Positions 1-59,360 are shown, counted from the stretch's first letter. The stretch is DNA of 59,360 bases from Planctomycetales bacterium (GCA_005239725.1 SBBM01000038.1:1-59360); one strand, 5' to 3'. Notes: a model not told the origin generated them from the letters alone. Program-made: numbers and translations.

Positions 1-86
1 ACCTTAGCAACCTCTTGTTGAACAGGGGGATTCTCTGCTGCCTGTTCAACCTTAGCAACCTCTTGTTGAACAGGGGGATTCTCTGC
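1..86 (-). repeat. In-frame 48-bp tandem repeat encoding AENPPVQQEVAKVEQA
   Basis: ACCTTAGCAACCTCTTGTTGAACAGGGGGATTCTCTGC starts at both 1 and 49. It is in frame with the 992 ORF and probably continues beyond the window edge. Confidence 0.9.
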
Positions 87-992
87 CGGAGAACCGTTGA
101 TAGGCATGGGATTAGAAGATAATTTTTTGCTAAAGTCATTATTTTTGGCATTGAGGCTTCTGCCAAAATGTAAATCAGGAATCCTATTTCCGGCAAATTT
201 CGCCATGCTGGCCAACTTTGCGGAAATCACTTCTTTTTTTACGCTTTTTGCATCAAAAAAGAATAAAGAAATTCCGGAGACTATAATAAAAATTGGGATG
301 AAATAAACAAAAAATTGGATTGAGTTCTTTTTATTGGAGAAACAAAACAGAAACACAACTAATCCCATAATAGCAACCCACGATGTACGTACTCCCCATA
401 TAATTATAAGATACGAATTGAACGCACAAAGAACCGTTATAAATATTTTAGCGATACGCCGTTTTACAAATGTAAAAAAAGGAACCGCAAAAGATAAGGC
501 TATTCCGAAATACAGCAAGTAATTAAACGCCTTTATTCTGCCAAAAAATTCATGCAATAGTACCCAGGGAGAAGTGGTATAAATACACAACCTGACAATC
601 GTTAATCCAATAATATTGCTTAAGACGACGGCGAATAAAAATAATCTTAGGCTCTTTTTCTCGGAAAATACCGCAAACACAAAAGGACAAAATAAAATAT
701 ATATGCAATAAACCAGATCGCGTAAAGCAAATAAATTTCCGTCGATTAGACCCTTAACTAAATATGAACAGCCAAACACAAAATAAGCAATGATAAATGT
801 TAAAAAGACCTGCGGTATTTTAAAGATTTTCCTTGCATTAAAGAAAAGCGTAAGGACGCCGAAAAAAATAAAAAATTCGGTGACATAAACCGGGCCGATA
901 TGCAATATGGAAAATTCTCTGCCAAACGCCATAACGAAGAAAATGAACGCAATAAATGCCGCGAGGAATGTTTTATTGAATACCCTGTCCAT
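1..992 (-). CDS. O-antigen ligase-like polytopic membrane protein, 3' end outside the window
   Basis: Not in the ORF track because it has no stop in the window. Manual translation from ATG at 992 gives MDRVFNKTFLAAFIAFIFFVMAFGREFS..., with many hydrophobic segments and a GVRTSWVA motif resembling the ligase SR-x-x-W/F motif. A hydrophilic loop follows. The start overlaps the upstream GT4 gene end. Confidence 0.65.
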   Translation of the reverse strand, partial: MDRVFNKTFLAAFIAFIFFVMAFGREFSILHIGPVYVTEFFIFFGVLTLFFNARKIFKIPQVFLTFIIAYFVFGCSYLVKGLIDGNLFALRDLVYCIYILFCPFVFAVFSEKKSLRLFLFAVVLSNIIGLTIVRLCIYTTSPWVLLHEFFGRIKAFNYLLYFGIALSFAVPFFTFVKRRIAKIFITVLCAFNSYLIIIWGVRTSWVAIMGLVVFLFCFSNKKNSIQFFVYFIPIFIIVSGISLFFFDAKSVKKEVISAKLASMAKFAGNRIPDLHFGRSLNAKNNDFSKKLSSNPMPINGSPAENPPVQQEVAKVEQAAENPPVQQEVAK

Positions 993-2184
993 TTTTATAT
1001 TTTCCCGCAATAATTTGCTCATATGCCGAAATTGTCTTTTTATGTAAGACTTCCCAGGTGAAATTATTCTTGACCAATTGGCTTCCGCTAATACCCATAT
1101 TCCTGGCGATATCGGGATTATCCAATAATTCCGCTATCTTTTGAGCAATAAATCCCGGAACAGGCTTAACCAGACGGCCGTTAACCCCATCCTTTATAAG
1201 ATGTCCGATTTGCGGGATGTCCAACCCGATTACCGGTTTGCAAAAAGCCCAGGCCTCGAGAAAAACCGCCCCAAAACTTTCTTGAGCCGAAGGCAGACAA
1301 AAAATATCGCATGCGGCAAGGGCATCCGTCTTTGTCTGTAAATCCACAATGCCAAGATGCATTATTCTTTTATTACGGCACCTCTGAAATAATTTCCGGG
1401 AATATTCCGTATGCGGGCCAATAAAAATAAAACTGACATCTTTATATTTATTTAAAACTATTTTTGCTGATTTCATCAATTGCGAAATCCCTTTATACTT
1501 ATACCCCTGGCCAATAAACAAAACTATTTTCCCGGGTATATTTAACTTATTCCTAAACCCCCCTGGATCAGGCTTATCCGCTATAACCGGGCCTGTGCCG
1601 GTTACAAATATCTTCTTTTCATCCACGCCAAGCCCTATGTATATTTCTTTTTCGTATGGCGTTAATGCGAATAAACCGTCAGCCTTGCGGTAAAGTTCGT
1701 GGTATTCCTTAAAGAACCAATGGCTCCAGCGCGGATGATGTAACGGCGTAAAAACAAACGGTATATTTAATTTCTTGGCCATTATGTAACTGGCATAAGC
1801 TAACGGTTCCCGGCCAACCCGTATATTGTGGATTAAATCAGGTTTACCAAAATCAGCCGATAACTTATTTTCGATAACTTCAGCAATGGCACGTATATTA
1901 CGCTTCTTGTTCAAATAATACGTAAATACATACGGCAACATCTTTAATTTTTCCTTTTTTGTGAACGAAACCCGCTTTACACTTACGCCCTCAAAGTTAA
2001 AAGCTTTTTCCTTTTCCGGCGCCTTTAACGTCGTGCCCAAAAGCCAGTCATTCCGATTAGTATCAAAAAAACATATTACTTCCACATCATGCGCCTTAGC
2101 GGACATCCTGGCAATTTCATGCGCATATAACTGGGCGCCTCCCATCGAAGGCGGATAACTTGTAATTGTATAAAGTATATTCAT
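973..2184 (-). CDS. GT4 family glycosyltransferase
   Basis: YPPSMGGA N-terminal motif; ESFGAVFLE (E-x7-E) motif. Confidence 0.9.
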   Translation of the reverse strand: MNILYTITSYPPSMGGAQLYAHEIARMSAKAHDVEVICFFDTNRNDWLLGTTLKAPEKEKAFNFEGVSVKRVSFTKKEKLKMLPYVFTYYLNKKRNIRAIAEVIENKLSADFGKPDLIHNIRVGREPLAYASYIMAKKLNIPFVFTPLHHPRWSHWFFKEYHELYRKADGLFALTPYEKEIYIGLGVDEKKIFVTGTGPVIADKPDPGGFRNKLNIPGKIVLFIGQGYKYKGISQLMKSAKIVLNKYKDVSFIFIGPHTEYSRKLFQRCRNKRIMHLGIVDLQTKTDALAACDIFCLPSAQESFGAVFLEAWAFCKPVIGLDIPQIGHLIKDGVNGRLVKPVPGFIAQKIAELLDNPDIARNMGISGSQLVKNNFTWEVLHKKTISAYEQIIAGKYKNGQGIQ

Positions 2185-2191
2185 AACGGCC

Positions 2192-3469
2192 TTATTGTTT
2201 AGGCTTGATAATTTCGATTTCCGGCAAAGGGAAAATCATACCGGTCCCCCTATCCAGCATCTTTTTTTCCCTTCGTAAGAATTCATTCTTAAAATGCCAC
2301 GGTAAAACAAGGTAATAATCCGGCCTCATTGCACGGGATTCGGCTTCGCTTATTATAGGAATATCTGTGCCTATAGTACGCGCCCCATATTTATCCGGAT
2401 TCCTATCCGCAGCATAATCAATGATAGAATTATCAATGCCGCAAAGCTGCAAAATCGTATTACCTTTCGTAGAAGCGCCGTAAACGTGAATTCTTTTGCC
2501 GCGACGCCTTAATTCTTTAAGTAATGCGGACAGTTTTCTTTTATGCATATTAATGCGGCTTTGAAAATCTTTATAAGGTTTTTCTGTTTCCAGCTCAAAA
2601 TCGAGTTCCTCCTTACGCAGGCATTGCAAGGTTTGCATAAATTCATGATTATGGAATTTAAAATTATCAATATGAGTCGCACAGCAACGTATGCTTCCGC
2701 CATTTACATCATTAAGTTCCACCTTTACCATTTTCATATCTGACTTTTTCAGGATATACTCGATAACCGCCAGGCTGTAATATTCTAAATGCTCATGGCA
2801 GATTGTGTCATAGGAATTCATTCTTAACATCGAAGGCATGTAAGACATTTCAAATATCCAGAGGCCTTCAGGGGAAAGGCATTTCTTGATATGGCGCACA
2901 AAGTCAACCGGGGATTCAAGGTCATAGAACATGGCAATTGAAGTAATTATATCAAAGGGCTTTCCCTTTGTCTTTTTAGTTAATTCTTCCGAAGGAAAAA
3001 TATCCTGGATAACCTTAATATTGCCTTTTATGCTCCTGGCAACATCCGAAGGGTCAATTCCAAATCTAATAAAATTTGCGGGATAATAACCAAGAAGCGT
3101 ACCGTCATTGCATCCTATATCCAAAATACGTGCCGGGCGCTTCGGCATAATGAGTAATGCCTCTTCGACTATCCCCTTTAAATGATTGCGCATGGTTTGG
3201 TTTGTACCCGAGCGGTACCAATACGTCGAATACAATATCTCTGGAGGGACCGTAGCAGCCATTTGCAACAATCCGCAGGCGTTTTCATCTTTAGTCGGAT
3301 CACAACGGACCAGAGATGTCGGGATTTTCCTCATTGGAGGCAACGGCTTACCCGGCTTGATAAAAGACCCTTGAAGGTATTGTTCCCCGATATCTATCAC
3401 CTTGGTAAGCGCAGATGACCCACAAACACGGCATGTCTTCCGGTATGTTATATGCACTTTCTCTCCCAT
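2192..3469 (-). CDS. NDP-sugar C-methyltransferase (Zn-binding N-domain, SAM domain, C-methyltransferase C-domain)
   Basis: CRVCGS, LDIGCNDGTLL, YDTICHEHLEYYS, YGASTKGNT and LPWHFK motifs typical of TylCIII/EryBIII-like enzymes. Confidence 0.88.
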   Translation of the reverse strand: MGEKVHITYRKTCRVCGSSALTKVIDIGEQYLQGSFIKPGKPLPPMRKIPTSLVRCDPTKDENACGLLQMAATVPPEILYSTYWYRSGTNQTMRNHLKGIVEEALLIMPKRPARILDIGCNDGTLLGYYPANFIRFGIDPSDVARSIKGNIKVIQDIFPSEELTKKTKGKPFDIITSIAMFYDLESPVDFVRHIKKCLSPEGLWIFEMSYMPSMLRMNSYDTICHEHLEYYSLAVIEYILKKSDMKMVKVELNDVNGGSIRCCATHIDNFKFHNHEFMQTLQCLRKEELDFELETEKPYKDFQSRINMHKRKLSALLKELRRRGKRIHVYGASTKGNTILQLCGIDNSIIDYAADRNPDKYGARTIGTDIPIISEAESRAMRPDYYLVLPWHFKNEFLRREKKMLDRGTGMIFPLPEIEIIKPKQ

Positions 3470-4473
3470 TTCGTAAAAGAGACGACTTTATTTTCGATCT
3501 TATGTTTTATATAAAATGCCAACGAAACAAAAAATTTCAACGCGCCTAACTTCCTGGCAGCATACACGACGAGCGGGGAATAACCGCAGTAAAAGAGTTT
3601 CTTTTCTACTGTATCCCATAATTTCATATCCTCTACTGAACTCCGCACTTTTATCAAATAATGCAAACCTACCTCCCGCCGCAAAACCGCAAAAAATAAC
3701 TTCTTTAATTCCAGGTCATTTTTAAAAAGATTATCCGCCAAAAGTGTATAGCCGTCAATATCCAACATAAATCTTTTCAGCAGACCCTTGGCCAAAAAAC
3801 TGTCGTTATCTCCACGGCACAACACAAGCATTTCTTTAATATATTTCGTTTTACATCCTATGCCGGCAAACGAAAACAGCCTGTACACATGCGCATAACC
3901 TGTGCCCATAAACAGTTCCGGACAACCAACCTGATTCCATTTCCGGCGTTTAAAAACTATCGAACTGCAATAACTAAAGAGTGCCCCCAGGGAACGCGAT
4001 TTTTCCAAATAATCAATAAGCTCATCTTTTTTGGAAAAATTAAAAACTTTATCCGCTATTCCCGATATAAGCCATAGTCTTTTTTTAAGCGGCCTTAAAT
4101 AAAAATCGCATTCTATTCTATTGCATATATATATATCGTGGCCTTCCCTTATCTCGTCAAGCACCCTTTTAATGGCTCCGGGCTTTAATTTATCATCGCT
4201 TGACATAAACCAACAATAATCTCCGCTCGCAAGTTCTACGGATTTTGCCAAATCCCTGTCTACTCCAATATTTTTATTCCGTTGAAAAAAACGTATACGC
4301 GGAAATTCCCTCTGATACCTTTCTACCACTTCGGCAGTATCATCGACAGAGGCTCCGTCTATAATAACAATTTCCACCTCGTCGGTAGCTTGGCAAATAA
4401 TACTCTCCAGGGTCTCTCCGATAAAGGCGGAGAAATTATAAGTAGGTATGCACAACGAAAGTTTTATGGCCAT
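3448..4473 (-). CDS. GT2 glycosyltransferase (resembles RfbV-type dideoxyhexosyl transferases)
   Basis: LSLCIPTYN, DGASVD and WFMSSDD motifs; NIGVDRD and SLGALFSYCSS recall RfbV-like proteins. Confidence 0.85.
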   Translation of the reverse strand: MAIKLSLCIPTYNFSAFIGETLESIICQATDEVEIVIIDGASVDDTAEVVERYQREFPRIRFFQRNKNIGVDRDLAKSVELASGDYCWFMSSDDKLKPGAIKRVLDEIREGHDIYICNRIECDFYLRPLKKRLWLISGIADKVFNFSKKDELIDYLEKSRSLGALFSYCSSIVFKRRKWNQVGCPELFMGTGYAHVYRLFSFAGIGCKTKYIKEMLVLCRGDNDSFLAKGLLKRFMLDIDGYTLLADNLFKNDLELKKLFFAVLRREVGLHYLIKVRSSVEDMKLWDTVEKKLFYCGYSPLVVYAARKLGALKFFVSLAFYIKHKIENKVVSFTKWERKCI

Positions 4474-4478
4474 ATAAT

Positions 4479-5369
4479 TTAACGCAGTCTCAAGTAATCC
4501 ACGATTCCAGCCATTGTCCCCTTAAGAAAATAACGGTATCTATACATCCTGTTCTTCGATTCAATGGTTTTGGGAAAAAAATCATATTGCAATGTCCGGA
4601 TTAAACTCGTCAACAACCTCCAGATAACGAAAGTGATATAGATATAGAGATGGCGCAGATCAGAAAATACCTGCTTTGTAAGCATTGCGGAAATTCCGTA
4701 TGAATAATTAAATGCCTTTACATCAGAGGTCTCTGATTGGCGTCTGTGATAAACAACGAGGCCGGGATAATACAAAATCTTTACGCCTGATTTCTTCAAG
4801 CGGAAGAAATAATCCGTCTCTTCGGCTGCCCTGTATTTTCCTCCTATACCAAACCGCTCGTCATAACCACCAACTTTAAAAATAACCTCGCGGCTTATGA
4901 TATGCGCTCCACCCCTAAAATAATTGAAGTCGAAAAAATTCAAATATCTTTTCTTATCATCTAAAAGGTCGACAAACGATTCAGAAGTCAGCGGGTCGCG
5001 CAATACCGGACAGAAAACACTTGCTTTTTCCGAAGAAATAACCTTTTCTAAAACTCCTAGAAAATTATCCGCCAAAATAATGTCATCATCAATCAAAACA
5101 ACATACTCTCCCCGGCTAAGCTTTAAAGCCTTATTCCGGGTTGCCGATAATCCGCAGTTTTTATCACTGAACAAATAAGTTATTTTGCCGGAACTTTCAA
5201 AACTTTCGACCACCTGCCGCGTAGCGTCAACCGAAGCATCATCACTGACAATAATCTCATAATCTGAAAAACTCTGTTTAAGAATACTTGCAATCGTTTC
5301 CTTGAGTATTTTTGCCCGATTGCAGGTTGAAACAACAATGCTAAAACGCATTTTCTCATTTAGTTGCAT
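4479..5369 (-). CDS. GT2 glycosyltransferase
   Basis: FSIVVSTCNR, DDASVD, IDDD, GGYDERFG and AEETD motifs. The start may be the Met at 5351. Confidence 0.9.
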   Translation of the reverse strand: MQLNEKMRFSIVVSTCNRAKILKETIASILKQSFSDYEIIVSDDASVDATRQVVESFESSGKITYLFSDKNCGLSATRNKALKLSRGEYVVLIDDDIILADNFLGVLEKVISSEKASVFCPVLRDPLTSESFVDLLDDKKRYLNFFDFNYFRGGAHIISREVIFKVGGYDERFGIGGKYRAAEETDYFFRLKKSGVKILYYPGLVVYHRRQSETSDVKAFNYSYGISAMLTKQVFSDLRHLYIYITFVIWRLLTSLIRTLQYDFFPKTIESKNRMYRYRYFLKGTMAGIVDYLRLR

Positions 5370-6345
5370 AACCGGTTAATAATTTTATCCTGCGGATATT
5401 TGTTTTCAAATAAAACAAAATCCTACGTAACGGCAAAGGGAAATAACTAAAAAACCATAACGCGTAAAATTTACATTTTGACAAAGAAGCGGGGAATAAA
5501 TACGGCCATATTATCTGGCGGGCCCTAACGGTATAATTGCTTTTTATACAAAAAAAGGCTTCCAGGAAACCGGGCCCGGAATCATCTAAACCCGATTTCG
5601 CAACAAGGCTATCCAATAATTCCTTTTTTAAAATCAAGGTATCATCGCGAAAGGCACGGCGCTCCTCGTAGGATTTTCTTGCCAATTCCGCGTATGCCGC
5701 TTGCAAACGCGACTTACTTATAGAAATACTGTCCAAAAGCACCCTACGATAATAAAGCACCTTATTCACCGAACCCGCCATCGTAAATTCAATCAGGCGT
5801 AAATATAAATCATAGTCCTGCGCATACCGGAAGAAATCCCGGTACCCTCCTGCTTTTTCCAGGGCTTTTTTTCGAAAAAGCACCGAGCCATGGCAGAAAA
5901 AGTTTTTTCTAGCAAGACCGCGGGTAATCTTATCTGGATTATCCTCCTTGGGGCCAAAATCGAATATGCACCCTTCACTATCAATAAGCCCATAATTACA
6001 TCCCACAAACCCTATCCTGCCTTGACCATCAAGAAGTTGGACCTGACGCTGGAATCTTTGCGGCAACGAAACGTCATCCGCATCCTGCCGGGCTATATAT
6101 TCACCCCTTGCCTTGCCAAGTGCAATATTTAAACTCTTTGTAAGACCCTGGTTTTTGTGCTCAATAACAACTACCCTTGGGTCTAATTTCTGATAAATGC
6201 CGATTATCTCAGCCGTATCGTCGGTTGAACCATCATTGACAATAATAAATTCGAAATCCTTAAATGTCTGATTAAGTACAGATTCAATAGATTCTTTTAG
6301 TGTTTCCGCGCCGTTATAAACCGCCATTATCACCGAAATCTTCAT
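5356..6345 (-). CDS. GT2 glycosyltransferase
   Basis: ISVIMAVYN, NDGSTD, RQDADD and AQDYDL motifs. Confidence 0.92.
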   Translation of the reverse strand: MKISVIMAVYNGAETLKESIESVLNQTFKDFEFIIVNDGSTDDTAEIIGIYQKLDPRVVVIEHKNQGLTKSLNIALGKARGEYIARQDADDVSLPQRFQRQVQLLDGQGRIGFVGCNYGLIDSEGCIFDFGPKEDNPDKITRGLARKNFFCHGSVLFRKKALEKAGGYRDFFRYAQDYDLYLRLIEFTMAGSVNKVLYYRRVLLDSISISKSRLQAAYAELARKSYEERRAFRDDTLILKKELLDSLVAKSGLDDSGPGFLEAFFCIKSNYTVRARQIIWPYLFPASLSKCKFYALWFFSYFPLPLRRILFYLKTNIRRIKLLTGYATK

Positions 6346-6349
6346 ATAC

Positions 6350-7021
6350 TTATCTTGTTATCTCCCTGGAAATCACAACCGCATATATCTCGCCGTAACA
6401 AATCCTGAATGATTCAATCGCCAGCCCGGCGTCATTCATCTCTTTTTTAAAACTATCCAAAGTATACTCTATGCAATGCGTTGGGTCGAGCCTATACTCA
6501 ACTCCCATTTCCTTTTTATATAAAGTAATCCAATCGCGGTCAAGCATTGGAACCCGAATTAAGAAGCGGCTAGAGTATTTTTTAAGCCTTTGCAAGAAAA
6601 TTACCCGGTCATTGATATGTTCAAGCACATTAGAAAGGATTACGCAATCAAATTTATCGTTAAATTCATAGCCCGTAACATCAGCACATACAAAGTCTGC
6701 CTTTGAAGTCTTTTTTGCTTTTATGATGTTTGAAAATGAGATGTCTATGCCCACGACCCTTTTGCAGCGGGTTGCCAGATCTGCAGTCAATGCCCCATTG
6801 CCGCAGCCAACATCCAATACTGACCATTCCGGATGGATATTTTCCGTAAACCAGCGATGATAATCTAATAACCTATGCTTTGGGTGCAGGCCGCCCATCT
6901 CCAGGCGCTGCGATAAATATCCTGCTAAACCGTAAAATAAATTGTGCAACTTAAGAACAACGCAGACCAGAAAATATAACAAACCCCGGATCAATGAACT
7001 GCGCGACTCTTGTTTTTTCAT
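6350..7021 (-). CDS. Class I SAM-dependent methyltransferase
   Basis: VLDVGCGNG and NVLEHI motifs. Confidence 0.88.
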   Translation of the reverse strand: MKKQESRSSLIRGLLYFLVCVVLKLHNLFYGLAGYLSQRLEMGGLHPKHRLLDYHRWFTENIHPEWSVLDVGCGNGALTADLATRCKRVVGIDISFSNIIKAKKTSKADFVCADVTGYEFNDKFDCVILSNVLEHINDRVIFLQRLKKYSSRFLIRVPMLDRDWITLYKKEMGVEYRLDPTHCIEYTLDSFKKEMNDAGLAIESFRICYGEIYAVVISREITR

Positions 7022-7026
7022 CGGAC

Positions 7027-8169
7027 TTAAGCCTTCCTGGACAACAATTTTCCGTAACTCTCTAATTCCATATCTACAATCTTAGAAATGCTGCAATATT
7101 TCAGAATATATTCACGGGCATTATTTCCTAATTTTTTCCGCAGCGCAGAATCTCCCATAAGTCGCAAAATAGCCCGCGAGATTTCCTGTGCGTTATTACC
7201 GCATAAAATTCCGTTTATTCCATCTTGGATAATTTCACGAATACCGACCACATCAGTGCCGATGACCGCTTTTCCGCAACTCATCGCCTCCAAAAGGCTT
7301 TTAGGGTTTCCTTCCCAAACAGAGGGCAAAACAAACATCGGGTATTTTGCAATTAGTGCCGGCAGTTGGTTATTCGGATATACCCCCAAAAAATGCACAT
7401 CAGCGTTAATTTTTCTGGCATATTCCGATAGTTCATCCCTAAGGTCTCCGCGACCGATTAAATCTAAACCGAAATCGGCTCTTTTGCATGCCGCAATAAG
7501 GAGAAAAATATTTTTCTCTCTATTCAAACGCCCGATAAAGAAAATCCTATTGGGGAATGTTTCCGAAGAAATTCGGGGCGAGAAAATATCCGTATCGATA
7601 AAATTAGAAAATACGGAAATTTTTCTTCTCGTGATACCGAATCTATTCTGGACAAAAACCGCAGAATGCTCAGAAGTAAGATTTATATGGTCAGCAAAAA
7701 AATAAACCATCCTTGATATTAAATAAAACCACCACCTCACACGAAAAGGAAATTTTTCGGCAAGCAACACATAATAATGCTCAAACCCGCACCTAACCAA
7801 AAGCTTACCGCCGCATACAAATTTAGCTGCTAAAGCTACCCAACCGCCCCACATTTGATTGGTTTTATAGATATTATATTTTTTGAGGGTCTTGCGGAAT
7901 TTTATCGGCAGCCAGAATGATTGAAAAAATGCCAACTTCCGGTTTTTAAACTTCTTCACAGTCGCATAAGCCGGAATAATTTCTATTTGCGGCAACCTCT
8001 CTCTATAATTATAATCATCCTGATTGCCATAAGTGAAAAAGGCGATTTTCGCTCCCTGTTTTATTAAACCCGTGTATAACGAAACCTCCCTGTCGAGTAT
8101 GCCGGACTCATCCCATTTTTTTAAACTACCCTCATACGTAAAGAACAAACAAATTCTTTTATCTTCCAT
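7027..8169 (-). CDS. GT4 family glycosyltransferase
   Basis: IGRLNREKN and EGNPKSLLEAM motifs. Confidence 0.9.
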   Translation of the reverse strand: MEDKRICLFFTYEGSLKKWDESGILDREVSLYTGLIKQGAKIAFFTYGNQDDYNYRERLPQIEIIPAYATVKKFKNRKLAFFQSFWLPIKFRKTLKKYNIYKTNQMWGGWVALAAKFVCGGKLLVRCGFEHYYVLLAEKFPFRVRWWFYLISRMVYFFADHINLTSEHSAVFVQNRFGITRRKISVFSNFIDTDIFSPRISSETFPNRIFFIGRLNREKNIFLLIAACKRADFGLDLIGRGDLRDELSEYARKINADVHFLGVYPNNQLPALIAKYPMFVLPSVWEGNPKSLLEAMSCGKAVIGTDVVGIREIIQDGINGILCGNNAQEISRAILRLMGDSALRKKLGNNAREYILKYCSISKIVDMELESYGKLLSRKA

Positions 8170-8189
8170 ATGGCATTGTGTGCAAAAAA

Positions 8190-8870
8190 TCAGGATTTTT
8201 TAATAATGGCATCCGCGAAGCAGTTTCCATATTTATTATAGTAAATCAATTTTCCCGGGAAAAATGATTTTATCTGTTGAAATGTAAGGTCCCCCGAAGG
8301 ATTTGCGGTAGTAACCTTCACGGGTTCTCCGGGGAAACCAAGCACCATATACCCTCCGGGCGCAAGAACACGGTACCACTCCTTGGCAGCAATCTCCGGG
8401 GCATAAGCGTGGTCTAAGGTATTTGAGTACACTATATTAAACTTGCCTTCCCGCTCCTTCGGCATTTCATCAAAGCTGCATATGCGCACATCTTTTCTTC
8501 TGCCGTCAGGATTGATTTCTACCCCCACAACGCTTCTTTCATCAATTTTCGCCACATCGCTCATGCCCATAGACTCTAACCAGGGAAACCTGGAAGAAAA
8601 GGCATATTGCTCTTTTTCGGATAAGCGCATGAGAATAGCTTTTAAACGCCCGCCGAAAAATAAATTCCGGAAAATATCCAATTCCCGTCCATTTCGCGTC
8701 CCTAAACAAAGGATTGGGCCCCTGATATTACCCCCGGAACTTTTGTAAATCACTTCTTTAAAACGCGCAACGCAACGCGTGCTTACCTTGCAAAAACGAA
8801 ATTTTCTTTTGGAGGCCTCAATCTGGGCTGCAAGATACTCTTCTTTCGAAAATTTTCCTAAATTATGCAT
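8190..8870 (-). CDS. Class I SAM-dependent methyltransferase (variant motif I)
   Basis: ILCLGTRNGRE, YSNTLDHA and RVLAPGG motifs. Confidence 0.75.
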   Translation of the reverse strand: MHNLGKFSKEEYLAAQIEASKRKFRFCKVSTRCVARFKEVIYKSSGGNIRGPILCLGTRNGRELDIFRNLFFGGRLKAILMRLSEKEQYAFSSRFPWLESMGMSDVAKIDERSVVGVEINPDGRRKDVRICSFDEMPKEREGKFNIVYSNTLDHAYAPEIAAKEWYRVLAPGGYMVLGFPGEPVKVTTANPSGDLTFQQIKSFFPGKLIYYNKYGNCFADAIIKKS

Positions 8871-9034
8871 TTAATTTCTCCTTTTTTATCAAAACTTTAA
8901 CTGCCGGGAAACGGACTATCCCCATAAAGGCAGCGGCTTTCTTCTCTTCAGCATTAATCAATTTTTCCTCAATTTTTGCATGTACGATTTATATCCACAA
9001 TCAAATTATTATAAAAATTATCCATAGTCGTTTC

Positions 9035-10000
9035 TCAAATGCTTAATCCCTGTTCGGCAATGAATAGGCCCCCATATTCTATGCACATCTCTCTTCCGGA
9101 CGGCGCTAGGTTGATCACTTTTTTTTTGAGCTCGGCATAATTATCGCGCGCTTCCTGCAATGCCTTTTTAACATCATCTCTGAAACCTATACCATAGTAT
9201 CTTCCAAATTCTACTATTCCGCCGCCATCTTCGTGATACACAAGAGGCAACCCGCATTGCGCTCCCTCGATATGATGCATACCGCAAGGCTCCCATAAAG
9301 AAGCGGTCAAATATATATGGCTGGCACGTAGTAGATCCGCTAACTTTTTTCCATATACAGGAGGATATGTCTTTGCAGAGCGCCAATGGATTTCTTTCGG
9401 CCAATGTCCGACTACCGTCAGGGAAAACCCCGCCAATTCGCCAGCGGCAATCATCCTGTCGACTTCCTGATAAACCTTGAACCCTTTCATCCAATTATCT
9501 GACCAATGATGTGTAATGATGCCAAAATTGCTACCTCCGATACCGCTACAATTTATTTTAGGGCAAAAAATCTTATCATCCGCGCCATTACGTATTACTT
9601 TGTGCGGCCGATTAGGGTCGAACCAACGGCTGACAAAGTAATCTTTTAACCAGTCCGAAATAAATACCGTAAAATCGGCAACCTCATTTGCCCGGCAAAG
9701 ACGACCATCCACAAAGTCCGTACCTTTACGCTGATCACATTCATTAATACGGTGCACGCACTTAACATTGGGGTGCCGCTGTTTAAATTTGTTTATTTCA
9801 GGTATATCGAACTCAGTTGTATCTGTTGGCCATGATTTAACAATTAGAATATGGGTAACATCAGGTTCTAACCGGTATGTAACTTTACATCCTTTCTTTT
9901 TGATATATAATACAAACTGTTCCACAAACTGATTTCCTCCTCCCCAGGGAGAAAATCTCGGTTTCATATTGATGGCTATTTTTATTCTACTATTATTCAC
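9035..10000 (-). CDS. GT4-like glycosyltransferase
   Basis: PWGGGNQF and EPCGMHHIEG motifs. Start moved to the GTG at 10000, which overlaps the upstream stop. Confidence 0.8.
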   Translation of the reverse strand: MNNSRIKIAINMKPRFSPWGGGNQFVEQFVLYIKKKGCKVTYRLEPDVTHILIVKSWPTDTTEFDIPEINKFKQRHPNVKCVHRINECDQRKGTDFVDGRLCRANEVADFTVFISDWLKDYFVSRWFDPNRPHKVIRNGADDKIFCPKINCSGIGGSNFGIITHHWSDNWMKGFKVYQEVDRMIAAGELAGFSLTVVGHWPKEIHWRSAKTYPPVYGKKLADLLRASHIYLTASLWEPCGMHHIEGAQCGLPLVYHEDGGGIVEFGRYYGIGFRDDVKKALQEARDNYAELKKKVINLAPSGREMCIEYGGLFIAEQGLSI

Positions 10001-11087
10001 TGAGAACTTCTTTGTAAAGAGACACGTATTTCCCCGCAATGATATCCCAATCGTAATCTTTGACGGTTTCAAGTCCGTTTTTTATTAGGACATTTTTTAA
10101 ATCGTTATCATGAATAATTTCCTCGACACATCTAACCAGGCTATCAATGTCATCCACGCCGGCAAGAAACCCGTTCTCCCCATGCCTAATTAAGTCCGGG
10201 GCCATTCCGACAGAAGTTGAAACCAAGGGAACCCCTGAGGCCATGGATTCCATAATCGCTTCCGGCCCACCTTCTTCGCGTGAAGAAACAAGATATAAAT
10301 CAAGGCAATTATAAAAATCGGGCATCTTGGCATAATTATTAACGAATCGATATGTATACGGGATGCCGGCTATGTCGAGATTTTTTTTAATGTAGCCCCG
10401 GGCAGGGCCTGTTAACAAGCAATGTATTTTCAGTCTCTGGGATAAGCGCTTTACAACTGCGATAAAAATATCCGGGCCTTTAAGTAGTTTCGGCTCCAAA
10501 CCCTCATTCCAACCGTTCCCGTCCTTCTGGAATGAACCTATACAAATCGCATCTTCCGGTATACCAAAACTATTACGCAATTTTTTTCTTTTATCTTCCG
10601 GAAAAGGCACAAAAAGCTTCGCCTCTACTCCAATAGGGATAAACGCTATTTTCTCTTCCGGGATGCCCCAGGAAATCAACCTGTTTCTCATTATGGAATT
10701 TGCTGCAATAATACGATTGACCCTGTCAACCGAATCTATGAGTTTATTTATACTATTATCCATTTCCGCGCTAATGCCGAAATTGCCGTGAAAAATAGTC
10801 ACGATTATTCTATTAAAAGAATGCACGAAATTATCTATACTGCCGGCGAAAGTATGAAGAGACCCGAAATGAATAAGCCAATTAACAAAAAACTTCGGCG
10901 AAGTGTCGATGCGAAAATCCAGATTTCGAATACGGGCACCCCGGGAAATATATCCACCGATTCTTTTAATCACCCAATCAGCGCCTTCAACAATATGTAC
11001 AATACCTTTTGTTTTCCTGCGTTTCCCCCCGGATAACTTCCAGGTTAAAAAACTAAATATTTTTATCAGGTAACTTAATAAATACAT
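9993..11087 (-). CDS. GT4 family glycosyltransferase
   Basis: KGPDIF and EEGGPEAIMESMASG motifs. Confidence 0.88.
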   Translation of the reverse strand: MYLLSYLIKIFSFLTWKLSGGKRRKTKGIVHIVEGADWVIKRIGGYISRGARIRNLDFRIDTSPKFFVNWLIHFGSLHTFAGSIDNFVHSFNRIIVTIFHGNFGISAEMDNSINKLIDSVDRVNRIIAANSIMRNRLISWGIPEEKIAFIPIGVEAKLFVPFPEDKRKKLRNSFGIPEDAICIGSFQKDGNGWNEGLEPKLLKGPDIFIAVVKRLSQRLKIHCLLTGPARGYIKKNLDIAGIPYTYRFVNNYAKMPDFYNCLDLYLVSSREEGGPEAIMESMASGVPLVSTSVGMAPDLIRHGENGFLAGVDDIDSLVRCVEEIIHDNDLKNVLIKNGLETVKDYDWDIIAGKYVSLYKEVLSE

Positions 11088-11093
11088 CTTTTT

Positions 11094-11744
11094 TCAAAAT
11101 TTTGTTGCAATAACGGAATAGCCCGTAGTTATAAGGGAATTGACTCCTGTAAATCTTTTATCCGCATATTTCGACAGAAACCTAAAAACATGATATAGTT
11201 TATAGGTAACTCTGGGCAAAAATTTATTCACATTAAGAGTATTTTTAATAACGACATGAAATAGGTCAAAAATAACAGCAAATATTCCACCCATAGACGT
11301 GATGAAAAACTGCTTAAAACCCGCATTTACTAATTCTATTTTAAGCTTTGCCTCTGTCCACCGCTGGTAATCATCAGGGTCGCCATGTATGGCATACAAA
11401 AACGGCATGGTCATAATTAGTTTTCCTCCCGGCTTTAATATCCGGGATATTTCTAAAAACGCCGCTTCCGGCCTTTCCAGATGCTCAAGAATTTCGCAGA
11501 AAATTACGGTGTCGAAGGCATTGTCTGCAAAAGGCATCTTGTATACGCTACATGCGTAATCAGGCGAAGTCGTTAGATCTATATTTAAATACTCCCAGGA
11601 TTCTATAGAATGAAGCGGGGGCCGGAAAAACCCCCTCTTGTTATCTTTTTTCCCGCCGATATCAAGAACTCTCCCGCTCATAAACTTCTTGCTCGCATTA
11701 AGAAAATCGTCGATATAATATCTGCGCAAAGTTAATGTAATCAT
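11094..11744 (-). CDS. Class I SAM-dependent methyltransferase
   Basis: VLDIGG, EILEHL, RILKPGG and HGDPDDYQRWT motifs. Confidence 0.85.
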   Translation of the reverse strand: MITLTLRRYYIDDFLNASKKFMSGRVLDIGGKKDNKRGFFRPPLHSIESWEYLNIDLTTSPDYACSVYKMPFADNAFDTVIFCEILEHLERPEAAFLEISRILKPGGKLIMTMPFLYAIHGDPDDYQRWTEAKLKIELVNAGFKQFFITSMGGIFAVIFDLFHVVIKNTLNVNKFLPRVTYKLYHVFRFLSKYADKRFTGVNSLITTGYSVIATKF

Positions 11745-11755
11745 AAATTCGGCCC

Positions 11756-13252
11756 TTAACTAAAAACCGGTATCCTTTTAACGATATACCGATAATACCA
11801 ATCCAGAATCCTGAACTCGAGCGTAAACTTGTAGAAAACATATTTCAAACGCAATTTAGACAAAATAGCCATAAATAAAAAAATTATACCTTTAGCCGGA
11901 TTCTTGCGTATTCTTTTCCAAATATAGCTATAGGTATTTGTGGCCAATTGAACGCTTGTCCAGATATATTGGTTAAAATACATTTTCTTTATCCAGGGAG
12001 GATGCGCCCCTCCCAAAATTTCGGCTTTTGCCCATTCCTCCAGGGAAGCCGGCATCTTCAGGTTGTAATCCCTTACACACATATCATACAATTCCCCTCC
12101 CGGATAGGGCCTAAAATTAGCCGGTCCGTTAATAGCGGCGCGCGGTTCAATGCGCAGGATATCCCTGATTAATTTCAATGTCTGCATCTGCTCTTTTTTG
12201 GTTTCCGTGGGAATCCCAATCATGAAAGAAACAACCGGCAAAATATTAAACTTTTTTATGCGCCTTACAAAATTTAAGATATCCTCAACCGTACAGCCTT
12301 TTTTTAATAAATTGAGCACCCTGGGAGAACCCGATTCTCCTCCGATGCTAAGCTTATTGCATCCTGAATCAGCTAAAAGTTTAAGGTACGTATCGTCAAT
12401 ATACGTTTCCCGCAAGTATTCCGCCCGGGGATTAGCAAGCCAGGTAATCTTTATATTCCTATCTAAAATACCTTGGGCAATTTCTTTAACCTGGGTTCTG
12501 CTTGACATAAAAACCTCATCCCTGAAACCTATCCGTTTAATCCCATATTCGCGGTAAAGGTGCTGGATCTCGTCCAAAACATTCTTAGATTCTCGATACC
12601 TTATTTTCTTATTTTTCGATACCACATTTATACAGAAGGCGCAATTATAAGGACATCCTCGGCTTGTCTGGACTCTTATGATTGTGCGTTTTATGACATC
12701 CATCACTTCCTTCTTAACAAAAGACCAATCTATAAAAGGCAGGCTATTCATATCTATAAAATTCCTGTCCGGAGTAGTAACTATATTGCCGTCTTCCCTA
12801 AAACTTATCCCTCGTATCTTATGCAAATCAATAATGCCCGATTCATAGCACCTAACAATTTCAAGCATCGTTTCTTCGCCTTCGCCCCTGACAACAATAT
12901 CCGCAAGCCGGCTTTTTGCGGTCTGTTCAGGAAAGAGCGTAGCATGCGGACCTCCCCATATAATTTTCATCCGCGCATTTATTTTTTTTAGCCTCTCTAA
13001 CTCCGGGAACAAGTATTTTATATGTACGCTCATCGCGTAAACACCGAGTAAATCCGCGTCCCTTGCTTCATTGCTAAGCATCTCCTGATAACCCGGTTCC
13101 ACCGAACAATCAATCAAAGTAACATTATATCCACTCTTTTTAAGCACTGTCGCTATATACAATAGACCGGTCGGAGTATTATAAATACCTATCCCTCCCC
13201 CGGGAGGATAGATGAGCAATATTTTTATTTTATCTTTAATCAAACTGGCCAT
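11756..13252 (-). CDS. Cobalamin-binding radical SAM protein (class B methyltransferase-like)
   Basis: PTGLLYIA, WGGPHAT and GEGE in the B12 domain; SRGCPYNCAFC (CxxxCxxC). Start placed at the ATG at 13252, after a GAGGA ribosome-binding site. Confidence 0.9.
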   Translation of the reverse strand: MASLIKDKIKILLIYPPGGGIGIYNTPTGLLYIATVLKKSGYNVTLIDCSVEPGYQEMLSNEARDADLLGVYAMSVHIKYLFPELERLKKINARMKIIWGGPHATLFPEQTAKSRLADIVVRGEGEETMLEIVRCYESGIIDLHKIRGISFREDGNIVTTPDRNFIDMNSLPFIDWSFVKKEVMDVIKRTIIRVQTSRGCPYNCAFCINVVSKNKKIRYRESKNVLDEIQHLYREYGIKRIGFRDEVFMSSRTQVKEIAQGILDRNIKITWLANPRAEYLRETYIDDTYLKLLADSGCNKLSIGGESGSPRVLNLLKKGCTVEDILNFVRRIKKFNILPVVSFMIGIPTETKKEQMQTLKLIRDILRIEPRAAINGPANFRPYPGGELYDMCVRDYNLKMPASLEEWAKAEILGGAHPPWIKKMYFNQYIWTSVQLATNTYSYIWKRIRKNPAKGIIFLFMAILSKLRLKYVFYKFTLEFRILDWYYRYIVKRIPVFS

Positions 13253-13259
13253 ATAATCC

Positions 13260-14072
13260 TCAAACCTGCCCATCTATAATTCTGCGGCAAATATTAATCC
13301 ACCTTATTTTTTCCCTGCGCGCGATGTATTTTATAATATATCTTGAGACTGAAAAGATTTTGAGAAACCATCTATTTTTGTGCTTGGCTAAACCGCCAGT
13401 GCTACCCCTGCCGAAATGCGAAGCGATTAATTTACCGTTATCCGTATAATATTCCATACAAATTACATCCCGGAAAGGGCCATTCTTAAAATCACGAGTG
13501 CATTTTGCATCGAGTATTTTTCCGGCATACCCGGCATTTGTGAATTTCGGTCTCCACTCCCAGCAAGTATCCTTTCCATTTGTAATATCGCCGGGCCGGC
13601 AAGATATATCGAGCGACTTATATGATTGCGTATCAAAAATAACAAAAAACTGAAATGGAAAATCCGCAGGTTTATTTGCACTTCTAGATTTGCTTAAAGG
13701 CGAACCGGCTATCTTTACATTGCCGGAAATCATGCCAACCATATAGTCATCCCAGCCTTTTAATAAGGGAGTGCTGTCGCTGTCGAGTATAACAGTATAT
13801 TTAGCGCGGGATTCGCCGATTAAGAAATCCAGCGCCTCGGCGTGAGCCCAGGAACCGCTTTTGTCAGTTTTCCTGTAAAAAACTTTAACAAAATCATATC
13901 TTCTCTGTAAGGCATTTAATTTTTTTAGGTTCCGGGCATCCGAACCGTTATCATTAATCAAAACCTGACATTTCCGCCTGGTTAATTTATCAATTGCATA
14001 TAAGCTTAACTCGATAAAATTAGAGGTATTGAAATTGGTAATAACTATACAGAGTTCAGTTGTATTAATCAT
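13260..14072 (-). CDS. GT2-like glycosyltransferase
   Basis: IVITNFN, DNGS and ILDSD (DxD) motifs. Confidence 0.78.
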   Translation of the reverse strand: MINTTELCIVITNFNTSNFIELSLYAIDKLTRRKCQVLINDNGSDARNLKKLNALQRRYDFVKVFYRKTDKSGSWAHAEALDFLIGESRAKYTVILDSDSTPLLKGWDDYMVGMISGNVKIAGSPLSKSRSANKPADFPFQFFVIFDTQSYKSLDISCRPGDITNGKDTCWEWRPKFTNAGYAGKILDAKCTRDFKNGPFRDVICMEYYTDNGKLIASHFGRGSTGGLAKHKNRWFLKIFSVSRYIIKYIARREKIRWINICRRIIDGQV

Positions 14073-15931
14073 ACGCCGTTATCTATCTTAATATTTTTAA
14101 ACTGCAGATTGTATAATAGCCGGTAAGTCGGAGACTTTCCTAGAAGCTCCTGGTGTGTCCCTATCCCTTCAACCGCCCCGTTCCGCAAAACAACGATCTT
14201 ATGCGCGTGAAGAATCGTAGATAGCCTATGGGCAATCACAATAGCTGTGGCATTTTCCAGTATTTTCTCTATGGCAGACTGAACCTGCCTCTCTGATTCG
14301 CTGTCAAGCGAACTTGTCGCCTCATCAAGGATTAATATATGAGGATTAGCCACGACTGCCCTGGCGATGGCAATGCGCTGGCATTGCCCTCCGGAAAGGA
14401 GCACGCCCCTTTCCCCAACTACAGTGTCATAGCCGGCCGGTAAACTGGTTATAAAACTATGTATATTGGCTATTTCCGCTGCTTTTAGAACATCCGGATC
14501 CGATAAATATTCCCTTCCGTAACGGATATTATTCCGGATCGTATCATTAAAAAGAATGCTTTGCTGGGGTACGACCCCGAAAATCCTACGGTAGCTGTCT
14601 TGTCTTATCCGCCTTAAGTCAACTCCATCAATAGAAATCACACCCTCAGTAGGGTCATAAAACCTCAGGATTAAATCCACCAAGGTGGATTTCCCGGCGC
14701 CGCTCGGGCCGACAATAGCGACAATCTCTCCCTTTCTTACCTCAAAAGAAACACTATCCAGGACCGGGCCATTCCCATAGGAAAAAGATGCATTGTCTAA
14801 CAACAGACTATCTTTAAAATCACTCTTGTCCTCTTTTCCGTCTACAACCTTCGGCTTAAGCCGTAGTAATTCGTCAATCCTGGCGTATGACGCCAATAGC
14901 GCCTGTATCCACGACACATTAACGGCAAGTTTGTTTATGGGATTTATCAGAAGCTGGCCGACAAAAATAAACATGGCAAAACCCTCTACCGTAAGGTTCC
15001 CGTGCATTAATTGCTGAGCGGCGATAAGGACAATGCCGACCATGGCAAAGGCGTCCAAAATAGACCGCGTCGGCTCCTGAAGGTTTTTAACCTTACCTGC
15101 TTTCAGTTCGGCACCAACTACCCCGTCAATCCCTTTTTCCAGCTTTTTGATCTCATACTTCTCGCCCCCGAATGATTTTATCACTCTTACAGAAGTAAAA
15201 ACTTCATGGAGCATATTTGAAAACTCCGCGGCCTTATCAAGCAGCATGCGGGTGGTACTGCTTAATGGCCGTTTAATAAGCTCCGTCAGGCCGAACTGCG
15301 CCAAAATCAGCCCGAATGCAACAAAAGTCAATACGACATTGGTGCTGAATAAATAAGTGCTGTATATTATTATCAGGATACTATGGTAAAACAGACTCCG
15401 CACTAACGGCCCCACGCCATTAGCCGTATTTTTGGCATCTTGCATGATACGCGACATCAAATCACCGGTCTTTTGATGATTAAAAAATACCATATTCAAA
15501 GAAAGGATGTGATGGGCTATATCCATTTGTATTAATTTTATGGCGCGGGTCTCAATGGAAAGCGACAAAAGGAATCCTGCGTAATTAATAATAGAGGAAA
15601 GGGCTACTAACAGCATATAAATGACGGTCAGGATAAGCAGGGAATTCCATTTATCATGCGAAAATGAGGAGATAACCCCCATTACCCGGCCACCAATGTG
15701 GTTAAGGTCAAGTGAACCTGCCATCGATTGGGTGCCTGCAACATCATGCTGGCCTACAACAATATTCATTATTCCCGCCAATACTACCGGCTGGCTTGCT
15801 GCAATAAAATTTGCCACAAGAGTAACGGGAATAAGTAAAATTATTAGCCGGCGCAAGGGCCAGGCATACGTCTTTACAAGATACCCGAAAGAAACCTTAT
15901 TCTTAACTTTTCCGTTCATATGATTGCTCAT
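14069..15931 (-). CDS. ABC exporter, fused permease/ATPase (MsbA/PglK-type, probable lipid-linked glycan flippase)
   Basis: N-terminal transmembrane domain; GPSGAGKST Walker A, LSGGQ signature, ILDEATS Walker B. Confidence 0.9.
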   Translation of the reverse strand: MSNHMNGKVKNKVSFGYLVKTYAWPLRRLIILLIPVTLVANFIAASQPVVLAGIMNIVVGQHDVAGTQSMAGSLDLNHIGGRVMGVISSFSHDKWNSLLILTVIYMLLVALSSIINYAGFLLSLSIETRAIKLIQMDIAHHILSLNMVFFNHQKTGDLMSRIMQDAKNTANGVGPLVRSLFYHSILIIIYSTYLFSTNVVLTFVAFGLILAQFGLTELIKRPLSSTTRMLLDKAAEFSNMLHEVFTSVRVIKSFGGEKYEIKKLEKGIDGVVGAELKAGKVKNLQEPTRSILDAFAMVGIVLIAAQQLMHGNLTVEGFAMFIFVGQLLINPINKLAVNVSWIQALLASYARIDELLRLKPKVVDGKEDKSDFKDSLLLDNASFSYGNGPVLDSVSFEVRKGEIVAIVGPSGAGKSTLVDLILRFYDPTEGVISIDGVDLRRIRQDSYRRIFGVVPQQSILFNDTIRNNIRYGREYLSDPDVLKAAEIANIHSFITSLPAGYDTVVGERGVLLSGGQCQRIAIARAVVANPHILILDEATSSLDSESERQVQSAIEKILENATAIVIAHRLSTILHAHKIVVLRNGAVEGIGTHQELLGKSPTYRLLYNLQFKNIKIDNGV

Positions 15932-16275
15932 GTTTTTTGCGGATAAGAATCTCCTGATTCATCGGTATAAATAAAATCAAAGGTGTTGTCGCCAAAAGGC
16001 AAAGCTTCAACCTTATGTGTAGTAAATCCCTCGACCGCTATTCCTGTTTCCTTCGCCCTAAGAAGGACAATTTGGTTTGCCTCTTCGTTTGGCTCGACTC
16101 CAGAAACTATGCAATCTTTTTTATGCAATTCGACTGCAAACCCCTTCTTTCGGCAACTTCTTCGCTCCGGCGCATTGACACCCAATATTCCGGATCCCCT
16201 AACCCGACCTGCTTATAGGTGCGCCTCCAATAATCCTTTAAACGGTTTATAATTTTCTTCGGAATAAGCGCTCAT
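15928..16275 (-). pseudogene. Degraded class I methyltransferase
   Basis: A coupled ATG at 16275 reaches a stop after 20 codons. The remaining pieces lie in other frames, and one keeps SGVEPN...EALPFGDNTFDFIY. Motif I and the C-terminal half are missing. Confidence 0.7.
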
Positions 16276-16916
16276 AATTTATTCCGGTTCTTTCTGAACC
16301 CGGGATTCTTATGCATATCAGTCGCAGAGTTTCCATGCTTAACATAGTTATACAAGGGCACGGGAAGATGGTAGATCTTCTCATGTTCAATACGGCTGAA
16401 TAAATCCTTATCCTCAAAAATCCTCTTTTCATGATTGTAGGACCCTATCATCTCCAGATAAGAGGTGCGAAACATAAGCCCGCAGGCAATGCCGTTATCC
16501 TTAAATGATTCTTTGGTTATGATCCGCTCTTCGTTATCGGTTATAAAATAATCGCAGGATGCCCCGACATATTTGGGATTGAATTTAAGAAAATTATAAA
16601 GCATATACAAAAATGCCGGCTGCACATAATCGTCGGAATCTACGCGCACAAAATATTTTCCCCGGGAATTTGCCACCCCTATCTGGGCACTTGCCCCTAT
16701 GCCTAAATTTTTCTTATTCCTTATGACCTTTATTTCCCCTGCCTTTACGAACGTCTCAATGGCCTCAATGGAATCATCAGTGCTGGCATCGTCGACAACA
16801 ATAATCTCATAATACGACTTATTAAGGTCCTGGTTCAATAAAGACCTTATGCACCTGCGTATAAGTTTGCCGTAATTATAATTAACCACTATTACCGAAA
16901 TATCGATAAGCCTCAT
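16272..16916 (-). CDS. Small GT2 glycosyltransferase
   Basis: ISVIVVNYN, DDASTD and RVDSDD motifs. Confidence 0.88.
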   Translation of the reverse strand: MRLIDISVIVVNYNYGKLIRRCIRSLLNQDLNKSYYEIIVVDDASTDDSIEAIETFVKAGEIKVIRNKKNLGIGASAQIGVANSRGKYFVRVDSDDYVQPAFLYMLYNFLKFNPKYVGASCDYFITDNEERIITKESFKDNGIACGLMFRTSYLEMIGSYNHEKRIFEDKDLFSRIEHEKIYHLPVPLYNYVKHGNSATDMHKNPGFRKNRNKL

Positions 16917-18399
16917 TCCTCACTCTCCTTTTTTTTAACAACCCTCCATCGCTAATGCCGTCCTTCCTCCGTGAGCCATCGCCGCGGAAAAGGAAAAAAA
17001 GATGCCTCCATGAACTGCCCATAAAAGTAAAAAACAGCGATAAACTCCGGAAAAATACCAATATCCGGAATATCTGGCGCGGCCGCAAATAATAACGCCT
17101 GATAGCCAGCTTCCTCAAATCATTAATCTCATCTTTTGCTAAAGAAGTATGCCGGTAATCAATAGGCACATCGTGCGTTATATGGTTCCATTTATCCCAT
17201 TCATTATTCATTTCAAAATCTTTCTGATAATATTTCCGGAATATGGGGGTACCGGGATAAGGCATAAGGATATTAAACCCTGCCATTGTCGAATCAAGCT
17301 TAATAGCAAAATCAATGGTCTCCAAAATAGTCTGGCGCGTATCTTTGGGGTTGCCGATCATAAATGAATTAAGGTAATCTATCCCTACCTTTTTGCAATT
17401 CATACATGCCCGGTAAATATCTTCTTTTGAAACGTTCTTGCCTAGTTGTTTCAAAACTTCTGTATTTCCGCTTTCTATCCCGAATTGGATAAAAACGCAT
17501 CCCGCCTTTTTCATCATTTTTAATAATTCCACGTCCTGGCAATGGTCGGTGCGCGCGAATATAAACCAGGTAATCTTTATTTTCTCATCGATGATCCTCT
17601 GGCATATAAGGCGCGCCCTCTCCTGGTCAGCCATAAAATTATCATCAAGGATATGCAGGTGCCTTATCCCGTAAGTAGATGTGATATGGCGGATAAGGCC
17701 GAGGAAATAATCCACACTATGCGCCCTCAATTTCCTCCCGGTTACGGCGTTTGCGCAAAAAGTGCACGTTGCCGGGCACCCTCTGGAGGACATAACAAAA
17801 GTGCTATCCTCGCGTATACGGTAAACAACCGAAGGGGCGTATTCCTTTATGGGCAAAAGATGATAAGCCGGATAAGGGATGGCATCCAAATCTTCTATCA
17901 TCTCCCTCGGAGGATTCAATATTGTCTCTCCTGCCTGCCGATAACAGATACCCTTGATGCTGGAAAAATCCGTCCGTTTTTGACTTAAAAATTTCACCAG
18001 TTCAACAGTCGTAAATTCCCCTTCCCCGGAGATTACGAAATCTATTTCAGGAGTTAACTCCAATGATTCCCTGGGAAGGACGGTTACATGTGCTCCGCCC
18101 ACCAATATAGGTATGCCCGCAAAATTGCTTTTTAACTCCCGGGCGATCTTCTGTGCCGAATTAAATGTGGGAGTGACTGCGGTTAAGCCGAACAAATCAG
18201 GTCCGAATGCCTTTATTTCGCTGATCAATTCCGGTAGTGGCGCATTATGCAGGTTAGGGTCAAAAACCTTAACCTCGCACCCCTCCCTCTCCAATGCGGC
18301 CGCCACATAAAGTAGGCCCAAAGGAATAGAGGCGTCCTGCCTGATATTCAGTTTTTTGTAAATCAATAAATACGGAGGATTAATTAGGGCTATTTTCAT
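16882..18399 (-). CDS. Cobalamin-binding radical SAM protein
   Basis: KIALINPP, PLGLLYVAA, GGAHVT, GEGE and SRGCPATCTFC motifs. Confidence 0.92.
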   Translation of the reverse strand: MKIALINPPYLLIYKKLNIRQDASIPLGLLYVAAALEREGCEVKVFDPNLHNAPLPELISEIKAFGPDLFGLTAVTPTFNSAQKIARELKSNFAGIPILVGGAHVTVLPRESLELTPEIDFVISGEGEFTTVELVKFLSQKRTDFSSIKGICYRQAGETILNPPREMIEDLDAIPYPAYHLLPIKEYAPSVVYRIREDSTFVMSSRGCPATCTFCANAVTGRKLRAHSVDYFLGLIRHITSTYGIRHLHILDDNFMADQERARLICQRIIDEKIKITWFIFARTDHCQDVELLKMMKKAGCVFIQFGIESGNTEVLKQLGKNVSKEDIYRACMNCKKVGIDYLNSFMIGNPKDTRQTILETIDFAIKLDSTMAGFNILMPYPGTPIFRKYYQKDFEMNNEWDKWNHITHDVPIDYRHTSLAKDEINDLRKLAIRRYYLRPRQIFRILVFFRSLSLFFTFMGSSWRHLFFLFRGDGSRRKDGISDGGLLKKRRVRNEAYRYFGNSG

Positions 18400-20530
18400 G
18401 GGCTTGACTACTTTTTAATATTTGGTAAATATCAACATCGCTATTTGAATAAACTTTATACATTAATTCCTCATCAAATGACATAAGCCAGACATTTAAC
18501 TCCCTGCGTTTATCAACCAGGACATAAGATACATTAAATTTATCTCGCATTTCGATAAGTGCGCCTCTATCCTTTTTATCAAAAAATGAACTTAAAAGTA
18601 TTCGCCGGTCAGCAAAAGGGACATACGCGGGGTCTTGTTTATAAACATTGGCCCACCGATGAAATTGCGGGGTAGGAAACGTCCCTTCTAAAAAAAATCT
18701 TCGCTCAGAAAAAGCTGAATAATAAAAATATTTTTCCCGTTCCGAGAATTCCGTATAGTACCATGTTTTCTTTTCCTTCCATAAATCTTGCGTAAAATTT
18801 ACCGCTATTACCGCGTCACGGGGAGTATTTTCCCGCAGCCATCGCAAACCCTTGAACAAGCCTGCGGATAAAAGCGGTTTCTCTCCGTATCGCTTTACGT
18901 AATAATAACGGCTGACCGTAGGAAACGCACATTTCACAACGGTAGTAGTAAGCCCGGAAATAAGCAAAATCAAAACAATAAATTTTGCTGCCAAATTTTT
19001 ATGCGACTTAGAACCTATTTTAAACAACGCTGTTAAACCTTTAGTCGACATAATCGCCAGCGGAACGCTTCCATAACCAAGAAAACCCCATTCTCCTCCA
19101 TTGAGCGAGAATAGCATCGCAATAAAAAAAGAACCCAAATATAAGCTCATAAGCCAGACTTCTTCCGTATTAAGATTGAGCTTGCGGTAAATGATAAAAA
19201 GCATAAAGCCGAATATGGATAGCGGGGCATAACCGAATATAACAAAACCCGGCAAGCCTACTTTTACCAACCATAATAAACCAGGGAAATATTTATGCGC
19301 ATAATACATAGCAACAGAATTAATATCGATATCAAAGAGCAGCTTGAAGGGTGTAAACTTAACATAGTTTACATAAATTGACTGCGTATAACTTTTAGTA
19401 ATGACATACGTGACGCACATCAGGAGAAACAGGATAGCAATAACTTTATCTACATTATGCCGGATAAAGATTTGCCAAGCCAATATACCGGCTATTCCCA
19501 TAATTAATATAGGCATAAGAACGGACTTTGTGAAAGCAGATGCTGCGATCAACAATATTATAAGTGATATCTTTGCCATGCCGAAATCAGCGCTACCGCG
19601 AGTGGCTTCTGCAATCAGTACGATTAAAGCGACAAAGAAAACTATGCCCATAAGAAACCCTGGACTTTGAAAAGCAGACCAGAAAATGTAGTTAAAGAAA
19701 AGGTCATCGGCATAAAGCGCGGCTGACCCCATTTTTCTGGCGCTATTAAGGACGAATAATCCCGACAAACTGCCGATAAGCAAAACTAATGAAGCGGTCG
19801 CCACCCCTGTGAACTTGCCTATCAATTCTCTGCCTGCCCAACAAAGTACCATCGCCCATAAGAAATATAGTTCGAAGGGAAATAAACGCAACACCACCCT
19901 GCTCAGGTCTATGCCGGTTATGCTTGATGCCGTGGCGATATGAATATAAGGCAAGAAATAATACCGCATAGGTTCACCGGAAACGCTCGGATTTTGAAAA
20001 GGAAAATTATGCCACTTGACCTCACCGGCCAGGCTTAGATGCCACACCAAATCTTGATAATAAGTGACTCCCTGTGTCTCTGAAGGCAAATAGACCCCGG
20101 AAATATTGCAGAACTTTATCACCAAGATAACCCCGATGGAAATAATAATATAAGCCAGCATTTCACTATTCATAATCCTCTCTCTCTCTCTTACGTCCTT
20201 AAGCTTAGGGATTACGAAAGGAAACAGACAAAAGCCGATGAGCATCGTCCCGTAAAAAGTTATCCCCTGGCCGAGAAGGGGCCTAAATAAATATACCCAT
20301 CCCTCCAGAACATAACCCAATGCCCATCCAAGACAGAATTGCCTCAATGCAGTTCCGCGATCTTTTATCAAAACAAGATAAACAACCCAGCCCGGAAACA
20401 AGACATAGAAAAAGGAATAACTTAGATATTTAAAACAGTCAAAAAAAGTTATGCCTGATGTTACGGCAATAATCATAAAACCGCAAAGCGCCGATAAAAC
20501 AAGAATAACATTCTTTATTATATTACTCAT
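18380..20530 (-). CDS. Large polytopic membrane protein, probably a GT-C-fold transferase
   Basis: More than 12 hydrophobic segments. The first large loop has YQDLVWH...FPFQNPSVSGEPMRYY, and the soluble C-terminus has WLRENTPRDAVI...ERR, an architecture seen in GT-C-like proteins. Confidence 0.6.
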   Translation of the reverse strand: MSNIIKNVILVLSALCGFMIIAVTSGITFFDCFKYLSYSFFYVLFPGWVVYLVLIKDRGTALRQFCLGWALGYVLEGWVYLFRPLLGQGITFYGTMLIGFCLFPFVIPKLKDVRERERIMNSEMLAYIIISIGVILVIKFCNISGVYLPSETQGVTYYQDLVWHLSLAGEVKWHNFPFQNPSVSGEPMRYYFLPYIHIATASSITGIDLSRVVLRLFPFELYFLWAMVLCWAGRELIGKFTGVATASLVLLIGSLSGLFVLNSARKMGSAALYADDLFFNYIFWSAFQSPGFLMGIVFFVALIVLIAEATRGSADFGMAKISLIILLIAASAFTKSVLMPILIMGIAGILAWQIFIRHNVDKVIAILFLLMCVTYVITKSYTQSIYVNYVKFTPFKLLFDIDINSVAMYYAHKYFPGLLWLVKVGLPGFVIFGYAPLSIFGFMLFIIYRKLNLNTEEVWLMSLYLGSFFIAMLFSLNGGEWGFLGYGSVPLAIMSTKGLTALFKIGSKSHKNLAAKFIVLILLISGLTTTVVKCAFPTVSRYYYVKRYGEKPLLSAGLFKGLRWLRENTPRDAVIAVNFTQDLWKEKKTWYYTEFSEREKYFYYSAFSERRFFLEGTFPTPQFHRWANVYKQDPAYVPFADRRILLSSFFDKKDRGALIEMRDKFNVSYVLVDKRRELNVWLMSFDEELMYKVYSNSDVDIYQILKSSQAHENSPN

Positions 20531-21723
20531 AAATAACTCTTCCTGGAGATATACTTTAAACTTTTGCCTCTGACTACCCCTACCAAAAAAGAAAGCGGCT
20601 TATAGCGCGACATGGCGTTATTTATCCCGATATCTATCAGCGGACAAGTCTTACAAAGCGGTATCCCATCCCTGCCCTCCTTTAGATGCTGGCGGAATTT
20701 CTGGTAACCCTGGCTGTTCCATACTTTTTTAAACGACTCCTTTGATAAGTCTCCGAAAACAACCTGCCCGTCAAAATAAATACAACATGGATAAACTTTG
20801 CCATCCCAGGTGACCGAAGCCGTATAATAGGGGAAAAAACACGGACGGTCGCCTGCTATCGAATCTCTTATATCGGTAAATATGGTATTCAAATTCTTGC
20901 ATACCGAATTAAGTTTAAGCGCATTAGCATAATCAAAGGCCTCTTTCAAATATCTCTCATCTTCTCTGTTCAGGGAATTAGCCATTCTGCCTGCTTCGCC
21001 ATATGTATACATTTTTGTGAATGTAGGAGGGATACCGAATTCTCTAAGGCAAAACTTAAGCATATCCGTCGCTTCATGTATATTATCCTTATTCAAGGTC
21101 ATATTAAGGCCTACGATCGGGTAAATTGAATTCCTGCTTTTCTTTAATCCAATCAATGTTTTAATATTTCCAACCACTTTCTCAAAGTCTGTGCCGAAGC
21201 GCATTTTCTCCATAAGAATCTTCGTGCAGCTATCAAAGGAAACAAGTAGATGTGAAAGTTGGGCATCGATTAAACTTCGGCTAAGTTCCGCGGTTAAAAG
21301 CGTAGCATTGGTGGTTATGCGCACAACCATTTTCTTATTTCGCGCGTACCCCACCATATCTGCGATCCCTGGATGCAAAAGAGGTTCTCCGAATTGCGCC
21401 AAAGTAAGAAATACGGGATTTACCTCATCAATTATCTTCCGGTATAAAGCAAAATCCATATTCCCTCTATCCCTGGTTAATAAATCTGTCCTGGGGCAGA
21501 TCGCGCACCTTAAATTACATTTTGCACTCGACTCTATGCACAGGGCAATCGGATAAAACGACTTCTTTTCGGAGCGGATAATAGATATGCCATTGGATAC
21601 ACACTTCAATAAAAATTTAAAGCTAAAAGGTATCTCCTGGAGGACAGCCTGATATGCAACACTATCCCTGGATAACTTCTTCAAGATATAGTCCGCAACA
21701 GGATTCGTAATTTTATTCTTCAC
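20527..21723 (-). CDS. Radical SAM protein with SPASM/twitch domain
   Basis: CNLRCAIC and GEPLLHP motifs; C-terminal CFFPY...DGKVYPCC...CKTC. Confidence 0.9.
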   Translation of the reverse strand: MKNKITNPVADYILKKLSRDSVAYQAVLQEIPFSFKFLLKCVSNGISIIRSEKKSFYPIALCIESSAKCNLRCAICPRTDLLTRDRGNMDFALYRKIIDEVNPVFLTLAQFGEPLLHPGIADMVGYARNKKMVVRITTNATLLTAELSRSLIDAQLSHLLVSFDSCTKILMEKMRFGTDFEKVVGNIKTLIGLKKSRNSIYPIVGLNMTLNKDNIHEATDMLKFCLREFGIPPTFTKMYTYGEAGRMANSLNREDERYLKEAFDYANALKLNSVCKNLNTIFTDIRDSIAGDRPCFFPYYTASVTWDGKVYPCCIYFDGQVVFGDLSKESFKKVWNSQGYQKFRQHLKEGRDGIPLCKTCPLIDIGINNAMSRYKPLSFLVGVVRGKSLKYISRKSYL

Positions 21724-22456
21724 TTATTTTATTTACTTTCCTGCCAATATAAGAAAATGAATAAGCAATATTGTGGGCATTCCGGCTATTTGCTAAAAGT
21801 AAGTCCATATATTTTAAAGGAAAAAATATAATGATAAAAAGTTGGGATAAAACAGAATAAACCGCCTTACTGTTAAAAGAAAACAAAATTGCCAGATACT
21901 CTTTTAGCATACAAACGAGTGCAGAAGTCGGGCCTCCTGAAGGCAGACACTCTACCATGGCAAATCCCGAACTATCCCATAATTTAACAAATCCTTCCAT
22001 CGTAAAGCGATAATAATCTTTAGGATTGCCGTGATAACTCTGCATAAAAGGCACGGTAGAATAAACTACCCCTCCGTCTTTTAATACACGGTAAATTTCC
22101 GATATCATCTTCTGACTGTCTTCGACATGTTCGATAACGTACTCAAGAATGACTAAATCGAAAGACCCGTCCAGAAACGGCATGTTCCTGGCGTCGGCAA
22201 CAATATCTACGTTCGCAAAGGGTTCGATATCCAAATTAACACATTTATTCCCAAATCTTTTTGTCCCTGAACCAAGATTCAAAATCCCGGCATTTTCAGG
22301 CAAGCTTTTCAAGAGCCGTTTGCGGGCCCCATTAGAAATAAAAGCGGGATTAAAAATAAATTCAAAGACCGAGGCGAGCTTCGGGCTACGCCGAATAAAA
22401 TTCTTCCATCGCACCCTTAGATCGCCGGGATTTAGCTGATCATCCGTATTTTTCAT
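21713..22456 (-). CDS. Class I SAM-dependent methyltransferase
   Basis: ILNLGSG, YVIEHV and HGNPKDYYRFT motifs. Confidence 0.87.
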   Translation of the reverse strand: MKNTDDQLNPGDLRVRWKNFIRRSPKLASVFEFIFNPAFISNGARKRLLKSLPENAGILNLGSGTKRFGNKCVNLDIEPFANVDIVADARNMPFLDGSFDLVILEYVIEHVEDSQKMISEIYRVLKDGGVVYSTVPFMQSYHGNPKDYYRFTMEGFVKLWDSSGFAMVECLPSGGPTSALVCMLKEYLAILFSFNSKAVYSVLSQLFIIIFFPLKYMDLLLANSRNAHNIAYSFSYIGRKVNKISEE

Positions 22457-23877
22457 TAGTCAATTATCCTGTATTCGCTAATTCTCTTTTTAAGTTCCTC
22501 CCAAATGCCCTTCATGGGCATGCCTGCCAAAAGGCTATCAGTAATAAATCTACCCATATCCAAACAGTGATCGGCATTGTTATAATTGTAGAATCCTATC
22601 CGCCCCGAAAGAAGCAGGTTATCGACTGTCTGTAATTCATCATAAATCATCCCCAGGTCCGTTTTATAACCTACGCCATATCTGGGGTAAAACCTTGGGA
22701 AACGCCTCACCAGCGAATCTTGCACCCATTCGGGTTTAATCAATCCTATTTTTACTAAATCTACGGCACACTTATCCGCGAGCATCTTATCAGACTGTGT
22801 ATACAAAATCCCGGACTCGTAATCCGTAAAATCGCAGCATAAAACAGTTTTGCCATTAGGAACCATATCCCTATCCATATTCTTCTGCTCAAAAATACGG
22901 CTGAAAACAATATCTTTGCCGGGAAAGAATATCCAATGGTCGTCGATAACCTTCTCTTTATCCAAAAATAAATAAACCAAAATAACCGAACGATATTCTA
23001 ATTTATTGACCAGGTCCCCGGCATTTTCAATATTCTTCCCGGAGCCTTCAGGAAAAATACTCAATAACTGGTCAAGATGGATTGCCGAAATAACAATATC
23101 CGCTTCTACCGTCTTCTTGTTTCCGTTTACATTTAACAGGACCTTGCGAATACTGCCATTTTGCAGTTGAAATGATTCGGCCTTCGTTTCAGTTATGACC
23201 GAACCGCCATTCTTTACTATTTCCCGCGCCATTTTATCGGCAAGCGCACCAAAACCGCCTTTGGGATAATAAAAAAACCGGGCATCCGTGGTTGCCTTTT
23301 CTTTTTTTAGGCCCAGCGCCCTCGCTAAAACATCCAGTATATTAGCGCTGGGAATCCGCGTTTTGGCTATATCGGCAGAAAGTGTTTCAGGGCTACCCCA
23401 AACCTTATCCGCCAAAGGCTTAAAAACAAGTTCATAAAGATTATACCCGAATTTACTTACCACAAAATCTTCATAGCTTTCGATTTTTCTTTTTCGGCCT
23501 GTTCTGGCGACCATGCCCTTAAGTGTACTAATCCCGCATTGAAAAAGGTTTTTATGACCCATTTTTAATACCAGATCAGCCATACTTATCGGATAATTAA
23601 GATATTGCCCGAAAAGATAAATACCATTTTTCTTTTTGTGCTGTATAGCCTCTTCACCCAGTAACATCTTAAATTCAGCGAGTATGCCGGGAATAACCGA
23701 ATAAACTTTATGTGCGCCATAATCCAAAAGAAAATCTTTGTGCCGGAATGTCCCGCAAACACCTCCCACCGCAGATTCTTTCTCAACAACCGTAACATCA
23801 AACTTACCTGTTCGAGACAACATAAACCCGGCAGAAAGCCCACCCAAACCACCGCCCAATATCACTACCCTCTTCAC
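22456..23877 (-). CDS. FAD-dependent oxidoreductase (UDP-galactopyranose mutase/protoporphyrinogen oxidase-like fold)
   Basis: GGGLGGLSAG, EKESAVGG, DYGAH and GRIGFYNYNNADH motifs. Confidence 0.82.
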   Translation of the reverse strand: MKRVVILGGGLGGLSAGFMLSRTGKFDVTVVEKESAVGGVCGTFRHKDFLLDYGAHKVYSVIPGILAEFKMLLGEEAIQHKKKNGIYLFGQYLNYPISMADLVLKMGHKNLFQCGISTLKGMVARTGRKRKIESYEDFVVSKFGYNLYELVFKPLADKVWGSPETLSADIAKTRIPSANILDVLARALGLKKEKATTDARFFYYPKGGFGALADKMAREIVKNGGSVITETKAESFQLQNGSIRKVLLNVNGNKKTVEADIVISAIHLDQLLSIFPEGSGKNIENAGDLVNKLEYRSVILVYLFLDKEKVIDDHWIFFPGKDIVFSRIFEQKNMDRDMVPNGKTVLCCDFTDYESGILYTQSDKMLADKCAVDLVKIGLIKPEWVQDSLVRRFPRFYPRYGVGYKTDLGMIYDELQTVDNLLLSGRIGFYNYNNADHCLDMGRFITDSLLAGMPMKGIWEELKKRISEYRIID

Positions 23878-23881
23878 TAAC

Positions 23882-25315
23882 TCACCTTTCTTTTATCTTC
23901 GGCCTGAATAATATTAAAAATAATCTTCTAAATACATATTTAATATCTTTTAATTTAAGCAGGCCTATGATTTTATAAATCCGCTGAGGGTTTAAATAAT
24001 AAAAGAAAATTACCCTCACTTGAATTTTCTTCAATTCCTTCAGGGTCATGCCGTTAGGCGAATAAGTTATTTCTCCGCTCGAAAAAGAGGGCAAAAAATC
24101 ATCTCTAATCTCGGCTTTTTGAACTAATTCGTCGTAGAGCGAAGTCCCTGGCAATGGTGTAAAATTCCCGAAAGAGGCAAAATCAAGACCTATTTTATCT
24201 GGGAACCTGCCGGTATTGTAATTATCCTTTACTGACTCATTAGGAAAACCTAAAATAAAAAACCCCACTGTCTGAAATCCCGCTCTTTTAGCCAAGGCTA
24301 CTTTTTCCTTGATCAGCTCGATGGTTATGCCTTTAGAAATATATTTTAAGGTATCTGCAGAAGCAGTTTCTATTCCGAAACCAAGAGAATAAAATCCAAC
24401 CTTTTTCATAACCGAAAGCATTTCTTCATCCACAGTATCAAGGCGTATCCCGTTGGGCATAGCTATCGATATATCCAGGCTCTCATTCGCTATCCCCTGG
24501 CAAATATCGCGTACATGCTTCTTGCTGAACGTAAAGTTATCATCCATAATATGTATTTCTCTGGCCCCGTAATTAACAACCAAATCTTTAATTTCCGCAA
24601 CAACATGCGCGGGGCTCCGGCTGCGTATCTTTTTTCCGGTATTTAAACCCGAGGCGCAAAAGCGGCAAAGAAACGGGCAGCCCCTTGTTGTTATAATTGT
24701 ACCGACGGGTGAGCGCCGGTGAAAAAGCCCCATAGGGCTGCCGCCCCTAAGATAACCATCTACGTTTATAATATTTTTATAATCAATGAAATCATACTCA
24801 TCAATATCGGGATTAAATTTATTCGCGTTAACACAGGTTATGCCGTTATCTCTATAAATCAAGCCCGCGATACGATTGATATCTTCCTTTAGCCGGCCGC
24901 TCTGCAAAGACTCTACTAAGGCCGTTAAACCCAATTCCCCATCGCTAATTATGCCAAAATCGGCAGATGGTAAATCCCGGAATATTTTCTCGCGTATGGC
25001 ATTTACATGAGGCCCTCCCACTACCAAACAAACAGACTTTCCTAATTCGGATTTTATGCGGTTTAAAACTTCGCGTGTAACCAGGACAGCATGCGAAAAT
25101 ACAGTTATCCCTAAAACATCGGGTTTCTCTTCTTTAATCCGCCTGACAAACTTATCCACGCTATGATAACCCAAAACATCACTATCAATAACAACAACTT
25201 CGGCATCAGGAATATGTTTTTTTATATAGCTGCCTATATAACCCAAGCCTATTGGGAGTGTCAAAATCATAACGCTTTCCTGCGGCATAGGTGGTTTGGC
25301 TAAGACAACCTTCAT
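23882..25315 (-). CDS. Cobalamin-binding radical SAM protein
   Basis: PIGLGYIG, GGPHVN, TRGCPFLCRFC and DDNF motifs. Confidence 0.92.
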   Translation of the reverse strand: MKVVLAKPPMPQESVMILTLPIGLGYIGSYIKKHIPDAEVVVIDSDVLGYHSVDKFVRRIKEEKPDVLGITVFSHAVLVTREVLNRIKSELGKSVCLVVGGPHVNAIREKIFRDLPSADFGIISDGELGLTALVESLQSGRLKEDINRIAGLIYRDNGITCVNANKFNPDIDEYDFIDYKNIINVDGYLRGGSPMGLFHRRSPVGTIITTRGCPFLCRFCASGLNTGKKIRSRSPAHVVAEIKDLVVNYGAREIHIMDDNFTFSKKHVRDICQGIANESLDISIAMPNGIRLDTVDEEMLSVMKKVGFYSLGFGIETASADTLKYISKGITIELIKEKVALAKRAGFQTVGFFILGFPNESVKDNYNTGRFPDKIGLDFASFGNFTPLPGTSLYDELVQKAEIRDDFLPSFSSGEITYSPNGMTLKELKKIQVRVIFFYYLNPQRIYKIIGLLKLKDIKYVFRRLFLILFRPKIKER

Positions 25316-26229
25316 GTTTCTCTCTTTTTCGCGATAACCAATGTCTGGCCGACCCAGTAGGGAATATTCAAATCCCCCACGCTAAGCATGCGGCTGATAT
25401 TTTCTCCGATAGCGCCGATAGCCCCGACATAAGCTTTTGAACGGCTAAAAATATAACTTAGCGCTAACTGTTGATAATGAGGTTTAATCTTTAAAACTGA
25501 AAAACCGGAATCTCGCAGCATTTTAACCATGGTTTGGCGGGTAAAATAATATAAATGCACCGACAAAAGAAAAACCCACCTTCGTCCCATCATTCGCGCA
25601 ATCCAGCTTCCTATGTCCGGATAATTAACAACCAATAAACCGTTCTTTTTCAAAACCCTGCGGCATTCGCATAAAACGCTTTTCGGATCTGGCGTATGCT
25701 CAAGAACATCCCAAAGAGTCGCCACATCAAAGAAATCCTGCGGATATTTTTGCTCAAAAATCGTCCCCGGCTTAATGTCGACAGCGTAATGTTTCTTTCC
25801 CCACTCGCAAAGCCAACGGTTAGGTTCACAGCCATGAATATCCCATCCTCTTTGCTTGGCCACGTGCAAAAAGGAACCACCGGCCGTCCCAATATCCAGG
25901 ATTTTACCCGGATGGGGATAGAACCTCATAATCCCATCCAAACACTTACCGAAAGTAACTTCCCGCCCCTTTACCTGCGAAACAAAAGTCTCATCACTCC
26001 CGTTTCTATACGCATCCAGAATAATATTATGTTTTAAGCGGGGATTAATATAGAGAAAACCACAATTTTTGCAAGCAACCAATTGATCAATTAATAGTTC
26101 ATCACCAGATGACCTGAACTTTGCGGCATAATCTTTATCCTTCTCCAAGTCATACCTTGGTTCAAAGATTACTTTATATTCGGAATTCCCGCAAAGATTG
26201 CAATTAACTTTTTCGAAGTTATCGCTCAT
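25312..26229 (-). CDS. Class I methyltransferase with N-terminal Zn ribbon
   Basis: CNLCG...CKNCG; ILDIGTAGG, WDVLEH and HLYYF motifs. Confidence 0.88.
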   Translation of the reverse strand: MSDNFEKVNCNLCGNSEYKVIFEPRYDLEKDKDYAAKFRSSGDELLIDQLVACKNCGFLYINPRLKHNIILDAYRNGSDETFVSQVKGREVTFGKCLDGIMRFYPHPGKILDIGTAGGSFLHVAKQRGWDIHGCEPNRWLCEWGKKHYAVDIKPGTIFEQKYPQDFFDVATLWDVLEHTPDPKSVLCECRRVLKKNGLLVVNYPDIGSWIARMMGRRWVFLLSVHLYYFTRQTMVKMLRDSGFSVLKIKPHYQQLALSYIFSRSKAYVGAIGAIGENISRMLSVGDLNIPYWVGQTLVIAKKRET

Positions 26230-27164
26230 TATATTTCTTTTTCTTTTGAGACAGCAAAATAGTTGTTCTTTTTGATAAGCGCGCTAAGTTCTGCAAATCT
26301 GGTATTAACCGCGCTTAAAATTAATCCTGTGGCCAGAAACAAAAAGGCGGCAACTCCCAAGATAATCCCGCTGATAAGAAAAACATTCAGCAACCTTGTT
26401 AAAGTATACGCATAAATTATTAATAAAAAAGAACAGGCGCCCAATACAATAAAGATAAAAGTAAAGAAATGGTGCGGCTTATGATCCCGTAAAAGCATCG
26501 CCATGGTTACCATAATACGGTAGCCATCAGAAAAAGAACTTAATTTCGAAAAACTCCCTTGAGGACGGCACCTATACATAATGGGCACTTCTTTAACAAT
26601 ATATCCATGCTCCAGGGTCTGCAAAGCAAGTTCTGTTTCAATCTCAAAACCCATGGTAATCAAGGGTATATTTTTAGCAACATCTTTAGTAAAAACGCGG
26701 TACCCAGAAAGCACATCTTTATATTTCGTCCGGAAAATTAAATTAAGCACGCTGGTGATAAACCAATTGCCAAATTGATGTAGCGGACGGATTGAATTAT
26801 GATTATTCTCTCCCAGGCGATTGCCTACCACCATGTCAGCCTGGTCTTTCAAAAGAGGCTCGATTAACTTATGCACTTCCTCCGCAGGATAAGTGTCATC
26901 GCCATCAACCATAACATAAATATCCGCGTCCAGCTTTTCAAAAATAGACCTCACTACCCATCCTTTACCCTGTTTCTTTTCATGAATGATTTTTGCGCCC
27001 TCGGCAACAGCAATTTCTTGCGTCCTGTCAGTGGAATTATTATCAAAAACTACGATCTCTGCCTGCGGCAGTTCTCTTTGAAAACCATTAATTACCCTCT
27101 TTATGCTCATTTCCTCATTGTAGCAAGGGATAGCCACTACAATTTTCTTATCCTTATAGCTCAT
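26229..27164 (-). CDS. DPM1/GtrB-like polyprenyl-phosphate glycosyltransferase (GT2) with two C-terminal TM helices
   Basis: IPCYNEE, DNNSTD, QGKG, VDGDDTY, SGYR and FEIETE motifs. Confidence 0.88.
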   Translation of the reverse strand: MSYKDKKIVVAIPCYNEEMSIKRVINGFQRELPQAEIVVFDNNSTDRTQEIAVAEGAKIIHEKKQGKGWVVRSIFEKLDADIYVMVDGDDTYPAEEVHKLIEPLLKDQADMVVGNRLGENNHNSIRPLHQFGNWFITSVLNLIFRTKYKDVLSGYRVFTKDVAKNIPLITMGFEIETELALQTLEHGYIVKEVPIMYRCRPQGSFSKLSSFSDGYRIMVTMAMLLRDHKPHHFFTFIFIVLGACSFLLIIYAYTLTRLLNVFLISGIILGVAAFLFLATGLILSAVNTRFAELSALIKKNNYFAVSKEKEI

Positions 27165-28651
27165 CCTGCCCCCTTCTGAAGTAAAAGACTCATTTGAAAC
27201 GTCCGGTAAAGAACCATCTCCATTTTTGTCTTAAACGACTTTATAAGAAAACGCAAAACCTGAGTAATAATCTTCGGAAAATGAAACAAAATCTTGTTAA
27301 AAAGAAAAACAGCATACAACCCCATCCTCTGGGAATTCAAAAATGAATAATCCCTCCTCCAGACTGGAGAGAAATTTAACTGCGAAAAATTATAGTATCC
27401 TTTAAACTCTTTAAACAATTCTGAACCCGGAACCGGAGTAATTATAAAGACCGCGATTTCATCCGCCCCTGCACCCGCCATCTCCTTTGCTATTTTCCGG
27501 GTAGCCCTTATCTCATCTTTGCCTTCTCCCGGAAAACCCAGCACAAAGCAAACCTGCGAAAAAATCTTCAGACTGTTCATTTTCTTAACCATATTTACCG
27601 CGTGATTAAGGTTAAAAGGCTTATCCATTAATTCTAAAACTTTTTCCGAGCCGCTTTCCGGAGATATCGAAATATAGTTGCATCCGGATTTCGCCATTAA
27701 CTCAAGCGTTTCTTCATTCTTGATTGTCTCCACTTTTGTCCCTGAAACAAGCTTCCAAATTACCTTAAGCCCCCGCCTTAGGATTTCCCGGCAGATCTCG
27801 CGGGTGCGTTCATCTAAAATAGTGGGATTAACATCCTCAACGTGAAACTCGCTTACACCGTAATACCTCTGCATATATTCCATTTCATCAACAATATTCT
27901 TGGCTGTCCTTGCAAGCCATTTATGGGCAGAAAAAAATGGCATAAGACAAAAGCGGCAGCCGTATACGCAACCCCGGGAGGTTAAGATCGGCAGGTATTT
28001 TTTTGTCTCAAAAGGGCCATGTCCATATTTCAAGTTCCAGTAGTTATCCAAAGGAAAATATTCCCAAGCCGGGAACCCGAGCGCGTCAAGATTGTCAATT
28101 CGCTTTTCGGGATACCGGTAGTAGATAATACCGCCTCTTTTGTACCCTAAACCATCGATATCCTCAAGGGTGCCTTTGCCTTCGATTGCCCTGATTAAAT
28201 CCAATCCCCTTATTTCCGGTTCGCCGGTTAAAATAAAATCTGCGCCATTATTATACAAATCTTCCTGCACCTCTTTTAATGAATAAGATGTAACTGCCTG
28301 GGTGTTCTCCATAATCACGGCCTGTGCCTGGGGGAAACGCGCCTTTACCGCTTTTAAAATATTCGTCAAAGCTAAATAATATGTAACATTACTGGCATAA
28401 ATAAAGATTATCCCGGCATTCACAGGAATGCGGTCAACAACTTCCTGCGTATTTAATCCCTGTATTAAAAAGTTTTCTACAACTGCGGCTTTTTTAGGAT
28501 TATCTCCGAAAGCATCTATAACCTTAAAGTCATACTCTGCTTTCTTTAAAGCTGCGGCAAAATAAGCCAGGCCGATAGGCATATAGACCACGCCTGTTGT
28601 AAATAAATCACTGCGCTGGGCTATAAGATTAGGATTAATCAGAACAATCAT
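27161..28651 (-). CDS. Cobalamin-binding radical SAM protein
   Basis: MIVLINPN, PIGLAYFAA, GEPE and SRGCVYGCRFC motifs. Start moved to the ATGA overlap at 28651. Confidence 0.9.
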   Translation of the reverse strand: MIVLINPNLIAQRSDLFTTGVVYMPIGLAYFAAALKKAEYDFKVIDAFGDNPKKAAVVENFLIQGLNTQEVVDRIPVNAGIIFIYASNVTYYLALTNILKAVKARFPQAQAVIMENTQAVTSYSLKEVQEDLYNNGADFILTGEPEIRGLDLIRAIEGKGTLEDIDGLGYKRGGIIYYRYPEKRIDNLDALGFPAWEYFPLDNYWNLKYGHGPFETKKYLPILTSRGCVYGCRFCLMPFFSAHKWLARTAKNIVDEMEYMQRYYGVSEFHVEDVNPTILDERTREICREILRRGLKVIWKLVSGTKVETIKNEETLELMAKSGCNYISISPESGSEKVLELMDKPFNLNHAVNMVKKMNSLKIFSQVCFVLGFPGEGKDEIRATRKIAKEMAGAGADEIAVFIITPVPGSELFKEFKGYYNFSQLNFSPVWRRDYSFLNSQRMGLYAVFLFNKILFHFPKIITQVLRFLIKSFKTKMEMVLYRTFQMSLLLQKGAG

Positions 28652-29361
28652 CTGGCGGCAATTTTCTCCATTATCCGCGCATACTTCGATAAATCCGAAA
28701 GTTCCTGCGGAGTCATGCTGCATACATGGTCAGGGCCGACAAGCCCCTTATTAAGCGTGAAGTGTTTTTCTATAATATTTGCGCCCCTTGCTACGGCAAT
28801 TAAGGACATCTCTATTCCGATTGTATGGTCACTAAAACCTTGGTAGGGTAATCCAGCAAAAGAGGCCGGCAATTCAATATCAGAATATTCACACGGATAC
28901 TTAGGCACACAGTACAAATACCTGGCATTTTTATCCTTATAAGGGACACCCTTGCCTTTCCAGAATCCCAGCGAAATAAAAGTCTCTTTACCAGTCTTTA
29001 GTATCTCCCGGCAAAGCTCTTTATCCTGAACAGAACGGCTGGCTATTTTATGCCGTCTGACCCCTAAAGATTCAATCCATCCAAATCTCTCTAAATCAAA
29101 AACCGAAGCCATAAATTCAATCCCTTCTTCGTCAGACCATCTCTTTAAAACTTTTGCCTGCGCAAAATTGAACTGGACGCTTAAGGCGAACTCATAATTC
29201 TTCTTGTCCGGATAAGTACCTTTTGGCCCGAAAATTTTATCCGGGTCATAAAATTGGAATTTGGCGATATCTGCCCCGCAAAGTTTAGCCTGCCTTATAA
29301 GCTCATGCGCCAGGTTAATATTCCCATTGTGATTAATGCCGATTTCCGCAATTATAATCAT
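28648..29361 (-). CDS. Short NeuB-family ulosonic acid synthase lacking the C-terminal SAF/antifreeze-like domain
   Basis: IAEIGINHNG, AKFQ, GFSDHT and IIEKHFTL motifs; the protein ends at 237 aa. Confidence 0.88.
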   Translation of the reverse strand: MIIIAEIGINHNGNINLAHELIRQAKLCGADIAKFQFYDPDKIFGPKGTYPDKKNYEFALSVQFNFAQAKVLKRWSDEEGIEFMASVFDLERFGWIESLGVRRHKIASRSVQDKELCREILKTGKETFISLGFWKGKGVPYKDKNARYLYCVPKYPCEYSDIELPASFAGLPYQGFSDHTIGIEMSLIAVARGANIIEKHFTLNKGLVGPDHVCSMTPQELSDLSKYARIMEKIAAR

Positions 29362-30026
29362 ATTAAACCTTCCTTCCTCCTGGCTTTATAAATATCTTCA
29401 GCGATTTTAAAATCCTCTTCCGTGTCGATATCGATTAATTCCACCCTATCATTTATTTCAATGAATTCAACCTCTTTCCAATCCCAATACCTGCCGTTTT
29501 TAAAAAAATAGTCCTTATTGAAAAAGTAAAGCGCATGGGCAAATTCATATACAGGCTCAATGGCCTTTGTATTGATTGTCTTCATGGATAAATCAAAATT
29601 TAAGGGCTTGCGATCGGCATTTATAAAAAAGTTTCTCCGCATTACTACCGAAAATGCCGGGTGATATCCGCCATCTCTGCATGCAGAAAGAAAGTTTTTG
29701 ATTGTTTCCACCTTCAAAAATGGCAAGCAGCCATTAACAATAAGCAAATATTCAAAATCTACTGCCTTTAGAAAAGAAAGTATATCTGTTATAGGGCCGT
29801 CTATAGTTATGGATTTCTTATCCCGCTTAATAAACCTTACTCCGGCCTCCCTGCTTTTCTCCTCAAATTCAGGTTCAAATCCGGCAAAAAATGCCTCATC
29901 CTTAAAATATGCCAATTTTTTTAAAACGATGTTCGTCAACGTAGTATCGCCGAAAGGCCTCAGCATCTTATTCGGGCACCTCTGACTCTGTTTCCTGGCA
30001 AAAGAAAATACACCTATTTTATTCAT
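29358..30026 (-). CDS. Divergent CMP-ulosonate synthetase (NeuA-like cytidylyltransferase)
   Basis: ARKQSQRCPNK, CLPFL and IDIDTEEDF motifs. Confidence 0.8.
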   Translation of the reverse strand: MNKIGVFSFARKQSQRCPNKMLRPFGDTTLTNIVLKKLAYFKDEAFFAGFEPEFEEKSREAGVRFIKRDKKSITIDGPITDILSFLKAVDFEYLLIVNGCLPFLKVETIKNFLSACRDGGYHPAFSVVMRRNFFINADRKPLNFDLSMKTINTKAIEPVYEFAHALYFFNKDYFFKNGRYWDWKEVEFIEINDRVELIDIDTEEDFKIAEDIYKARRKEGLI

Positions 30027-30966
30027 TCAAAAACTCCTTAAAAGTAATATTGCGTATGCCGGGGATAGGCTGCGCAAATTCAAATGGCTCAAAAACATTG
30101 GTAAACTCAATTTTCCCGTAACGCATGATTTTTTCCATATCTTCAAATTCATATGGAGGGCGCATAAATTTCTTTTTATTTTCCTTAAAACACGGGCTGA
30201 AAACGGATATAGCCTTTTTAAAAAACCTGGCAAAGTGCCGGATACTTCTAAAGGTATATAACGAGGAATATTCCATGCTGCCCATCATCGACATATCCAT
30301 CCCGACAAAATATATCTTTTCAAACCCCATATAAGCTTCAAGAGGTAATAAGGCTATAGCCGCTGAATTTAAATGGTTAAAACTATTCAGGACCAAACAA
30401 CCATCTTCCTCAAGAGGCTGATAATATCTTTCCAATGAAAAATCTCCATCTGAATACTTATCGTCATAATAAAAGAGGTCATTTTTAAATCCATCCAATG
30501 CCTTTTTTGATCTTAAATGTGTGATTACCGCAGTACCGGAAATTTTACTAAACAGGTCGAATGGCGAATTCTTTAATTTTATCTCCGGCTTCCAGCGGTA
30601 CCTTTTATGCGGGCCTCGATGGGGAAGATATACTTCAAAATAATCATTAAAGTTGCTTTTGAAATAGCAGTACTCTTCGGCATATTCCGGCTTTAAAAGC
30701 CCGGTCAAATCGATATCGGCAAGAAATGACTGCAAGATAACATGCTGGAAAGAATTCGTCTGGCATTTCTCCGGGAAAAAGGCCAGATAGAAATCGGGCT
30801 TGAGATTAAAATTTAAGAACCGTGTTGTAAGCGATTTTGCCTCTAAAAATACAGTGTAGCGATCTTTATCTACCATACCTAAATTAAAACCATTCTCCAG
30901 GATGGACGGACCGCCCATAATATTCAAAGCCGCCCTACCTTTATATTTATTTTTCAGACGTATCAT
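30019..30966 (-). CDS. Hypothetical protein, Maf/DUF115-like (candidate nonulosonate transferase)
   Basis: YKGRAALNIMGGPSI and AYMGFEKIYFVGMDM match the DUF115/Maf and GT42-type signature segments. Confidence 0.6.
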   Translation of the reverse strand: MIRLKNKYKGRAALNIMGGPSILENGFNLGMVDKDRYTVFLEAKSLTTRFLNFNLKPDFYLAFFPEKCQTNSFQHVILQSFLADIDLTGLLKPEYAEEYCYFKSNFNDYFEVYLPHRGPHKRYRWKPEIKLKNSPFDLFSKISGTAVITHLRSKKALDGFKNDLFYYDDKYSDGDFSLERYYQPLEEDGCLVLNSFNHLNSAAIALLPLEAYMGFEKIYFVGMDMSMMGSMEYSSLYTFRSIRHFARFFKKAISVFSPCFKENKKKFMRPPYEFEDMEKIMRYGKIEFTNVFEPFEFAQPIPGIRNITFKEFLNE

Positions 30967-30974
30967 AAATTTTT

Positions 30975-32309
30975 CTATCTAAAATAAAGTTCGCACAACA
31001 TGTTCTTTAGATAATTCAAGTCTTTATTCAATCTTTTTATTTTAATAAAATCGCCGTCCGCAACCACATTAAGCATCCCCCGGTAATACCAATTTAAATA
31101 ATGGGCCATACCGTCTGCGTTATCCTCCCGTTCATAGGTAAAGAAATTCTTGCGCACGCGATGTATGCCATCAAAAAACCACTTATCGTATCCTAACCAT
31201 GATGGCAAGAACCCCCAGATTATTTCAAGCGCGGATCCGGAAAAAGGAAGTTCAAGAACATCGTATATCTTAAATTCTTCAATCTTCCCTGAAAATGATT
31301 CGAGAAACTTCCGGCTTAATAAATGCTGACAGGAGCAGCCAAACCACTCAGGGCCATTTTCCAAATGATACCTCACCCCATTTTCTTCTTTAAAACCTAC
31401 CAGCTCCGTTAATCTGCGCTTTTTGGTATTTACAACAATATACGGTATTACGGGAAAAACCGCCTTACGCCCGGAACGCACACTTTCTGCCGAACGGAAT
31501 TGTTCATATTTTTTTACGGCAAAATCAAATATACGCAAATTATTCCGGAATAATCCGGGAGTGAACAAGCCTTTTTCCCTGGCCCTATATGTCATTTCAT
31601 ATATCTTATTTCTAAGGTTAGTTAAAAACCAATATTCTCTCCCCATGTCCGGGGTATGGTTTTGAGTCTCAATTTGAATGTCTGAACTCCATTTTTCATA
31701 GAGGGCGTCAAAATTTTTATCCCTACGAAAAATCCCGAATGTATCTGCAATCATCCTGTCATGGAATATGTCCATTTCTAAACCAGACGCATTTCTGCGG
31801 TTTAAATTCGTAACCAGTTCCCTGGGAAGACGCTGCTTTTCATGCCCGGAAGAAATAAAGTTTACTCCATTATTAACAGAAAAACTAACCGCAGATTCAA
31901 GAACATGCGAAGAAGTAAAAACACTCCCTTCCTGGATAAAAAATACGCGCTCATAATTTTTCCACAAGCCGGTCTTTATAAATTTATACCAGGCCCCGGA
32001 ATCCAACGCATGGTCATTTTCGAATTCAAGATTAACAACATTATGCCCTTTCACCTTACAGACATCATTAACCCGGGCATCCTCATCGCTCAGCTGCGGA
32101 TTGACGCCGCATCTTATCGCTATCCTGCGGTATTCATCATAACTGCGTTTACCTTCGCAAGAACCATTGCCTTTCTGGTAAATAAAAAACAGGTCCATGT
32201 TTCGATAACCTTGTGCCAGAGTAGAAATTAAGGTAGACATTATCAGCCAAGGCTTATGATGCACGCAGAAAACAAGCGCGAGTTTATTTTTCATATTATT
32301 CATAATCAC
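30975..32309 (-). CDS. Hypothetical protein, possible GT-A-like transferase
   Basis: Long coupled ORF. ENDHALDSGAW...YERVFFIQEG weakly recalls RgpF-like motifs. Confidence 0.55.
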   Translation of the reverse strand: MIMNNMKNKLALVFCVHHKPWLIMSTLISTLAQGYRNMDLFFIYQKGNGSCEGKRSYDEYRRIAIRCGVNPQLSDEDARVNDVCKVKGHNVVNLEFENDHALDSGAWYKFIKTGLWKNYERVFFIQEGSVFTSSHVLESAVSFSVNNGVNFISSGHEKQRLPRELVTNLNRRNASGLEMDIFHDRMIADTFGIFRRDKNFDALYEKWSSDIQIETQNHTPDMGREYWFLTNLRNKIYEMTYRAREKGLFTPGLFRNNLRIFDFAVKKYEQFRSAESVRSGRKAVFPVIPYIVVNTKKRRLTELVGFKEENGVRYHLENGPEWFGCSCQHLLSRKFLESFSGKIEEFKIYDVLELPFSGSALEIIWGFLPSWLGYDKWFFDGIHRVRKNFFTYEREDNADGMAHYLNWYYRGMLNVVADGDFIKIKRLNKDLNYLKNMLCELYFR

Positions 32310-33640
32310 AGCAGCAGATCAAAAATTCGCTTACTGGAATTGTAATCATCGAAGCCAATATAGTCTTTTATATACATTGACCGCTTATCCGCACTAATAG
32401 TAAAATCCTTCAAATCCCTCACTGCCAGTTCCGAGATAACTTGCTCGGCCGTCATACATTGGCTCACTCCTGCATAGTTAAAGACCGAGGGTGATTTATC
32501 CGAAAAGAAAAACTTTCCTTTATCGTCGGGAAAAAATGATGCATCGGGAAGAATATTAAGATGGTAAACATTGGAAAATGCTGCGCTCAAAACCGAAAAA
32601 CTATAATAAGATACTACCAGCACCGCCAAAGAAAGCAGCTCTTTCAATACGGGGGGATTATTATGAGTTTCATCGTCAATCACAAAAAGATCGGAATTTT
32701 TTTTAATATATTCGGACACGGGAAATTTTAATCTGGGCTTAATAACCAGAAAGAGGTCATTCTTACGGGCGAAGTGCCTTATCGCTTTAAAAACTTTATT
32801 CTCATTAATTCCTCTCCGCCACCAGCTAAATGCTGCGGGATCCCTTAAAATATGATAAAGATCCTTGGCATCCAGCAGTCTCTTCTTGAAAAAGGAGTTT
32901 TTCTTACCATGATCCAAGAACCCTTCCTTGGTCGCGAACGTATTTATACCCAAACCGGCAAAAGCCTTTTCCCAGGCCGATTGGGGATTCCAATTTTGAT
33001 AAGGAAAAGGCAAGTATAACAAAATTTTCTTACCCGCAGGAATTCCGTATTTTCGCCGGATCGATTCCGGCTCCCCTAAATCTTTAAAAGAATCAAACTC
33101 CGGCTGCCCGACCACTTTTATCGTAAGATTATCGAATGCATCCCGGTTTCCCTGTCTGGAAAATCTGCCAAGAAAATCTCTCCCCATGTTCACCCATTTA
33201 TCCGTAAAGACAGCAAAGATGACTTTGGAAAGGCGATACGGCTTTTCACTGTTGGCAAACTCAAAAAAATCATCTACCGCGTGCTGAAGTGCAATCCATT
33301 GGAAATTAAATTCGCAAACCGTTTCTCCTTTCCAATACATAAAAGGCTGATGCAGAGAAAACACGACATCGCCCTTATCAAGCCCTTTCAATGCAACCTG
33401 TAGCTCTGCGTTATCGAAAAACATCTTATCACTTTTAAAAATCCTTGTTTTGACTATATTGCCGGAGAATTTAGGCACATATTCAATATACGGAAAAACG
33501 CGCCCCTTTGAAGACTTTTTAGGATGAGCATAATCATGCCAGGACTCAACGTCATACCCTCTCAAAAAAGCCTCTTTTATTAAAGGCGTATAATAACGGT
33601 AGTACATTATTTTATGAACAAGAAAAATTGCACGTTTCAT
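32306..33640 (-). CDS. Hypothetical protein, possible GT-B (TagF/sialyltransferase-like) transferase
   Basis: VVGQPEFD, KILLYLP, LVIKPR and VVSYYSFSV resemble TagF-like C-terminal motifs. Confidence 0.55.
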   Translation of the reverse strand: MKRAIFLVHKIMYYRYYTPLIKEAFLRGYDVESWHDYAHPKKSSKGRVFPYIEYVPKFSGNIVKTRIFKSDKMFFDNAELQVALKGLDKGDVVFSLHQPFMYWKGETVCEFNFQWIALQHAVDDFFEFANSEKPYRLSKVIFAVFTDKWVNMGRDFLGRFSRQGNRDAFDNLTIKVVGQPEFDSFKDLGEPESIRRKYGIPAGKKILLYLPFPYQNWNPQSAWEKAFAGLGINTFATKEGFLDHGKKNSFFKKRLLDAKDLYHILRDPAAFSWWRRGINENKVFKAIRHFARKNDLFLVIKPRLKFPVSEYIKKNSDLFVIDDETHNNPPVLKELLSLAVLVVSYYSFSVLSAAFSNVYHLNILPDASFFPDDKGKFFFSDKSPSVFNYAGVSQCMTAEQVISELAVRDLKDFTISADKRSMYIKDYIGFDDYNSSKRIFDLLL

Positions 33641-34668
33641 TCCTTTATGTATTCTAAGCGAATAGGCATGGCTTTTTTAATATCGCAGGCGGCCTTACGC
33701 CCCAATAACCCTTTTAAATATTTCGGGGGCAATCCATGAACCGGACGTATAGAACGAATATTTTCAAGCGTTAACCTCTCGCCTTTTCTGATATCTCTCG
33801 CGCAAAAAAGCGACCGCCGAAAGATTTTATTTTGCCTTTCCCTGCGGCTTAATTTAAAGGTTGCCTCGCCCAGAGAATCCTCAGCAATGCGCACATTCTC
33901 AACAAGCGCCATTAATTCTTGCGGCTCAAGCGAAAAAAAACTGTCCGGGGTCTTAATTTTCCGGGAAAGGGTAAAATGTTTTTCGATTATCCGCGCCCCC
34001 TGGGCAACGGCCGCAACTGCGGCGGCAATGCCCAGGGTATGGTCCGATAATCCTACCGGAAGTTTGAATAATTTTGCCATATACGGTATTGCCCGTAAAT
34101 TCATCGCTTTTGGCTCTGCCGGGTAATCACTCACGCACTTTAACAGCATTATATCTTTTCCCCCGGCTCTTTTTGCTGCGCTTACCGCTTCTCTTATCTC
34201 GTTAAGGCTGGCCATCCCGGTTGAAAGTATTAAGGGTTTATGCGTCTTTGCCGCGTATTCGATCAAGGGTATATCCACCAATTCGAAGGAAGCGATCTTA
34301 TGCAGGGGCACTTCCAGGTCTTCCAGAAAATCCACGGAGGTCCTATCGAAAGCAGTCGAAAAAAATACAATTCCCTGGGAATCCGCGGTTTTTTTCAGCT
34401 TTTTAAACCAGTCCCAGGGCGTATAGGCCTTCTCGTATAATTGATATAAGGTTTGGCTTCCCCATTTGCCGTGCTTTATCCGGAAATATTTATTATCCGC
34501 ATCAAGAGTCAAAGTGTCCGGGGTATAAGTCTGGAATTTTACCGCGTCAACCCCGCATTTTGCGGCCTCCCTGATCATCTGTATCGCGCGTTTTAAACTC
34601 TGCCCGTGGTTAGCCGATATTTCCGCGATGACAAATACCTTATTCCCTAATTTAAATTTGCTCGCCAT
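33637..34668 (-). CDS. pseI: Pseudaminic acid synthase
   Basis: IAEISANH, KFQTYTPDT, AYTPWDW, PDSFFSLEP and a C-terminal SAF domain (RRSL...IRP). Confidence 0.9.
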   Translation of the reverse strand: MASKFKLGNKVFVIAEISANHGQSLKRAIQMIREAAKCGVDAVKFQTYTPDTLTLDADNKYFRIKHGKWGSQTLYQLYEKAYTPWDWFKKLKKTADSQGIVFFSTAFDRTSVDFLEDLEVPLHKIASFELVDIPLIEYAAKTHKPLILSTGMASLNEIREAVSAAKRAGGKDIMLLKCVSDYPAEPKAMNLRAIPYMAKLFKLPVGLSDHTLGIAAAVAAVAQGARIIEKHFTLSRKIKTPDSFFSLEPQELMALVENVRIAEDSLGEATFKLSRRERQNKIFRRSLFCARDIRKGERLTLENIRSIRPVHGLPPKYLKGLLGRKAACDIKKAMPIRLEYIKE

Positions 34669-34673
34669 AAGTT

Positions 34674-36089
34674 TTAGCTAAATTTATAGACGTATGATAA
34701 ATAACCATCAACATTATTATTCGTGCCGGCAACATAGCCGGCTTTTGCGAAAGCCTCTTGCGAAACAAAATTATCCCTTTCTATGTTGGCAATGATTTCC
34801 GGAAATTTATTTTTTTTCTCTTCGATGAACTTAGTGGTACCCGAGCGGATTAATTTAGCACCGAGGCCCCTGCCGAAGAAATCCGGATTAAGATTGACAT
34901 TAACTATAACCCTGGATTTACCCTCATCGAATCTGATGACCCCCACTTTATTCTTTCCTTGCTTGGCAATATACATTTTTATGCGAGGGCTATTACTGAC
35001 CCTGGCGAACCATTCCTTGTGTGCCTTAAGGCCTATTTTCGTTTTATTGAAACACCGCCTTCTTACCTCGGGGTGGTTGCGCCATTTCCAAATGTCAAGC
35101 ACGTCTTTTCCGGTAGGCTTCTCAAGAATCAGCCTGTTCTTCGCTTCTTTTAAAAGAAACATTGCAATCCTTGCCGCACCTTTACCGTCTATTGTGCGCT
35201 GCCCGACTATACTCCTTCTATTACGCTGCCGGTAATCGCATAAAGATGCAATGGCGCGGCTTAACCTTACGAATAAATCCTTCTGGCTAAACCATCCAAC
35301 GTATTCAATAAAACCATTCTTCTGCCAGCACTTCAAGTTATATAATTGATTATCCGCAAAACAAATTCCTATGGTCGGAACACCGGTCCTGGCCAACTCA
35401 TAGGTAGTCTGGCCTCCGGAAGAAACGCATAAATCTGCCTGCAACATAAGCCGCCTCATCTTTTCCGCCTTTAAGGGTTTTACCTTTTGACTAACAGTCG
35501 TAAGATTAAAATCATAATCTGACAGGAAACCCGTAATCTTTCTTATGAACTTCTCCCGGTTCATCCCGCCGAAAGTAATCAAAATATTGCTGATTTTTTT
35601 GTTTATTCTTTTTCTTCGAAACCGCAGAAACTCTTTCCGCAAGATTACGTATTCAGCACCGATAAGATATTTTATTCCCTTGTTCTTTTTATATCCCGGG
35701 CCGGTTTTATCGCAAACCGAAGGGTTAATAATAACATCGGCGGGGTAATCCAGCCGGTTGTAGTCATCAATAACAGCGACCAAAGGCCTATTTGCCAAAG
35801 AAGCGATTTTTTTGTAAAACGACTCCGGAACTAAATAAGAATCAACAATCACAATAGAGCTGCCCTTAATCAATTCCATAACTTTGCCGTTTTTTTTCAC
35901 CCAATCCATGGCCGTGAAATCTGCATTATTGCATTTCAGGAAACTTTTGGCATGTCTATCGGCGTTTATAACAAATTTCAGCTCGGAATGAGGCTCCTCC
36001 CTCCGCAATGCATAGGCCAAAGCCAGGCACCTGGACAGATGCCCGAATCCTCTATTCCTGCCTCCTTCGGTCAAAATTAAAATCTTCAT
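34674..36089 (-). CDS. PseG-like UDP-sugar hydrolase fused to a PseH-like GNAT acetyltransferase
   Basis: N-terminal GFGHLSRCLALA, VDSY, IDD, GGQTTYEL and ADNQ; C-terminal WKWRNHPEVR, HKEWF and FGRGLG. Confidence 0.82.
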   Translation of the reverse strand: MKILILTEGGRNRGFGHLSRCLALAYALRREEPHSELKFVINADRHAKSFLKCNNADFTAMDWVKKNGKVMELIKGSSIVIVDSYLVPESFYKKIASLANRPLVAVIDDYNRLDYPADVIINPSVCDKTGPGYKKNKGIKYLIGAEYVILRKEFLRFRRKRINKKISNILITFGGMNREKFIRKITGFLSDYDFNLTTVSQKVKPLKAEKMRRLMLQADLCVSSGGQTTYELARTGVPTIGICFADNQLYNLKCWQKNGFIEYVGWFSQKDLFVRLSRAIASLCDYRQRNRRSIVGQRTIDGKGAARIAMFLLKEAKNRLILEKPTGKDVLDIWKWRNHPEVRRRCFNKTKIGLKAHKEWFARVSNSPRIKMYIAKQGKNKVGVIRFDEGKSRVIVNVNLNPDFFGRGLGAKLIRSGTTKFIEEKKNKFPEIIANIERDNFVSQEAFAKAGYVAGTNNNVDGYLSYVYKFS

Positions 36090-36091
36090 CT

Positions 36092-36844
36092 CTACAGCCT
36101 TACGGGTATGTCGTCTTTATGCATCTCTTCTTTGCATAGTTGAGGCGTAATACTGGTAAAATGAAATATGCTTGCTGCCGCAACTGCCGAAGCTCCGGCC
36201 TTTATTGCCTTACTGCAATCCGCAGGGCTGGCGGCGCCTCCGGCAACAATGAGCGGAATACTCATAAGCGAGGAAACATAATTGATCAATCCCAGGTCAT
36301 AGCCGGACATAAGGCCATCTAGGTCCGCGTTATTAAGCAGTATCTCGCCCACTCCGGAATCTATCAAAAATTTCAAAGCATCCTCCAGGGAGAAATTTAT
36401 CGTCCTCCCTGAATGCGAATAAAGCTCATATTTTTGGACCTGGCCCTTTTTGACATCAATTGAAGCTACGATACATTGACTGCCGAATACCGAAACTGCT
36501 TCTTTGGCAAATGCCGGTTTTTCAAAAAGTACGGAATTTAAAGATACTTTATCTGCACCTGCCTCAAGGGCCCTGGCAATATCCGCACAGGTCTTTATCC
36601 CCCCTCCTACCGTCAGCGGCATAAAACACTCAGAGGCTACGGCGTTAACTGTATGCAGGTCAATCCCCCGGTTCTCTTTGGATGCATCTATATCAAGCAA
36701 GATTAATTCATCAACATTACGCGAATTATAGACCCTGGCTACTACGATGGGATTCCCTAAATTCCGGCGCACGTCAAATTTGATTGTTTTAAGTACGGAA
36801 TACCCATCCAAAAGGACTATCGGTATGACCCGGTGGCGTAACAT
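36092..36844 (-). CDS. HisF-like cyclase of the glycan amidotransferase trio (WbuZ-like)
   Basis: VDELILLDI, ECFMPLTVGGG and AASIFHF motifs; lies in a glycan cluster. Confidence 0.87.
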   Translation of the reverse strand: MLRHRVIPIVLLDGYSVLKTIKFDVRRNLGNPIVVARVYNSRNVDELILLDIDASKENRGIDLHTVNAVASECFMPLTVGGGIKTCADIARALEAGADKVSLNSVLFEKPAFAKEAVSVFGSQCIVASIDVKKGQVQKYELYSHSGRTINFSLEDALKFLIDSGVGEILLNNADLDGLMSGYDLGLINYVSSLMSIPLIVAGGAASPADCSKAIKAGASAVAAASIFHFTSITPQLCKEEMHKDDIPVRL

Positions 36845-37455
36845 TAAAATCTGCCCTCACAAAAATTTTTGAGCAATTTCAAACCCGGTTCCTGACTCTT
36901 TTCGGGATGAAACTGCACGCCCAATATATGGCCCTTTTGTACGGCCGCCAGGAAATCTACCCCGTAGTTGCTAAAAGCGGACGTAACCGGTTCATCGGTT
37001 ATCATTTCATAGCTATGCACAAAATAAAAACAGGAGTTATCGTTAATGGAACTAAACACCTTAAAGTCCCCAAAACGCACATCATTCCAACCTATATGGG
37101 GAAGGCGCAGGCCGTGTTGAGAAGCCCGGTGGCGCAAAACTCTTCCCTTAATAAAGCCCAGACCTTCTGTGCCGCCGCCCTCCTCTCCAAAACCGGCAAA
37201 AAGCTGCATGCCGAGGCATATCCCCAGGATGGGAACCTTATCCCCCAGGACCTTATCCTTCAGGAGCTTATCCAGACCTAACGCCTTCAAGCGCGCTGCC
37301 ACTTCAAAGAAATTTCCCACCCCGGGGAAAATCAATTTTTCCGATTTGCTGACATCCCCGGGATTATCGGATACTGCATGGGGTATCTTTAAATACTTCA
37401 ATGCCCGGCTTACGCTGGCGATATTGCCTGTCCCCAAATTAATAACCGTAATCAA
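36844..37455 (-). CDS. HisH-like glutaminase subunit (WbuY-like)
   Basis: PGVG, GICLGMQ, PHIGWN, YFVHSY and QFHPEKS motifs; TTG start. Confidence 0.9.
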   Translation of the reverse strand: MITVINLGTGNIASVSRALKYLKIPHAVSDNPGDVSKSEKLIFPGVGNFFEVAARLKALGLDKLLKDKVLGDKVPILGICLGMQLFAGFGEEGGGTEGLGFIKGRVLRHRASQHGLRLPHIGWNDVRFGDFKVFSSINDNSCFYFVHSYEMITDEPVTSAFSNYGVDFLAAVQKGHILGVQFHPEKSQEPGLKLLKNFCEGRF

Positions 37456-38578
37456 TTTTTGTCACATCTCCGTTCTTATCTTTAACCAGTTTTCCGTCTT
37501 TGTCGACAAGAAAAATCTTCTTATTCGTAAACCGGTCCAAAGTCTTAAAGAATTCTTCTTTACTACAGCCTATAAATTTTAGGAAATCCGGGATGTATTT
37601 CCAGGGAATTTTACCCTCATACTCCCGGACCAGCTTTATAGCTTTATCGCGCGTAATCCTGCCGTTTCTTATCTCAATGCAAAGCTGGTCGGTAGCCCTT
37701 CCGTAACCGTATTTTAAAAATTTCATATAATCATGCAACCCGGCCACCCACTTGCAATCCAAGTTTTCAAAATTATAGTACGCACCTTCTACCGGGCCGT
37801 CCGGATTAGGATTCCAGCCCATCTTAATCATCTTATCGCCGTGTTCGTAGGCATCCCATTTAAGATAATAGCCGAGGAACAATCCGGTGACTCCCACATC
37901 TTTCAACTCTTTATCGGAAGGATACTCAAAGGCAAGCAGGTCTTTTTTATCAAAACCTTCGTGGTATAAATCGGATATCCGGTATCCGTACATCTGGAAT
38001 TGCTCCAGCCAGTTCCGGTCCAAATAGTTATTACCCCTTTTAGAGGCCGGACCGCCGTATTCAAGCTGGGAATTTTCGCCCCAGATAAGAAGGGGAATTT
38101 TATATTGCACGGAAACCCTGGGAGGCGCGGTAAATATGCCGATATGCTCTGGCCAGCAGGAATCTCCCAGGTCAAAAAAACCCTTTCTGACCATCTGCCG
38201 GTAAATCTTGCGGTTAGCGCCCACCTGCACAATATCAAAACCCAGGTCGCGCAGGAAAAGAATATTCTTCAGCCCCACTTCGGTCATTTCGCAGGGAATA
38301 AAATTAACGCAGAGAGGATTCATCCCGAATTCATACTTCATTGTGTATGCCTGGTAACAACTGTCTTTACCTCCACTGACCGGGATAATACAATCCCACC
38401 AACTCCCATCTTTATTGCGGTAGCGTTCCAGAATCTCTTCAAATTCTTTGCGCCTCGCCTTCCAGTCTATCTCCGTATGTTTCCTCTCCGCAGAACGGCA
38501 GGCATCACATACCCCTTCGCTATCGAATACCTGCTCCGGGCGCGTATCAGGCATAATGCATTTCTGGCAATACTTCAT
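37439..38578 (-). CDS. N-acetyl sugar amidotransferase (WbuX/PseA-like)
   Basis: CQKCIMPDTRP, PP-loop VSGGKDS, WGEN and KYGYGRATD motifs. Confidence 0.9.
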   Translation of the reverse strand: MKYCQKCIMPDTRPEQVFDSEGVCDACRSAERKHTEIDWKARRKEFEEILERYRNKDGSWWDCIIPVSGGKDSCYQAYTMKYEFGMNPLCVNFIPCEMTEVGLKNILFLRDLGFDIVQVGANRKIYRQMVRKGFFDLGDSCWPEHIGIFTAPPRVSVQYKIPLLIWGENSQLEYGGPASKRGNNYLDRNWLEQFQMYGYRISDLYHEGFDKKDLLAFEYPSDKELKDVGVTGLFLGYYLKWDAYEHGDKMIKMGWNPNPDGPVEGAYYNFENLDCKWVAGLHDYMKFLKYGYGRATDQLCIEIRNGRITRDKAIKLVREYEGKIPWKYIPDFLKFIGCSKEEFFKTLDRFTNKKIFLVDKDGKLVKDKNGDVTKIDYGY

Positions 38579-38596
38579 TGCTTAAGTCTCCATTTC

Positions 38597-39295
38597 TTAT
38601 TTTTTAAAATAGAATTTTACCAGCCTAAAACTCTCTTTATCGTCAACTTCAATGGTATACTCTCTCTCCTGGATTATCCCGGCGATTTTCTTGCCCATAA
38701 AAACATGGGCTCCGGTTTTGCCTTTTGTATTCATAAGCACTGCTGTGCGTATCGCTACAATTGCCCCGTCCAGAAGATACATCGGCTCTACATCCTGCCG
38801 GCGGTATTTAACAGCGCCCTTAAACAGCGGAAGAAGAAACCCTTTTTTATCCCTGCGTTTCATCCACTGCGGTAATTGGGTAACCGGGTATACGGTCACT
38901 GCGCTATCAGCCTTACTGCTTATTAATTTCCGCACAACGTTATCAACCTGCCTTTTTTTGCGGATGGGGATATTTGCCTGTAACCACACAATGATATCGG
39001 CAAAATAACCTTCGGTATTTTTCAGGTATTCCACCGCATGCCTTAACGCCAGCTCTATCGGCGCGGAATCCGTGGCATACTCCGCCGGCCTCTTTATAAC
39101 CTGGACAGAGTATCTTTGCGCCGCGCTAGCTATTTTTTCATCATCAGTTGAAACTACAATTTTATTTACCAGCTTCGACTCCTGCGCCGCCCTAATCGCA
39201 TAATAAATAAGCGGCTTGCCGAAAAGCGGCAGAATATTCTTGTTTTTTAAACCCTTACTTCCTCCCCTTGCCGGTATGATACAGAGTGCCTTCAT
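38597..39295 (-). CDS. Acylneuraminate cytidylyltransferase (PseF/NeuA family)
   Basis: IIPARGGSKGLKNKN, VSTDD and RRQD motifs. Start at the Met at 39295. Confidence 0.9.
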   Translation of the reverse strand: MKALCIIPARGGSKGLKNKNILPLFGKPLIYYAIRAAQESKLVNKIVVSTDDEKIASAAQRYSVQVIKRPAEYATDSAPIELALRHAVEYLKNTEGYFADIIVWLQANIPIRKKRQVDNVVRKLISSKADSAVTVYPVTQLPQWMKRRDKKGFLLPLFKGAVKYRRQDVEPMYLLDGAIVAIRTAVLMNTKGKTGAHVFMGKKIAGIIQEREYTIEVDDKESFRLVKFYFKK

Positions 39296-39302
39296 ATTTT
39301 TA

Positions 39303-40676
39303 TTATTCCATCTCAACGTGTTTTATTTTATTCCAAGCCTTCAACTCTTCAATCATGTACGACTGTATCGCATATAATTCCTGGTCGGTAAAATCCGTAA
39401 AATTCACCCTTACTTTTTCTCCCTGTTCCCCTAAACCCAGAATGTATTCCTCTTCATCCTGTATCTTGCCCTGCCCTGAAGCCATACGGTAAAGTTCCGT
39501 GCCCGGATAAGGGGTCAAAAAGAAGATAACCTCGGGTGCCAACTCTAGCTCCTTGCAAAAGTCAATAGTCTCCTGAATGGTCTCCTTTGTTTCTCCTGGA
39601 TAACCGATCATAAACGAACAATCTGCCCAGCCCAGATATTTTCTGGTCAGGCGAATAGCCTTCTTGGCCTGCTCAACGCTAACCTGTTTGTTTATAATAT
39701 CCAGCATCTTCTGGCTTCCGGATTCAATGCCATAGCCGATAAGAACGCACCCGCTATCAGCCATCGTCCTAATCAAATCTTCGGTCATAAGGTTTACCCT
39801 GCCGGCGCAGCCCCAGGTTATTTTTTTACTCACCGTTTTGCTGAATGACTTCAATAAACGGCAAAACTGGTGAACAAATTCTCTATTCATCACAAATTCA
39901 TCATCAATAAAATGAAAATATGTAACCTTATATTTTTCATAAAGGGTCTTGATTTCCTCGAGGATATTTCCGGGGGACCTGTGCCGGTGCCCCATTCCCA
40001 TAAAATCATGGTAGCAATAAATACACCGATACGGACAACCCCTGGTAGCAAACAGGTTAATGGACAGCTGCCAGCTTCCCTGCGCTGAGCCGTCAATCCA
40101 TTTATTCCGGTTCGGCGCGCCGACAGGGTTCTTAAGATATATATCCATAGGGAAAAGGTCCCATGCCGGCAAAGGAATACTATCCAGGTCTTCAATAGGA
40201 GGGCGTTTGCCGGTGATGATTATCTTGCCGTCGGCATCCTTATATTGTATGCCTTTAACTTTAGACAAATCCGCTTTATCCTGTAAAACTGTTATCAATT
40301 CGCGTACAGTCTCTTCTCCTTCGCCGATGCAGACTATATCCGCCTGATTTTTCCCCAAAATGATATGCGGTATAGACGTCCCTACGCTACCGCCTATAAT
40401 AATTTTCTTGTGCGGGTGATATTTCTTTAGCAAAAAAATGAGCCATTTAACATATTTATACGTAGTGACAATGCCGCCTATCCCGACCACATCAAATTCT
40501 GTATTTTTAATTTTTTGTTCCACCTTTGCCCTATCCCACCTGTAAGCATTAATATCCAGGACTTTAACCTCATGTCCATCCCGAAGCAGGACCGAAGATA
40601 TGTAACCCAACCCCGCAGGGAAAACATTCGGCTTGGCCCATTCGCGGATAGGCGGATTTATCAGCAGGATTTTCAT
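39303..40676 (-). CDS. Cobalamin-binding radical SAM protein embedded in the pse genes
   Basis: KILLINPP, PAGLGYI, GEGE, TRGCPYRCIYC and GIESGSQ motifs. Confidence 0.92.
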   Translation of the reverse strand: MKILLINPPIREWAKPNVFPAGLGYISSVLLRDGHEVKVLDINAYRWDRAKVEQKIKNTEFDVVGIGGIVTTYKYVKWLIFLLKKYHPHKKIIIGGSVGTSIPHIILGKNQADIVCIGEGEETVRELITVLQDKADLSKVKGIQYKDADGKIIITGKRPPIEDLDSIPLPAWDLFPMDIYLKNPVGAPNRNKWIDGSAQGSWQLSINLFATRGCPYRCIYCYHDFMGMGHRHRSPGNILEEIKTLYEKYKVTYFHFIDDEFVMNREFVHQFCRLLKSFSKTVSKKITWGCAGRVNLMTEDLIRTMADSGCVLIGYGIESGSQKMLDIINKQVSVEQAKKAIRLTRKYLGWADCSFMIGYPGETKETIQETIDFCKELELAPEVIFFLTPYPGTELYRMASGQGKIQDEEEYILGLGEQGEKVRVNFTDFTDQELYAIQSYMIEELKAWNKIKHVEME

Positions 40677-41815
40677 ACGGACAATTCCTTTACTTTCGAT
40701 ATTACATATTTTATTTCCGGGACCGTTAACCCGGGGAAAAGCGGAAGCGTAACTGCCAGGCTATAATATTTTTCTGCCAGGGGGCATTTAACGCCTTTAT
40801 AATCCGGAAGATTGCTATAATAGGGGTGCCGGTAAACCGGAATATAATGGACTTGCGCTAGAATACCTGAATTGCGCAAACCTTCATAAACCTTTTTTTG
40901 CATTGCGGAATTCTTTAGCCGCAGGCAATAAATATGCCAGGAAGAATGAACATATTCTTTTTCTACAGGAAGAACCAGCCCGGATACCATTTTTAATGCC
41001 TCGTTGTAGATATCGCGTATTTCTCTACGCCTCTTTATAAAACTATCCAATTTTTTCAGTTGGCTTAGGCCCAATGCGCACTGAAAATCCGTGATGCGGT
41101 AATTAAAACCCAATTCCTGCATTTCGTAATGCCAAAACCCGGCGCCTTTCTTCTTAAACTTATTGAAATCTTTAGTTATTCCGTGCGCCCGCAGGCCTAA
41201 AAGCTTTTCATAAAAACTCTTGCTATTGGTCAATACCGCGCCGCCTTCGCCGGTAGTAATGCTTTTAACCGGATGAAAGCTAAATACGGTCATATCCGAA
41301 TATTTACAGGCACCGATTTTTGAGCCCTTATATTCCGCGCCAAGGGCATGACAGGCATCCTCAATCACCGCCAGGTTATATTTCCGGGCAATACCGCCTA
41401 TCTCCTCCATATCGCAGGGATGTCCGGCAAAATGCACCGGCATCAATGCCCTTGTCTTGCCCGATATTTTCTTTCTTATTTCCAAGGGGTTAATATTTAC
41501 AGTATCTTCCTGTATATCCGAAAACACTGGTTTGCCGCCGCAATATAAAACCGAGTTTGCCGAAGCCGCAAACGTTATAGGCGAAATTATTACCTCATCG
41601 CGATGGCCGATGCCGGCTGAAAGACATGCAATATGTAAAGCTGCAGTTCCGCTGGATACGGCTACGGCATATTTGGCTCCGGTATATTTACAAAGAGCGT
41701 CCTCAAATTCCTTTATCTTCGGCCCCTGGGTAAGCCAATCAGATTTCAAAATCTTTACGACTTCTCTGATATCGGCGGTATCGATAGCCTGCCTGCCGTA
41801 AGGAATAGGCCTCAT
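40673..41815 (-). CDS. pseC: UDP-4-amino-4,6-dideoxy-AltNAc transaminase
   Basis: IPYGRQ, WLTQGP, EDACHALG, FSFHPVKSITTGEGG, LGFNYR and VHYIPV motifs. Start at the Met at 41815. Confidence 0.9.
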   Translation of the reverse strand: MRPIPYGRQAIDTADIREVVKILKSDWLTQGPKIKEFEDALCKYTGAKYAVAVSSGTAALHIACLSAGIGHRDEVIISPITFAASANSVLYCGGKPVFSDIQEDTVNINPLEIRKKISGKTRALMPVHFAGHPCDMEEIGGIARKYNLAVIEDACHALGAEYKGSKIGACKYSDMTVFSFHPVKSITTGEGGAVLTNSKSFYEKLLGLRAHGITKDFNKFKKKGAGFWHYEMQELGFNYRITDFQCALGLSQLKKLDSFIKRRREIRDIYNEALKMVSGLVLPVEKEYVHSSWHIYCLRLKNSAMQKKVYEGLRNSGILAQVHYIPVYRHPYYSNLPDYKGVKCPLAEKYYSLAVTLPLFPGLTVPEIKYVISKVKELSV

Positions 41816-41817
41816 CT

Positions 41818-42795
41818 TTATTCCTTTATTATTGCACACAGCTCTCTACCGGAAAGCCAATGTGAATTAGAATCGCTTGTGTACCTAAAACCGTCAGGGA
41901 GCTTCTTTCCTGACTTATGATTCCCTCGGCACCACCAGGAATGCTCGGGGGTAATGATAAAATTTTTTGCGAACTCCACGGCATGCCTGGATTCATCTTC
42001 CGTGAGCAGGCATTCATGGATCTTTTCTCCCGGCCTGATGCCCGTATATTTAATTTTGCAACCGGGGGCAAGCGCATCCGCCAAATCCACGATTTTTGTG
42101 CTCGGGCATTTCGGCACGAATATTTCTCCGCCGTGCATTTCCTCAATACACCTGATGACGAATTCAACGCCTTGCTTTAAGGTAAGCCAAAAACGGGTCA
42201 TTCTCTTATCCGTAACCGTAACTGTCCCGGTTGAACTCTGCTTCTTAAACAACGGTATTACGCTACCCCTGCTGCCGACAACATTACCGTACCTTACGCA
42301 GGACATCTTGGTTTTCCGCTTGGGGCCGACATACGAATTGGCGGCAATAAATAATTTTTCCATGCACATTTTGGTTGCCCCGTATAAATTTACCGGATTA
42401 ACCGCCTTATCCGTACTGATAGCCATAACCTTGGCTACATTATGGTCGATAGCGGCATTAATGACATTTTGTGCCCCCAGGATATTGGTTTTGATCGCTT
42501 CAAACGGATTGTACTCGCAAGAGGGCACCTGTTTCAGGGCGGCGGCATGGACCACGATGTCGACACCATCCATAGCCCGCTCAACCCTTTCTTTATCCCT
42601 GACGTCTCCGATAAAAAATCTTAAGTACCGGTTACCATCAAACTTCTTATCCATCTCATACTGTTTCAACTCATCTCGGCTAAAAATCCTTATAGCTTTT
42701 GGCTTATATTTAGCAAGCATGATCTCGACGAATTTGTGCCCGAACGAGCCTGTGCCACCGGTGAGAAGTATAGTCTTATCTTTCCAGTAATCCAC
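41818..42795 (-). CDS. pseB: UDP-GlcNAc 4,6-dehydratase (inverting)
   Basis: TGGTGSFG, SRDELKQ, AALKQVP, STDKAVNPVNLYGATK, MTRFW and GIRPGEK motifs; GTG start after AAGGAGG. Confidence 0.93.
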   Translation of the reverse strand: MDYWKDKTILLTGGTGSFGHKFVEIMLAKYKPKAIRIFSRDELKQYEMDKKFDGNRYLRFFIGDVRDKERVERAMDGVDIVVHAAALKQVPSCEYNPFEAIKTNILGAQNVINAAIDHNVAKVMAISTDKAVNPVNLYGATKMCMEKLFIAANSYVGPKRKTKMSCVRYGNVVGSRGSVIPLFKKQSSTGTVTVTDKRMTRFWLTLKQGVEFVIRCIEEMHGGEIFVPKCPSTKIVDLADALAPGCKIKYTGIRPGEKIHECLLTEDESRHAVEFAKNFIITPEHSWWCRGNHKSGKKLPDGFRYTSDSNSHWLSGRELCAIIKE

Positions 42796-42810
42796 AATTT
42801 CCTCCTTTTA

Positions 42811-43680
42811 TTATTGATCCAGACAATAACGCCTGTCTTTTTCAAATACAGCATATACGAATTGCGCAAACAGCGATAAAGGCACAAAGTGGCGGCAGGA
42901 AAAAAAACCGATTTTTGGTTTAAAAATATTTGCCAACTGCCTGTCCCCCTTAATGATCGAGTAAAAAAACAGGTGTGATACCCGCAGCCTGCATTTTTTT
43001 GCAATGTGCCTGATCTCGGAAAATGTCAGGAAATGATGCGAACTGAAATTATTCCGGTCAGCCCAAAACTTCTTCCTGGAATAATACTTTATATATTTAA
43101 GGCAGAGTTGGGTGATCCGGGATATTCCATGCCTCGGCTCAATTAAAAGGATGCAGCCGTTCTCCGATAGATGAGAAACACATTTCTGCATAAATTCGGT
43201 CCGATTCGGGATATGGTGTATAGAATTAATAAATACTATCATGTCAAACTTCCGCTTAAACTCGGTTCTTAAGAAATCCCCGCAAATTAATTCAGATTTT
43301 ACGCGGTCATCCGCACGAATGACTTCTTTGGCGATATACTCGATAAAAGGTTTCACAATATCGATAGCCGTATAATTTATCAAATTCGGGGAATCCAAAA
43401 ACAGCCTAGCATAAAATCCGTTCCCCGGTCCAATCTCTAACACAGATGAAGGAGAATAGCTGCCGATAGCCCAACTGACGATCCTGCCTTCCTTAGTTTC
43501 GCCGGCAGGGATGAATCTCATATGGTCACGGTCATAACTCCCTGGGTTTGCATATTGGGCATTATTATGCAAACGCGTAGACTCCAGCAATGCGGCCTTT
43601 TCATCAGTAGCCAACAAACGCCACATCAAATGATTCGGCAGCATAAAATAGAGAAATACCCCCAGGTGGCTGTTAAGCAA
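42811..43680 (-). CDS. Class I SAM-dependent methyltransferase
   Basis: VLEIGPGNG and NSIHHI motifs. Start moved to the TTG at 43680, which follows GGAGG. Confidence 0.8.
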   Translation of the reverse strand: MLNSHLGVFLYFMLPNHLMWRLLATDEKAALLESTRLHNNAQYANPGSYDRDHMRFIPAGETKEGRIVSWAIGSYSPSSVLEIGPGNGFYARLFLDSPNLINYTAIDIVKPFIEYIAKEVIRADDRVKSELICGDFLRTEFKRKFDMIVFINSIHHIPNRTEFMQKCVSHLSENGCILLIEPRHGISRITQLCLKYIKYYSRKKFWADRNNFSSHHFLTFSEIRHIAKKCRLRVSHLFFYSIIKGDRQLANIFKPKIGFFSCRHFVPLSLFAQFVYAVFEKDRRYCLDQ

Positions 43681-44014
43681 TTTTAGCCTCCTCTCTGGCG
43701 GCAAGCTCTTCCAATTCACGTTTTATCAAATTGTATTCGCTTTCCTTAATTTTCAAAAAGTGCTGCATAAGCTGCAGCTTGTGCTGGAGTCCTTGCTTTG
43801 TGAGGATATAATTTATTTTGCGTAGTTTACCTGGATGATTTGAAAAATTTTTAACCTCGATTAAGCCTTTTTTGATAAGTTCTCTGAGGAGGTAATTAGT
43901 TTTGCCCAAAGAAATGCCCAGATTTTGCGAAATTGCTCGCTGAGTAATCTTTGGGTTAGATTCTATCTCCTTGATAATAAAAAGGATATCTTCTTTTTGA
44001 GGTTGTTCAATCAT
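43673..44014 (-). CDS. MarR-type EPS-associated transcriptional regulator
   Basis: TQRAISQNLGISLGKTNY, KKGL, NF...YILTKQG and FLKIKESEY motifs. Confidence 0.9.
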   Translation of the reverse strand: MIEQPQKEDILFIIKEIESNPKITQRAISQNLGISLGKTNYLLRELIKKGLIEVKNFSNHPGKLRKINYILTKQGLQHKLQLMQHFLKIKESEYNLIKRELEELAAREEAKIA

Positions 44015-44049
44015 TGAACTATTTTAGCATAAAAAAAACGGAAAATCAA
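44005..44049 (-). promoter_or_regulatory. Sigma70 promoter (probably leaderless) with a palindromic operator over the start codon
   Basis: TTGATT (44049-44044), 17-bp spacer, TG-extended TAAAAT (44026-44021), then 6 nt to the ATG. The inverted repeat GTTCAAT-G-ATTGAAC lies at 44005-44019. Confidence 0.8.
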
Positions 44050-44065
44050 GGTCATATTCTCTGTA

Positions 44066-44260
44066 TGTAAAAGCAAGATAGAAATTTCATATTTTTAGCA
44101 AAATAGAAATTTCATATTTTAAAGAGCGCCTACCAGAGTTTCTTCTTTCTCTTCAAAGTCTAAGGAAGTCGGTAATCTAAAGTTCCTCCAGGGATGATCC
44201 TTAGGAGGAATGTATTTCTTTCTTAGGTTTTTAAAAGGTTCTTTTGGTTTTGGTGCCCCA
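44066..44260 (-). mobile_element. Right-end remnant of an IS1202/ISNCY-type insertion sequence
   Basis: Transposase-like C-terminus KYIPPKDHPWR. Two 25-bp-period direct repeats AGCAARATAGAAATTTCATATTTT (44072, 44097) follow it, ending at a terminal TGT (44066). Confidence 0.7.
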
Positions 44261-44307
44261 TTTAAACACGGCATAACTATGCTTAATTCCAGGCTGTTAC
44301 CTTCCAT
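44260..44307 (-). pseudogene. 5' stub of a GT2 glycosyltransferase fused to the transposase remnant
   Basis: MEGNSLELSIVMPCLN is a canonical GT2 N-terminus and is coupled to the upstream gene. The similarity stops abruptly there. Confidence 0.7.
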
Positions 44308-45112
44308 TCTTCTGCACCGCCTTTTGAAAAACCAGCAAAATACTGTGTCCGGCGAACAATGATGTCGATAAATCTAAACACTTTAGAAAAAACTTAACGA
44401 AAATATCATTTCCGCAATACGAATACAACTTCTGAAGGACCGGCCTGAATAAAACTATTTCGTTTTTAAGACCCTTTATGCCGTCAATCGGGGATGCCTC
44501 TTTTAATATAAAACCCCTGGCCTGAAAATCTCTTATGACACGTTGCGCATTTAATGCAAACTGGTAAAAATCATCTCTAGATTTATCCTCATACAAAGGA
44601 TAAAAACCGATCATCGCTTTCAGCCGTCTCAATATAGACATATAGGGAAAAACCAGAAATAAATAGCCTCCGTCTTTGATAACCCTGTGCATCTCGGATA
44701 ATATTTCGCCATACCCTCCTTGAAAATGCTCAATTACCCCCCAGGACCAATATCCCGAAAAATAGCCATTCTCAAAAGGCAGCTGCCTTACGTCCGCAAA
44801 CCTGACTTCAATTTCCGGAACAAATTTTTGCAAAGACTTGACTGTTTCCGCAGCATAATCAACACCAATACATTTGTATCCGCTATTCACCAGAGATGCG
44901 ATATTAAATCCATTGCCGCAGCCACCCTCAAGGATAATGCCATCTGAAGGCTTTAGGTACTTTCTGGTCACCGTGCTGACAAAGGTATTTTTTTTTGCAA
45001 GTAACCGGGCGCGTATGTCTTTATTAATATTCCAGTGATTATCCCAAAAGACAGGCGTTGCCTTTAGCTCGGCGAAAATTAATTGATTCCGGGCAGAGTC
45101 GAAATATTTCAT
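44297..45112 (-). CDS. Class I SAM-dependent methyltransferase
   Basis: ILEGGCGNG, DVRQLPF and GVIEHF motifs. Confidence 0.88.
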   Translation of the reverse strand: MKYFDSARNQLIFAELKATPVFWDNHWNINKDIRARLLAKKNTFVSTVTRKYLKPSDGIILEGGCGNGFNIASLVNSGYKCIGVDYAAETVKSLQKFVPEIEVRFADVRQLPFENGYFSGYWSWGVIEHFQGGYGEILSEMHRVIKDGGYLFLVFPYMSILRRLKAMIGFYPLYEDKSRDDFYQFALNAQRVIRDFQARGFILKEASPIDGIKGLKNEIVLFRPVLQKLYSYCGNDIFVKFFLKCLDLSTSLFAGHSILLVFQKAVQKNGR

Positions 45113-45118
45113 TATCTT

Positions 45119-46060
45119 TTATACGGTTTTGCCGACCTTTATCGTAAAATACTTTATGGTGCGGTTAAGCCCTTCTTCCAATGATATTTTTGGCTGCCAG
45201 TTAAGCATGGCCCTGGCCTTTGTAATGTCAGGGCGGCGCTGTTTGGGGTCGTCTTCGGGAAGCGGCAGGAATTTAATCTTTGATTTTGAGCCGGTTAATG
45301 TAATTACCTTATTTGCTAATTCAAGTACTGTAAATTCAAAAGGGGTGCCCAGATTCAACGGCCCGGGATAATCAACTTCCATAAATTTGGTTATACCTTC
45401 AATCAAGTCGTCAACGTAACAAAAAGAACGCGTCTGCAGGCCATTGCCGTAAATGGTCAGCTCCTGGTTTGTTAATGCATGGCAGATGAAATTTGAAACT
45501 ACCCGCCCGTCATCAACGCGCATATATGGTCCATACGTATTAAATATCCTTATTACCCTTACATTGATGCCGTTCTGGCGGTAATATGCGAAGGTTAAAG
45601 CCTCTGCCGCACGTTTTGCCTCATCGTAACAAGAACGCGGCCCGATAGGATTAACGTTGCCCCAATATTCTTCCGGCTGGGGCGTAACTAACGGATCGCC
45701 ATAAATTTCCGAGGTAGATGCCAGGAAAAACTTCGCCTTCTTTGCTTTGCATATTCCGAGGCAATTATACGTCCCAAGTAAACCGACTTTCAGGGTCTTT
45801 ATAGGGTATTTTAAATAATCTTTCGGAGAGGCCGGCGAAGCAAAATGCATTACCCAGTCCAATTCTCCGTCTATAAGCAATGATTCGGATATATCATGCG
45901 TTCTAACCGAAAACTTGGGGTTATTCAATAAATCGCGAATATTTCCTTCATCGCTGGTTATAAAATTATCAACGCAAACCACCTCATTCCCGTCATTTAT
46001 CAGCCTTCTGCACAGATGTGAACCTAAAAAACCGGCGCCCCCCGTGATTAGTATCCGCAT
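45119..46060 (-). CDS. uxs: UDP-glucuronate decarboxylase (UDP-xylose synthase)
   Basis: [44 protein letters not shown] and [10 protein letters not shown] motifs. Confidence 0.93.
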
Positions 46061-46061
46061 C

Positions 46062-47357
46062 TTAACCTCTCCCTATACATTTGTAAATAAAGCCCATATT
46101 CTTCATTTTTGCCGGGCCAAAAATATTTCTTCCGTCGACGATTACCGGATGGCTGAGCAACTTTTTAATTTTTTCCAAATCCAGCCTCTTAAACTCATCC
46201 CATTCAGTCATAATCAAAAGGCAATTAGCTTTTCGCGCTGCTTCGTAAGGGTCATTGCAGAATTTAACCCCTTTTAATTCCGCGCTTGCTTTCGGCATGG
46301 CCTTGGGATCGTAAGCCTTAAGCCGCGCCCCCGCAGATATAAGCATCTTTGCTATATCCATAGCCACGGAATTGCGGATATCGTCTGTGTCGGGCTTAAA
46401 ACTCAAACCCAGGATGCCGATAGTTTTATCCTTGATTATCCATAAGGCTTCTTCAATTTTCTTGAATAAAACTTTTTTCTGTTCGTCATTTATGCGCCGA
46501 ACTGCTTTAAGTAATTCAAATTCATATCCTTTTACATGCGCCAAATGTATAAAGGCATCCACGTCCTTGGGAAAACAGGAGCCGCCGTAACCTGCACCGG
46601 CATTTAAAAACGACCGGCCTATGCGTTTATCCAAACCCATTGCCTCCGCCACTTTTTCCACATCCGCACCCACTCTCTCACAGATACTGGCGATAGCGTT
46701 GATAAACGAAATCTTGGTTGCCAGGAAAGAATTACAGGCGTGTTTTATGATTTCCGCGGTTTCGATATTGCAGGCGATTATCGGCGTCTTTAAAGGGCCA
46801 TAGAGCTTGCGCATAATCTCTTCGGCAGTCTTACTCGCTACGCCTATAATTATCCTGTCGGGATGCATGGCATCGGTTAAGGCCTGGCCTTCTCTGATGA
46901 ACTCCGGATTAGAAACAACATCAAAAGCGACCTTGCGCGAATTGCTCATTTCTATTGTACGCTTGATTTTTTCGCCGGTTTCTGCCGGCACTGTGCTCTT
47001 TTCCACAATAACTTTATATTCCTTCATAGCCCCGGCAATCGCGCGCGCGACTTTCTCCACTGCGGATAAATCCGCGCTCCCGTCGGAGCGGGATGGCGTG
47101 CCAACGCAAATAAAAATAATCTGGGATTTCTCTGTCGCTTCCTTTATGCTGAAAATAAAATTAAGCCTCTTTGCCTTTTTATTTCTTAAAACCATCTCTT
47201 CCAGGCCCGGCTCATATATCGGCATTATCCCCTTTTTAAGGCTTACAATTTTTTTCTTATCGTTATCCACGCAAATTACCCGGTTTCCCAACTCGGCAAG
47301 GCATGCCGCCGTAACCAAACCCACATAGCCCGAACCAATAACAGCTACTTTTTGCAT
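46062..47357 (-). CDS. ugd: UDP-glucose 6-dehydrogenase
   Basis: [26 protein letters not shown] and FKPDTDD motifs. Confidence 0.93.
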
Positions 47358-47374
47358 TTGAGTACCTCCGTTTT

Positions 47375-47426
47375 GGGGACAGGTGCCTTCTTTTACTTTA
47401 GAGCTAACAAGATAGCATCTGCCCCC
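47375..47426. repeat. 52-bp hairpin repeat, copy 1 (intergenic, manC-ugd)
   Basis: GGGGACAGGTGC...GCATCTGCCCCC; 10 of 12 positions are inverted matches; preceded by TTTT. Confidence 0.75.
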
Positions 47427-47438
47427 GATTAGATTATC

Positions 47439-48962
47439 TCAAAGACAGTCCTTGTCACGGCCGAAGTCATCTTTTAGCCTGACAATATCGTCTTCCTCAA
47501 GGTAAGTTCCGGTCTGGACCTCGACAATTTTCAATACGGAATTACCTACGTTGGTCAGCCGGTGTATGCAGGAAACAGGAATAAATGTACTTTCGTTGGA
47601 ATTGACATAATACGATTTCTTGCCTTTGACAATCTTAGCCTTTCCTTCAACAACTACCCAGTGTTCGCTGCGTTTCTTATGCAGCTGCAGGCTTAAGGAA
47701 CACCCCGTTTTGACCTCAACTAATTTTATTTTAAAACCCTCCCCTCTGTCCAGCACAGTATAGCTGCCCCAGGGCCGCTTTACTGTGCGGTGAAAATAGT
47801 GCTCCGGGCGCTTATTGGCCTTTAAAATGTCAACCACTTTTTTCACTTCTTCGCTTTTGTCTTTTTTGGTTATAAGAAGGGCGTCAGGGGTATCAACAAC
47901 GATTAAGTCATTCAATCCTATGGTAGCGATTAAATGGTCTTTGCCTAAAACCGTTACATTCCTGCTTCCCAGATTAATTATATCGCCTATCAGGGCATTG
48001 CCTTTATTATCCTTCGGGAGAATCTCATCCCATGCCTGCCAACTCCCCAAATCCGACCAGCCGAGGTTGTCAGCTTTTAACATCAAAAGAGAATGCGACT
48101 TTTCAAGTATGCCGTAATCAAAGGATATGGCGCTAATATTATCCCAGACTGGATTTATATCGCCTGCCACATTGATTTTGGTTAGCTGCTTATACACGGA
48201 AGGCAGATGGATTTTGAAATCGCTTAAAAACTTCCTGCAGGAGCCGACGAAAATTCCGCTGTTCCAAAAATACCCTTTATTTTTTACGAATTTTTTTGCA
48301 GTGGCCAAATCCGGCTTTTCAAGGAATTTTTCCACTTCATAGATTTCCCTCGGGGACAGGTTCCTTTCGATCATCGTTATTTTTGGGGGCAGGCCTCTTC
48401 CGTTACGTTGCGATAGCCAAGACGAAGACTCTCCCCGCTTAGCGAGGCAAGACGGGATTTGTCCCGGTTTAGCTAGCCTTTTAACCTTTATATAGCCATA
48501 GCCGGTTGCCGGGCGGTATGGTGGTATGCCAAAAACAACCAGACGTTCATCGCATAAGTTAAAAGCCTTATTCAATGCGGCGCGGAACTGATTTGCGTGG
48601 TTAATCATGTGGTCGCAGGGAAGGACGCATACCCGGGCATCCGGAAAACGCAAGGAAATCAGGCGGACTGCAAGCCCGATGGAGGGAGCGGTATTTTTAG
48701 GGCTAGGCTCGCAAATTATATTTTCCTGAGGGATATTTAACGGAGAGACAAACTCAATAATCTGATTGCGGTACAGGTCTGAAGTAACTATAAAGATATT
48801 TTTTGCCGGAATCAACGGTTTTATCCGGCTGACAGTCTGCGCAAATAAACTGTCATTCTCATGCAAGGAAAGAAATTGCTTTGGCTCAAGTGTGCGGCTT
48901 TGCGGCCAGAATCTCGAACCCTGCCCGCCCGCTAAGAGTACGGCGTAGTTATGATTAGGCAT
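47439..48962 (-). CDS. manC: Mannose-1-phosphate guanylyltransferase/mannose-6-phosphate isomerase, with an internal insertion
   Basis: LAGGQGSRFWPQSR, PKQF, NTAP, FLEKP, WNSG, WSDLGSW, RPWG and SLQLH...EHW motifs. Confidence 0.93.
   Translation of the reverse strand: MPNHNYAVLLAGGQGSRFWPQSRTLEPKQFLSLHENDSLFAQTVSRIKPLIPAKNIFIVTSDLYRNQIIEFVSPLNIPQENIICEPSPKNTAPSIGLAVRLISLRFPDARVCVLPCDHMINHANQFRAALNKAFNLCDERLVVFGIPPYRPATGYGYIKVKRLAKPGQIPSCLAKRGESSSWLSQRNGRGLPPKITMIERNLSPREIYEVEKFLEKPDLATAKKFVKNKGYFWNSGIFVGSCRKFLSDFKIHLPSVYKQLTKINVAGDINPVWDNISAISFDYGILEKSHSLLMLKADNLGWSDLGSWQAWDEILPKDNKGNALIGDIINLGSRNVTVLGKDHLIATIGLNDLIVVDTPDALLITKKDKSEEVKKVVDILKANKRPEHYFHRTVKRPWGSYTVLDRGEGFKIKLVEVKTGCSLSLQLHKKRSEHWVVVEGKAKIVKGKKSYYVNSNESTFIPVSCIHRLTNVGNSVLKIVEVQTGTYLEEDDIVRLKDDFGRDKDCL
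48385..48436. repeat. 52-bp hairpin repeat, copy 2 (inside manC)
   Basis: 48381-48436 matches 52403-52458 at 48 of 56 positions without gaps. Confidence 0.88.
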
Positions 48963-48974
48963 ATTAGATTCTTT

Positions 48975-50204
48975 TCACAGATAAAACCAAGGTAAAGCAA
49001 TAACATTATCCGCGAGGAGCTCTTTTCTACCTCCCATCGTAATCACAAATCCATGTTTTGCTGCCTTGCCGTAATCGTTTAAAAAACTTTTCAACCCTTT
49101 TATATCCGATTGAGCCACAAAAGAAGAACTTTTAATCTCTATTGGAATAACTGTACTACCCATATCAATAACGCAATCGACTTCCGCGCCTGCGGATGTC
49201 CGCCAATAGCATATTTTATAATTTTTATTTAATGCCTTTATCCTCCTGATTATTTCAAGCATAACCGCATGCTCAAAAAGGACGCCTTTTTGAGCATTTA
49301 CCAGTCCGCCGGTAAGCGGAAAACGGGCTAAGACATTCCGTACGCCTATGTCAAAAAAGTAATAACGAGGGGAGGAAAGAATCCGTTTACGGGAATTTTT
49401 CAGGTACGGTTCTATCTTTTCGATAACCAGGGTATCTTCGAGTATATTATAAAATTCTTTGACCGCAGGTTGGCTGACTCCTGATTCGGCTGAAAGCTTA
49501 TATAGATTAGGGTTTGTGCCGGACCCTACGGCAGCAAGCTCAAGAAAACGGGAAAAGGCGCCTATTTTTCTGCTCAACGCCTCTGCCCTAATTTCCTCTT
49601 CAAGGTATATCTCGACGTAGGCCTTTAAAAAATCCTCCCTTTCTTTCTGGGATAATCTCACAATTCCAGGCAATGAACCGTAAATAAGCGTATCCTCAAA
49701 CGAATAAGGAACATCGTAATTAATATTACCAATGGCCAGCTCCGTTATGGCGCTGCCCCGGATTAATCCTAACTCTCCCCATAGCAAAGGGCTTAAATGA
49801 TAACGTTTTATTCTACCCGGCAGAAGGTTAATGCCCTGCCGTTTTAATTTCCGCGCAGATGAACCGGTAAGTATAAAATGCGCATCCTTATCATCAATGA
49901 GGGCCTGCACCGCGTCAAATAACGCCGGGACTTTTTGCGCCTCGTCAATAAAAACGCAGGGGTTATTTTTAAACGCGCGGACCTGGCCAATCAGTCTCGA
50001 AGGCTCTCTCTCTAACTCTATCCGCAGAGAAGGCTCCTGTAAAAGGTATTTTACGGTATTCTTTACCTTTTTAAGGCATTCATTTACCAGTGTAGTCTTA
50101 CCGACCTGACGCGGGCCTAAAATAAGGGATGAGTGGCCTTTTTTTATTCCGGCGGCGATTGCCTTATTGAGGTATCGTAATAATGGTTTATTTTTACCTT
50201 GCAT
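48975..50204 (-). CDS. AAA+ ATPase with DUF4143 domain and PD-(D/E)xK-like tail
   Basis: GPRQVGKTT, FIDEAQ, LTGSS, YFFDIG and YWRT...EVD...IEIK motifs. Confidence 0.88.
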   Translation of the reverse strand: MQGKNKPLLRYLNKAIAAGIKKGHSSLILGPRQVGKTTLVNECLKKVKNTVKYLLQEPSLRIELEREPSRLIGQVRAFKNNPCVFIDEAQKVPALFDAVQALIDDKDAHFILTGSSARKLKRQGINLLPGRIKRYHLSPLLWGELGLIRGSAITELAIGNINYDVPYSFEDTLIYGSLPGIVRLSQKEREDFLKAYVEIYLEEEIRAEALSRKIGAFSRFLELAAVGSGTNPNLYKLSAESGVSQPAVKEFYNILEDTLVIEKIEPYLKNSRKRILSSPRYYFFDIGVRNVLARFPLTGGLVNAQKGVLFEHAVMLEIIRRIKALNKNYKICYWRTSAGAEVDCVIDMGSTVIPIEIKSSSFVAQSDIKGLKSFLNDYGKAAKHGFVITMGGRKELLADNVIALPWFYL

Positions 50205-50206
50205 AA

Positions 50207-50239
50207 ATAAAGTATACTTTATATTTTGATTCTTGTCAA
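50207..50239 (-). promoter_or_regulatory. Near-consensus sigma70 promoter (probably leaderless) for the ATPase gene
   Basis: TTGACA (50239-50234), 17 bp, TATACT (50216-50211), then 6 nt to the ATG. The perfect palindrome ATAAAGTATACTTTAT lies at 50207-50222. Confidence 0.82.
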
Positions 50240-50247
50240 GCAGATAA

Positions 50248-51225
50248 TTAATCTGCCGGGGAGAGTCCCTGAAAATAGTCGACTGTCTTTCTTAGGCCAT
50301 CTTCAAAGCCGATTTTTGACTCGTAACCCAAAACCTCTCTTGCCTGAGAAATATCCGCAAGCGTCTTAAAAACATCACCCGGCCTTATCGGAAGGAACAA
50401 AGGCTTAATTTTCTTATTCATGATTTTATTAAGCAGAGCGACCAAATCTAAAACCGTATTGTCTTTTCCGGTGGCAATATTAAAAAGCGCGTATTTAATG
50501 CCGGGGGTCGTCGCTGCTAATATGTTAGCCTCGACTACATTGGCGACATAAGTAAAATCCCGCGACTGTTTTCCGTTGCCAAAAATGGGCGGCTGTTTTC
50601 CTTTGAGCATGCAACTGATAAACTTTGGAATTACTACCGCATACTGGTCATCAAGCGCCTGCCTGGGCCCAAAGACATTAAAATAACGTAAAGATACTGT
50701 TTCTAAACCATAAATCTTAGAATATATGCGACAGTAATATTCACTGCATAATTTGGTTAATGCGTAAGGAGAAATGAGCCTGGAGAGCTCGGTTTCTCTC
50801 TCCGGGAATTTATCCGTATCGCCATATATGGAACTCGAAGAAGCGAATACAAAACGTTTTACCTTTTGCGCATGCGCTGCCTTAAGCATATTCAGGGTGC
50901 CGTTGATATTAACATCATTATATTCGTAGGGATTAATCAAGGACCTCGGCACGGAGCGCAATGCCGCCTGGTGTAAAACAAAATCCACACCGAAGCATGC
51001 GCGCAAACAGATTTTGTAATTGCGGATGTCGCCCTTGAGCAATTCAAAAGCAGGGACAGTCCCCTTCGGGGGCAGCCCCTGGCGAATAAATTTAAGGTTA
51101 AATTCTTTGCCAGAAGAGAAATTATCCAAAACGCGCACAAAATTACCCTCTTTAAGCAGCCGTTCAACTATATGCGACCCGATAAAACCAGCCCCTCCGG
51201 TTACCAGATACTTTCTCTTCCTCAT
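50248..51225 (-). CDS. UDP-HexNAc(A) 4-epimerase (WbpP/TviC-like SDR)
   Basis: TGGAGFIGSH, HQAALRSVPRS, SPYALTK, LRYFNVFGPRQ and YAVVIPKF motifs. Confidence 0.88.
   Translation of the reverse strand: MRKRKYLVTGGAGFIGSHIVERLLKEGNFVRVLDNFSSGKEFNLKFIRQGLPPKGTVPAFELLKGDIRNYKICLRACFGVDFVLHQAALRSVPRSLINPYEYNDVNINGTLNMLKAAHAQKVKRFVFASSSSIYGDTDKFPERETELSRLISPYALTKLCSEYYCRIYSKIYGLETVSLRYFNVFGPRQALDDQYAVVIPKFISCMLKGKQPPIFGNGKQSRDFTYVANVVEANILAATTPGIKYALFNIATGKDNTVLDLVALLNKIMNKKIKPLFLPIRPGDVFKTLADISQAREVLGYESKIGFEDGLRKTVDYFQGLSPAD
51052..51080. repeat. Two tandem short GGGACAGTCCC-type palindromes inside the epimerase gene
   Basis: AGGGACAGTCCCC-TT-CGGGGGCAGCCCCT, encoding QGLPPKGTVP. Confidence 0.7.
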
Positions 51226-51229
51226 TTTA

Positions 51230-52396
51230 TCATTTCTCCACTTTTAGGAAACGCCGGCTGCCGACTTTAAGCACGCCTGGCAGAACAATACTGAAATTCT
51301 CGTCGGTAACCTTGTTGCCATTAAACTCCACTGCCCCTTGCTGCAATAACCGGCGCGCTTCGTTTTTACTCTTTGCCAAACCGCTCCCGACAATTACGTC
51401 AATAACTTTTACCGGGCCCGAAATTTTAAAAACCGGCATAGCATCGGGAATCTGTCTGGAGCTAAATACCTTCTCAAAATTATCCGCGGCCTTATCCGCT
51501 GTTTCAGCCGAATGATACTTTCCGATAATAATCTTGGCTAATTTTACCTTTGCCTCTTTAGGATGCATAGCTTTCACACTATCCAAATCCTCGACGGTAA
51601 GCAGGGTGTAATATTTAAACATCAACTCATCGGATATCGACATAATCTTACCAAACATATCGTCGGGCTTCTCATTTATCCCGACATAATTTCCGTAAGA
51701 TTTGCTCATTTTCTGTGCGCCGTCAGTACCTTCCAGAAGCGGCATAGTAATAACAACCTGCTGCTCCTGGTTAAAGTCTTTCTGGATATCCCTGCCGATC
51801 AAAAGATTAAATATCTGGTCTGTCCCCCCTATTTCCACATCCGCTTCCAACTTTACGGAATCAAAACCCTGCAAAACCGGATACATAAACTCCAGGAGCG
51901 AAATATCTTTATTATCCGAAAGCCTTTTTTTAAAATCCGCCCGCGCAAGCATCTGCGATACTGTCGCATGCGTGGTCAGCTTTAGGATTTCCAGGACACT
52001 CATCTTGTCAAACCATTCGCCGTTGAAAACAACCTTAATTTTATGGATATCCAGTATTTTGGAAACTTGTTTTTTGTAGGTTTCGGCATTCCTGCGCACC
52101 TCTTCCGGGGTAAGTTGCTTTCTTGTTTCTGACCTCCCGCTGGGGTCTCCGATACGCCCGGTAAAATCACCGATAAGAAAATAAACCTGGTGCCCTAAAT
52201 CCTGAAACTGGCGCAGTTTGCTTAATAATACCGTGTGCCCCAGGTGCAAATCCGGGGCAGTGGGGTCAAAACCGGCTTTTATGCGCAAGGGCCGGTTCTC
52301 CTTTTGGGCGCTTTCTAATTTCCGGATTAATTCCTCCTCGGAAATTATGTCAACTGCGCCGCGCTTGATTATTTCTAATTGATTTTTAATGTCCAT
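51230..52396 (-). CDS. tyrS: Tyrosine-tRNA ligase
   Basis: [18 protein letters not shown] and KMSKS motifs; C-terminal S4 domain. Confidence 0.97.
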
Positions 52397-52406
52397 AGCT
52401 CTTTTT

Positions 52407-52458
52407 GGAGACAGGCCTCTTCCGCTACTTTGCTATCGCCAAGACGAGGACTGTCCCC
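52407..52458. repeat. 52-bp hairpin repeat, copy 3 (intergenic, rpsA-tyrS)
   Basis: GGAGACAGGCCTC...GAGGACTGTCCCC, preceded by TTTT. Confidence 0.88.
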
Positions 52459-52464
52459 ATTTGG

Positions 52465-54006
52465 CTATATCTTCGCCGACAACCCCATCTTGCACTGCTC
52501 GACATCAACCTTGATTACCTTAACTTTTATTTTGTCGCCCGGCTTAAGCTGCTTTAACTGCTCCTGGTCTATCTCGTTGGAGAAAACCAGTCCTTCCAGG
52601 TCTTCGTCTATTTTTGCAAACACGCCAAAATCCGTAATGTTGACAACCTCGACCTCAAGCTGGGTATCTAAGGGGTATTTCTTGGCGATTTCCGGCCAGG
52701 GGTTAGGCTGCAATTGCTTTAACCCTAGAGCGATACGCTGATTTTGGGCATCAACCGAAAGGATTGCCACCTCTATCTTTTGGCCTTTTTTCAGAACATC
52801 CTGGGGATGAGCTATCCTTTTCGTCCAGGATAAGTCAGAAATATGAATCATCCCTTCAAGGGCTAAGTCTAGTTCCACAAATACTCCATACTTGGTAAAA
52901 CCCTTTACTTTTCCCTGGACAGTTGCGCCGGGCGCATATTTAGAACCCGCTTCAAGCCACGGATTTTGCTCTAATTGTTTGAGACTGAGGGCGATTTTCC
53001 TGGCTTCTTTGTCCACGTTTAAGACCTGGACCTCAAGCATATCGCCTATGGCAAACATTTCCGCCGGATTTTCCACCCTCTTTACCCAGGATATCTCGGA
53101 TACGTGGATAAGGCCCTCAATGCCTTTTTCCAGTTCCACAAAAATTCCGTAAGGAAGTATGTTTACCACCTTGCCCTTGACCTTAGTCCCGGCGGTGTAT
53201 TTGGTCTCAATGTCTCCCCAGGGGTCGGGAGTCCTCTGTTTTAGGCCCAAAGAAATCTTATTTGACTCCTTATCAATATTCAGCACCACTACCTCTATCC
53301 TGTCTCCCACAGCTACTATCTCGGAAGGATGCGTCACCTTTGACCAGGACATATCGGTAATATGCAGGAGGCCGTCCACTCCGCCCAAATCAATAAATGC
53401 GCCGAAATCGGTTATGGCTTTTACAGTGCCCGGATATACCTCCCCTGCCCTTAATTCCTGCCAGATTTTTTCCCGGGCCTTATCTTTTTCCTTCTGCATA
53501 GCCTCCCGGCGGGAAAGTATAATACTGTACCTGAGCTTATTAATCTTTACAATCTTAAACTTAAATACCTTGTAAAGTATGTCCTTATCCGGCACATTTT
53601 TGAAAGCCGATAAGGATGATGGCAAAAACCCGTCTATGCCCATAACATCAACGAGGAAACCGCCCTTTACTTTCTTGGTGGGCTTACCGTCAACGAGCTC
53701 CCCGTCCTCAAAATTCTTTACCACCTGGCCCCAACCCTGCATGTGTTTTGCCTTTTCGCGGGAGAGCACGATTGTCCCCACCTCGTTTTCAATAGACTCA
53801 ACAAGAAAATCGAGCTCTTTGCCTACTTCCAGTTCGTCTTTGCCGAATTCGGTTATAGGGACTATTCCTTCGGACTTAAAATCCACATCAACCAGCACCT
53901 CTTTCTGTTTTAGCCAGACAATCTTGCCTTTAACCACCTGGCCTTCCCGGATGATTTTTATGCTTTCGTTATACATCTGTTCCAAAGCGGACCTTTCTTC
54001 TGACAT
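52465..54006 (-). CDS. rpsA: 30S ribosomal protein S1
   Basis: Six S1 repeats; DFGAFIDLGGVDGLLHITDMSW; AAGGAGG ribosome-binding site. Confidence 0.96.
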   Translation of the reverse strand: MSEERSALEQMYNESIKIIREGQVVKGKIVWLKQKEVLVDVDFKSEGIVPITEFGKDELEVGKELDFLVESIENEVGTIVLSREKAKHMQGWGQVVKNFEDGELVDGKPTKKVKGGFLVDVMGIDGFLPSSLSAFKNVPDKDILYKVFKFKIVKINKLRYSIILSRREAMQKEKDKAREKIWQELRAGEVYPGTVKAITDFGAFIDLGGVDGLLHITDMSWSKVTHPSEIVAVGDRIEVVVLNIDKESNKISLGLKQRTPDPWGDIETKYTAGTKVKGKVVNILPYGIFVELEKGIEGLIHVSEISWVKRVENPAEMFAIGDMLEVQVLNVDKEARKIALSLKQLEQNPWLEAGSKYAPGATVQGKVKGFTKYGVFVELDLALEGMIHISDLSWTKRIAHPQDVLKKGQKIEVAILSVDAQNQRIALGLKQLQPNPWPEIAKKYPLDTQLEVEVVNITDFGVFAKIDEDLEGLVFSNEIDQEQLKQLKPGDKIKVKVIKVDVEQCKMGLSAKI

Positions 54007-54032
54007 TTTAATTTCCTCCTTAAATAAAATTT

Positions 54033-54047
54033 TAGGGACAGTCCCTA
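54033..54047. repeat. Short palindrome TAGGGAC-A-GTCCCTA at the ispH stop
   Basis: Perfect 7-bp inverted repeat with the same core as the dispersed repeat family. Confidence 0.7.
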
Positions 54048-54896
54048 TTTATGCCTTATTTTCTCAATTATTTTTTTCGCCAGCCAATCAGGCGCGGACG
54101 CGCCGCTTATTATCCCCACAGTTTTGGCGCCCTTTAATATTTTATCCAGGGGCGCATCTTCCTTTTCAATCAGGTACGTATTTTTGTTGATTTTCCGCCC
54201 GATTGAAAATAGCCTCTTGGTATTTGCGCTCATCTTAGAGCCGATAACCAGCAGCACGTCGGAAGACCTTGCAAGCTTTGCGGCTTCCTTCTGCCGGTTG
54301 GCCGTATCCAGGCAGATGGTGTTAAATATCTGCGCCTCTCTCACTTCGGGATTCTTCTCTAAAATCTTGCTTACCATCAGGAAGAATTTATCTTTTGCCT
54401 GGGTAGTCTGGGAAATAATCCCGATTTTTTTAAACGTTATTTTGCCATCATTAATATCCTCTGCCTTATCAATAACCCGCGCCCCGGGAGCCAGGTCTAA
54501 AAGTGCTCTTATTTCAGGGTGCTTTTCGTCGCCGATAATAACCACTTTAAACCCCTGTCCATAGAGCCTTGAGCATATCCTCTGCACCGAAGAAACATAG
54601 GGGCACGTTACATCAATGAGTTTTAAATTTTTCTTCTTAGCCGCAATAAGCACGCGCTTCGGGCTGCCGTGGGAAGGTAAAATTACCGTTGAGCGGGCTT
54701 CTATATTGTCCAGTGAATTAACTACACATAGGTTCCTTTCTTTAAGCCTCTTAATAACCTGGGGGTTATGAATTATCTGGCCTAAAGAATAAACTTTGTT
54801 TTCTTTAGCGGAAAGCAATGTCTTTTCGGCAATATTAATTGCCCTGCGGACACCTGAACAAAAGCCGGTATTCCTGGCTAATTTGATACTGAGCAT
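54045..54896 (-). CDS. ispH: 4-hydroxy-3-methylbut-2-enyl diphosphate reductase
   Basis: GFCSGVRRA, IIHN, TCPYV, HPE, SQTT, NTIC and GASAPDW motifs. Confidence 0.95.
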   Translation of the reverse strand: MLSIKLARNTGFCSGVRRAINIAEKTLLSAKENKVYSLGQIIHNPQVIKRLKERNLCVVNSLDNIEARSTVILPSHGSPKRVLIAAKKKNLKLIDVTCPYVSSVQRICSRLYGQGFKVVIIGDEKHPEIRALLDLAPGARVIDKAEDINDGKITFKKIGIISQTTQAKDKFFLMVSKILEKNPEVREAQIFNTICLDTANRQKEAAKLARSSDVLLVIGSKMSANTKRLFSIGRKINKNTYLIEKEDAPLDKILKGAKTVGIISGASAPDWLAKKIIEKIRHK

Positions 54897-55474
54897 GCAA
54901 TACGCCTGATCTCATCCATCGCAAGCCGGGCAACGTCCTGATAAGGCATCCTCCTTTCCACAGAAATTTGTTTTCCGAAATACACGGAAATCTTGTCAAA
55001 ATGAAAAAATTTTGCGCCTATAGGAAGAATTTTCTCTGAGCCCTTTATGAAAGCCGGGACTATGGGGGCGCCGGTCTTTGTGGCTACGAAACCTATGCCT
55101 GCCTCTGGCCTATCGGACAACCCGTTAAACTGGCGTCTGCCTTCCGGGAACAAAACTAATCCCTGCCCGCCCTTTAGCCGGCGTATAGATTCTTTTAACG
55201 CCGAGATATCTGCCGCGCCCCTCTTGACCGGAAATGCACCCAATTGAAAAAGAAACCAGGAAGTTAAAGGATTACAAAATAGTTCTTCTTTCGCCATAAA
55301 ACTTACCCTGCGCGGGCAGGTTGAGCCCATAAGTATGGGGTCTAAATTGCTCACGTGGTTAGCCGCCAGAATAAAGCCTCCTTTTCGGGGGAGATTTTTT
55401 ATTCCCTGCACCTTTAACCCGAACATAAGCCTGCACAGCCAATAAGCAGACCATTTGGCAAGAAAGTGAATCAT
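54878..55474 (-). CDS. plsC: 1-acyl-sn-glycerol-3-phosphate acyltransferase
   Basis: NHVSNLD, AKEEL and FPEG motifs. Confidence 0.92.
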   Translation of the reverse strand: MIHFLAKWSAYWLCRLMFGLKVQGIKNLPRKGGFILAANHVSNLDPILMGSTCPRRVSFMAKEELFCNPLTSWFLFQLGAFPVKRGAADISALKESIRRLKGGQGLVLFPEGRRQFNGLSDRPEAGIGFVATKTGAPIVPAFIKGSEKILPIGAKFFHFDKISVYFGKQISVERRMPYQDVARLAMDEIRRIACSVSN

Positions 55475-56871
55475 AGCCCTATAATCTTCCTGCCGAATTC
55501 AAGCAGTTTTTTTGATTTGCTTAAGGCTTTCGATTCCGCGTAAATGCGCATAATCGGCTCTGTGCCCGAAGCCCTGAACATAAGCCAGCTTCCGTCTTCG
55601 CAAATCAATTTTGTCCCGTCATAATCTTTAATCTTCACGACTTTTTTGCCCAGGATGCTTTTTATTTTCCTAAAATCTATACTTTTCTGCGCATGCTGGG
55701 CCTGAAGTTTCAAATCTTTCCTTACATAGTAGTATTTGCCGTAATGCGCTTCCATGCCCCGCAGTATTTTAATCATGGGCGACTTCCGATAACACATCAT
55801 TTCTAAGAGCAATAAACCTGCCAAACTGCCGTCTCTTTCCGGGATATAATCCTTAAAGCCCATGCCGCCTGCTTCTTCGCCTCCGACGAGAATATCCTTT
55901 TCCTGCATTAATTCCGAGATGTATTTAAAACCCACCGGAGTTTCATATAATTTAAGACCCAAATCCTTGGCTAAATTATCCATGAGGTTTGTCCCGACAA
56001 TAGTCTTGACTATTCCGCCGGACATCTTCCTATCCTGGATAAGGTGCAGGGTCAAAAGCCCGAGTACCTTCTGGGGATAAATAAACTCCCCTCTGCCGGC
56101 AAATGCCGCGATGCGGTCGGCATCTCCATCTAAGACAAGGGCTAAATCAAATTTCTCCTTTTTCATCCGCGCAACTGTCTGGCCTAAATTTTCCAAAACC
56201 GGCTCAGGTCTTAAGCCTTCAAAAGAAGGATTCGCATCCTGACGCAAGAATTCCAATTTAATTTTTGTTCCCTTAAGGACTTCGGCGATAAATCCGTTTC
56301 CGCTGCCGTGCATGACATCAACCAGGACTCTAAACTTTGCATTTTTTAATTTCTTTAAATCAATGTAACCGCGCAAGAATTTCACGTAATCTCTTGTCAA
56401 GTCAGCTTTCATTATCCGTCCCTTTTTCGCTGGCTTCCCTGTGTGCGGCCTGCTTAATAACCTCTCCACTTCGTTTGTCACATCAACGCCTGCTGCCCCT
56501 CCTGAAGCTGTTTTTATTTTTATGCCGTTATATGAAGCAGGGTTATGGGAGGCCGTAATCATAACGCCCGAAGTCAGCTTTTTATGCCGCACGGCAAAGC
56601 TTAAAGCCGGGGTAGGTATTGCCCTGTCAGAGAGGATTACATCTATTCCGTTATTTGCCAAAACTTCCGCCACCGCTTGGGCATATTTATCGGACAAAAA
56701 ACGGGTATCATAACCGACTGCCATTTTCGCTTTGCCATTGCCGACTTGCCCGTTGTAATAATCCGCGATTGCCCGGGCAACGCGTCTAACATTCGCGAAA
56801 GTAAAGTTATCGCTGATAATCCCGCGCCATCCGTCTGTGCCGAATTTAATCTCTTGCGTTATCCCTCGCAC
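55471..56871 (-). CDS. Phosphoglucomutase/phosphomannomutase family protein
   Basis: FGTDGWRG, TASHNP, DGDADR, GFKY and RASGTEP motifs. Confidence 0.93.
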   Translation of the reverse strand: MRGITQEIKFGTDGWRGIISDNFTFANVRRVARAIADYYNGQVGNGKAKMAVGYDTRFLSDKYAQAVAEVLANNGIDVILSDRAIPTPALSFAVRHKKLTSGVMITASHNPASYNGIKIKTASGGAAGVDVTNEVERLLSRPHTGKPAKKGRIMKADLTRDYVKFLRGYIDLKKLKNAKFRVLVDVMHGSGNGFIAEVLKGTKIKLEFLRQDANPSFEGLRPEPVLENLGQTVARMKKEKFDLALVLDGDADRIAAFAGRGEFIYPQKVLGLLTLHLIQDRKMSGGIVKTIVGTNLMDNLAKDLGLKLYETPVGFKYISELMQEKDILVGGEEAGGMGFKDYIPERDGSLAGLLLLEMMCYRKSPMIKILRGMEAHYGKYYYVRKDLKLQAQHAQKSIDFRKIKSILGKKVVKIKDYDGTKLICEDGSWLMFRASGTEPIMRIYAESKALSKSKKLLEFGRKIIGL

Positions 56872-57503
56872 CTTAATCTCCTTATTGCTTTACGATAATT
56901 GCCTGAGCCAAAAACATAGGAACCCGCCACCAATATGTTTGCCCCTGCCGCTACCGCAATTTTGGCTGTTCTTTCGTTTATGCCGCCGTCTACCGAAATA
57001 TCCCCCTTAAACATTGAACGCAGTCTTTTTATTTTTGACAAGACGCTCTCAATAAATTCCTGACCGGCAAAACCCGGATTAACCGTCATTATCAGCGCAA
57101 AATCGGCAAATTTAAGCACATTTTTTATTTTAGATAGCGGTGTGCCCGGATTTAACGAAATGCCGAATCTTATACCCCTTGCAGCTAATTTTGATTTTTG
57201 GATTTTGATTTTTGATTTTGATATAGTTTCTATGTGCACAGTAATCATATCGCTTCCGGCCTTCACAAAAGAATCAATCAGCTTTTCGGGATTCTCTATC
57301 ATTAAATGCACGTCCAAGGGCAGTTTTGTCGAGCCTTTTAAGTCTTTTATGACAACAGGGCCTATGGTTATGTTAGGGACGAACTGGCCGTCCATAACAT
57401 CAACATGAATCATATCTGCGCCGGCGGCTTCGACCTTTTTAAGCTCTTTGCCCAAACAACTGAAATCCGCGGATAATATCGAAGGTGCAATTTTTATTCT
57501 CAT
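56859..57503 (-). CDS. rpe: Ribulose-phosphate 3-epimerase
   Basis: APSILSADF, HVDVMDG, DVHLM, VNPGFAGQ and VDGG motifs. Confidence 0.96.
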   Translation of the reverse strand: MRIKIAPSILSADFSCLGKELKKVEAAGADMIHVDVMDGQFVPNITIGPVVIKDLKGSTKLPLDVHLMIENPEKLIDSFVKAGSDMITVHIETISKSKIKIQKSKLAARGIRFGISLNPGTPLSKIKNVLKFADFALIMTVNPGFAGQEFIESVLSKIKRLRSMFKGDISVDGGINERTAKIAVAAGANILVAGSYVFGSGNYRKAIRRLRCEG

Positions 57504-58066
57504 TTATATAATTTATTTTTATTGATATAATCAAAAACTGCTTCGGGGACGAGGTAGCGGAAGGATTTCCCTTCCTTCACCCGCGCCCGTATTTCAAACG
57601 CCGAGACATCCACTGCCCTGATGGCAAGCGTTGAAATATATGACGGGATCTTTTCCAAAGGATAACCCGGCCTGGTTGCCACGATAAATTTTACCATCTT
57701 GATAATCTCATTTAAATCCTTCCATTCTTCCAGGTATTTAAGCAGGTCCGAACCGGTGATAAAATATAATTCTTCATCGGGATAGCTCTCGTTAAACTCC
57801 CGTATAGTATCTATCGTGTAAGAGCGGCCTTTCCTTTTTATTTCAATACCTGAAACAGAAAAATATTTATTGTTCTTTGTGGCTATTTTTATCATATCGT
57901 ACCTTGCCGCAGCAGGCGCAACATCAGAATTATCCTTGTGCGGCGGAAAATAGGCCGGTACGAATATGACTTTGTCAAGGCAGAGTTTCTCCCTTATTTC
58001 CTCGGCAAGTATCAGGTGGCCGATGTGGATGGGATTGAATGTACCGCCTAAAATGCCTATTTTCAT
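57500..58066 (-). CDS. nadD: Nicotinate-nucleotide adenylyltransferase
   Basis: GGTFNPIHIGH, PPHK, SYTIDT and GSD motifs. Confidence 0.95.
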   Translation of the reverse strand: MKIGILGGTFNPIHIGHLILAEEIREKLCLDKVIFVPAYFPPHKDNSDVAPAAARYDMIKIATKNNKYFSVSGIEIKRKGRSYTIDTIREFNESYPDEELYFITGSDLLKYLEEWKDLNEIIKMVKFIVATRPGYPLEKIPSYISTLAIRAVDVSAFEIRARVKEGKSFRYLVPEAVFDYINKNKLYK

Positions 58067-59328
58067 TTTCTTATCTGTCCATTTCCGTAGACAATGTATT
58101 TATACGTGGTCAATTCTTCGAGCGCCATAGGCCCGCGGGCGTGCAGCTTATCGGTTGAAATTCCGATTTCTCCGCCCATGCCAAATTGATAACCGTCGGT
58201 AAAACGTGTTGAGGCATTATGGTAAACGCAGGCCGAATCAACTTTCTTCAGAAATTCGTCCGCGGTTTTCTTATTTTCGGTGATAATACTATCTGAATGA
58301 TGCGAACCGTAAAAATTTATGTGGTTTACTGCTTCCCTTAAATCCCTGACTACCTTTACCGAAAGGATTAAATCTAAATACTCGGTAGCGTAATCTTTTT
58401 CGTTTGCCTTTTTTGCCCCTTTAAAAGCCTTGCGCGTAAAATCGCAGCCGCGAATTTCTACTCCGGCATCGCTAAATCTTTGAAGCATCCGGGGTAAAAA
58501 TTTTCCGGCGATATCTTTATGCACAAGCATACTCTCCATGGCATTACAAACGCCAGGGCGCTGGACTTTAGCGTTAAAACAAATCTTTTCTGCTTTGCTT
58601 AAATCCGCCTGTTTATCCACATAAACATGGCATATCCCTTTGTAATGTTTTATCACCGGCATCCGCGAAGATTTAACAACCTTATTAATCAAGCCTTTTC
58701 CTCCGCGGGGCATAACCAGATCAATGTAAGTATTCTGCTTAAGCAGAATATCTACTGCCCGCCTATCTTTTATCGCAACCATATTTATCATACCCCTAGG
58801 TATAGGATATTTCTTTATCGCTTCTTTTATTAATCCGTAAATCGCCATATTGGAAACGAGCGCCTCGCTTCCTCCCCGCAGGATTACGCTATTACCCGAC
58901 TTAAAGCAAAGCCCTATACAGTCGGAGGTGACATTAGGACGTGACTCATAGATAATCGCGATAACGCCTATGGGAACACGCACCTTTTTTATCAAGAGCC
59001 TGTTTGGCCTGCGCCATTCTTTTATAACTTGCCCGACGTAATCCGGGAGCTTGGCAATCTCTATTAGAGAATCACACATCTGGGAAATCCGTTTCTCGTT
59101 CAATATAAGCCTGTCTATTAAAGCCGGAGACAAGCCGGATTTTCTGGCCGCCTTTACATCCTTTTTATTGGCCTTTAATATAACGTCCCTTTTCTTATTC
59201 AAAAGATAAGCCATATCCCTGATTGCCCTATTCTTCAGGGTGGCGGGCAAGCCAAAGGCCGAACGAAAGGCCTTTTGGGCTCTTTTAGCTATTTCAATAA
59301 TGCCTGTTTCTAACTCATTATTTTTCAT
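58063..59328 (-). CDS. proA: Glutamate-5-semialdehyde dehydrogenase
   Basis: IYESRPNVT, RPGVCNA, NASTRFTDG and GISTDKLHARGP motifs. Confidence 0.97.
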   Translation of the reverse strand: MKNNELETGIIEIAKRAQKAFRSAFGLPATLKNRAIRDMAYLLNKKRDVILKANKKDVKAARKSGLSPALIDRLILNEKRISQMCDSLIEIAKLPDYVGQVIKEWRRPNRLLIKKVRVPIGVIAIIYESRPNVTSDCIGLCFKSGNSVILRGGSEALVSNMAIYGLIKEAIKKYPIPRGMINMVAIKDRRAVDILLKQNTYIDLVMPRGGKGLINKVVKSSRMPVIKHYKGICHVYVDKQADLSKAEKICFNAKVQRPGVCNAMESMLVHKDIAGKFLPRMLQRFSDAGVEIRGCDFTRKAFKGAKKANEKDYATEYLDLILSVKVVRDLREAVNHINFYGSHHSDSIITENKKTADEFLKKVDSACVYHNASTRFTDGYQFGMGGEIGISTDKLHARGPMALEELTTYKYIVYGNGQIRK

Positions 59329-59360
59329 AATGTTATATTCAAGGGAAACGTCCCCTATAA

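Follow-up and report, generated by a model that had tools for sequence, protein, structure and literature searches.

Introduction

Three-component glycosylation systems consist of a synthase of a lipid-linked donor, a flippase and a GT-C glycosyltransferase, according to an excerpt of PMC11127046. As outlined there, the GtrA/GtrB/Gtr(type) systems of Shigella and Salmonella O-antigen glucosylation share with other three-component systems a DPM1-like GT2 that makes a polyprenyl-phosphate-monosaccharide and a GT-C enzyme that uses it outside. In the ArnA-D/ArnC/ArnT pathway (lipid A aminoarabinose) and the mycobacterial decaprenyl-phosphate-arabinose pathway (DprE1/E2, AftA/Emb), the sugar is partly tailored on its carrier and then transferred by a GT-C enzyme. 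ArnD acts on the lipid-linked sugar. A GtrB-type GT2 is likewise paired with a GT-C enzyme in CsbB/YfhO and GacI/GacL, which glycosylate teichoic acids and rhamnans and, to our knowledge, operate without radical SAM or flavoenzyme tailoring. MoeK5 acts on a sugar in lipid-phospho linkage. With GenK and GenD1, it is among the B12-dependent radical SAM enzymes tailoring sugars in antibiotics (excerpt of PMC12931638), and DprE1/E2 epimerise a lipid-linked sugar (excerpt of PMC11127046).

Here we describe a gene cassette that probably specifies an extracytoplasmic glycosylation system of the Gtr/Arn/CsbB-YfhO type, with a heavily tailored lipid-linked monosaccharide as the donor. Our literature searches found no published description of such a cassette.

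Results

A tightly packed block of nine genes

ORF calls in the window (the whole stretch of DNA that was analysed, 59,360 nt) revealed a tightly packed minus-strand block of nine genes at 16882-28651. All nine genes named in a preliminary description of this DNA are present, and the order given there is the order of transcription. From 28723 to 16272 the largest intergenic gap is 4 nt, and most neighbouring pairs overlap by 1-35 nt. The features are listed below.

27161-28651, minus strand: radical SAM enzyme A (rSAM-A), first gene of the cassette, Pfam Radical_SAM
26229-27164, minus strand: GT2 of the GtrB/DPM1/AglJ type, predicted polyprenyl-phosphate sugar synthase
25312-26229, minus strand: class I SAM methyltransferase (Zn-MT) whose N-terminus has a zinc-ribbon-like motif of four Cys, Methyltransf_23
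23882-25315, minus strand: B12-binding radical SAM enzyme, PF02310 and PF04055
22456-23877, minus strand: UDP-galactopyranose-mutase-like flavoenzyme of the PRK07208 type, FAD/amine-oxidase fold
21713-22456, minus strand: class I SAM methyltransferase, hydrophobic segment at the C-terminus, Methyltransf_11
20527-21723, minus strand: radical SAM/SPASM enzyme, PF04055 and PF13186
18380-20530, minus strand: 716-aa glycosyltransferase of predicted GT-C fold, family without a name, no Pfam or NCBIfam match
20039-20059, minus strand: YQDLVWH codons (Y158-H164) within the gene of the 716-aa protein, including the predicted catalytic Asp160
16882-18399, minus strand: B12-binding radical SAM enzyme B, PF02310 and PF04055
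16272-16916, minus strand: short soluble GT2 of 214 aa, outside the conserved core, whose gene overlaps the cassette's end
14069-15931, minus strand: ABC exporter of the MsbA/PglK type, two genes downstream of the cassette, candidate flippase in this window only

The preliminary gene list was correct for the nine genes but omitted the short GT2 overlapping the last of them. Its product has a GT2 domain (PF00535, 2.2e-31), no hydrophobic helix by helix prediction and no counterpart in L001, the second carrier of the cassette described below. Within the window, no boundary marks off the block on either side. It is embedded in some 47 glycan genes of the same strand (from 1 to about 50200), which abut or overlap along the whole strand around it and include, according to Pfam and NCBIfam, genes for GT1 and GT2 enzymes, for pseudaminic acid and for an ABC exporter resembling PglK/MsbA. 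Further B12-radical SAM genes (at 11756 and 39303) and methyltransferase genes are dispersed across this glycan locus. The block had been called self-contained; this holds by comparison with other genomes but not by any boundary visible in the window.

The 716-aa membrane protein has a predicted GT-C fold

The 716-aa protein, which matches no Pfam or NCBIfam model, has 795 representative relatives at E<=1e-3. Its AlphaFold2 model (pLDDT 90.5, pTM 0.93) gave 27 Foldseek matches at E<=1e-3, with GT-C enzymes throughout among the matches listed. VIA comparison with STT3, AglB, DPY19, ArnT, PglB, AftA/B/D, PMT, Emb and ALG9/12 yielded Z scores of 12-21 over 340-494 aligned residues, as anticipated by the proposal that the product of 18380-20530 has this fold; the scores were 21.2 for yeast Stt3, 18.2 for AglB, 16.8 for DPY19, 15.4 for ArnT, 15.2 for PglB and 14.6 for AftA. 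On the predicted fold, the protein is a GT-C glycosyltransferase from a family without a name.

In the model, four extra N-terminal helices precede a GT-C core that starts at about residue 113, and a globular domain (552-705) forms the C-terminus. ArnT, AftA and PglB, the relatives suggested originally, all match the fold, but STT3 and AglB are closest, and the likeness includes the C-terminal domain, which matched the globular domain of AglB-S2 with Z 8.5 and rmsd 2.4 over 111 residues (VIA). AftA had the highest Foldseek TM-score (0.54) and was the only top match that also covered the four N-terminal helices. At the sequence level, neither ArnT nor AftA showed similarity to the protein.

Because the solved GT-C chains align to the model from residue 111-125 on, helix 121-143 would be the first core helix and residues 144-208 the first outside loop. 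By the positive-inside rule, the Lys/Arg-rich loops at 55-63 and 108-121 would place this loop outside the cell. The YQDLVWH stretch, in which an acidic residue had been expected, supplies D160, an Asp in 98% of 60 aligned family members. R215 and K335 are basic in 98% of these members, and an acidic residue stands at the position of E170 in 86% of them. We predict that D160 is the catalytic Asp, a correspondence to the solved GT-C enzymes that was drawn from aligned ranges, not from residue-level superposition.

The putative lipid-sugar synthase and the flippase question

The product of 26229-27164 had been described as a GtrB/DPM1-like GT2, and its architecture agrees with this view. The GT2 domain (PF00535, 8.1e-23), in which a DGDD motif can be read, is followed by two hydrophobic, presumably membrane-spanning helices (233-251 and 261-279). 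Among solved structures, Pyrococcus Dol-P-Man synthase (5mlz, 2e-15) is nearest, with ArnC also detected (8e-4), and the best NCBIfam model is TIGR04182 AglJ (residues 8-281, 1.2e-69), at 234.9 bits below its cut-off of 325. GtrB-type GT2 genes were present within the fetched ~20 kb near distant relatives of the 716-aa protein in 21 of 33 loci across phyla, or 15 of 27 when the six seed loci are left out. The background rate comes from a single genome, the window's own (1.46 Mb), where 5 GtrB-type GT2 ORFs were counted and 2 of these reached at least 100 bits. Distant GT-C homologues also have GT2-methyltransferase pairs like that of the cassette in their vicinity (L017, L021, L011), and in L022 a 93-bit relative of the methyltransferase 21713-22456 directly follows the GT-C homologue.

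Neither the window's cassette ORFs nor the eight-gene operon of L001/L035 include a member of the GtrA, SMR, MATE or Wzx flippase families, and the N-terminal 115 residues of the 716-aa protein did not match GtrA even at E<=1. The ABC exporter (ABC_membrane and ABC_tran domains; MsbA 393.7 bits and PglK 214.4 bits, both below cut-offs) is of a type missing from the L001 operon.

The tailoring enzymes point to sugars

The CxxxCxxC motif is retained in all four radical SAM proteins of the block. NCBIfam assignments of the tailoring enzymes all fall below the curated equivalog cut-offs, and for this reason their substrate cannot be named.

The rSAM-A ORF is readable from 28723 (27161-28723), but its true start is likely M25 at 28651, the coordinate given previously, as the alignment with the L001 homologue begins at residue 25. 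The enzyme had been called a B12-radical SAM protein. The radical SAM part was recovered (Pfam Radical_SAM, 8.4e-20), whereas Pfam detects no B12-binding domain; NCBIfam B12-radical SAM models (Sden_1168 P-methyltransferase, BchE) cover the N-terminus, aligning from residue 26-46, all below cut-offs. From its sequence, the architecture appears class-B-like. The nearest solved structures are 9ccb (7.8e-13) and AprD4, and AprD4-like enzymes do not bind cobalamin (excerpt of PMC12931638). Both this precedent and the lack of a Pfam B12 domain count against the B12 chemistry in the reading that we favour.

The other two B12-radical SAM enzymes are class B by domain content, and cobalamin binding is predicted for both: PF02310 and PF04055 were detected in the product of 23882-25315 (4.4e-14 and 4.4e-24) and in enzyme B (7.4e-26 and 3.4e-22). 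The best NCBIfam model for enzyme B is HpnJ (221.5 bits against a cut-off of 577.6), and its nearest solved relatives are AprD4 (1.3e-21) and TokK (1.9e-14). The SPASM enzyme (PF13186, 2.8e-18; PF04055, 2.8e-12) is closest to BtrN (8.2e-16) among solved structures; cytosylglucuronate decarboxylase and DesII match it more weakly.

The "mutase-like" label of the preliminary description was fair for the flavoenzyme, as UDP-galactopyranose mutases (UGMs) of the eukaryote type are its nearest relatives among solved structures (2.4e-11; 4dsg aligned over 3-449). Pfam reports Amino_oxidase (1.4e-14), NAD_binding_8 and GLF (PF03275, 6.2e-4), the last at 20.0 bits against a cut-off of 26.3, and in NCBIfam NF005548 scores 287.7 bits against 389 and TIGR00031 34.3 against 303.75. 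Its G-x-H, F-x-R, RRF..YP and GR.G..Y..N.DH stretches coincide in the alignment with those of UGMs, and their residues may have the functional roles known from these mutases. Given the UGM-like flavoenzyme and the relatives of the SPASM enzyme, the tailoring enzymes point to sugars.

Zn-MT matches Methyltransf_23 (9.4e-25) and carries an N-terminal CxxC...CxxC pair, read as CNLCG...CKNCG. The second methyltransferase (Methyltransf_11, 2.4e-14) has a hydrophobic stretch at 196-220; this C-terminal segment, and that of enzyme B, would fit an action at the level of the membrane.

The cassette recurs with a conserved front and an exchanged end

Eight of the nine genes recur as one stand-alone operon, at 33-68% identity, in another Omnitrophota genome (L001; L035 is the same DNA, 99.995% identical). 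Its flanks are the housekeeping genes for LexA, UvrD and PEP carboxykinase, and none of the genes surrounding the block in the window is found there. The B12-radical SAM enzyme 23882-25315 has no L001 counterpart, its sole match being the homologue of enzyme B (28% identity). Identities are 57% for the methyltransferase 21713-22456, 51% for the SPASM enzyme and 68% for enzyme B, whose gene is placed between those for the flavoenzyme and the methyltransferase.

Ten loci were fetched around the best flavoenzyme homologues among 400 sampled genomes of the phylum. The front genes (rSAM-A, GT2, Zn-MT and flavoenzyme) occur in the same order in five of them, from five genomes, and a sixth locus, cut by a contig end, has rSAM-A, Zn-MT and the flavoenzyme. 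Homologues of rSAM-A, 46-54% identical, stand first in the cassettes of L001 and L083-L088; Zn-MT (50-59% identity) follows the GT2 in L001, L083-L086 and L088, and the flavoenzyme copies of related cassettes are 41-44% identical. Relatives of the methyltransferase 21713-22456 (42%, L083) and of the SPASM enzyme (37-40%, L085-L088) are also present. The co-occurrence that had been proposed as a check was thus found as a stand-alone operon in one genome and a conserved front in six more. Of the two refuting conditions set out beforehand, a missing GT-C fold and a lack of co-occurrence at other loci, neither was borne out.

Four of the six front-bearing cassettes end in a different large membrane protein, which is YfhO-like or without family assignment; in three of the six, a polytopic protein of 712-730 aa has sub-threshold YfhO matches. 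A model of this protein, of moderate confidence, had GT-C enzymes as all of its top 20 Foldseek matches, each at E>1e-3. In three further loci, radical SAM, Zn-MT and flavoenzyme genes, with the GT2 in all but one, lie beside polytopic proteins of the PMT_2 type or of unassigned family. The 716-aa protein itself was found in none of 40 relatives, 400 sampled genomes of the phylum and 150 genomes of the second carrier's order; one other genome was found with the same GT-C family within the cassette. As judged by sequence comparison, the front four genes are conserved across several Omnitrophota, and the GT-C-like protein at the end is swapped for members of unrelated families.

Discussion

We propose that the DPM1/GtrB-type GT2 would load one sugar on polyprenyl phosphate at the inner membrane face, as its family, topology and context suggest. 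Its invariant partners, the flavoenzyme, Zn-MT and rSAM-A, would remodel the sugar before loading or on the lipid, and the second methyltransferase, the SPASM enzyme and one or two B12-radical SAM enzymes may act as variable partners. The chemistry would likely convert a pyranose to a furanose, add methyl groups at O or C and include one oxidation or rearrangement by a radical route. The lipid-linked sugar would then be flipped, a step for which the conserved core encodes no flippase, and the 716-aa GT-C protein would pass it to an envelope acceptor by way of Asp160 in the first outside loop. Several observations count against this proposal, among them the following: structural comparison gives oligosaccharyltransferases as the closest matches, and these transfer entire glycans, not single sugars; the eight-gene operon lacks a flippase; and the same GT-C family has been found in one other genome only.

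The resemblance to Gtr systems extends to a conserved donor-making part and an exchangeable serotype-specific Gtr or final GT-C enzyme. Unlike these systems, the cassette has no GtrA-, SMR- or MATE-type flippase gene, has five to six tailoring enzymes between synthase and transferase (three or four radical SAM enzymes, two methyltransferases and the flavoenzyme), and has a GT-C family without a Pfam or NCBIfam model. ArnT and AftA share the fold, but the tailoring is unrelated, with radical SAM and UGM-like enzymes instead of a deformylase or DprE1/E2. The sister Omnitrophota cassettes resemble CsbB/YfhO in ending in a YfhO-like protein, a similarity below the Pfam cut-off. GenK, GenD1 and MoeK5 fall into class B of the radical SAM enzymes and alkylate unactivated carbons of sugars, which the cassette enzymes might also do, but they belong to secondary-metabolite pathways, not to envelope glycosylation cassettes. 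Methylation by the class-B enzymes of the cassette is simply the most common possibility, none of them reaching a curated equivalog cut-off.

An alternative that we regard as unlikely is that the 716-aa protein acts like an oligosaccharyltransferase and, by analogy with AglJ and AglB of haloarchaea, moves a whole lipid-linked glycan, built by the glycosyltransferases of the 50-kb locus after priming by the AglJ-like GT2, onto protein or another acceptor. STT3 and AglB (GT66) give the best overall fold matches (Z 18-21), C-terminal domain included; AglJ, a Dol-P-hexose synthase, is the best model of the GT2; and the glycan genes and exporter around the block, together with NeuB and cytidylyltransferase genes beside distant family members (L007, L010, L012, L014), would suit such a pathway. 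However, a WWDYG-like motif (WW[DE][YWF]G), present in 8 of 8 archaeal AglB sequences, occurs in none of 150 family representatives, and PF02516 (STT3) matches neither the protein nor any of 60 family members. The four extra N-terminal helices set the protein further apart from GT66, and hhalign of the family against an archaeal AglB alignment gave a probability of only 28%, with a small and atypical control set of 8 sequences. The setting of the operon suggests a donor with one sugar. The L001 operon encodes one glycosyltransferase only besides the GT-C protein, and related cassettes carry YfhO-like or PMT_2-type enzymes instead. Families of these two types use monosaccharide donors.

It seems improbable that the cassette yields a finished membrane glycolipid or modified lipid instead of a donor, with the large membrane protein serving as exporter, polymerase or scaffold. 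For enzyme B, the highest-scoring models are HpnJ, HpnR and those of ladderane lipids, each under its cut-off, no acceptor is known, and the N-terminus of the flavoenzyme also resembles CrtI/HpnE-type lipid desaturases. This last similarity is confined to the dinucleotide-binding start, whereas the alignment with UGMs runs end to end. Moreover, a squalene-hopene cyclase was not found in the genome (80% complete), the fold matches listed for the 716-aa protein are glycosyltransferases and its expected loop carries a conserved Asp, and other GT-C-like families terminate the cassette variants.

Finally, that the nine genes are chance neighbours serving several unrelated steps of a large glycan locus, such as tailoring of pseudaminic acid or of an O-antigen backbone, is very improbable: the unbounded, strand-long packing, the dispersed B12-radical SAM and methyltransferase genes and the many class-B radical SAM paralogues of this genome would allow it, but on sequence comparison it is already largely refuted by L001, where eight of the genes stand together without the surrounding ones, and by the loci with the front genes, four in the same order in five more genomes and three of the four at the contig-cut sixth.

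Organization of the cassette and its surroundings

The window consists of one run of minus-strand genes, in which approximately 47 glycan genes span positions 1 to about 50200; beyond them lie housekeeping genes, those for TyrRS, S1 and IspH among others. A placement in Omnitrophota agrees with a second genome, of the same class as the window's own, in which one encoded protein is identical to an NCBI entry named Candidatus Omnitrophica bacterium. The preliminary description had singled out nine of the genes, from 28651 down to 16882, as a self-contained module for a polyprenyl-P glycosyltransferase, a GT-C-like protein, a flavoenzyme, four radical SAM enzymes and two methyltransferases. ORF calls together with Pfam and NCBIfam searches confirmed that all nine exist and stand in the order given, although a short soluble GT2 gene that overlaps the last of them had been omitted.

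Genes of the cassette and the overlapping GT2 gene
27161-28651 (ORF readable from 28723), minus strand, radical SAM enzyme A (rSAM-A) with CxxxCxxC, Pfam matches without a B12 domain
26229-27164, minus strand, GT2 of GtrB/DPM1 layout
25312-26229, minus strand, methyltransferase with an N-terminal four-Cys motif (Zn-MT)
23882-25315, minus strand, B12-binding radical SAM enzyme with CxxxCxxC
22456-23877, minus strand, FAD enzyme (flavoenzyme)
21713-22456, minus strand, methyltransferase
20527-21723, minus strand, radical SAM/SPASM enzyme with CxxxCxxC
18380-20530, minus strand, 716-aa membrane protein
16882-18399, minus strand, B12-binding radical SAM enzyme (rSAM-B) with CxxxCxxC
16272-16916, minus strand, short soluble GT2

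Between 28723 and 16272 no intergenic gap exceeds 4 nt, and most neighbouring pairs overlap. The CxxxCxxC motif can be read in all four radical SAM proteins of the cassette. The first gene had been taken for a B12-radical SAM enzyme; the radical SAM part of that assignment stands, but no Pfam B12 domain was detected, and the NCBIfam B12-radical SAM models do cover the N-terminal part of the protein, at scores below their cut-offs. An Rfam scan of the whole window, in which a cobalamin riboswitch or similar element was sought, gave no match.

Several other features of the glycan locus were recorded. A minus-strand pseudaminic acid set comprises PseB-like (41818-42795), PseC-like (40673-41839), PseG-PseH fusion (34674-36089) and PseI (33637-34668) genes, with a B12-radical SAM gene (39303-40676) wedged between the aminotransferase and cytidylyltransferase genes and a WbuX/HisH/HisF-like amidotransferase trio at 36092-38578. 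Directly upstream of the cassette, the segment 28648-33640 encodes a short NeuB paralogue (237 aa) lacking the SAF domain, an atypical cytidylyltransferase (222 aa), a 315-aa protein with a sub-threshold MptE/Maf-like match, and a pair of 444-aa proteins that belong to no family, of which one is faintly BFO_1060- and Glyphos_transf-like. Between the short GT2 and ABC exporter genes, an 85-aa ORF (15928-16185) matches a class I methyltransferase profile over positions 12-70 of 97 only; it has the appearance of either a gene remnant or a tiny protein of methyltransferase type. A 113-aa winged-helix/MarR-like regulator (43673-44014; HTH_24, 2.9e-12) is encoded inside the glycan locus, in the one stretch (43719-44297) that was examined for small ORFs, where the genes proved to be loosely spaced. 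At the upstream edge of the locus, an ATPase with AAA_14 and DUF4143 (48975-50204) is located between a ManC-like gene and an epimerase gene. At the downstream end, a polytopic membrane protein of at least 340 aa (3-1022) runs off the window; it matched no Pfam or NCBIfam model, and polymerase, ligase and flippase are all possible roles.

The cassette recurs as a stand-alone operon

A scan of one genome per species, with a 10-sequence alignment as the query, identified 34 loci carrying relatives of the 716-aa protein. One of these, the Omnitrophota locus L001, holds eight of the nine cassette genes (33-68% identity) in the order rSAM-A, GT2, Zn-MT, flavoenzyme, rSAM-B, methyltransferase, SPASM enzyme and membrane protein. 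A scan of metagenomes yielded only a duplicate of this locus (L035) and four short fragments; because the L035 DNA is the same as that of L001 (99.995% identical), the two were counted as one independent instance. Upstream of the L001 operon are two small ORFs of no assigned family on the opposite strand, and downstream are genes for LexA, a product of no assigned family, UvrD, an exonuclease, SPOR and LpoB proteins, and PEP carboxykinase. The remaining glycan genes of the window are all missing from L001, as are the genes of 28648-33640 from the surroundings of its operon. The operon thus stands alone, which bears out the view of the block as a self-contained unit, and the expectation that its genes co-occur elsewhere holds both in L001 and, for the front core, in further genomes described below. 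Relative to L001, the radical SAM gene at 23882, the short GT2 gene and the ABC exporter gene are additions in the window.

The 716-aa protein is rare. It was found in none of 40 relatives, in none of 400 sampled genomes of the phylum (E<=1e-10), and in none of 150 genomes of the order to which the L001 genome belongs. Between the two carrier genomes IspH is 28% identical, as compared with 33-68% for the cassette proteins, and this single-gene comparison lends weak support to horizontal spread of the cassette.

The 716-aa protein has a GT-C fold

No Pfam or NCBIfam model matched the 716-aa protein when separate parts at E<=1 were included, apart from a weak DUF6798 match to its C-terminal part. 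The family is nevertheless large, with 795 representative clusters at E<=1e-3; a threshold of 1e-10 leaves 380 of them and one of 1e-30 leaves 82. Its members come from Actinomycetota, Bacillota, Acidobacteriota, Omnitrophota and an archaeon. The nearest protein-atlas clusters are, in 29 of 30 cases, unnamed "hypothetical proteins," and the closest homologues are 71% (P0001) and 38% (P0002) identical. An AlphaFold2 model built from a 60-sequence alignment (pLDDT 90.5, pTM 0.93) was compared with the PDB using Foldseek, which returned 27 matches at E<=1e-3; all those listed are GT-C enzymes (STT3/AglB/PglB, DPY19, AftA, ArnT and Pmt4), with AftD, ALG12, ALG9 and AftB just above that threshold. 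VIA-align gave Z scores of 21.2 for yeast Stt3 (463 residues aligned), 18.2 for AglB, 16.8 for DPY19, 15.4 for ArnT, 15.2 for PglB and 14.6 for AftA, and the C-terminal domain (552-705) matched the globular domain of AglB-S2 (Z 8.5, rmsd 2.4 Å, 111 residues). The GT-C fold that had been expected is, by both methods, present. The family profile matched no PDB sequence below E 0.15, and the kinship with known GT-C enzymes is visible by fold only.

The closest fold to the 716-aa protein is that of STT3/AglB, which raises the question of membership in GT66. We reject it: a WWDYG-like motif is found in none of 150 family representatives, as against all eight archaeal AglB control sequences, and none of 60 family members has an STT3 Pfam match. 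Alignment of the family with an AglB alignment in hhalign gave a probability of 28%, to be read against a control set that was small and atypical. Because the fold is STT3-like and the signatures are absent, we file the protein as a new, unnamed GT-C family.

Residues 1-110 form four additional helices, a region into which only the AftA and Emb alignments extend; for that reason the helices may be part of a larger GT-C core. A fused GtrA-like flippase is unsupported, with no Pfam GtrA match even at E<=1.

The majority of solved GT-C chains align from model residue 111-125 onward, which makes helix 121-143 the first GT-C core helix and residues 144-208, which contain two short helices in the model, its first loop. 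The preliminary description had pointed to a YQDLVWH loop as the place to seek an acidic residue; Asp160 of this motif lies in loop 144-208 and is Asp in 98% of 60 family members. By the positive-inside rule, the Lys/Arg-rich loops 55-63 and 108-121 place the Asp160 loop outside the cell. The aligned ranges and the conservation make Asp160 a candidate equivalent of the catalytic Asp in solved GT-C enzymes. Also conserved are E170, R215, K335 and R/H358, as well as a charged set in the C-terminal domain (R566, E609, R610, R611, E615, R642 and D673).

Predicted enzymes for a modified lipid-linked sugar

The GT2 has the GtrB/DPM1 layout, in which the catalytic domain precedes a pair of hydrophobic helices (233-279). 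Among NCBIfam models it scored best with AglJ (1.2e-69, short of the cut-off), and its nearest solved relatives are the Pyrococcus Dol-P-Man synthase (2e-15) and ArnC. The flavoenzyme has eukaryote-type UDP-galactopyranose mutases (UGMs) as its nearest solved relatives (2.4e-11), with 4dsg aligned over residues 3-449, and several of the stretches that align are what we take to be UGM active-site motifs. It scores below the cut-offs of the curated GLF and UGM models; the earlier label "mutase-like" is fair, and the enzyme is a putative mutase.

The solved structure nearest to the SPASM enzyme is BtrN, with DesII and cytosylglucuronate decarboxylase lower down; all three act on sugar-like substrates. 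None of the B12-radical SAM enzymes of the cassette reached an equivalog cut-off. The enzyme at 16882 scored best with HpnJ and has AprD4 and TokK as its nearest solved relatives, and the one at 27161 is nearest to the glutamine C-methyltransferase QCMT (9ccb). A hopanoid link through the HpnJ-like enzyme is unsupported, as no squalene-hopene cyclase was found in the 80%-complete genome. Class-B radical SAM enzymes, according to a 2026 review (PMC12931638), are mostly C-methyltransferases, including the sugar-modifying GenK, GenD1 and MoeK5, and also comprise P-methylases and ring-contracting enzymes; the same review warns that AprD4-like members do not bind cobalamin. Both the methyltransferase at 21713 and the radical SAM enzyme at 16882 end in hydrophobic C-terminal segments, a hint of action at the membrane.

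A conserved putative donor core with an exchangeable terminal protein

The flavoenzyme family is much commoner than the 716-aa protein among the sampled genomes of the phylum, being found in 74 of 400 other genomes at E<=1e-40 and in 9 at E<=1e-100. At the ten best flavoenzyme loci (L083-L092; up to about 20 kb each), every ORF was compared with the window's proteins. Five of them (L083-L086 and L088) carry rSAM-A, GT2, Zn-MT and the flavoenzyme in the window's order at 41-59% identity, and L087, which is cut by a contig end, retains a partial rSAM-A, Zn-MT and the flavoenzyme. In L085, L086 and L088, the flavoenzyme gene is followed by those for a small methyltransferase (an uncalled ORF in L085) and a SPASM enzyme (37-40% identical), and the next gene encodes a 712-730-aa polytopic protein with sub-threshold YfhO matches. 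The HMM of the 716-aa family matched none of the 137 ORFs of these sister cassettes at E<=10, and hhalign gave 2.7% for the two protein families, so by sequence the 712-730-aa protein is unrelated to the 716-aa family. Its assignment as a GT-C enzyme is provisional, given a model with a pLDDT of 63 and Foldseek matches whose top 20 rows are all GT-C and all at E>1e-3.

L083 continues with a 21713-like methyltransferase, a B12-radical SAM enzyme and two membrane proteins of no assigned family, one of which is nearest to DUF6798-bearing clusters by language-model features. In L089-L091 the flavoenzyme, which is 38% identical (blastp), occurs with Zn-MT, a B12-radical SAM enzyme, PMT_2-type or unassigned polytopic proteins and, except in L090, a DPM1-like GT2 that lacks membrane helices; L089 also has a Wzx-like gene. 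L092 lacks Zn-MT. In 19 of 20 further small loci, flavoenzyme homologues at 26-30% identity have no Zn-MT neighbour, and these were set aside as other contexts. Overall, the putative donor-making front is conserved and the GT-C-like end is exchangeable, a pattern that mirrors GtrA/B with its serotype-specific Gtr transferases (PMC11127046).

Directly upstream of the YfhO-type cassettes in two genomes are genes for homologous large proteins of 1010-1326 aa (L086, 2687-5719 and 15-2579; L088, 1479-5459), which are 49% identical over the first 340 residues and have hydrophobic, signal-peptide-like N-terminal stretches. Homologues are encoded on other contigs of the window's own genome (C24, about 5898-11102, and C63). 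These are possible acceptor proteins.

Predicted lipid-sugar synthases beside distant homologues

GtrB-type GT2 genes were sought near the distant homologues of the 716-aa protein (23-28% identical) with an HMM from eight GT2 sequences, six of them taken from the tested loci; the criteria for counting a GT2 were a length below 450 aa and a hydrophobic helix beyond residue 200. Such a gene is present in 21 of 33 loci (15 of 27 without the seed loci), against a background of roughly 3-7% per 20 kb estimated from one genome only, the window's own 1.46-Mb genome, which has five such ORFs, two at 100 bits or more. The carriers are Thermoleophilia, Syntrophomonadaceae, other Bacillota, Acidobacteriota and a Methanobacteriota archaeon, and the neighbours are sugar-pathway genes throughout. 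NeuB and cytidylyltransferase genes occur in L007, L010, L012 and L014, the archaeal homologue (L007) lying beside a nonulosonic acid set. Syntrophomonas loci (L003, L006 and L025) combine GT2, an ATP-grasp ligase, a DegT aminotransferase and LPG_synthase_TM, and the Solirubrobacterales loci L017 and L021 combine GT2, Zn-MT, an epimerase and a split transketolase.

Proposed pathway and its novelty

The favoured model for the cassette, along the lines first suggested, is that the GT2 would load one sugar on polyprenyl phosphate, the flavoenzyme would change the ring form of the sugar, and the radical SAM enzymes and methyltransferases would alkylate, oxidise or rearrange it, possibly on the lipid; the product would then be flipped and transferred outside the cell by the GT-C enzyme. 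Family searches of the window's cassette and the L001/L035 operon found no flippase gene in the conserved core, and an MsbA/PglK-like ABC exporter is encoded two genes downstream of the cassette in the window only. The presence in the window's genome of LpxC and seven Wzy_C-family matches makes LPS a plausible acceptor; alternatively, the acceptor may be protein.

Glycosylation outside the cytoplasm with a lipid-linked monosaccharide and a GT-C enzyme is well documented: three-component systems, ArnC/ArnT, the decaprenyl-P-arabinose route and CsbB/YfhO already follow this logic. The known systems used for comparison have unmodified sugars (glucose, GlcNAc, galactose, ribose or arabinose) or ones with little tailoring, whereas in the cassette the principle is combined with a mutase-like flavoenzyme, a pair of methyltransferases and three to four radical SAM enzymes. 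We tentatively propose, as a possibility that falls somewhat short of probable, a new route to a hyper-modified lipid-linked donor, in which a polyprenyl-P hexose, either on the carrier or immediately before loading, would be turned into a furanose-type or otherwise rearranged sugar that is also methylated and C-alkylated by radical chemistry. Its delivery outside the cell would fall to a new GT-C family of common descent with oligosaccharyltransferases, from which the sequon-reading motif has been lost, and in Omnitrophota the portable core would serve three or more unrelated GT-C families.

Searches of the literature outside subscription journals turned up no account of the cassette; domains of the radical SAM and glycosyltransferase types are named in one Omnitrophota genome preprint, in other contexts only (10.64898/2026.06.07.730766). 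Three elements are without precedent in the literature searched: the association of a GtrB-type synthase with a tailoring set rich in radical SAM enzymes, the recurrence of the four-gene core, and a fold with a candidate catalytic residue for a large GT-C family that has no name. Should the cassette work along the favoured lines, a new class of envelope sugar would be indicated, as would radical chemistry on a lipid-linked carbohydrate. A widespread membrane family without a Pfam or NCBIfam model gains a fold and a candidate catalytic residue, and the core of rSAM-A, GT2, Zn-MT and flavoenzyme offers a bioinformatic handle on similar systems. Because Omnitrophota are uncultured, bioinformatics of this kind is for now the sole access to their surface chemistry.

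Beyond the five class-B radical SAM genes in the window, its genome contains at least seven more paralogues (contigs C39, C40, C21, C37 and C17), and C17 and C21 also carry Wzy_C-family matches. This distribution suggests that the organism routinely modifies its glycans with radical SAM enzymes.

Follow-up and report, generated by a model that had tools for sequence, protein, structure and literature searches.

A short imperfect-palindrome repeat between genes and within the manC reading frame of a bacterium most likely belonging to Candidatus Omnitrophota

Results

Three copies of a 52-nt repeat

It was found that three gap-free copies of a 52-nt imperfect palindrome lie within 5 kb on a contig of 59,360 nucleotides (called the window here, meaning the whole stretch of DNA that was analysed). 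They are located at 47375..47426 (copy 1), 48385..48436 (copy 2), and 52407..52458 (copy 3), all on the minus strand. All three are sense-oriented in an array of genes on a single strand. Copies 1 and 3 fill the manC-ugd and rpsA-tyrS gaps, and copy 2 lies within the ORF of manC and is translated into amino acids. I put at roughly 0.6 the probability that the copies represent a small, lineage-restricted family of imperfect palindromes of the same kind as REPs, MITEs, and the Rickettsia palindromic elements (RPEs), with intergenic copies acting as mRNA hairpins. Judging from the source names of the ManC homologs, the host most likely belongs to Candidatus Omnitrophota.

An earlier note on this DNA had described the copies on the plus strand, where TTTT precedes each of them. 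The copies are real. The degenerate consensus proposed there finds exactly these three sites when up to three mismatches are allowed (each has zero) and no site in 100 dinucleotide shuffles. What that reading had missed is the sense orientation of the element, the translation of copy 2 in manC, and a probable nested arrangement at this locus. Since all genes in the window are on the minus strand (this holds for every ORF of at least 120 aa with a Pfam hit), the element is read here in its sense form, GGGGACAG...CTGTCCCC-AAAA, whose ends are AANY-GGGG... and ...CCCC-AAAA.

In the gap-free alignment, copies 2 and 3 are identical at 48/56 positions and copies 1 and 3 at 34/56, as had been reported; the value for copies 1 and 2 is 33/56. 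Copies 2 and 3 share 72 nt at 81% (repeat family D3). The core is 52 nt in 3/3 copies, or about 62 nt when counted with the A-rich flanks (in the sense strand, every copy has AA.. before its 5′ end and AAAA after its 3′ end); the earlier proposal that the length is under selection has these three copies as its basis. The flanks of the copies are unrelated and the similarity stops at the element borders, so the copies are discrete units.

A covariance model (CM) built from the three copies gives them scores of 79.1 bits (copy 1), 81.2 bits (copy 2), and 83.5 bits (copy 3), and across the 59 kb window it finds no other full copy, the next best hit having only 16.5 bits. In total, the contig holds three full copies and one split copy, and no full copy lies in the other 54 kb. 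By reading, the element is absent from all the other intergenic gaps longer than 30 nt (8871-9034, 15932-16271, 44015-44296, and 50205-50247). With just three full copies, confined to 5 kb, a dispersed repeat is not demonstrated.

An interrupted stem with conserved apical boxes

The copies share a 15-pair stem with two 1x1 interruptions, an outer stem of 8 bp, and an apical region of about 18 nt. The terminal inverted arms (GGGGNCAG-N-NNNN and the complement) account for 12 paired positions at the ends. Standard pairs occupy 43 of the 45 pair cells, and sliding the 3′ partners by 1-3 columns lowers the share to 47-64%. The run of three covarying pairs noticed earlier is real; these pairs correspond to columns 14-16 with 45-47 of alignment A2 and are changed on both sides. 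Together with strand-specific G-U pairs (7/54, 9/52, 15/46, 17/44, and 21/40, all of which would read A-C on the other strand), these both-sided changes keep the stem of copies 1 and 3 at an identity of only 61%. Between copies of this identity, the apical boxes UCUUG, AANGUA, and GAAG are also conserved. The covariation is statistically weak, since it comes from three sequences and one event (copy 1 versus copies 2 and 3), and the observed values are reached by 42-50 of 500 shuffles.

As sense RNA, copy 1 folds at -25.1 kcal/mol (z -4.56; 0 of 200 shuffles as good) and copy 3 at -24.4 kcal/mol (z -4.07). The antisense fold of copy 3 has -18.5 kcal/mol (z -2.58), which is 5.9 kcal/mol weaker than its sense fold. 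In contrast, copy 2 folds no better than shuffled sequence (z +0.58 for sense and +0.07 for antisense). Thus, the label of hairpin, which had been given to all three copies, is limited here to copies 1 and 3. Two adjacent pairs of the outer stem, 9/52 and 10/51, are broken in copy 2 only.

When the element is treated as single-stranded DNA, its two strands are about equal in folding energy (-8.9 to -10.3 kcal/mol; z -2.4 to -3.5). This would suit a site that works at the DNA level, either one for recombination, for example an integron attC, or one bound by a nucleoid or regulatory protein, and so would the imperfect inverted repeat, the conserved internal boxes, and the same-orientation gene array. 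However, core sites of the attC type, which have the consensus GTTRRRY/RYYYAAC, are not seen by reading at the element borders. Copy 2 interrupts a gene and bounds no cassette, the spacings between successive copies (1,010 and 4,022 bp) do not mark off single genes, and no integrase or recombinase is found among 55 window ORFs scanned against Pfam. A DNA-level site is hardly to be expected on this evidence.

Copies 1 and 3 between cistrons

Copy 1 lies in an 81-nt gap between the stop codon of manC (47439-47441) and the start of ugd (47357). Its hairpin starts 12 nt past the stop codon and is followed, in sense order, by AAAA, a GGAGG ribosome-binding site, and ATG. Copy 3 lies in a 68-nt gap between the stop codon of rpsA (52465-52467) and the start of tyrS (52396); the hairpin starts 6 nt past the rpsA stop codon and ends 10 nt ahead of the tyrS ATG. 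Taken together, the two copies start 6-12 nt after the upstream stop codon and end 10-17 nt before the next start codon. They would be transcribed within a polycistronic mRNA. By analogy, they probably work in the RNA as REP-type hairpins, shielding or marking off stretches of mRNA that lie right before the next ribosome-binding site.

Copies 1 and 3 are probably not terminators or riboswitches. For an intrinsic terminator, a U-tract is missing, and the sense strand carries AAAA after the hairpin. A scan that takes only loops of 3-8 nt gave 13 terminator-like sites in 47000-54300, none of which overlaps any of the copies. A riboswitch or leader was rejected on two grounds: the genes downstream have no relation to each other, and one copy lies in coding sequence. 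A promoter reading was also rejected, with no predicted site overlapping the copies. Elsewhere in the window, a strong TTGACA-17-TATACT site at 50239-50211 belongs to a gene of a DUF4143 ATPase.

Hairpins that serve as processing sites or stabilisers between cistrons include the RNase III sites of phage T7 and REP stabilisers such as that of malE-malF. The likeness lies in a helix of about 15-17 bp with interruptions that sits between cistrons, is sense-oriented, and directly flanks ribosome-binding sites; the difference is that a cleavage or stabilisation role of the present element is suggested by analogy. It is possible, though unlikely, that the element is a dedicated host-encoded RNA element of this sort, specific to this operon region (an RNase III-type processing site or a 5′/3′ stabiliser whose apical boxes are sequence-specific) that is not mobile, and that the manC copy is an accidental duplication. 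This would agree with the strength and sense orientation of the hairpins with their G-U pairs, with the boxes kept between copies of such low identity, with the stereotyped placement right before the ribosome-binding site of the next gene, and with the confinement of all copies to 5 kb. On the other hand, the downstream genes ugd and tyrS are functionally unrelated.

Copy 2 and a probable older split copy inside manC

The copies inside manC also bear on this question. The manC gene (47439..48962, minus strand; assigned by Pfam) encodes a mannose-1-phosphate guanylyltransferase / mannose-6-phosphate isomerase of 507 aa and is the host gene of both copy 2 and the split copy. Copy 2 is in frame and encodes about residues 176-194 (RGESSSWLSQRNGRGLPPK). 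When translated in the frame of copy 2, copy 1 has two stop codons and copy 3 has one, while copy 2 has none.

The ManC loop between the GYGYI motif and the F/L-x-EKP motif is 54 aa in this protein (P0001) versus 17 aa in its sister homolog (P0002), and spans 10-72 aa across 115 homologs. The sister relationship of P0001 and P0002 has a support of 0.992 in a tree made with the loop removed from the alignment. The insert of copy 2 is absent from P0002, which gives an empty site at the protein level. Residues 163-206, lying between two matched stretches, are without counterpart in PDB 2x5s, and in the AF2 model residues 164-202 have a pLDDT below 50 and form a coil between the strands 157-162 and 207-214. 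Together with the split copy, copy 2 lengthens ManC by about 37-38 residues, in frame and with no stop codon. Copy 2 is an insertion into a permissive disordered surface loop of ManC that took place after the divergence from P0002.

Sequence matches on either side indicate that copy 2 is probably nested between the two halves of an older copy, which it has split. The probable 3′ half (AAGGAACCTGTCCCC; 48352..48366, minus strand; local alignment) lies downstream of copy 2 in the sense direction and matches the 3′ arm of copy 1 at 14 of 15 bases (model positions 41-56). Its score of 25 is reached in 0 of 2950 control windows. The probable 5′ half (GGGACAAATCCCGTCTTG; 48448..48465, minus strand; local alignment) lies directly upstream of copy 2 in the sense direction and matches model positions 5-23 with a score of 19, which 55 of the 2950 control windows reach. 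Taken alone, this match is weak; in order and register it is consistent with the 3′ half.

The presence of copies in the ManC loop implies copying to new sites and therefore mobility of some sort. That copy 2 and the split copy sit in a coding loop insert absent from the sister homolog speaks against a non-mobile, host-encoded RNA element. Insertion into coding loops is not known for intercistronic processing or stabiliser hairpins.

Relatives and a mobilising enzyme

Comparison with Rfam, a check named in the earlier note, matched no described family: the whole window gave 0 matches at the gathering score, and the interval 47200-54200 gave 0 at E<=1; this result also argues against the dedicated RNA element. 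The parts of the Omnitrophota literature available to me on palindromic, hairpin, or in-frame repeats contain no description of such a repeat. A pattern of the conserved boxes (TCTTG-N8-AANGTA-N3-GAAG-N3-CCTG) was scanned over 185,579 genomes of other species and gave 18 single hits in 18 unrelated taxa. These hits were rejected as chance, since about 17 are expected (596 Gb, two strands, 18 fixed bases, uniform composition) and their CM scores are all at or below 17.2 bits, compared with 79-84 bits for the true copies.

The loop peptide of 48 aa was searched against 5.8 billion proteins with the length option 'longer'; three candidates were scored and only the self-match was obtained. A phmmer search of the peptide against 1.84 billion representatives gave four hits at E<=0.001. 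All four were rejected as unrelated, since they are internally repetitive and each score adds up 3-16 weak stretches; P0122, for example, matches in four repeated 'KRGESALWLAAKNGR'-like stretches.

According to Di Nocera et al. (2013, PMC3733652), tagged REPs are 20-40 bp in length with a terminal unpaired GTAG or CGTC tag, and the CGTC families have loops of 4-5 nt. REPs lie mostly between unidirectional ORFs near the 3′ end of the upstream ORF, and in-frame intragenic REPs exist (PMC3733652). The present element resembles REPs in being a short hairpin repeat between unidirectional ORFs, at most 20 nt from the upstream stop codon and plausibly transcribed, with an outer stem of 8 bp and an occasional in-frame intragenic copy that adds about 20 residues. 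Its palindromic unit near the upstream stop codon and its one intragenic copy, both of which are REP features in that source, would allow for a true REP that is moved by a RAYT (Y1/HUH) transposase whose gene lies in another part of the genome. However, this appears quite improbable for a core of 52 nt, rather than 20-40 nt, with no unpaired terminal tag. Copy 1 lacks CGTC, copies 2 and 3 have it internally only, and GTAG is confined to the apical part of copy 3. The apical region of about 18 nt carries conserved boxes and exceeds the 4-5 nt loops of the CGTC families, the stem has two interruptions, and no head-to-head dimers are seen among the copies in the window. Moreover, none of the same 55 ORFs encodes a transposase, whether a Y1 transposase/RAYT or another. 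Thus, the description of the repeat as REP/MITE-like stands in kind (discrete units, terminal inverted arms, two intergenic copies, and one insertion absent from the closest homolog), while its suggested link to RAYT or other HUH transposases is unsupported.

The family proposed here also shares traits with other small repeats. RPEs are repeats of Rickettsia of about 100-150 bp, mostly intragenic and inserted in frame, as described in a review (PMC10969869). Like them, the present element is a palindromic repeat that is in frame in a metabolic enzyme and is translated at a site tolerated by the fold, namely the disordered ManC loop. Compared by description rather than by sequence, it differs from RPEs in its 52-nt core, its host, which is assigned to Omnitrophota, and the intragenic location of only 1/3 full copies. 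The likeness to MITEs consists of the terminal inverted repeats and an empty orthologous site, the latter at the protein level only.

Discussion

The repeat family may spread as a hairpin-forming unit by means of an enzyme encoded elsewhere in the genome; alternatively, it would spread by recombination or template switching at hairpins. No consistent target-site duplication was found by eye at the three copies; TAA is present on both sides of copy 2, and copies 1 and 3 have no equivalent repeat. The nested arrangement of copy 2 suggests that a new copy can insert at the apical loop of one already in place. The insertion sequences IS1397 and ISKpn1 insert into the loops of REP palindromic units and are full insertion sequences with a transposase. 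Copy 2 within the split copy is apparently likewise a mobile unit lodged in the apex of an existing palindromic repeat, whereas the inserted unit here is another copy of the small repeat itself.

Are there remnants of the element, or more distant relatives? The 16.5-bit hit of the covariance model (rough E 0.004) is a mini palindrome, TAGGGACTGTCCCTA then AAAATTTTATT, at 54033..54047 on the minus strand in the 38-nt ispH-rpsA gap, and it was flagged as terminator-like. It resembles the outer arms of the element without the interior, and the kinship suggested by this resemblance is uncertain. GGGACNGTCCC has exactly two occurrences in the window. A modest excess of GGGAC/GGGGACAG words was also observed, partly due to the copies themselves.

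In two distant ManC homologs (P0015 and P0024), a 20-residue segment of the loop, RGQS...RGLSPK, matches the translated arms in the same frame. The scores are 37 and 35, and 4 and 8 of 1000 shuffles, respectively, are as high. Both homologs are far from P0001 in the tree, as the MRCA clade contains 96 of the 115 leaves. A wider hairpin super-family of Omnitrophota, sharing the arms GGGGACAG/CTGTCCCC-AAAA with differing interiors, nesting by preference in the apical loops of palindromes already present and repeatedly colonising the same ManC loop, is a doubtful idea at present. If RGQS...RGLSPK is encoded by GGGGACAG...CTGTCCCCAAAA arms, both the super-family and the recurrent loop colonisation would be supported. 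Should the idea hold, there would be a mobilisation targeting hairpin loops that is distinct from the RAYT/REP system, and protein loops of an uncultured phylum would repeatedly gain new sequence from it.

For annotation, the 507-aa ManC is to be taken as carrying an in-frame repeat insertion and as neither a misassembly nor a pseudogene; the hypervariable loop in the ManC proteins of Omnitrophota is a site that tolerates such insertions. The finding is otherwise an ordinary one for bacterial genomes. It adds a repeat family that has no Rfam model, in a host phylum known almost only from metagenomes, and the small locus would display three fates of one selfish hairpin: RNA-competent between cistrons, decayed and translated in the loop of an enzyme, and split by a later copy.

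A 52-nt hairpin repeat in three copies

An earlier note, made from the sequence alone, placed copies of a hairpin element at positions 47375-47426 (copy 1), 48385-48436 (copy 2), and 52407-52458 (copy 3). All three positions were confirmed, and the 52-nt repeat is a real feature. The degenerate consensus of that note matches these sites with 0 mismatches each and no other site in the window at up to 3 mismatches, and it had 0 matches in 100 dinucleotide-preserving shuffles. The copies can be aligned without gaps, and their identities had been counted correctly (48/56 for copies 2 and 3, 34/56 for copies 1 and 3); copies 1 and 2 share 33/56. They are discrete units with inverted terminal arms at their ends, and their flanks are unrelated to one another. 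A 15-pair interrupted stem has standard pairs in 43 of the 45 pair cells of the three copies, and sliding the partners by 1-3 columns lowered this proportion to 47-64%. As for the claimed covariation of stem pairs, copy 1 differs from copies 2 and 3 in both partners of three consecutive pairs (columns 14-16 with 45-47), but the observed values were reached in 42-50 of 500 shuffles; thus the covariation is real but statistically weak, and it counts as one evolutionary event because there are only three sequences.

Gene setting and the two intergenic copies

The Pfam-bearing ORFs of at least 120 aa in the window all lie on the minus strand. Biologically, the element should therefore be read on the minus strand, as AANY-GGGGNCAG-N-NNNN-N-TCTTG...AANGTA...GAAG-NNN-CCTGNCNCC-AAAA. 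In the sense direction, the window has housekeeping genes (a phosphomannomutase-type mutase, an acyltransferase, ispH, rpsA, and tyrS) and then some 50 kb of sugar-nucleotide, nonulosonic-acid, glycosyltransferase, methyltransferase, and radical-SAM genes. On the minus strand, copy 1 occupies the 81-nt manC-ugd gap, starting 12 nt past the stop codon and leaving 17 nt up to the ATG, a stretch that contains GGAGG, and copy 3 occupies the 68-nt rpsA-tyrS gap, 6 nt past the stop codon and 10 nt before the ATG. Their sense RNAs fold at -25.1 kcal/mol (copy 1, z -4.56) and -24.4 kcal/mol (copy 3, z -4.07), with 0 of 200 shuffles equally good in either case. Several stem pairs are G-U pairs, where the opposite strand would have A-C, and copy 3 folds 5.9 kcal/mol less strongly as antisense than as sense RNA; with DNA folding parameters the strands differ little. 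All copies lie within 5 kb. This clustering may have come about by local spread or just because intergenic space is scarce, the ORF list leaving no more than about eight gaps of over 30 nt in the window. Four of the remaining gaps of this size were inspected by reading, and none has the element.

Copy 2 is nested in the manC gene

Copy 2 lies in frame within the 507-aa ORF of manC (47439-48962, minus strand; mannose-1-phosphate guanylyltransferase/mannose-6-phosphate isomerase). When this ManC (P0001) is aligned to the Thermotoga enzyme 2x5s, residues 163-206 are unmatched between chain residues 156 and 162. The loop between the GYGYI and xEKP motifs ranges from 10 to 72 residues in 115 homologs (5 of the 120 listed were dropped since the two anchor motifs were unmatched), and that of P0001, with 54 residues, is the third longest. 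The closest listed homolog, P0002, has a loop of 17 residues. Once the loop is left out of the alignment, the ManC tree joins P0001 and P0002 as sisters (support 0.992), and P0003, with a 24-residue loop, comes next (0.932); therefore, the insertion postdates the split of P0001 and P0002. An AlphaFold2 model, used solely for loop disorder (mean pLDDT 66.8, only 18 sequences), shows residues 164-202 as coil with pLDDT below 50 between the confident strands 157-162 and 207-214.

The differences of copy 2 from the intergenic copies fit residence in a coding region. Read in the frame of copy 2, copy 1 contains two stop codons and copy 3 contains one; copy 2 itself is free of them. Both unpaired stem cells in the whole alignment (pairs 9/52 and 10/51) belong to copy 2, and since copies 1 and 3 agree at both, it is copy 2 that acquired the breaking changes. 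It folds no better than shuffled sequences do (z +0.58).

On the minus strand, AAGGAACCTGTCCCC occurs a short way downstream of copy 2 and matches the 3′ arm of copy 1 at 14 of 15 bases (score equalled in 0 of 2950 control windows), and GGGACAAATCCCGTCTTG, a short way upstream, matches the TCTTG box together with the 5′ arm (equalled in 55 of 2950). In order, orientation, and model register, the two fit the halves of an older copy that was split in its apical region by copy 2. With regard to target duplication, TAA stands on both sides of copy 2, and there is no equivalent around copies 1 and 3. The stretch from 48465 to 48352, with approximate borders, spans 114 nt or 38 codons, which agrees with the loop of P0002 being shorter by 37 residues.

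Search for relatives

The comparison with Rfam proposed in the earlier note gave no known family, either at gathering scores or at E ≤ 1 over 47200-54200. The covariance model proposed there was built from the three copies; apart from these it found no full copy in the window, and its next best match scored 16.5 bits. The internal-box pattern had 18 single matches in 18 unrelated taxa among 185,579 species genomes (the species of the window is evidently absent), where about 17 were estimated to arise by chance; all 18 were rejected as family members, scoring at most 17.2 bits with the model. The 48-residue loop peptide matched only itself among 5.8 billion proteins. A phmmer search of 1.84 billion representatives gave only four internally repetitive proteins, which were rejected since their scores were sums of weak stretches. 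The host is assigned to Candidatus Omnitrophota on the basis of the source names of ManC homologs.

The loops of P0015 and P0024, two ManC homologs far from P0001 in the tree, read RGQS...RGLSPK, which is the coding of the canonical arms in the frame of copy 2, and their alignment to the copy 2 peptide beats 992-996 of 1000 shuffles. Loops expanded to 30-72 residues occur on several separate branches (P0007, P0008, P0012, P0030, P0033, P0045, and P0100). Their peptides are repetitive and of low complexity (for example RHCEEPK..., SLSLPKASLAMT, and PAGRQ), and I suspect from these sequences that they are translated palindromic DNA repeats of other kinds.

Other features of the window

Two mini palindromes containing GGGAC(A/T)GTCCC resemble the outer arms of the element without its interior. 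One, AGGGACTGTCCCT at 54033-54047 (minus strand, ispH-rpsA gap), is followed by AAAATTTTATT, is terminator-like, and scores 16.5 bits with the covariance model; the other lies at 51052-51065 inside an epimerase gene (50248-51225). With at most 1 mismatch, the motif has 4 matches in the window, one of them inside copy 3, against a shuffle mean of 0.61. A sigma-70-like site, TTGACA-17-TATACT (50211-50239, minus strand; 11/12, the best of the region scanned), lies in a gap of 43 nt. The gene that follows it (48975-50204), for an AAA_14/DUF4143 ATPase, looks like an independently transcribed insert between sugar-nucleotide genes. In front of a gene for a small winged-helix/MarR-type regulator (43673-44014) stand two almost identical direct repeats in tandem, each of about 24 nt, AAAATATGAAATTTCTAT(T/C)TTGCT (44015-44120, minus strand), which may be an operator. 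A 94-codon stop-to-stop frame without a start codon (15928-16212, minus strand), in the 340-nt gap from an ABC transporter to a glycosyltransferase gene, ends ...VEALPFGDNTFDFIYTDE...; it looks like a class I methyltransferase fragment and may be a gene remnant. The first ORF (3-1022), which is membrane-protein-like, ends at its C-terminus in a tandem AENPPVQQEVAK... repeat. This is encoded by two identical 38-nt direct repeats spaced by 48 nt at the contig end (1-86), which may be either genuine coding sequence or an effect of the assembly end.

What kind of element

The element fits the small palindromic repeats of the REP, MITE, or RPE (Rickettsia palindromic element) kind, because it forms discrete units with inverted arms, lies between co-directional ORFs, and has an in-frame intragenic copy. 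The earlier note was thus right in kind in calling it REP/MITE-like, and its placement next to stop codons agrees. The link to RAYT transposases is unsupported, as no transposase of any kind was found among the 55 ORFs scanned in the window. In published descriptions, REPs lie between co-directional ORFs beside the upstream stop codon and have in-frame intragenic copies (PMC3733652), as do RPEs for the latter (PMC10969869); the element is like them in both respects. Membership in the tagged REP families, as described in that first source, is ruled out: those are 20-40 nt long with a terminal GTAG/CGTC tag, and the CGTC families have a loop of 4-5 nt, whereas the element is 52 nt long, lacks such a tag, and carries conserved boxes in an apical part of about 18 nt. 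A terminator is ruled out, since the sense strand continues with AAAA rather than a U-tract and no terminator-like site overlaps the element, and a promoter is ruled out by the same site scan. An attC site is ruled out by the lack of an integrase among the 55 ORFs and of a core site at the borders, and by the intragenic copy. A riboswitch or leader is unlikely in view of the unrelated downstream genes and of the copy within a coding sequence.

Proposed mode of action

The element has been copied to new sites, at least twice in the manC loop. Its hairpin is retained in the intergenic copies at an identity of only 61%, and is gone from the translated copy. A hairpin would be the intermediate of its spread, which may depend on an enzyme whose gene lies elsewhere or on template switching or recombination at such structures. 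The nesting of copy 2 in an older copy suggests that resident hairpin loops can serve as targets. Copies 1 and 3 would be transcribed in polycistronic mRNA and, by analogy with REP hairpins, may protect or delimit mRNA segments directly ahead of the following ribosome-binding site. The conservation of the single-stranded boxes UCUUG, AANGUA, and GAAG suggests a sequence-specific partner, which may be a mobilising enzyme or an RNA-binding protein. A less likely reading is that the element belongs to a super-family of repeats that target hairpin loops.
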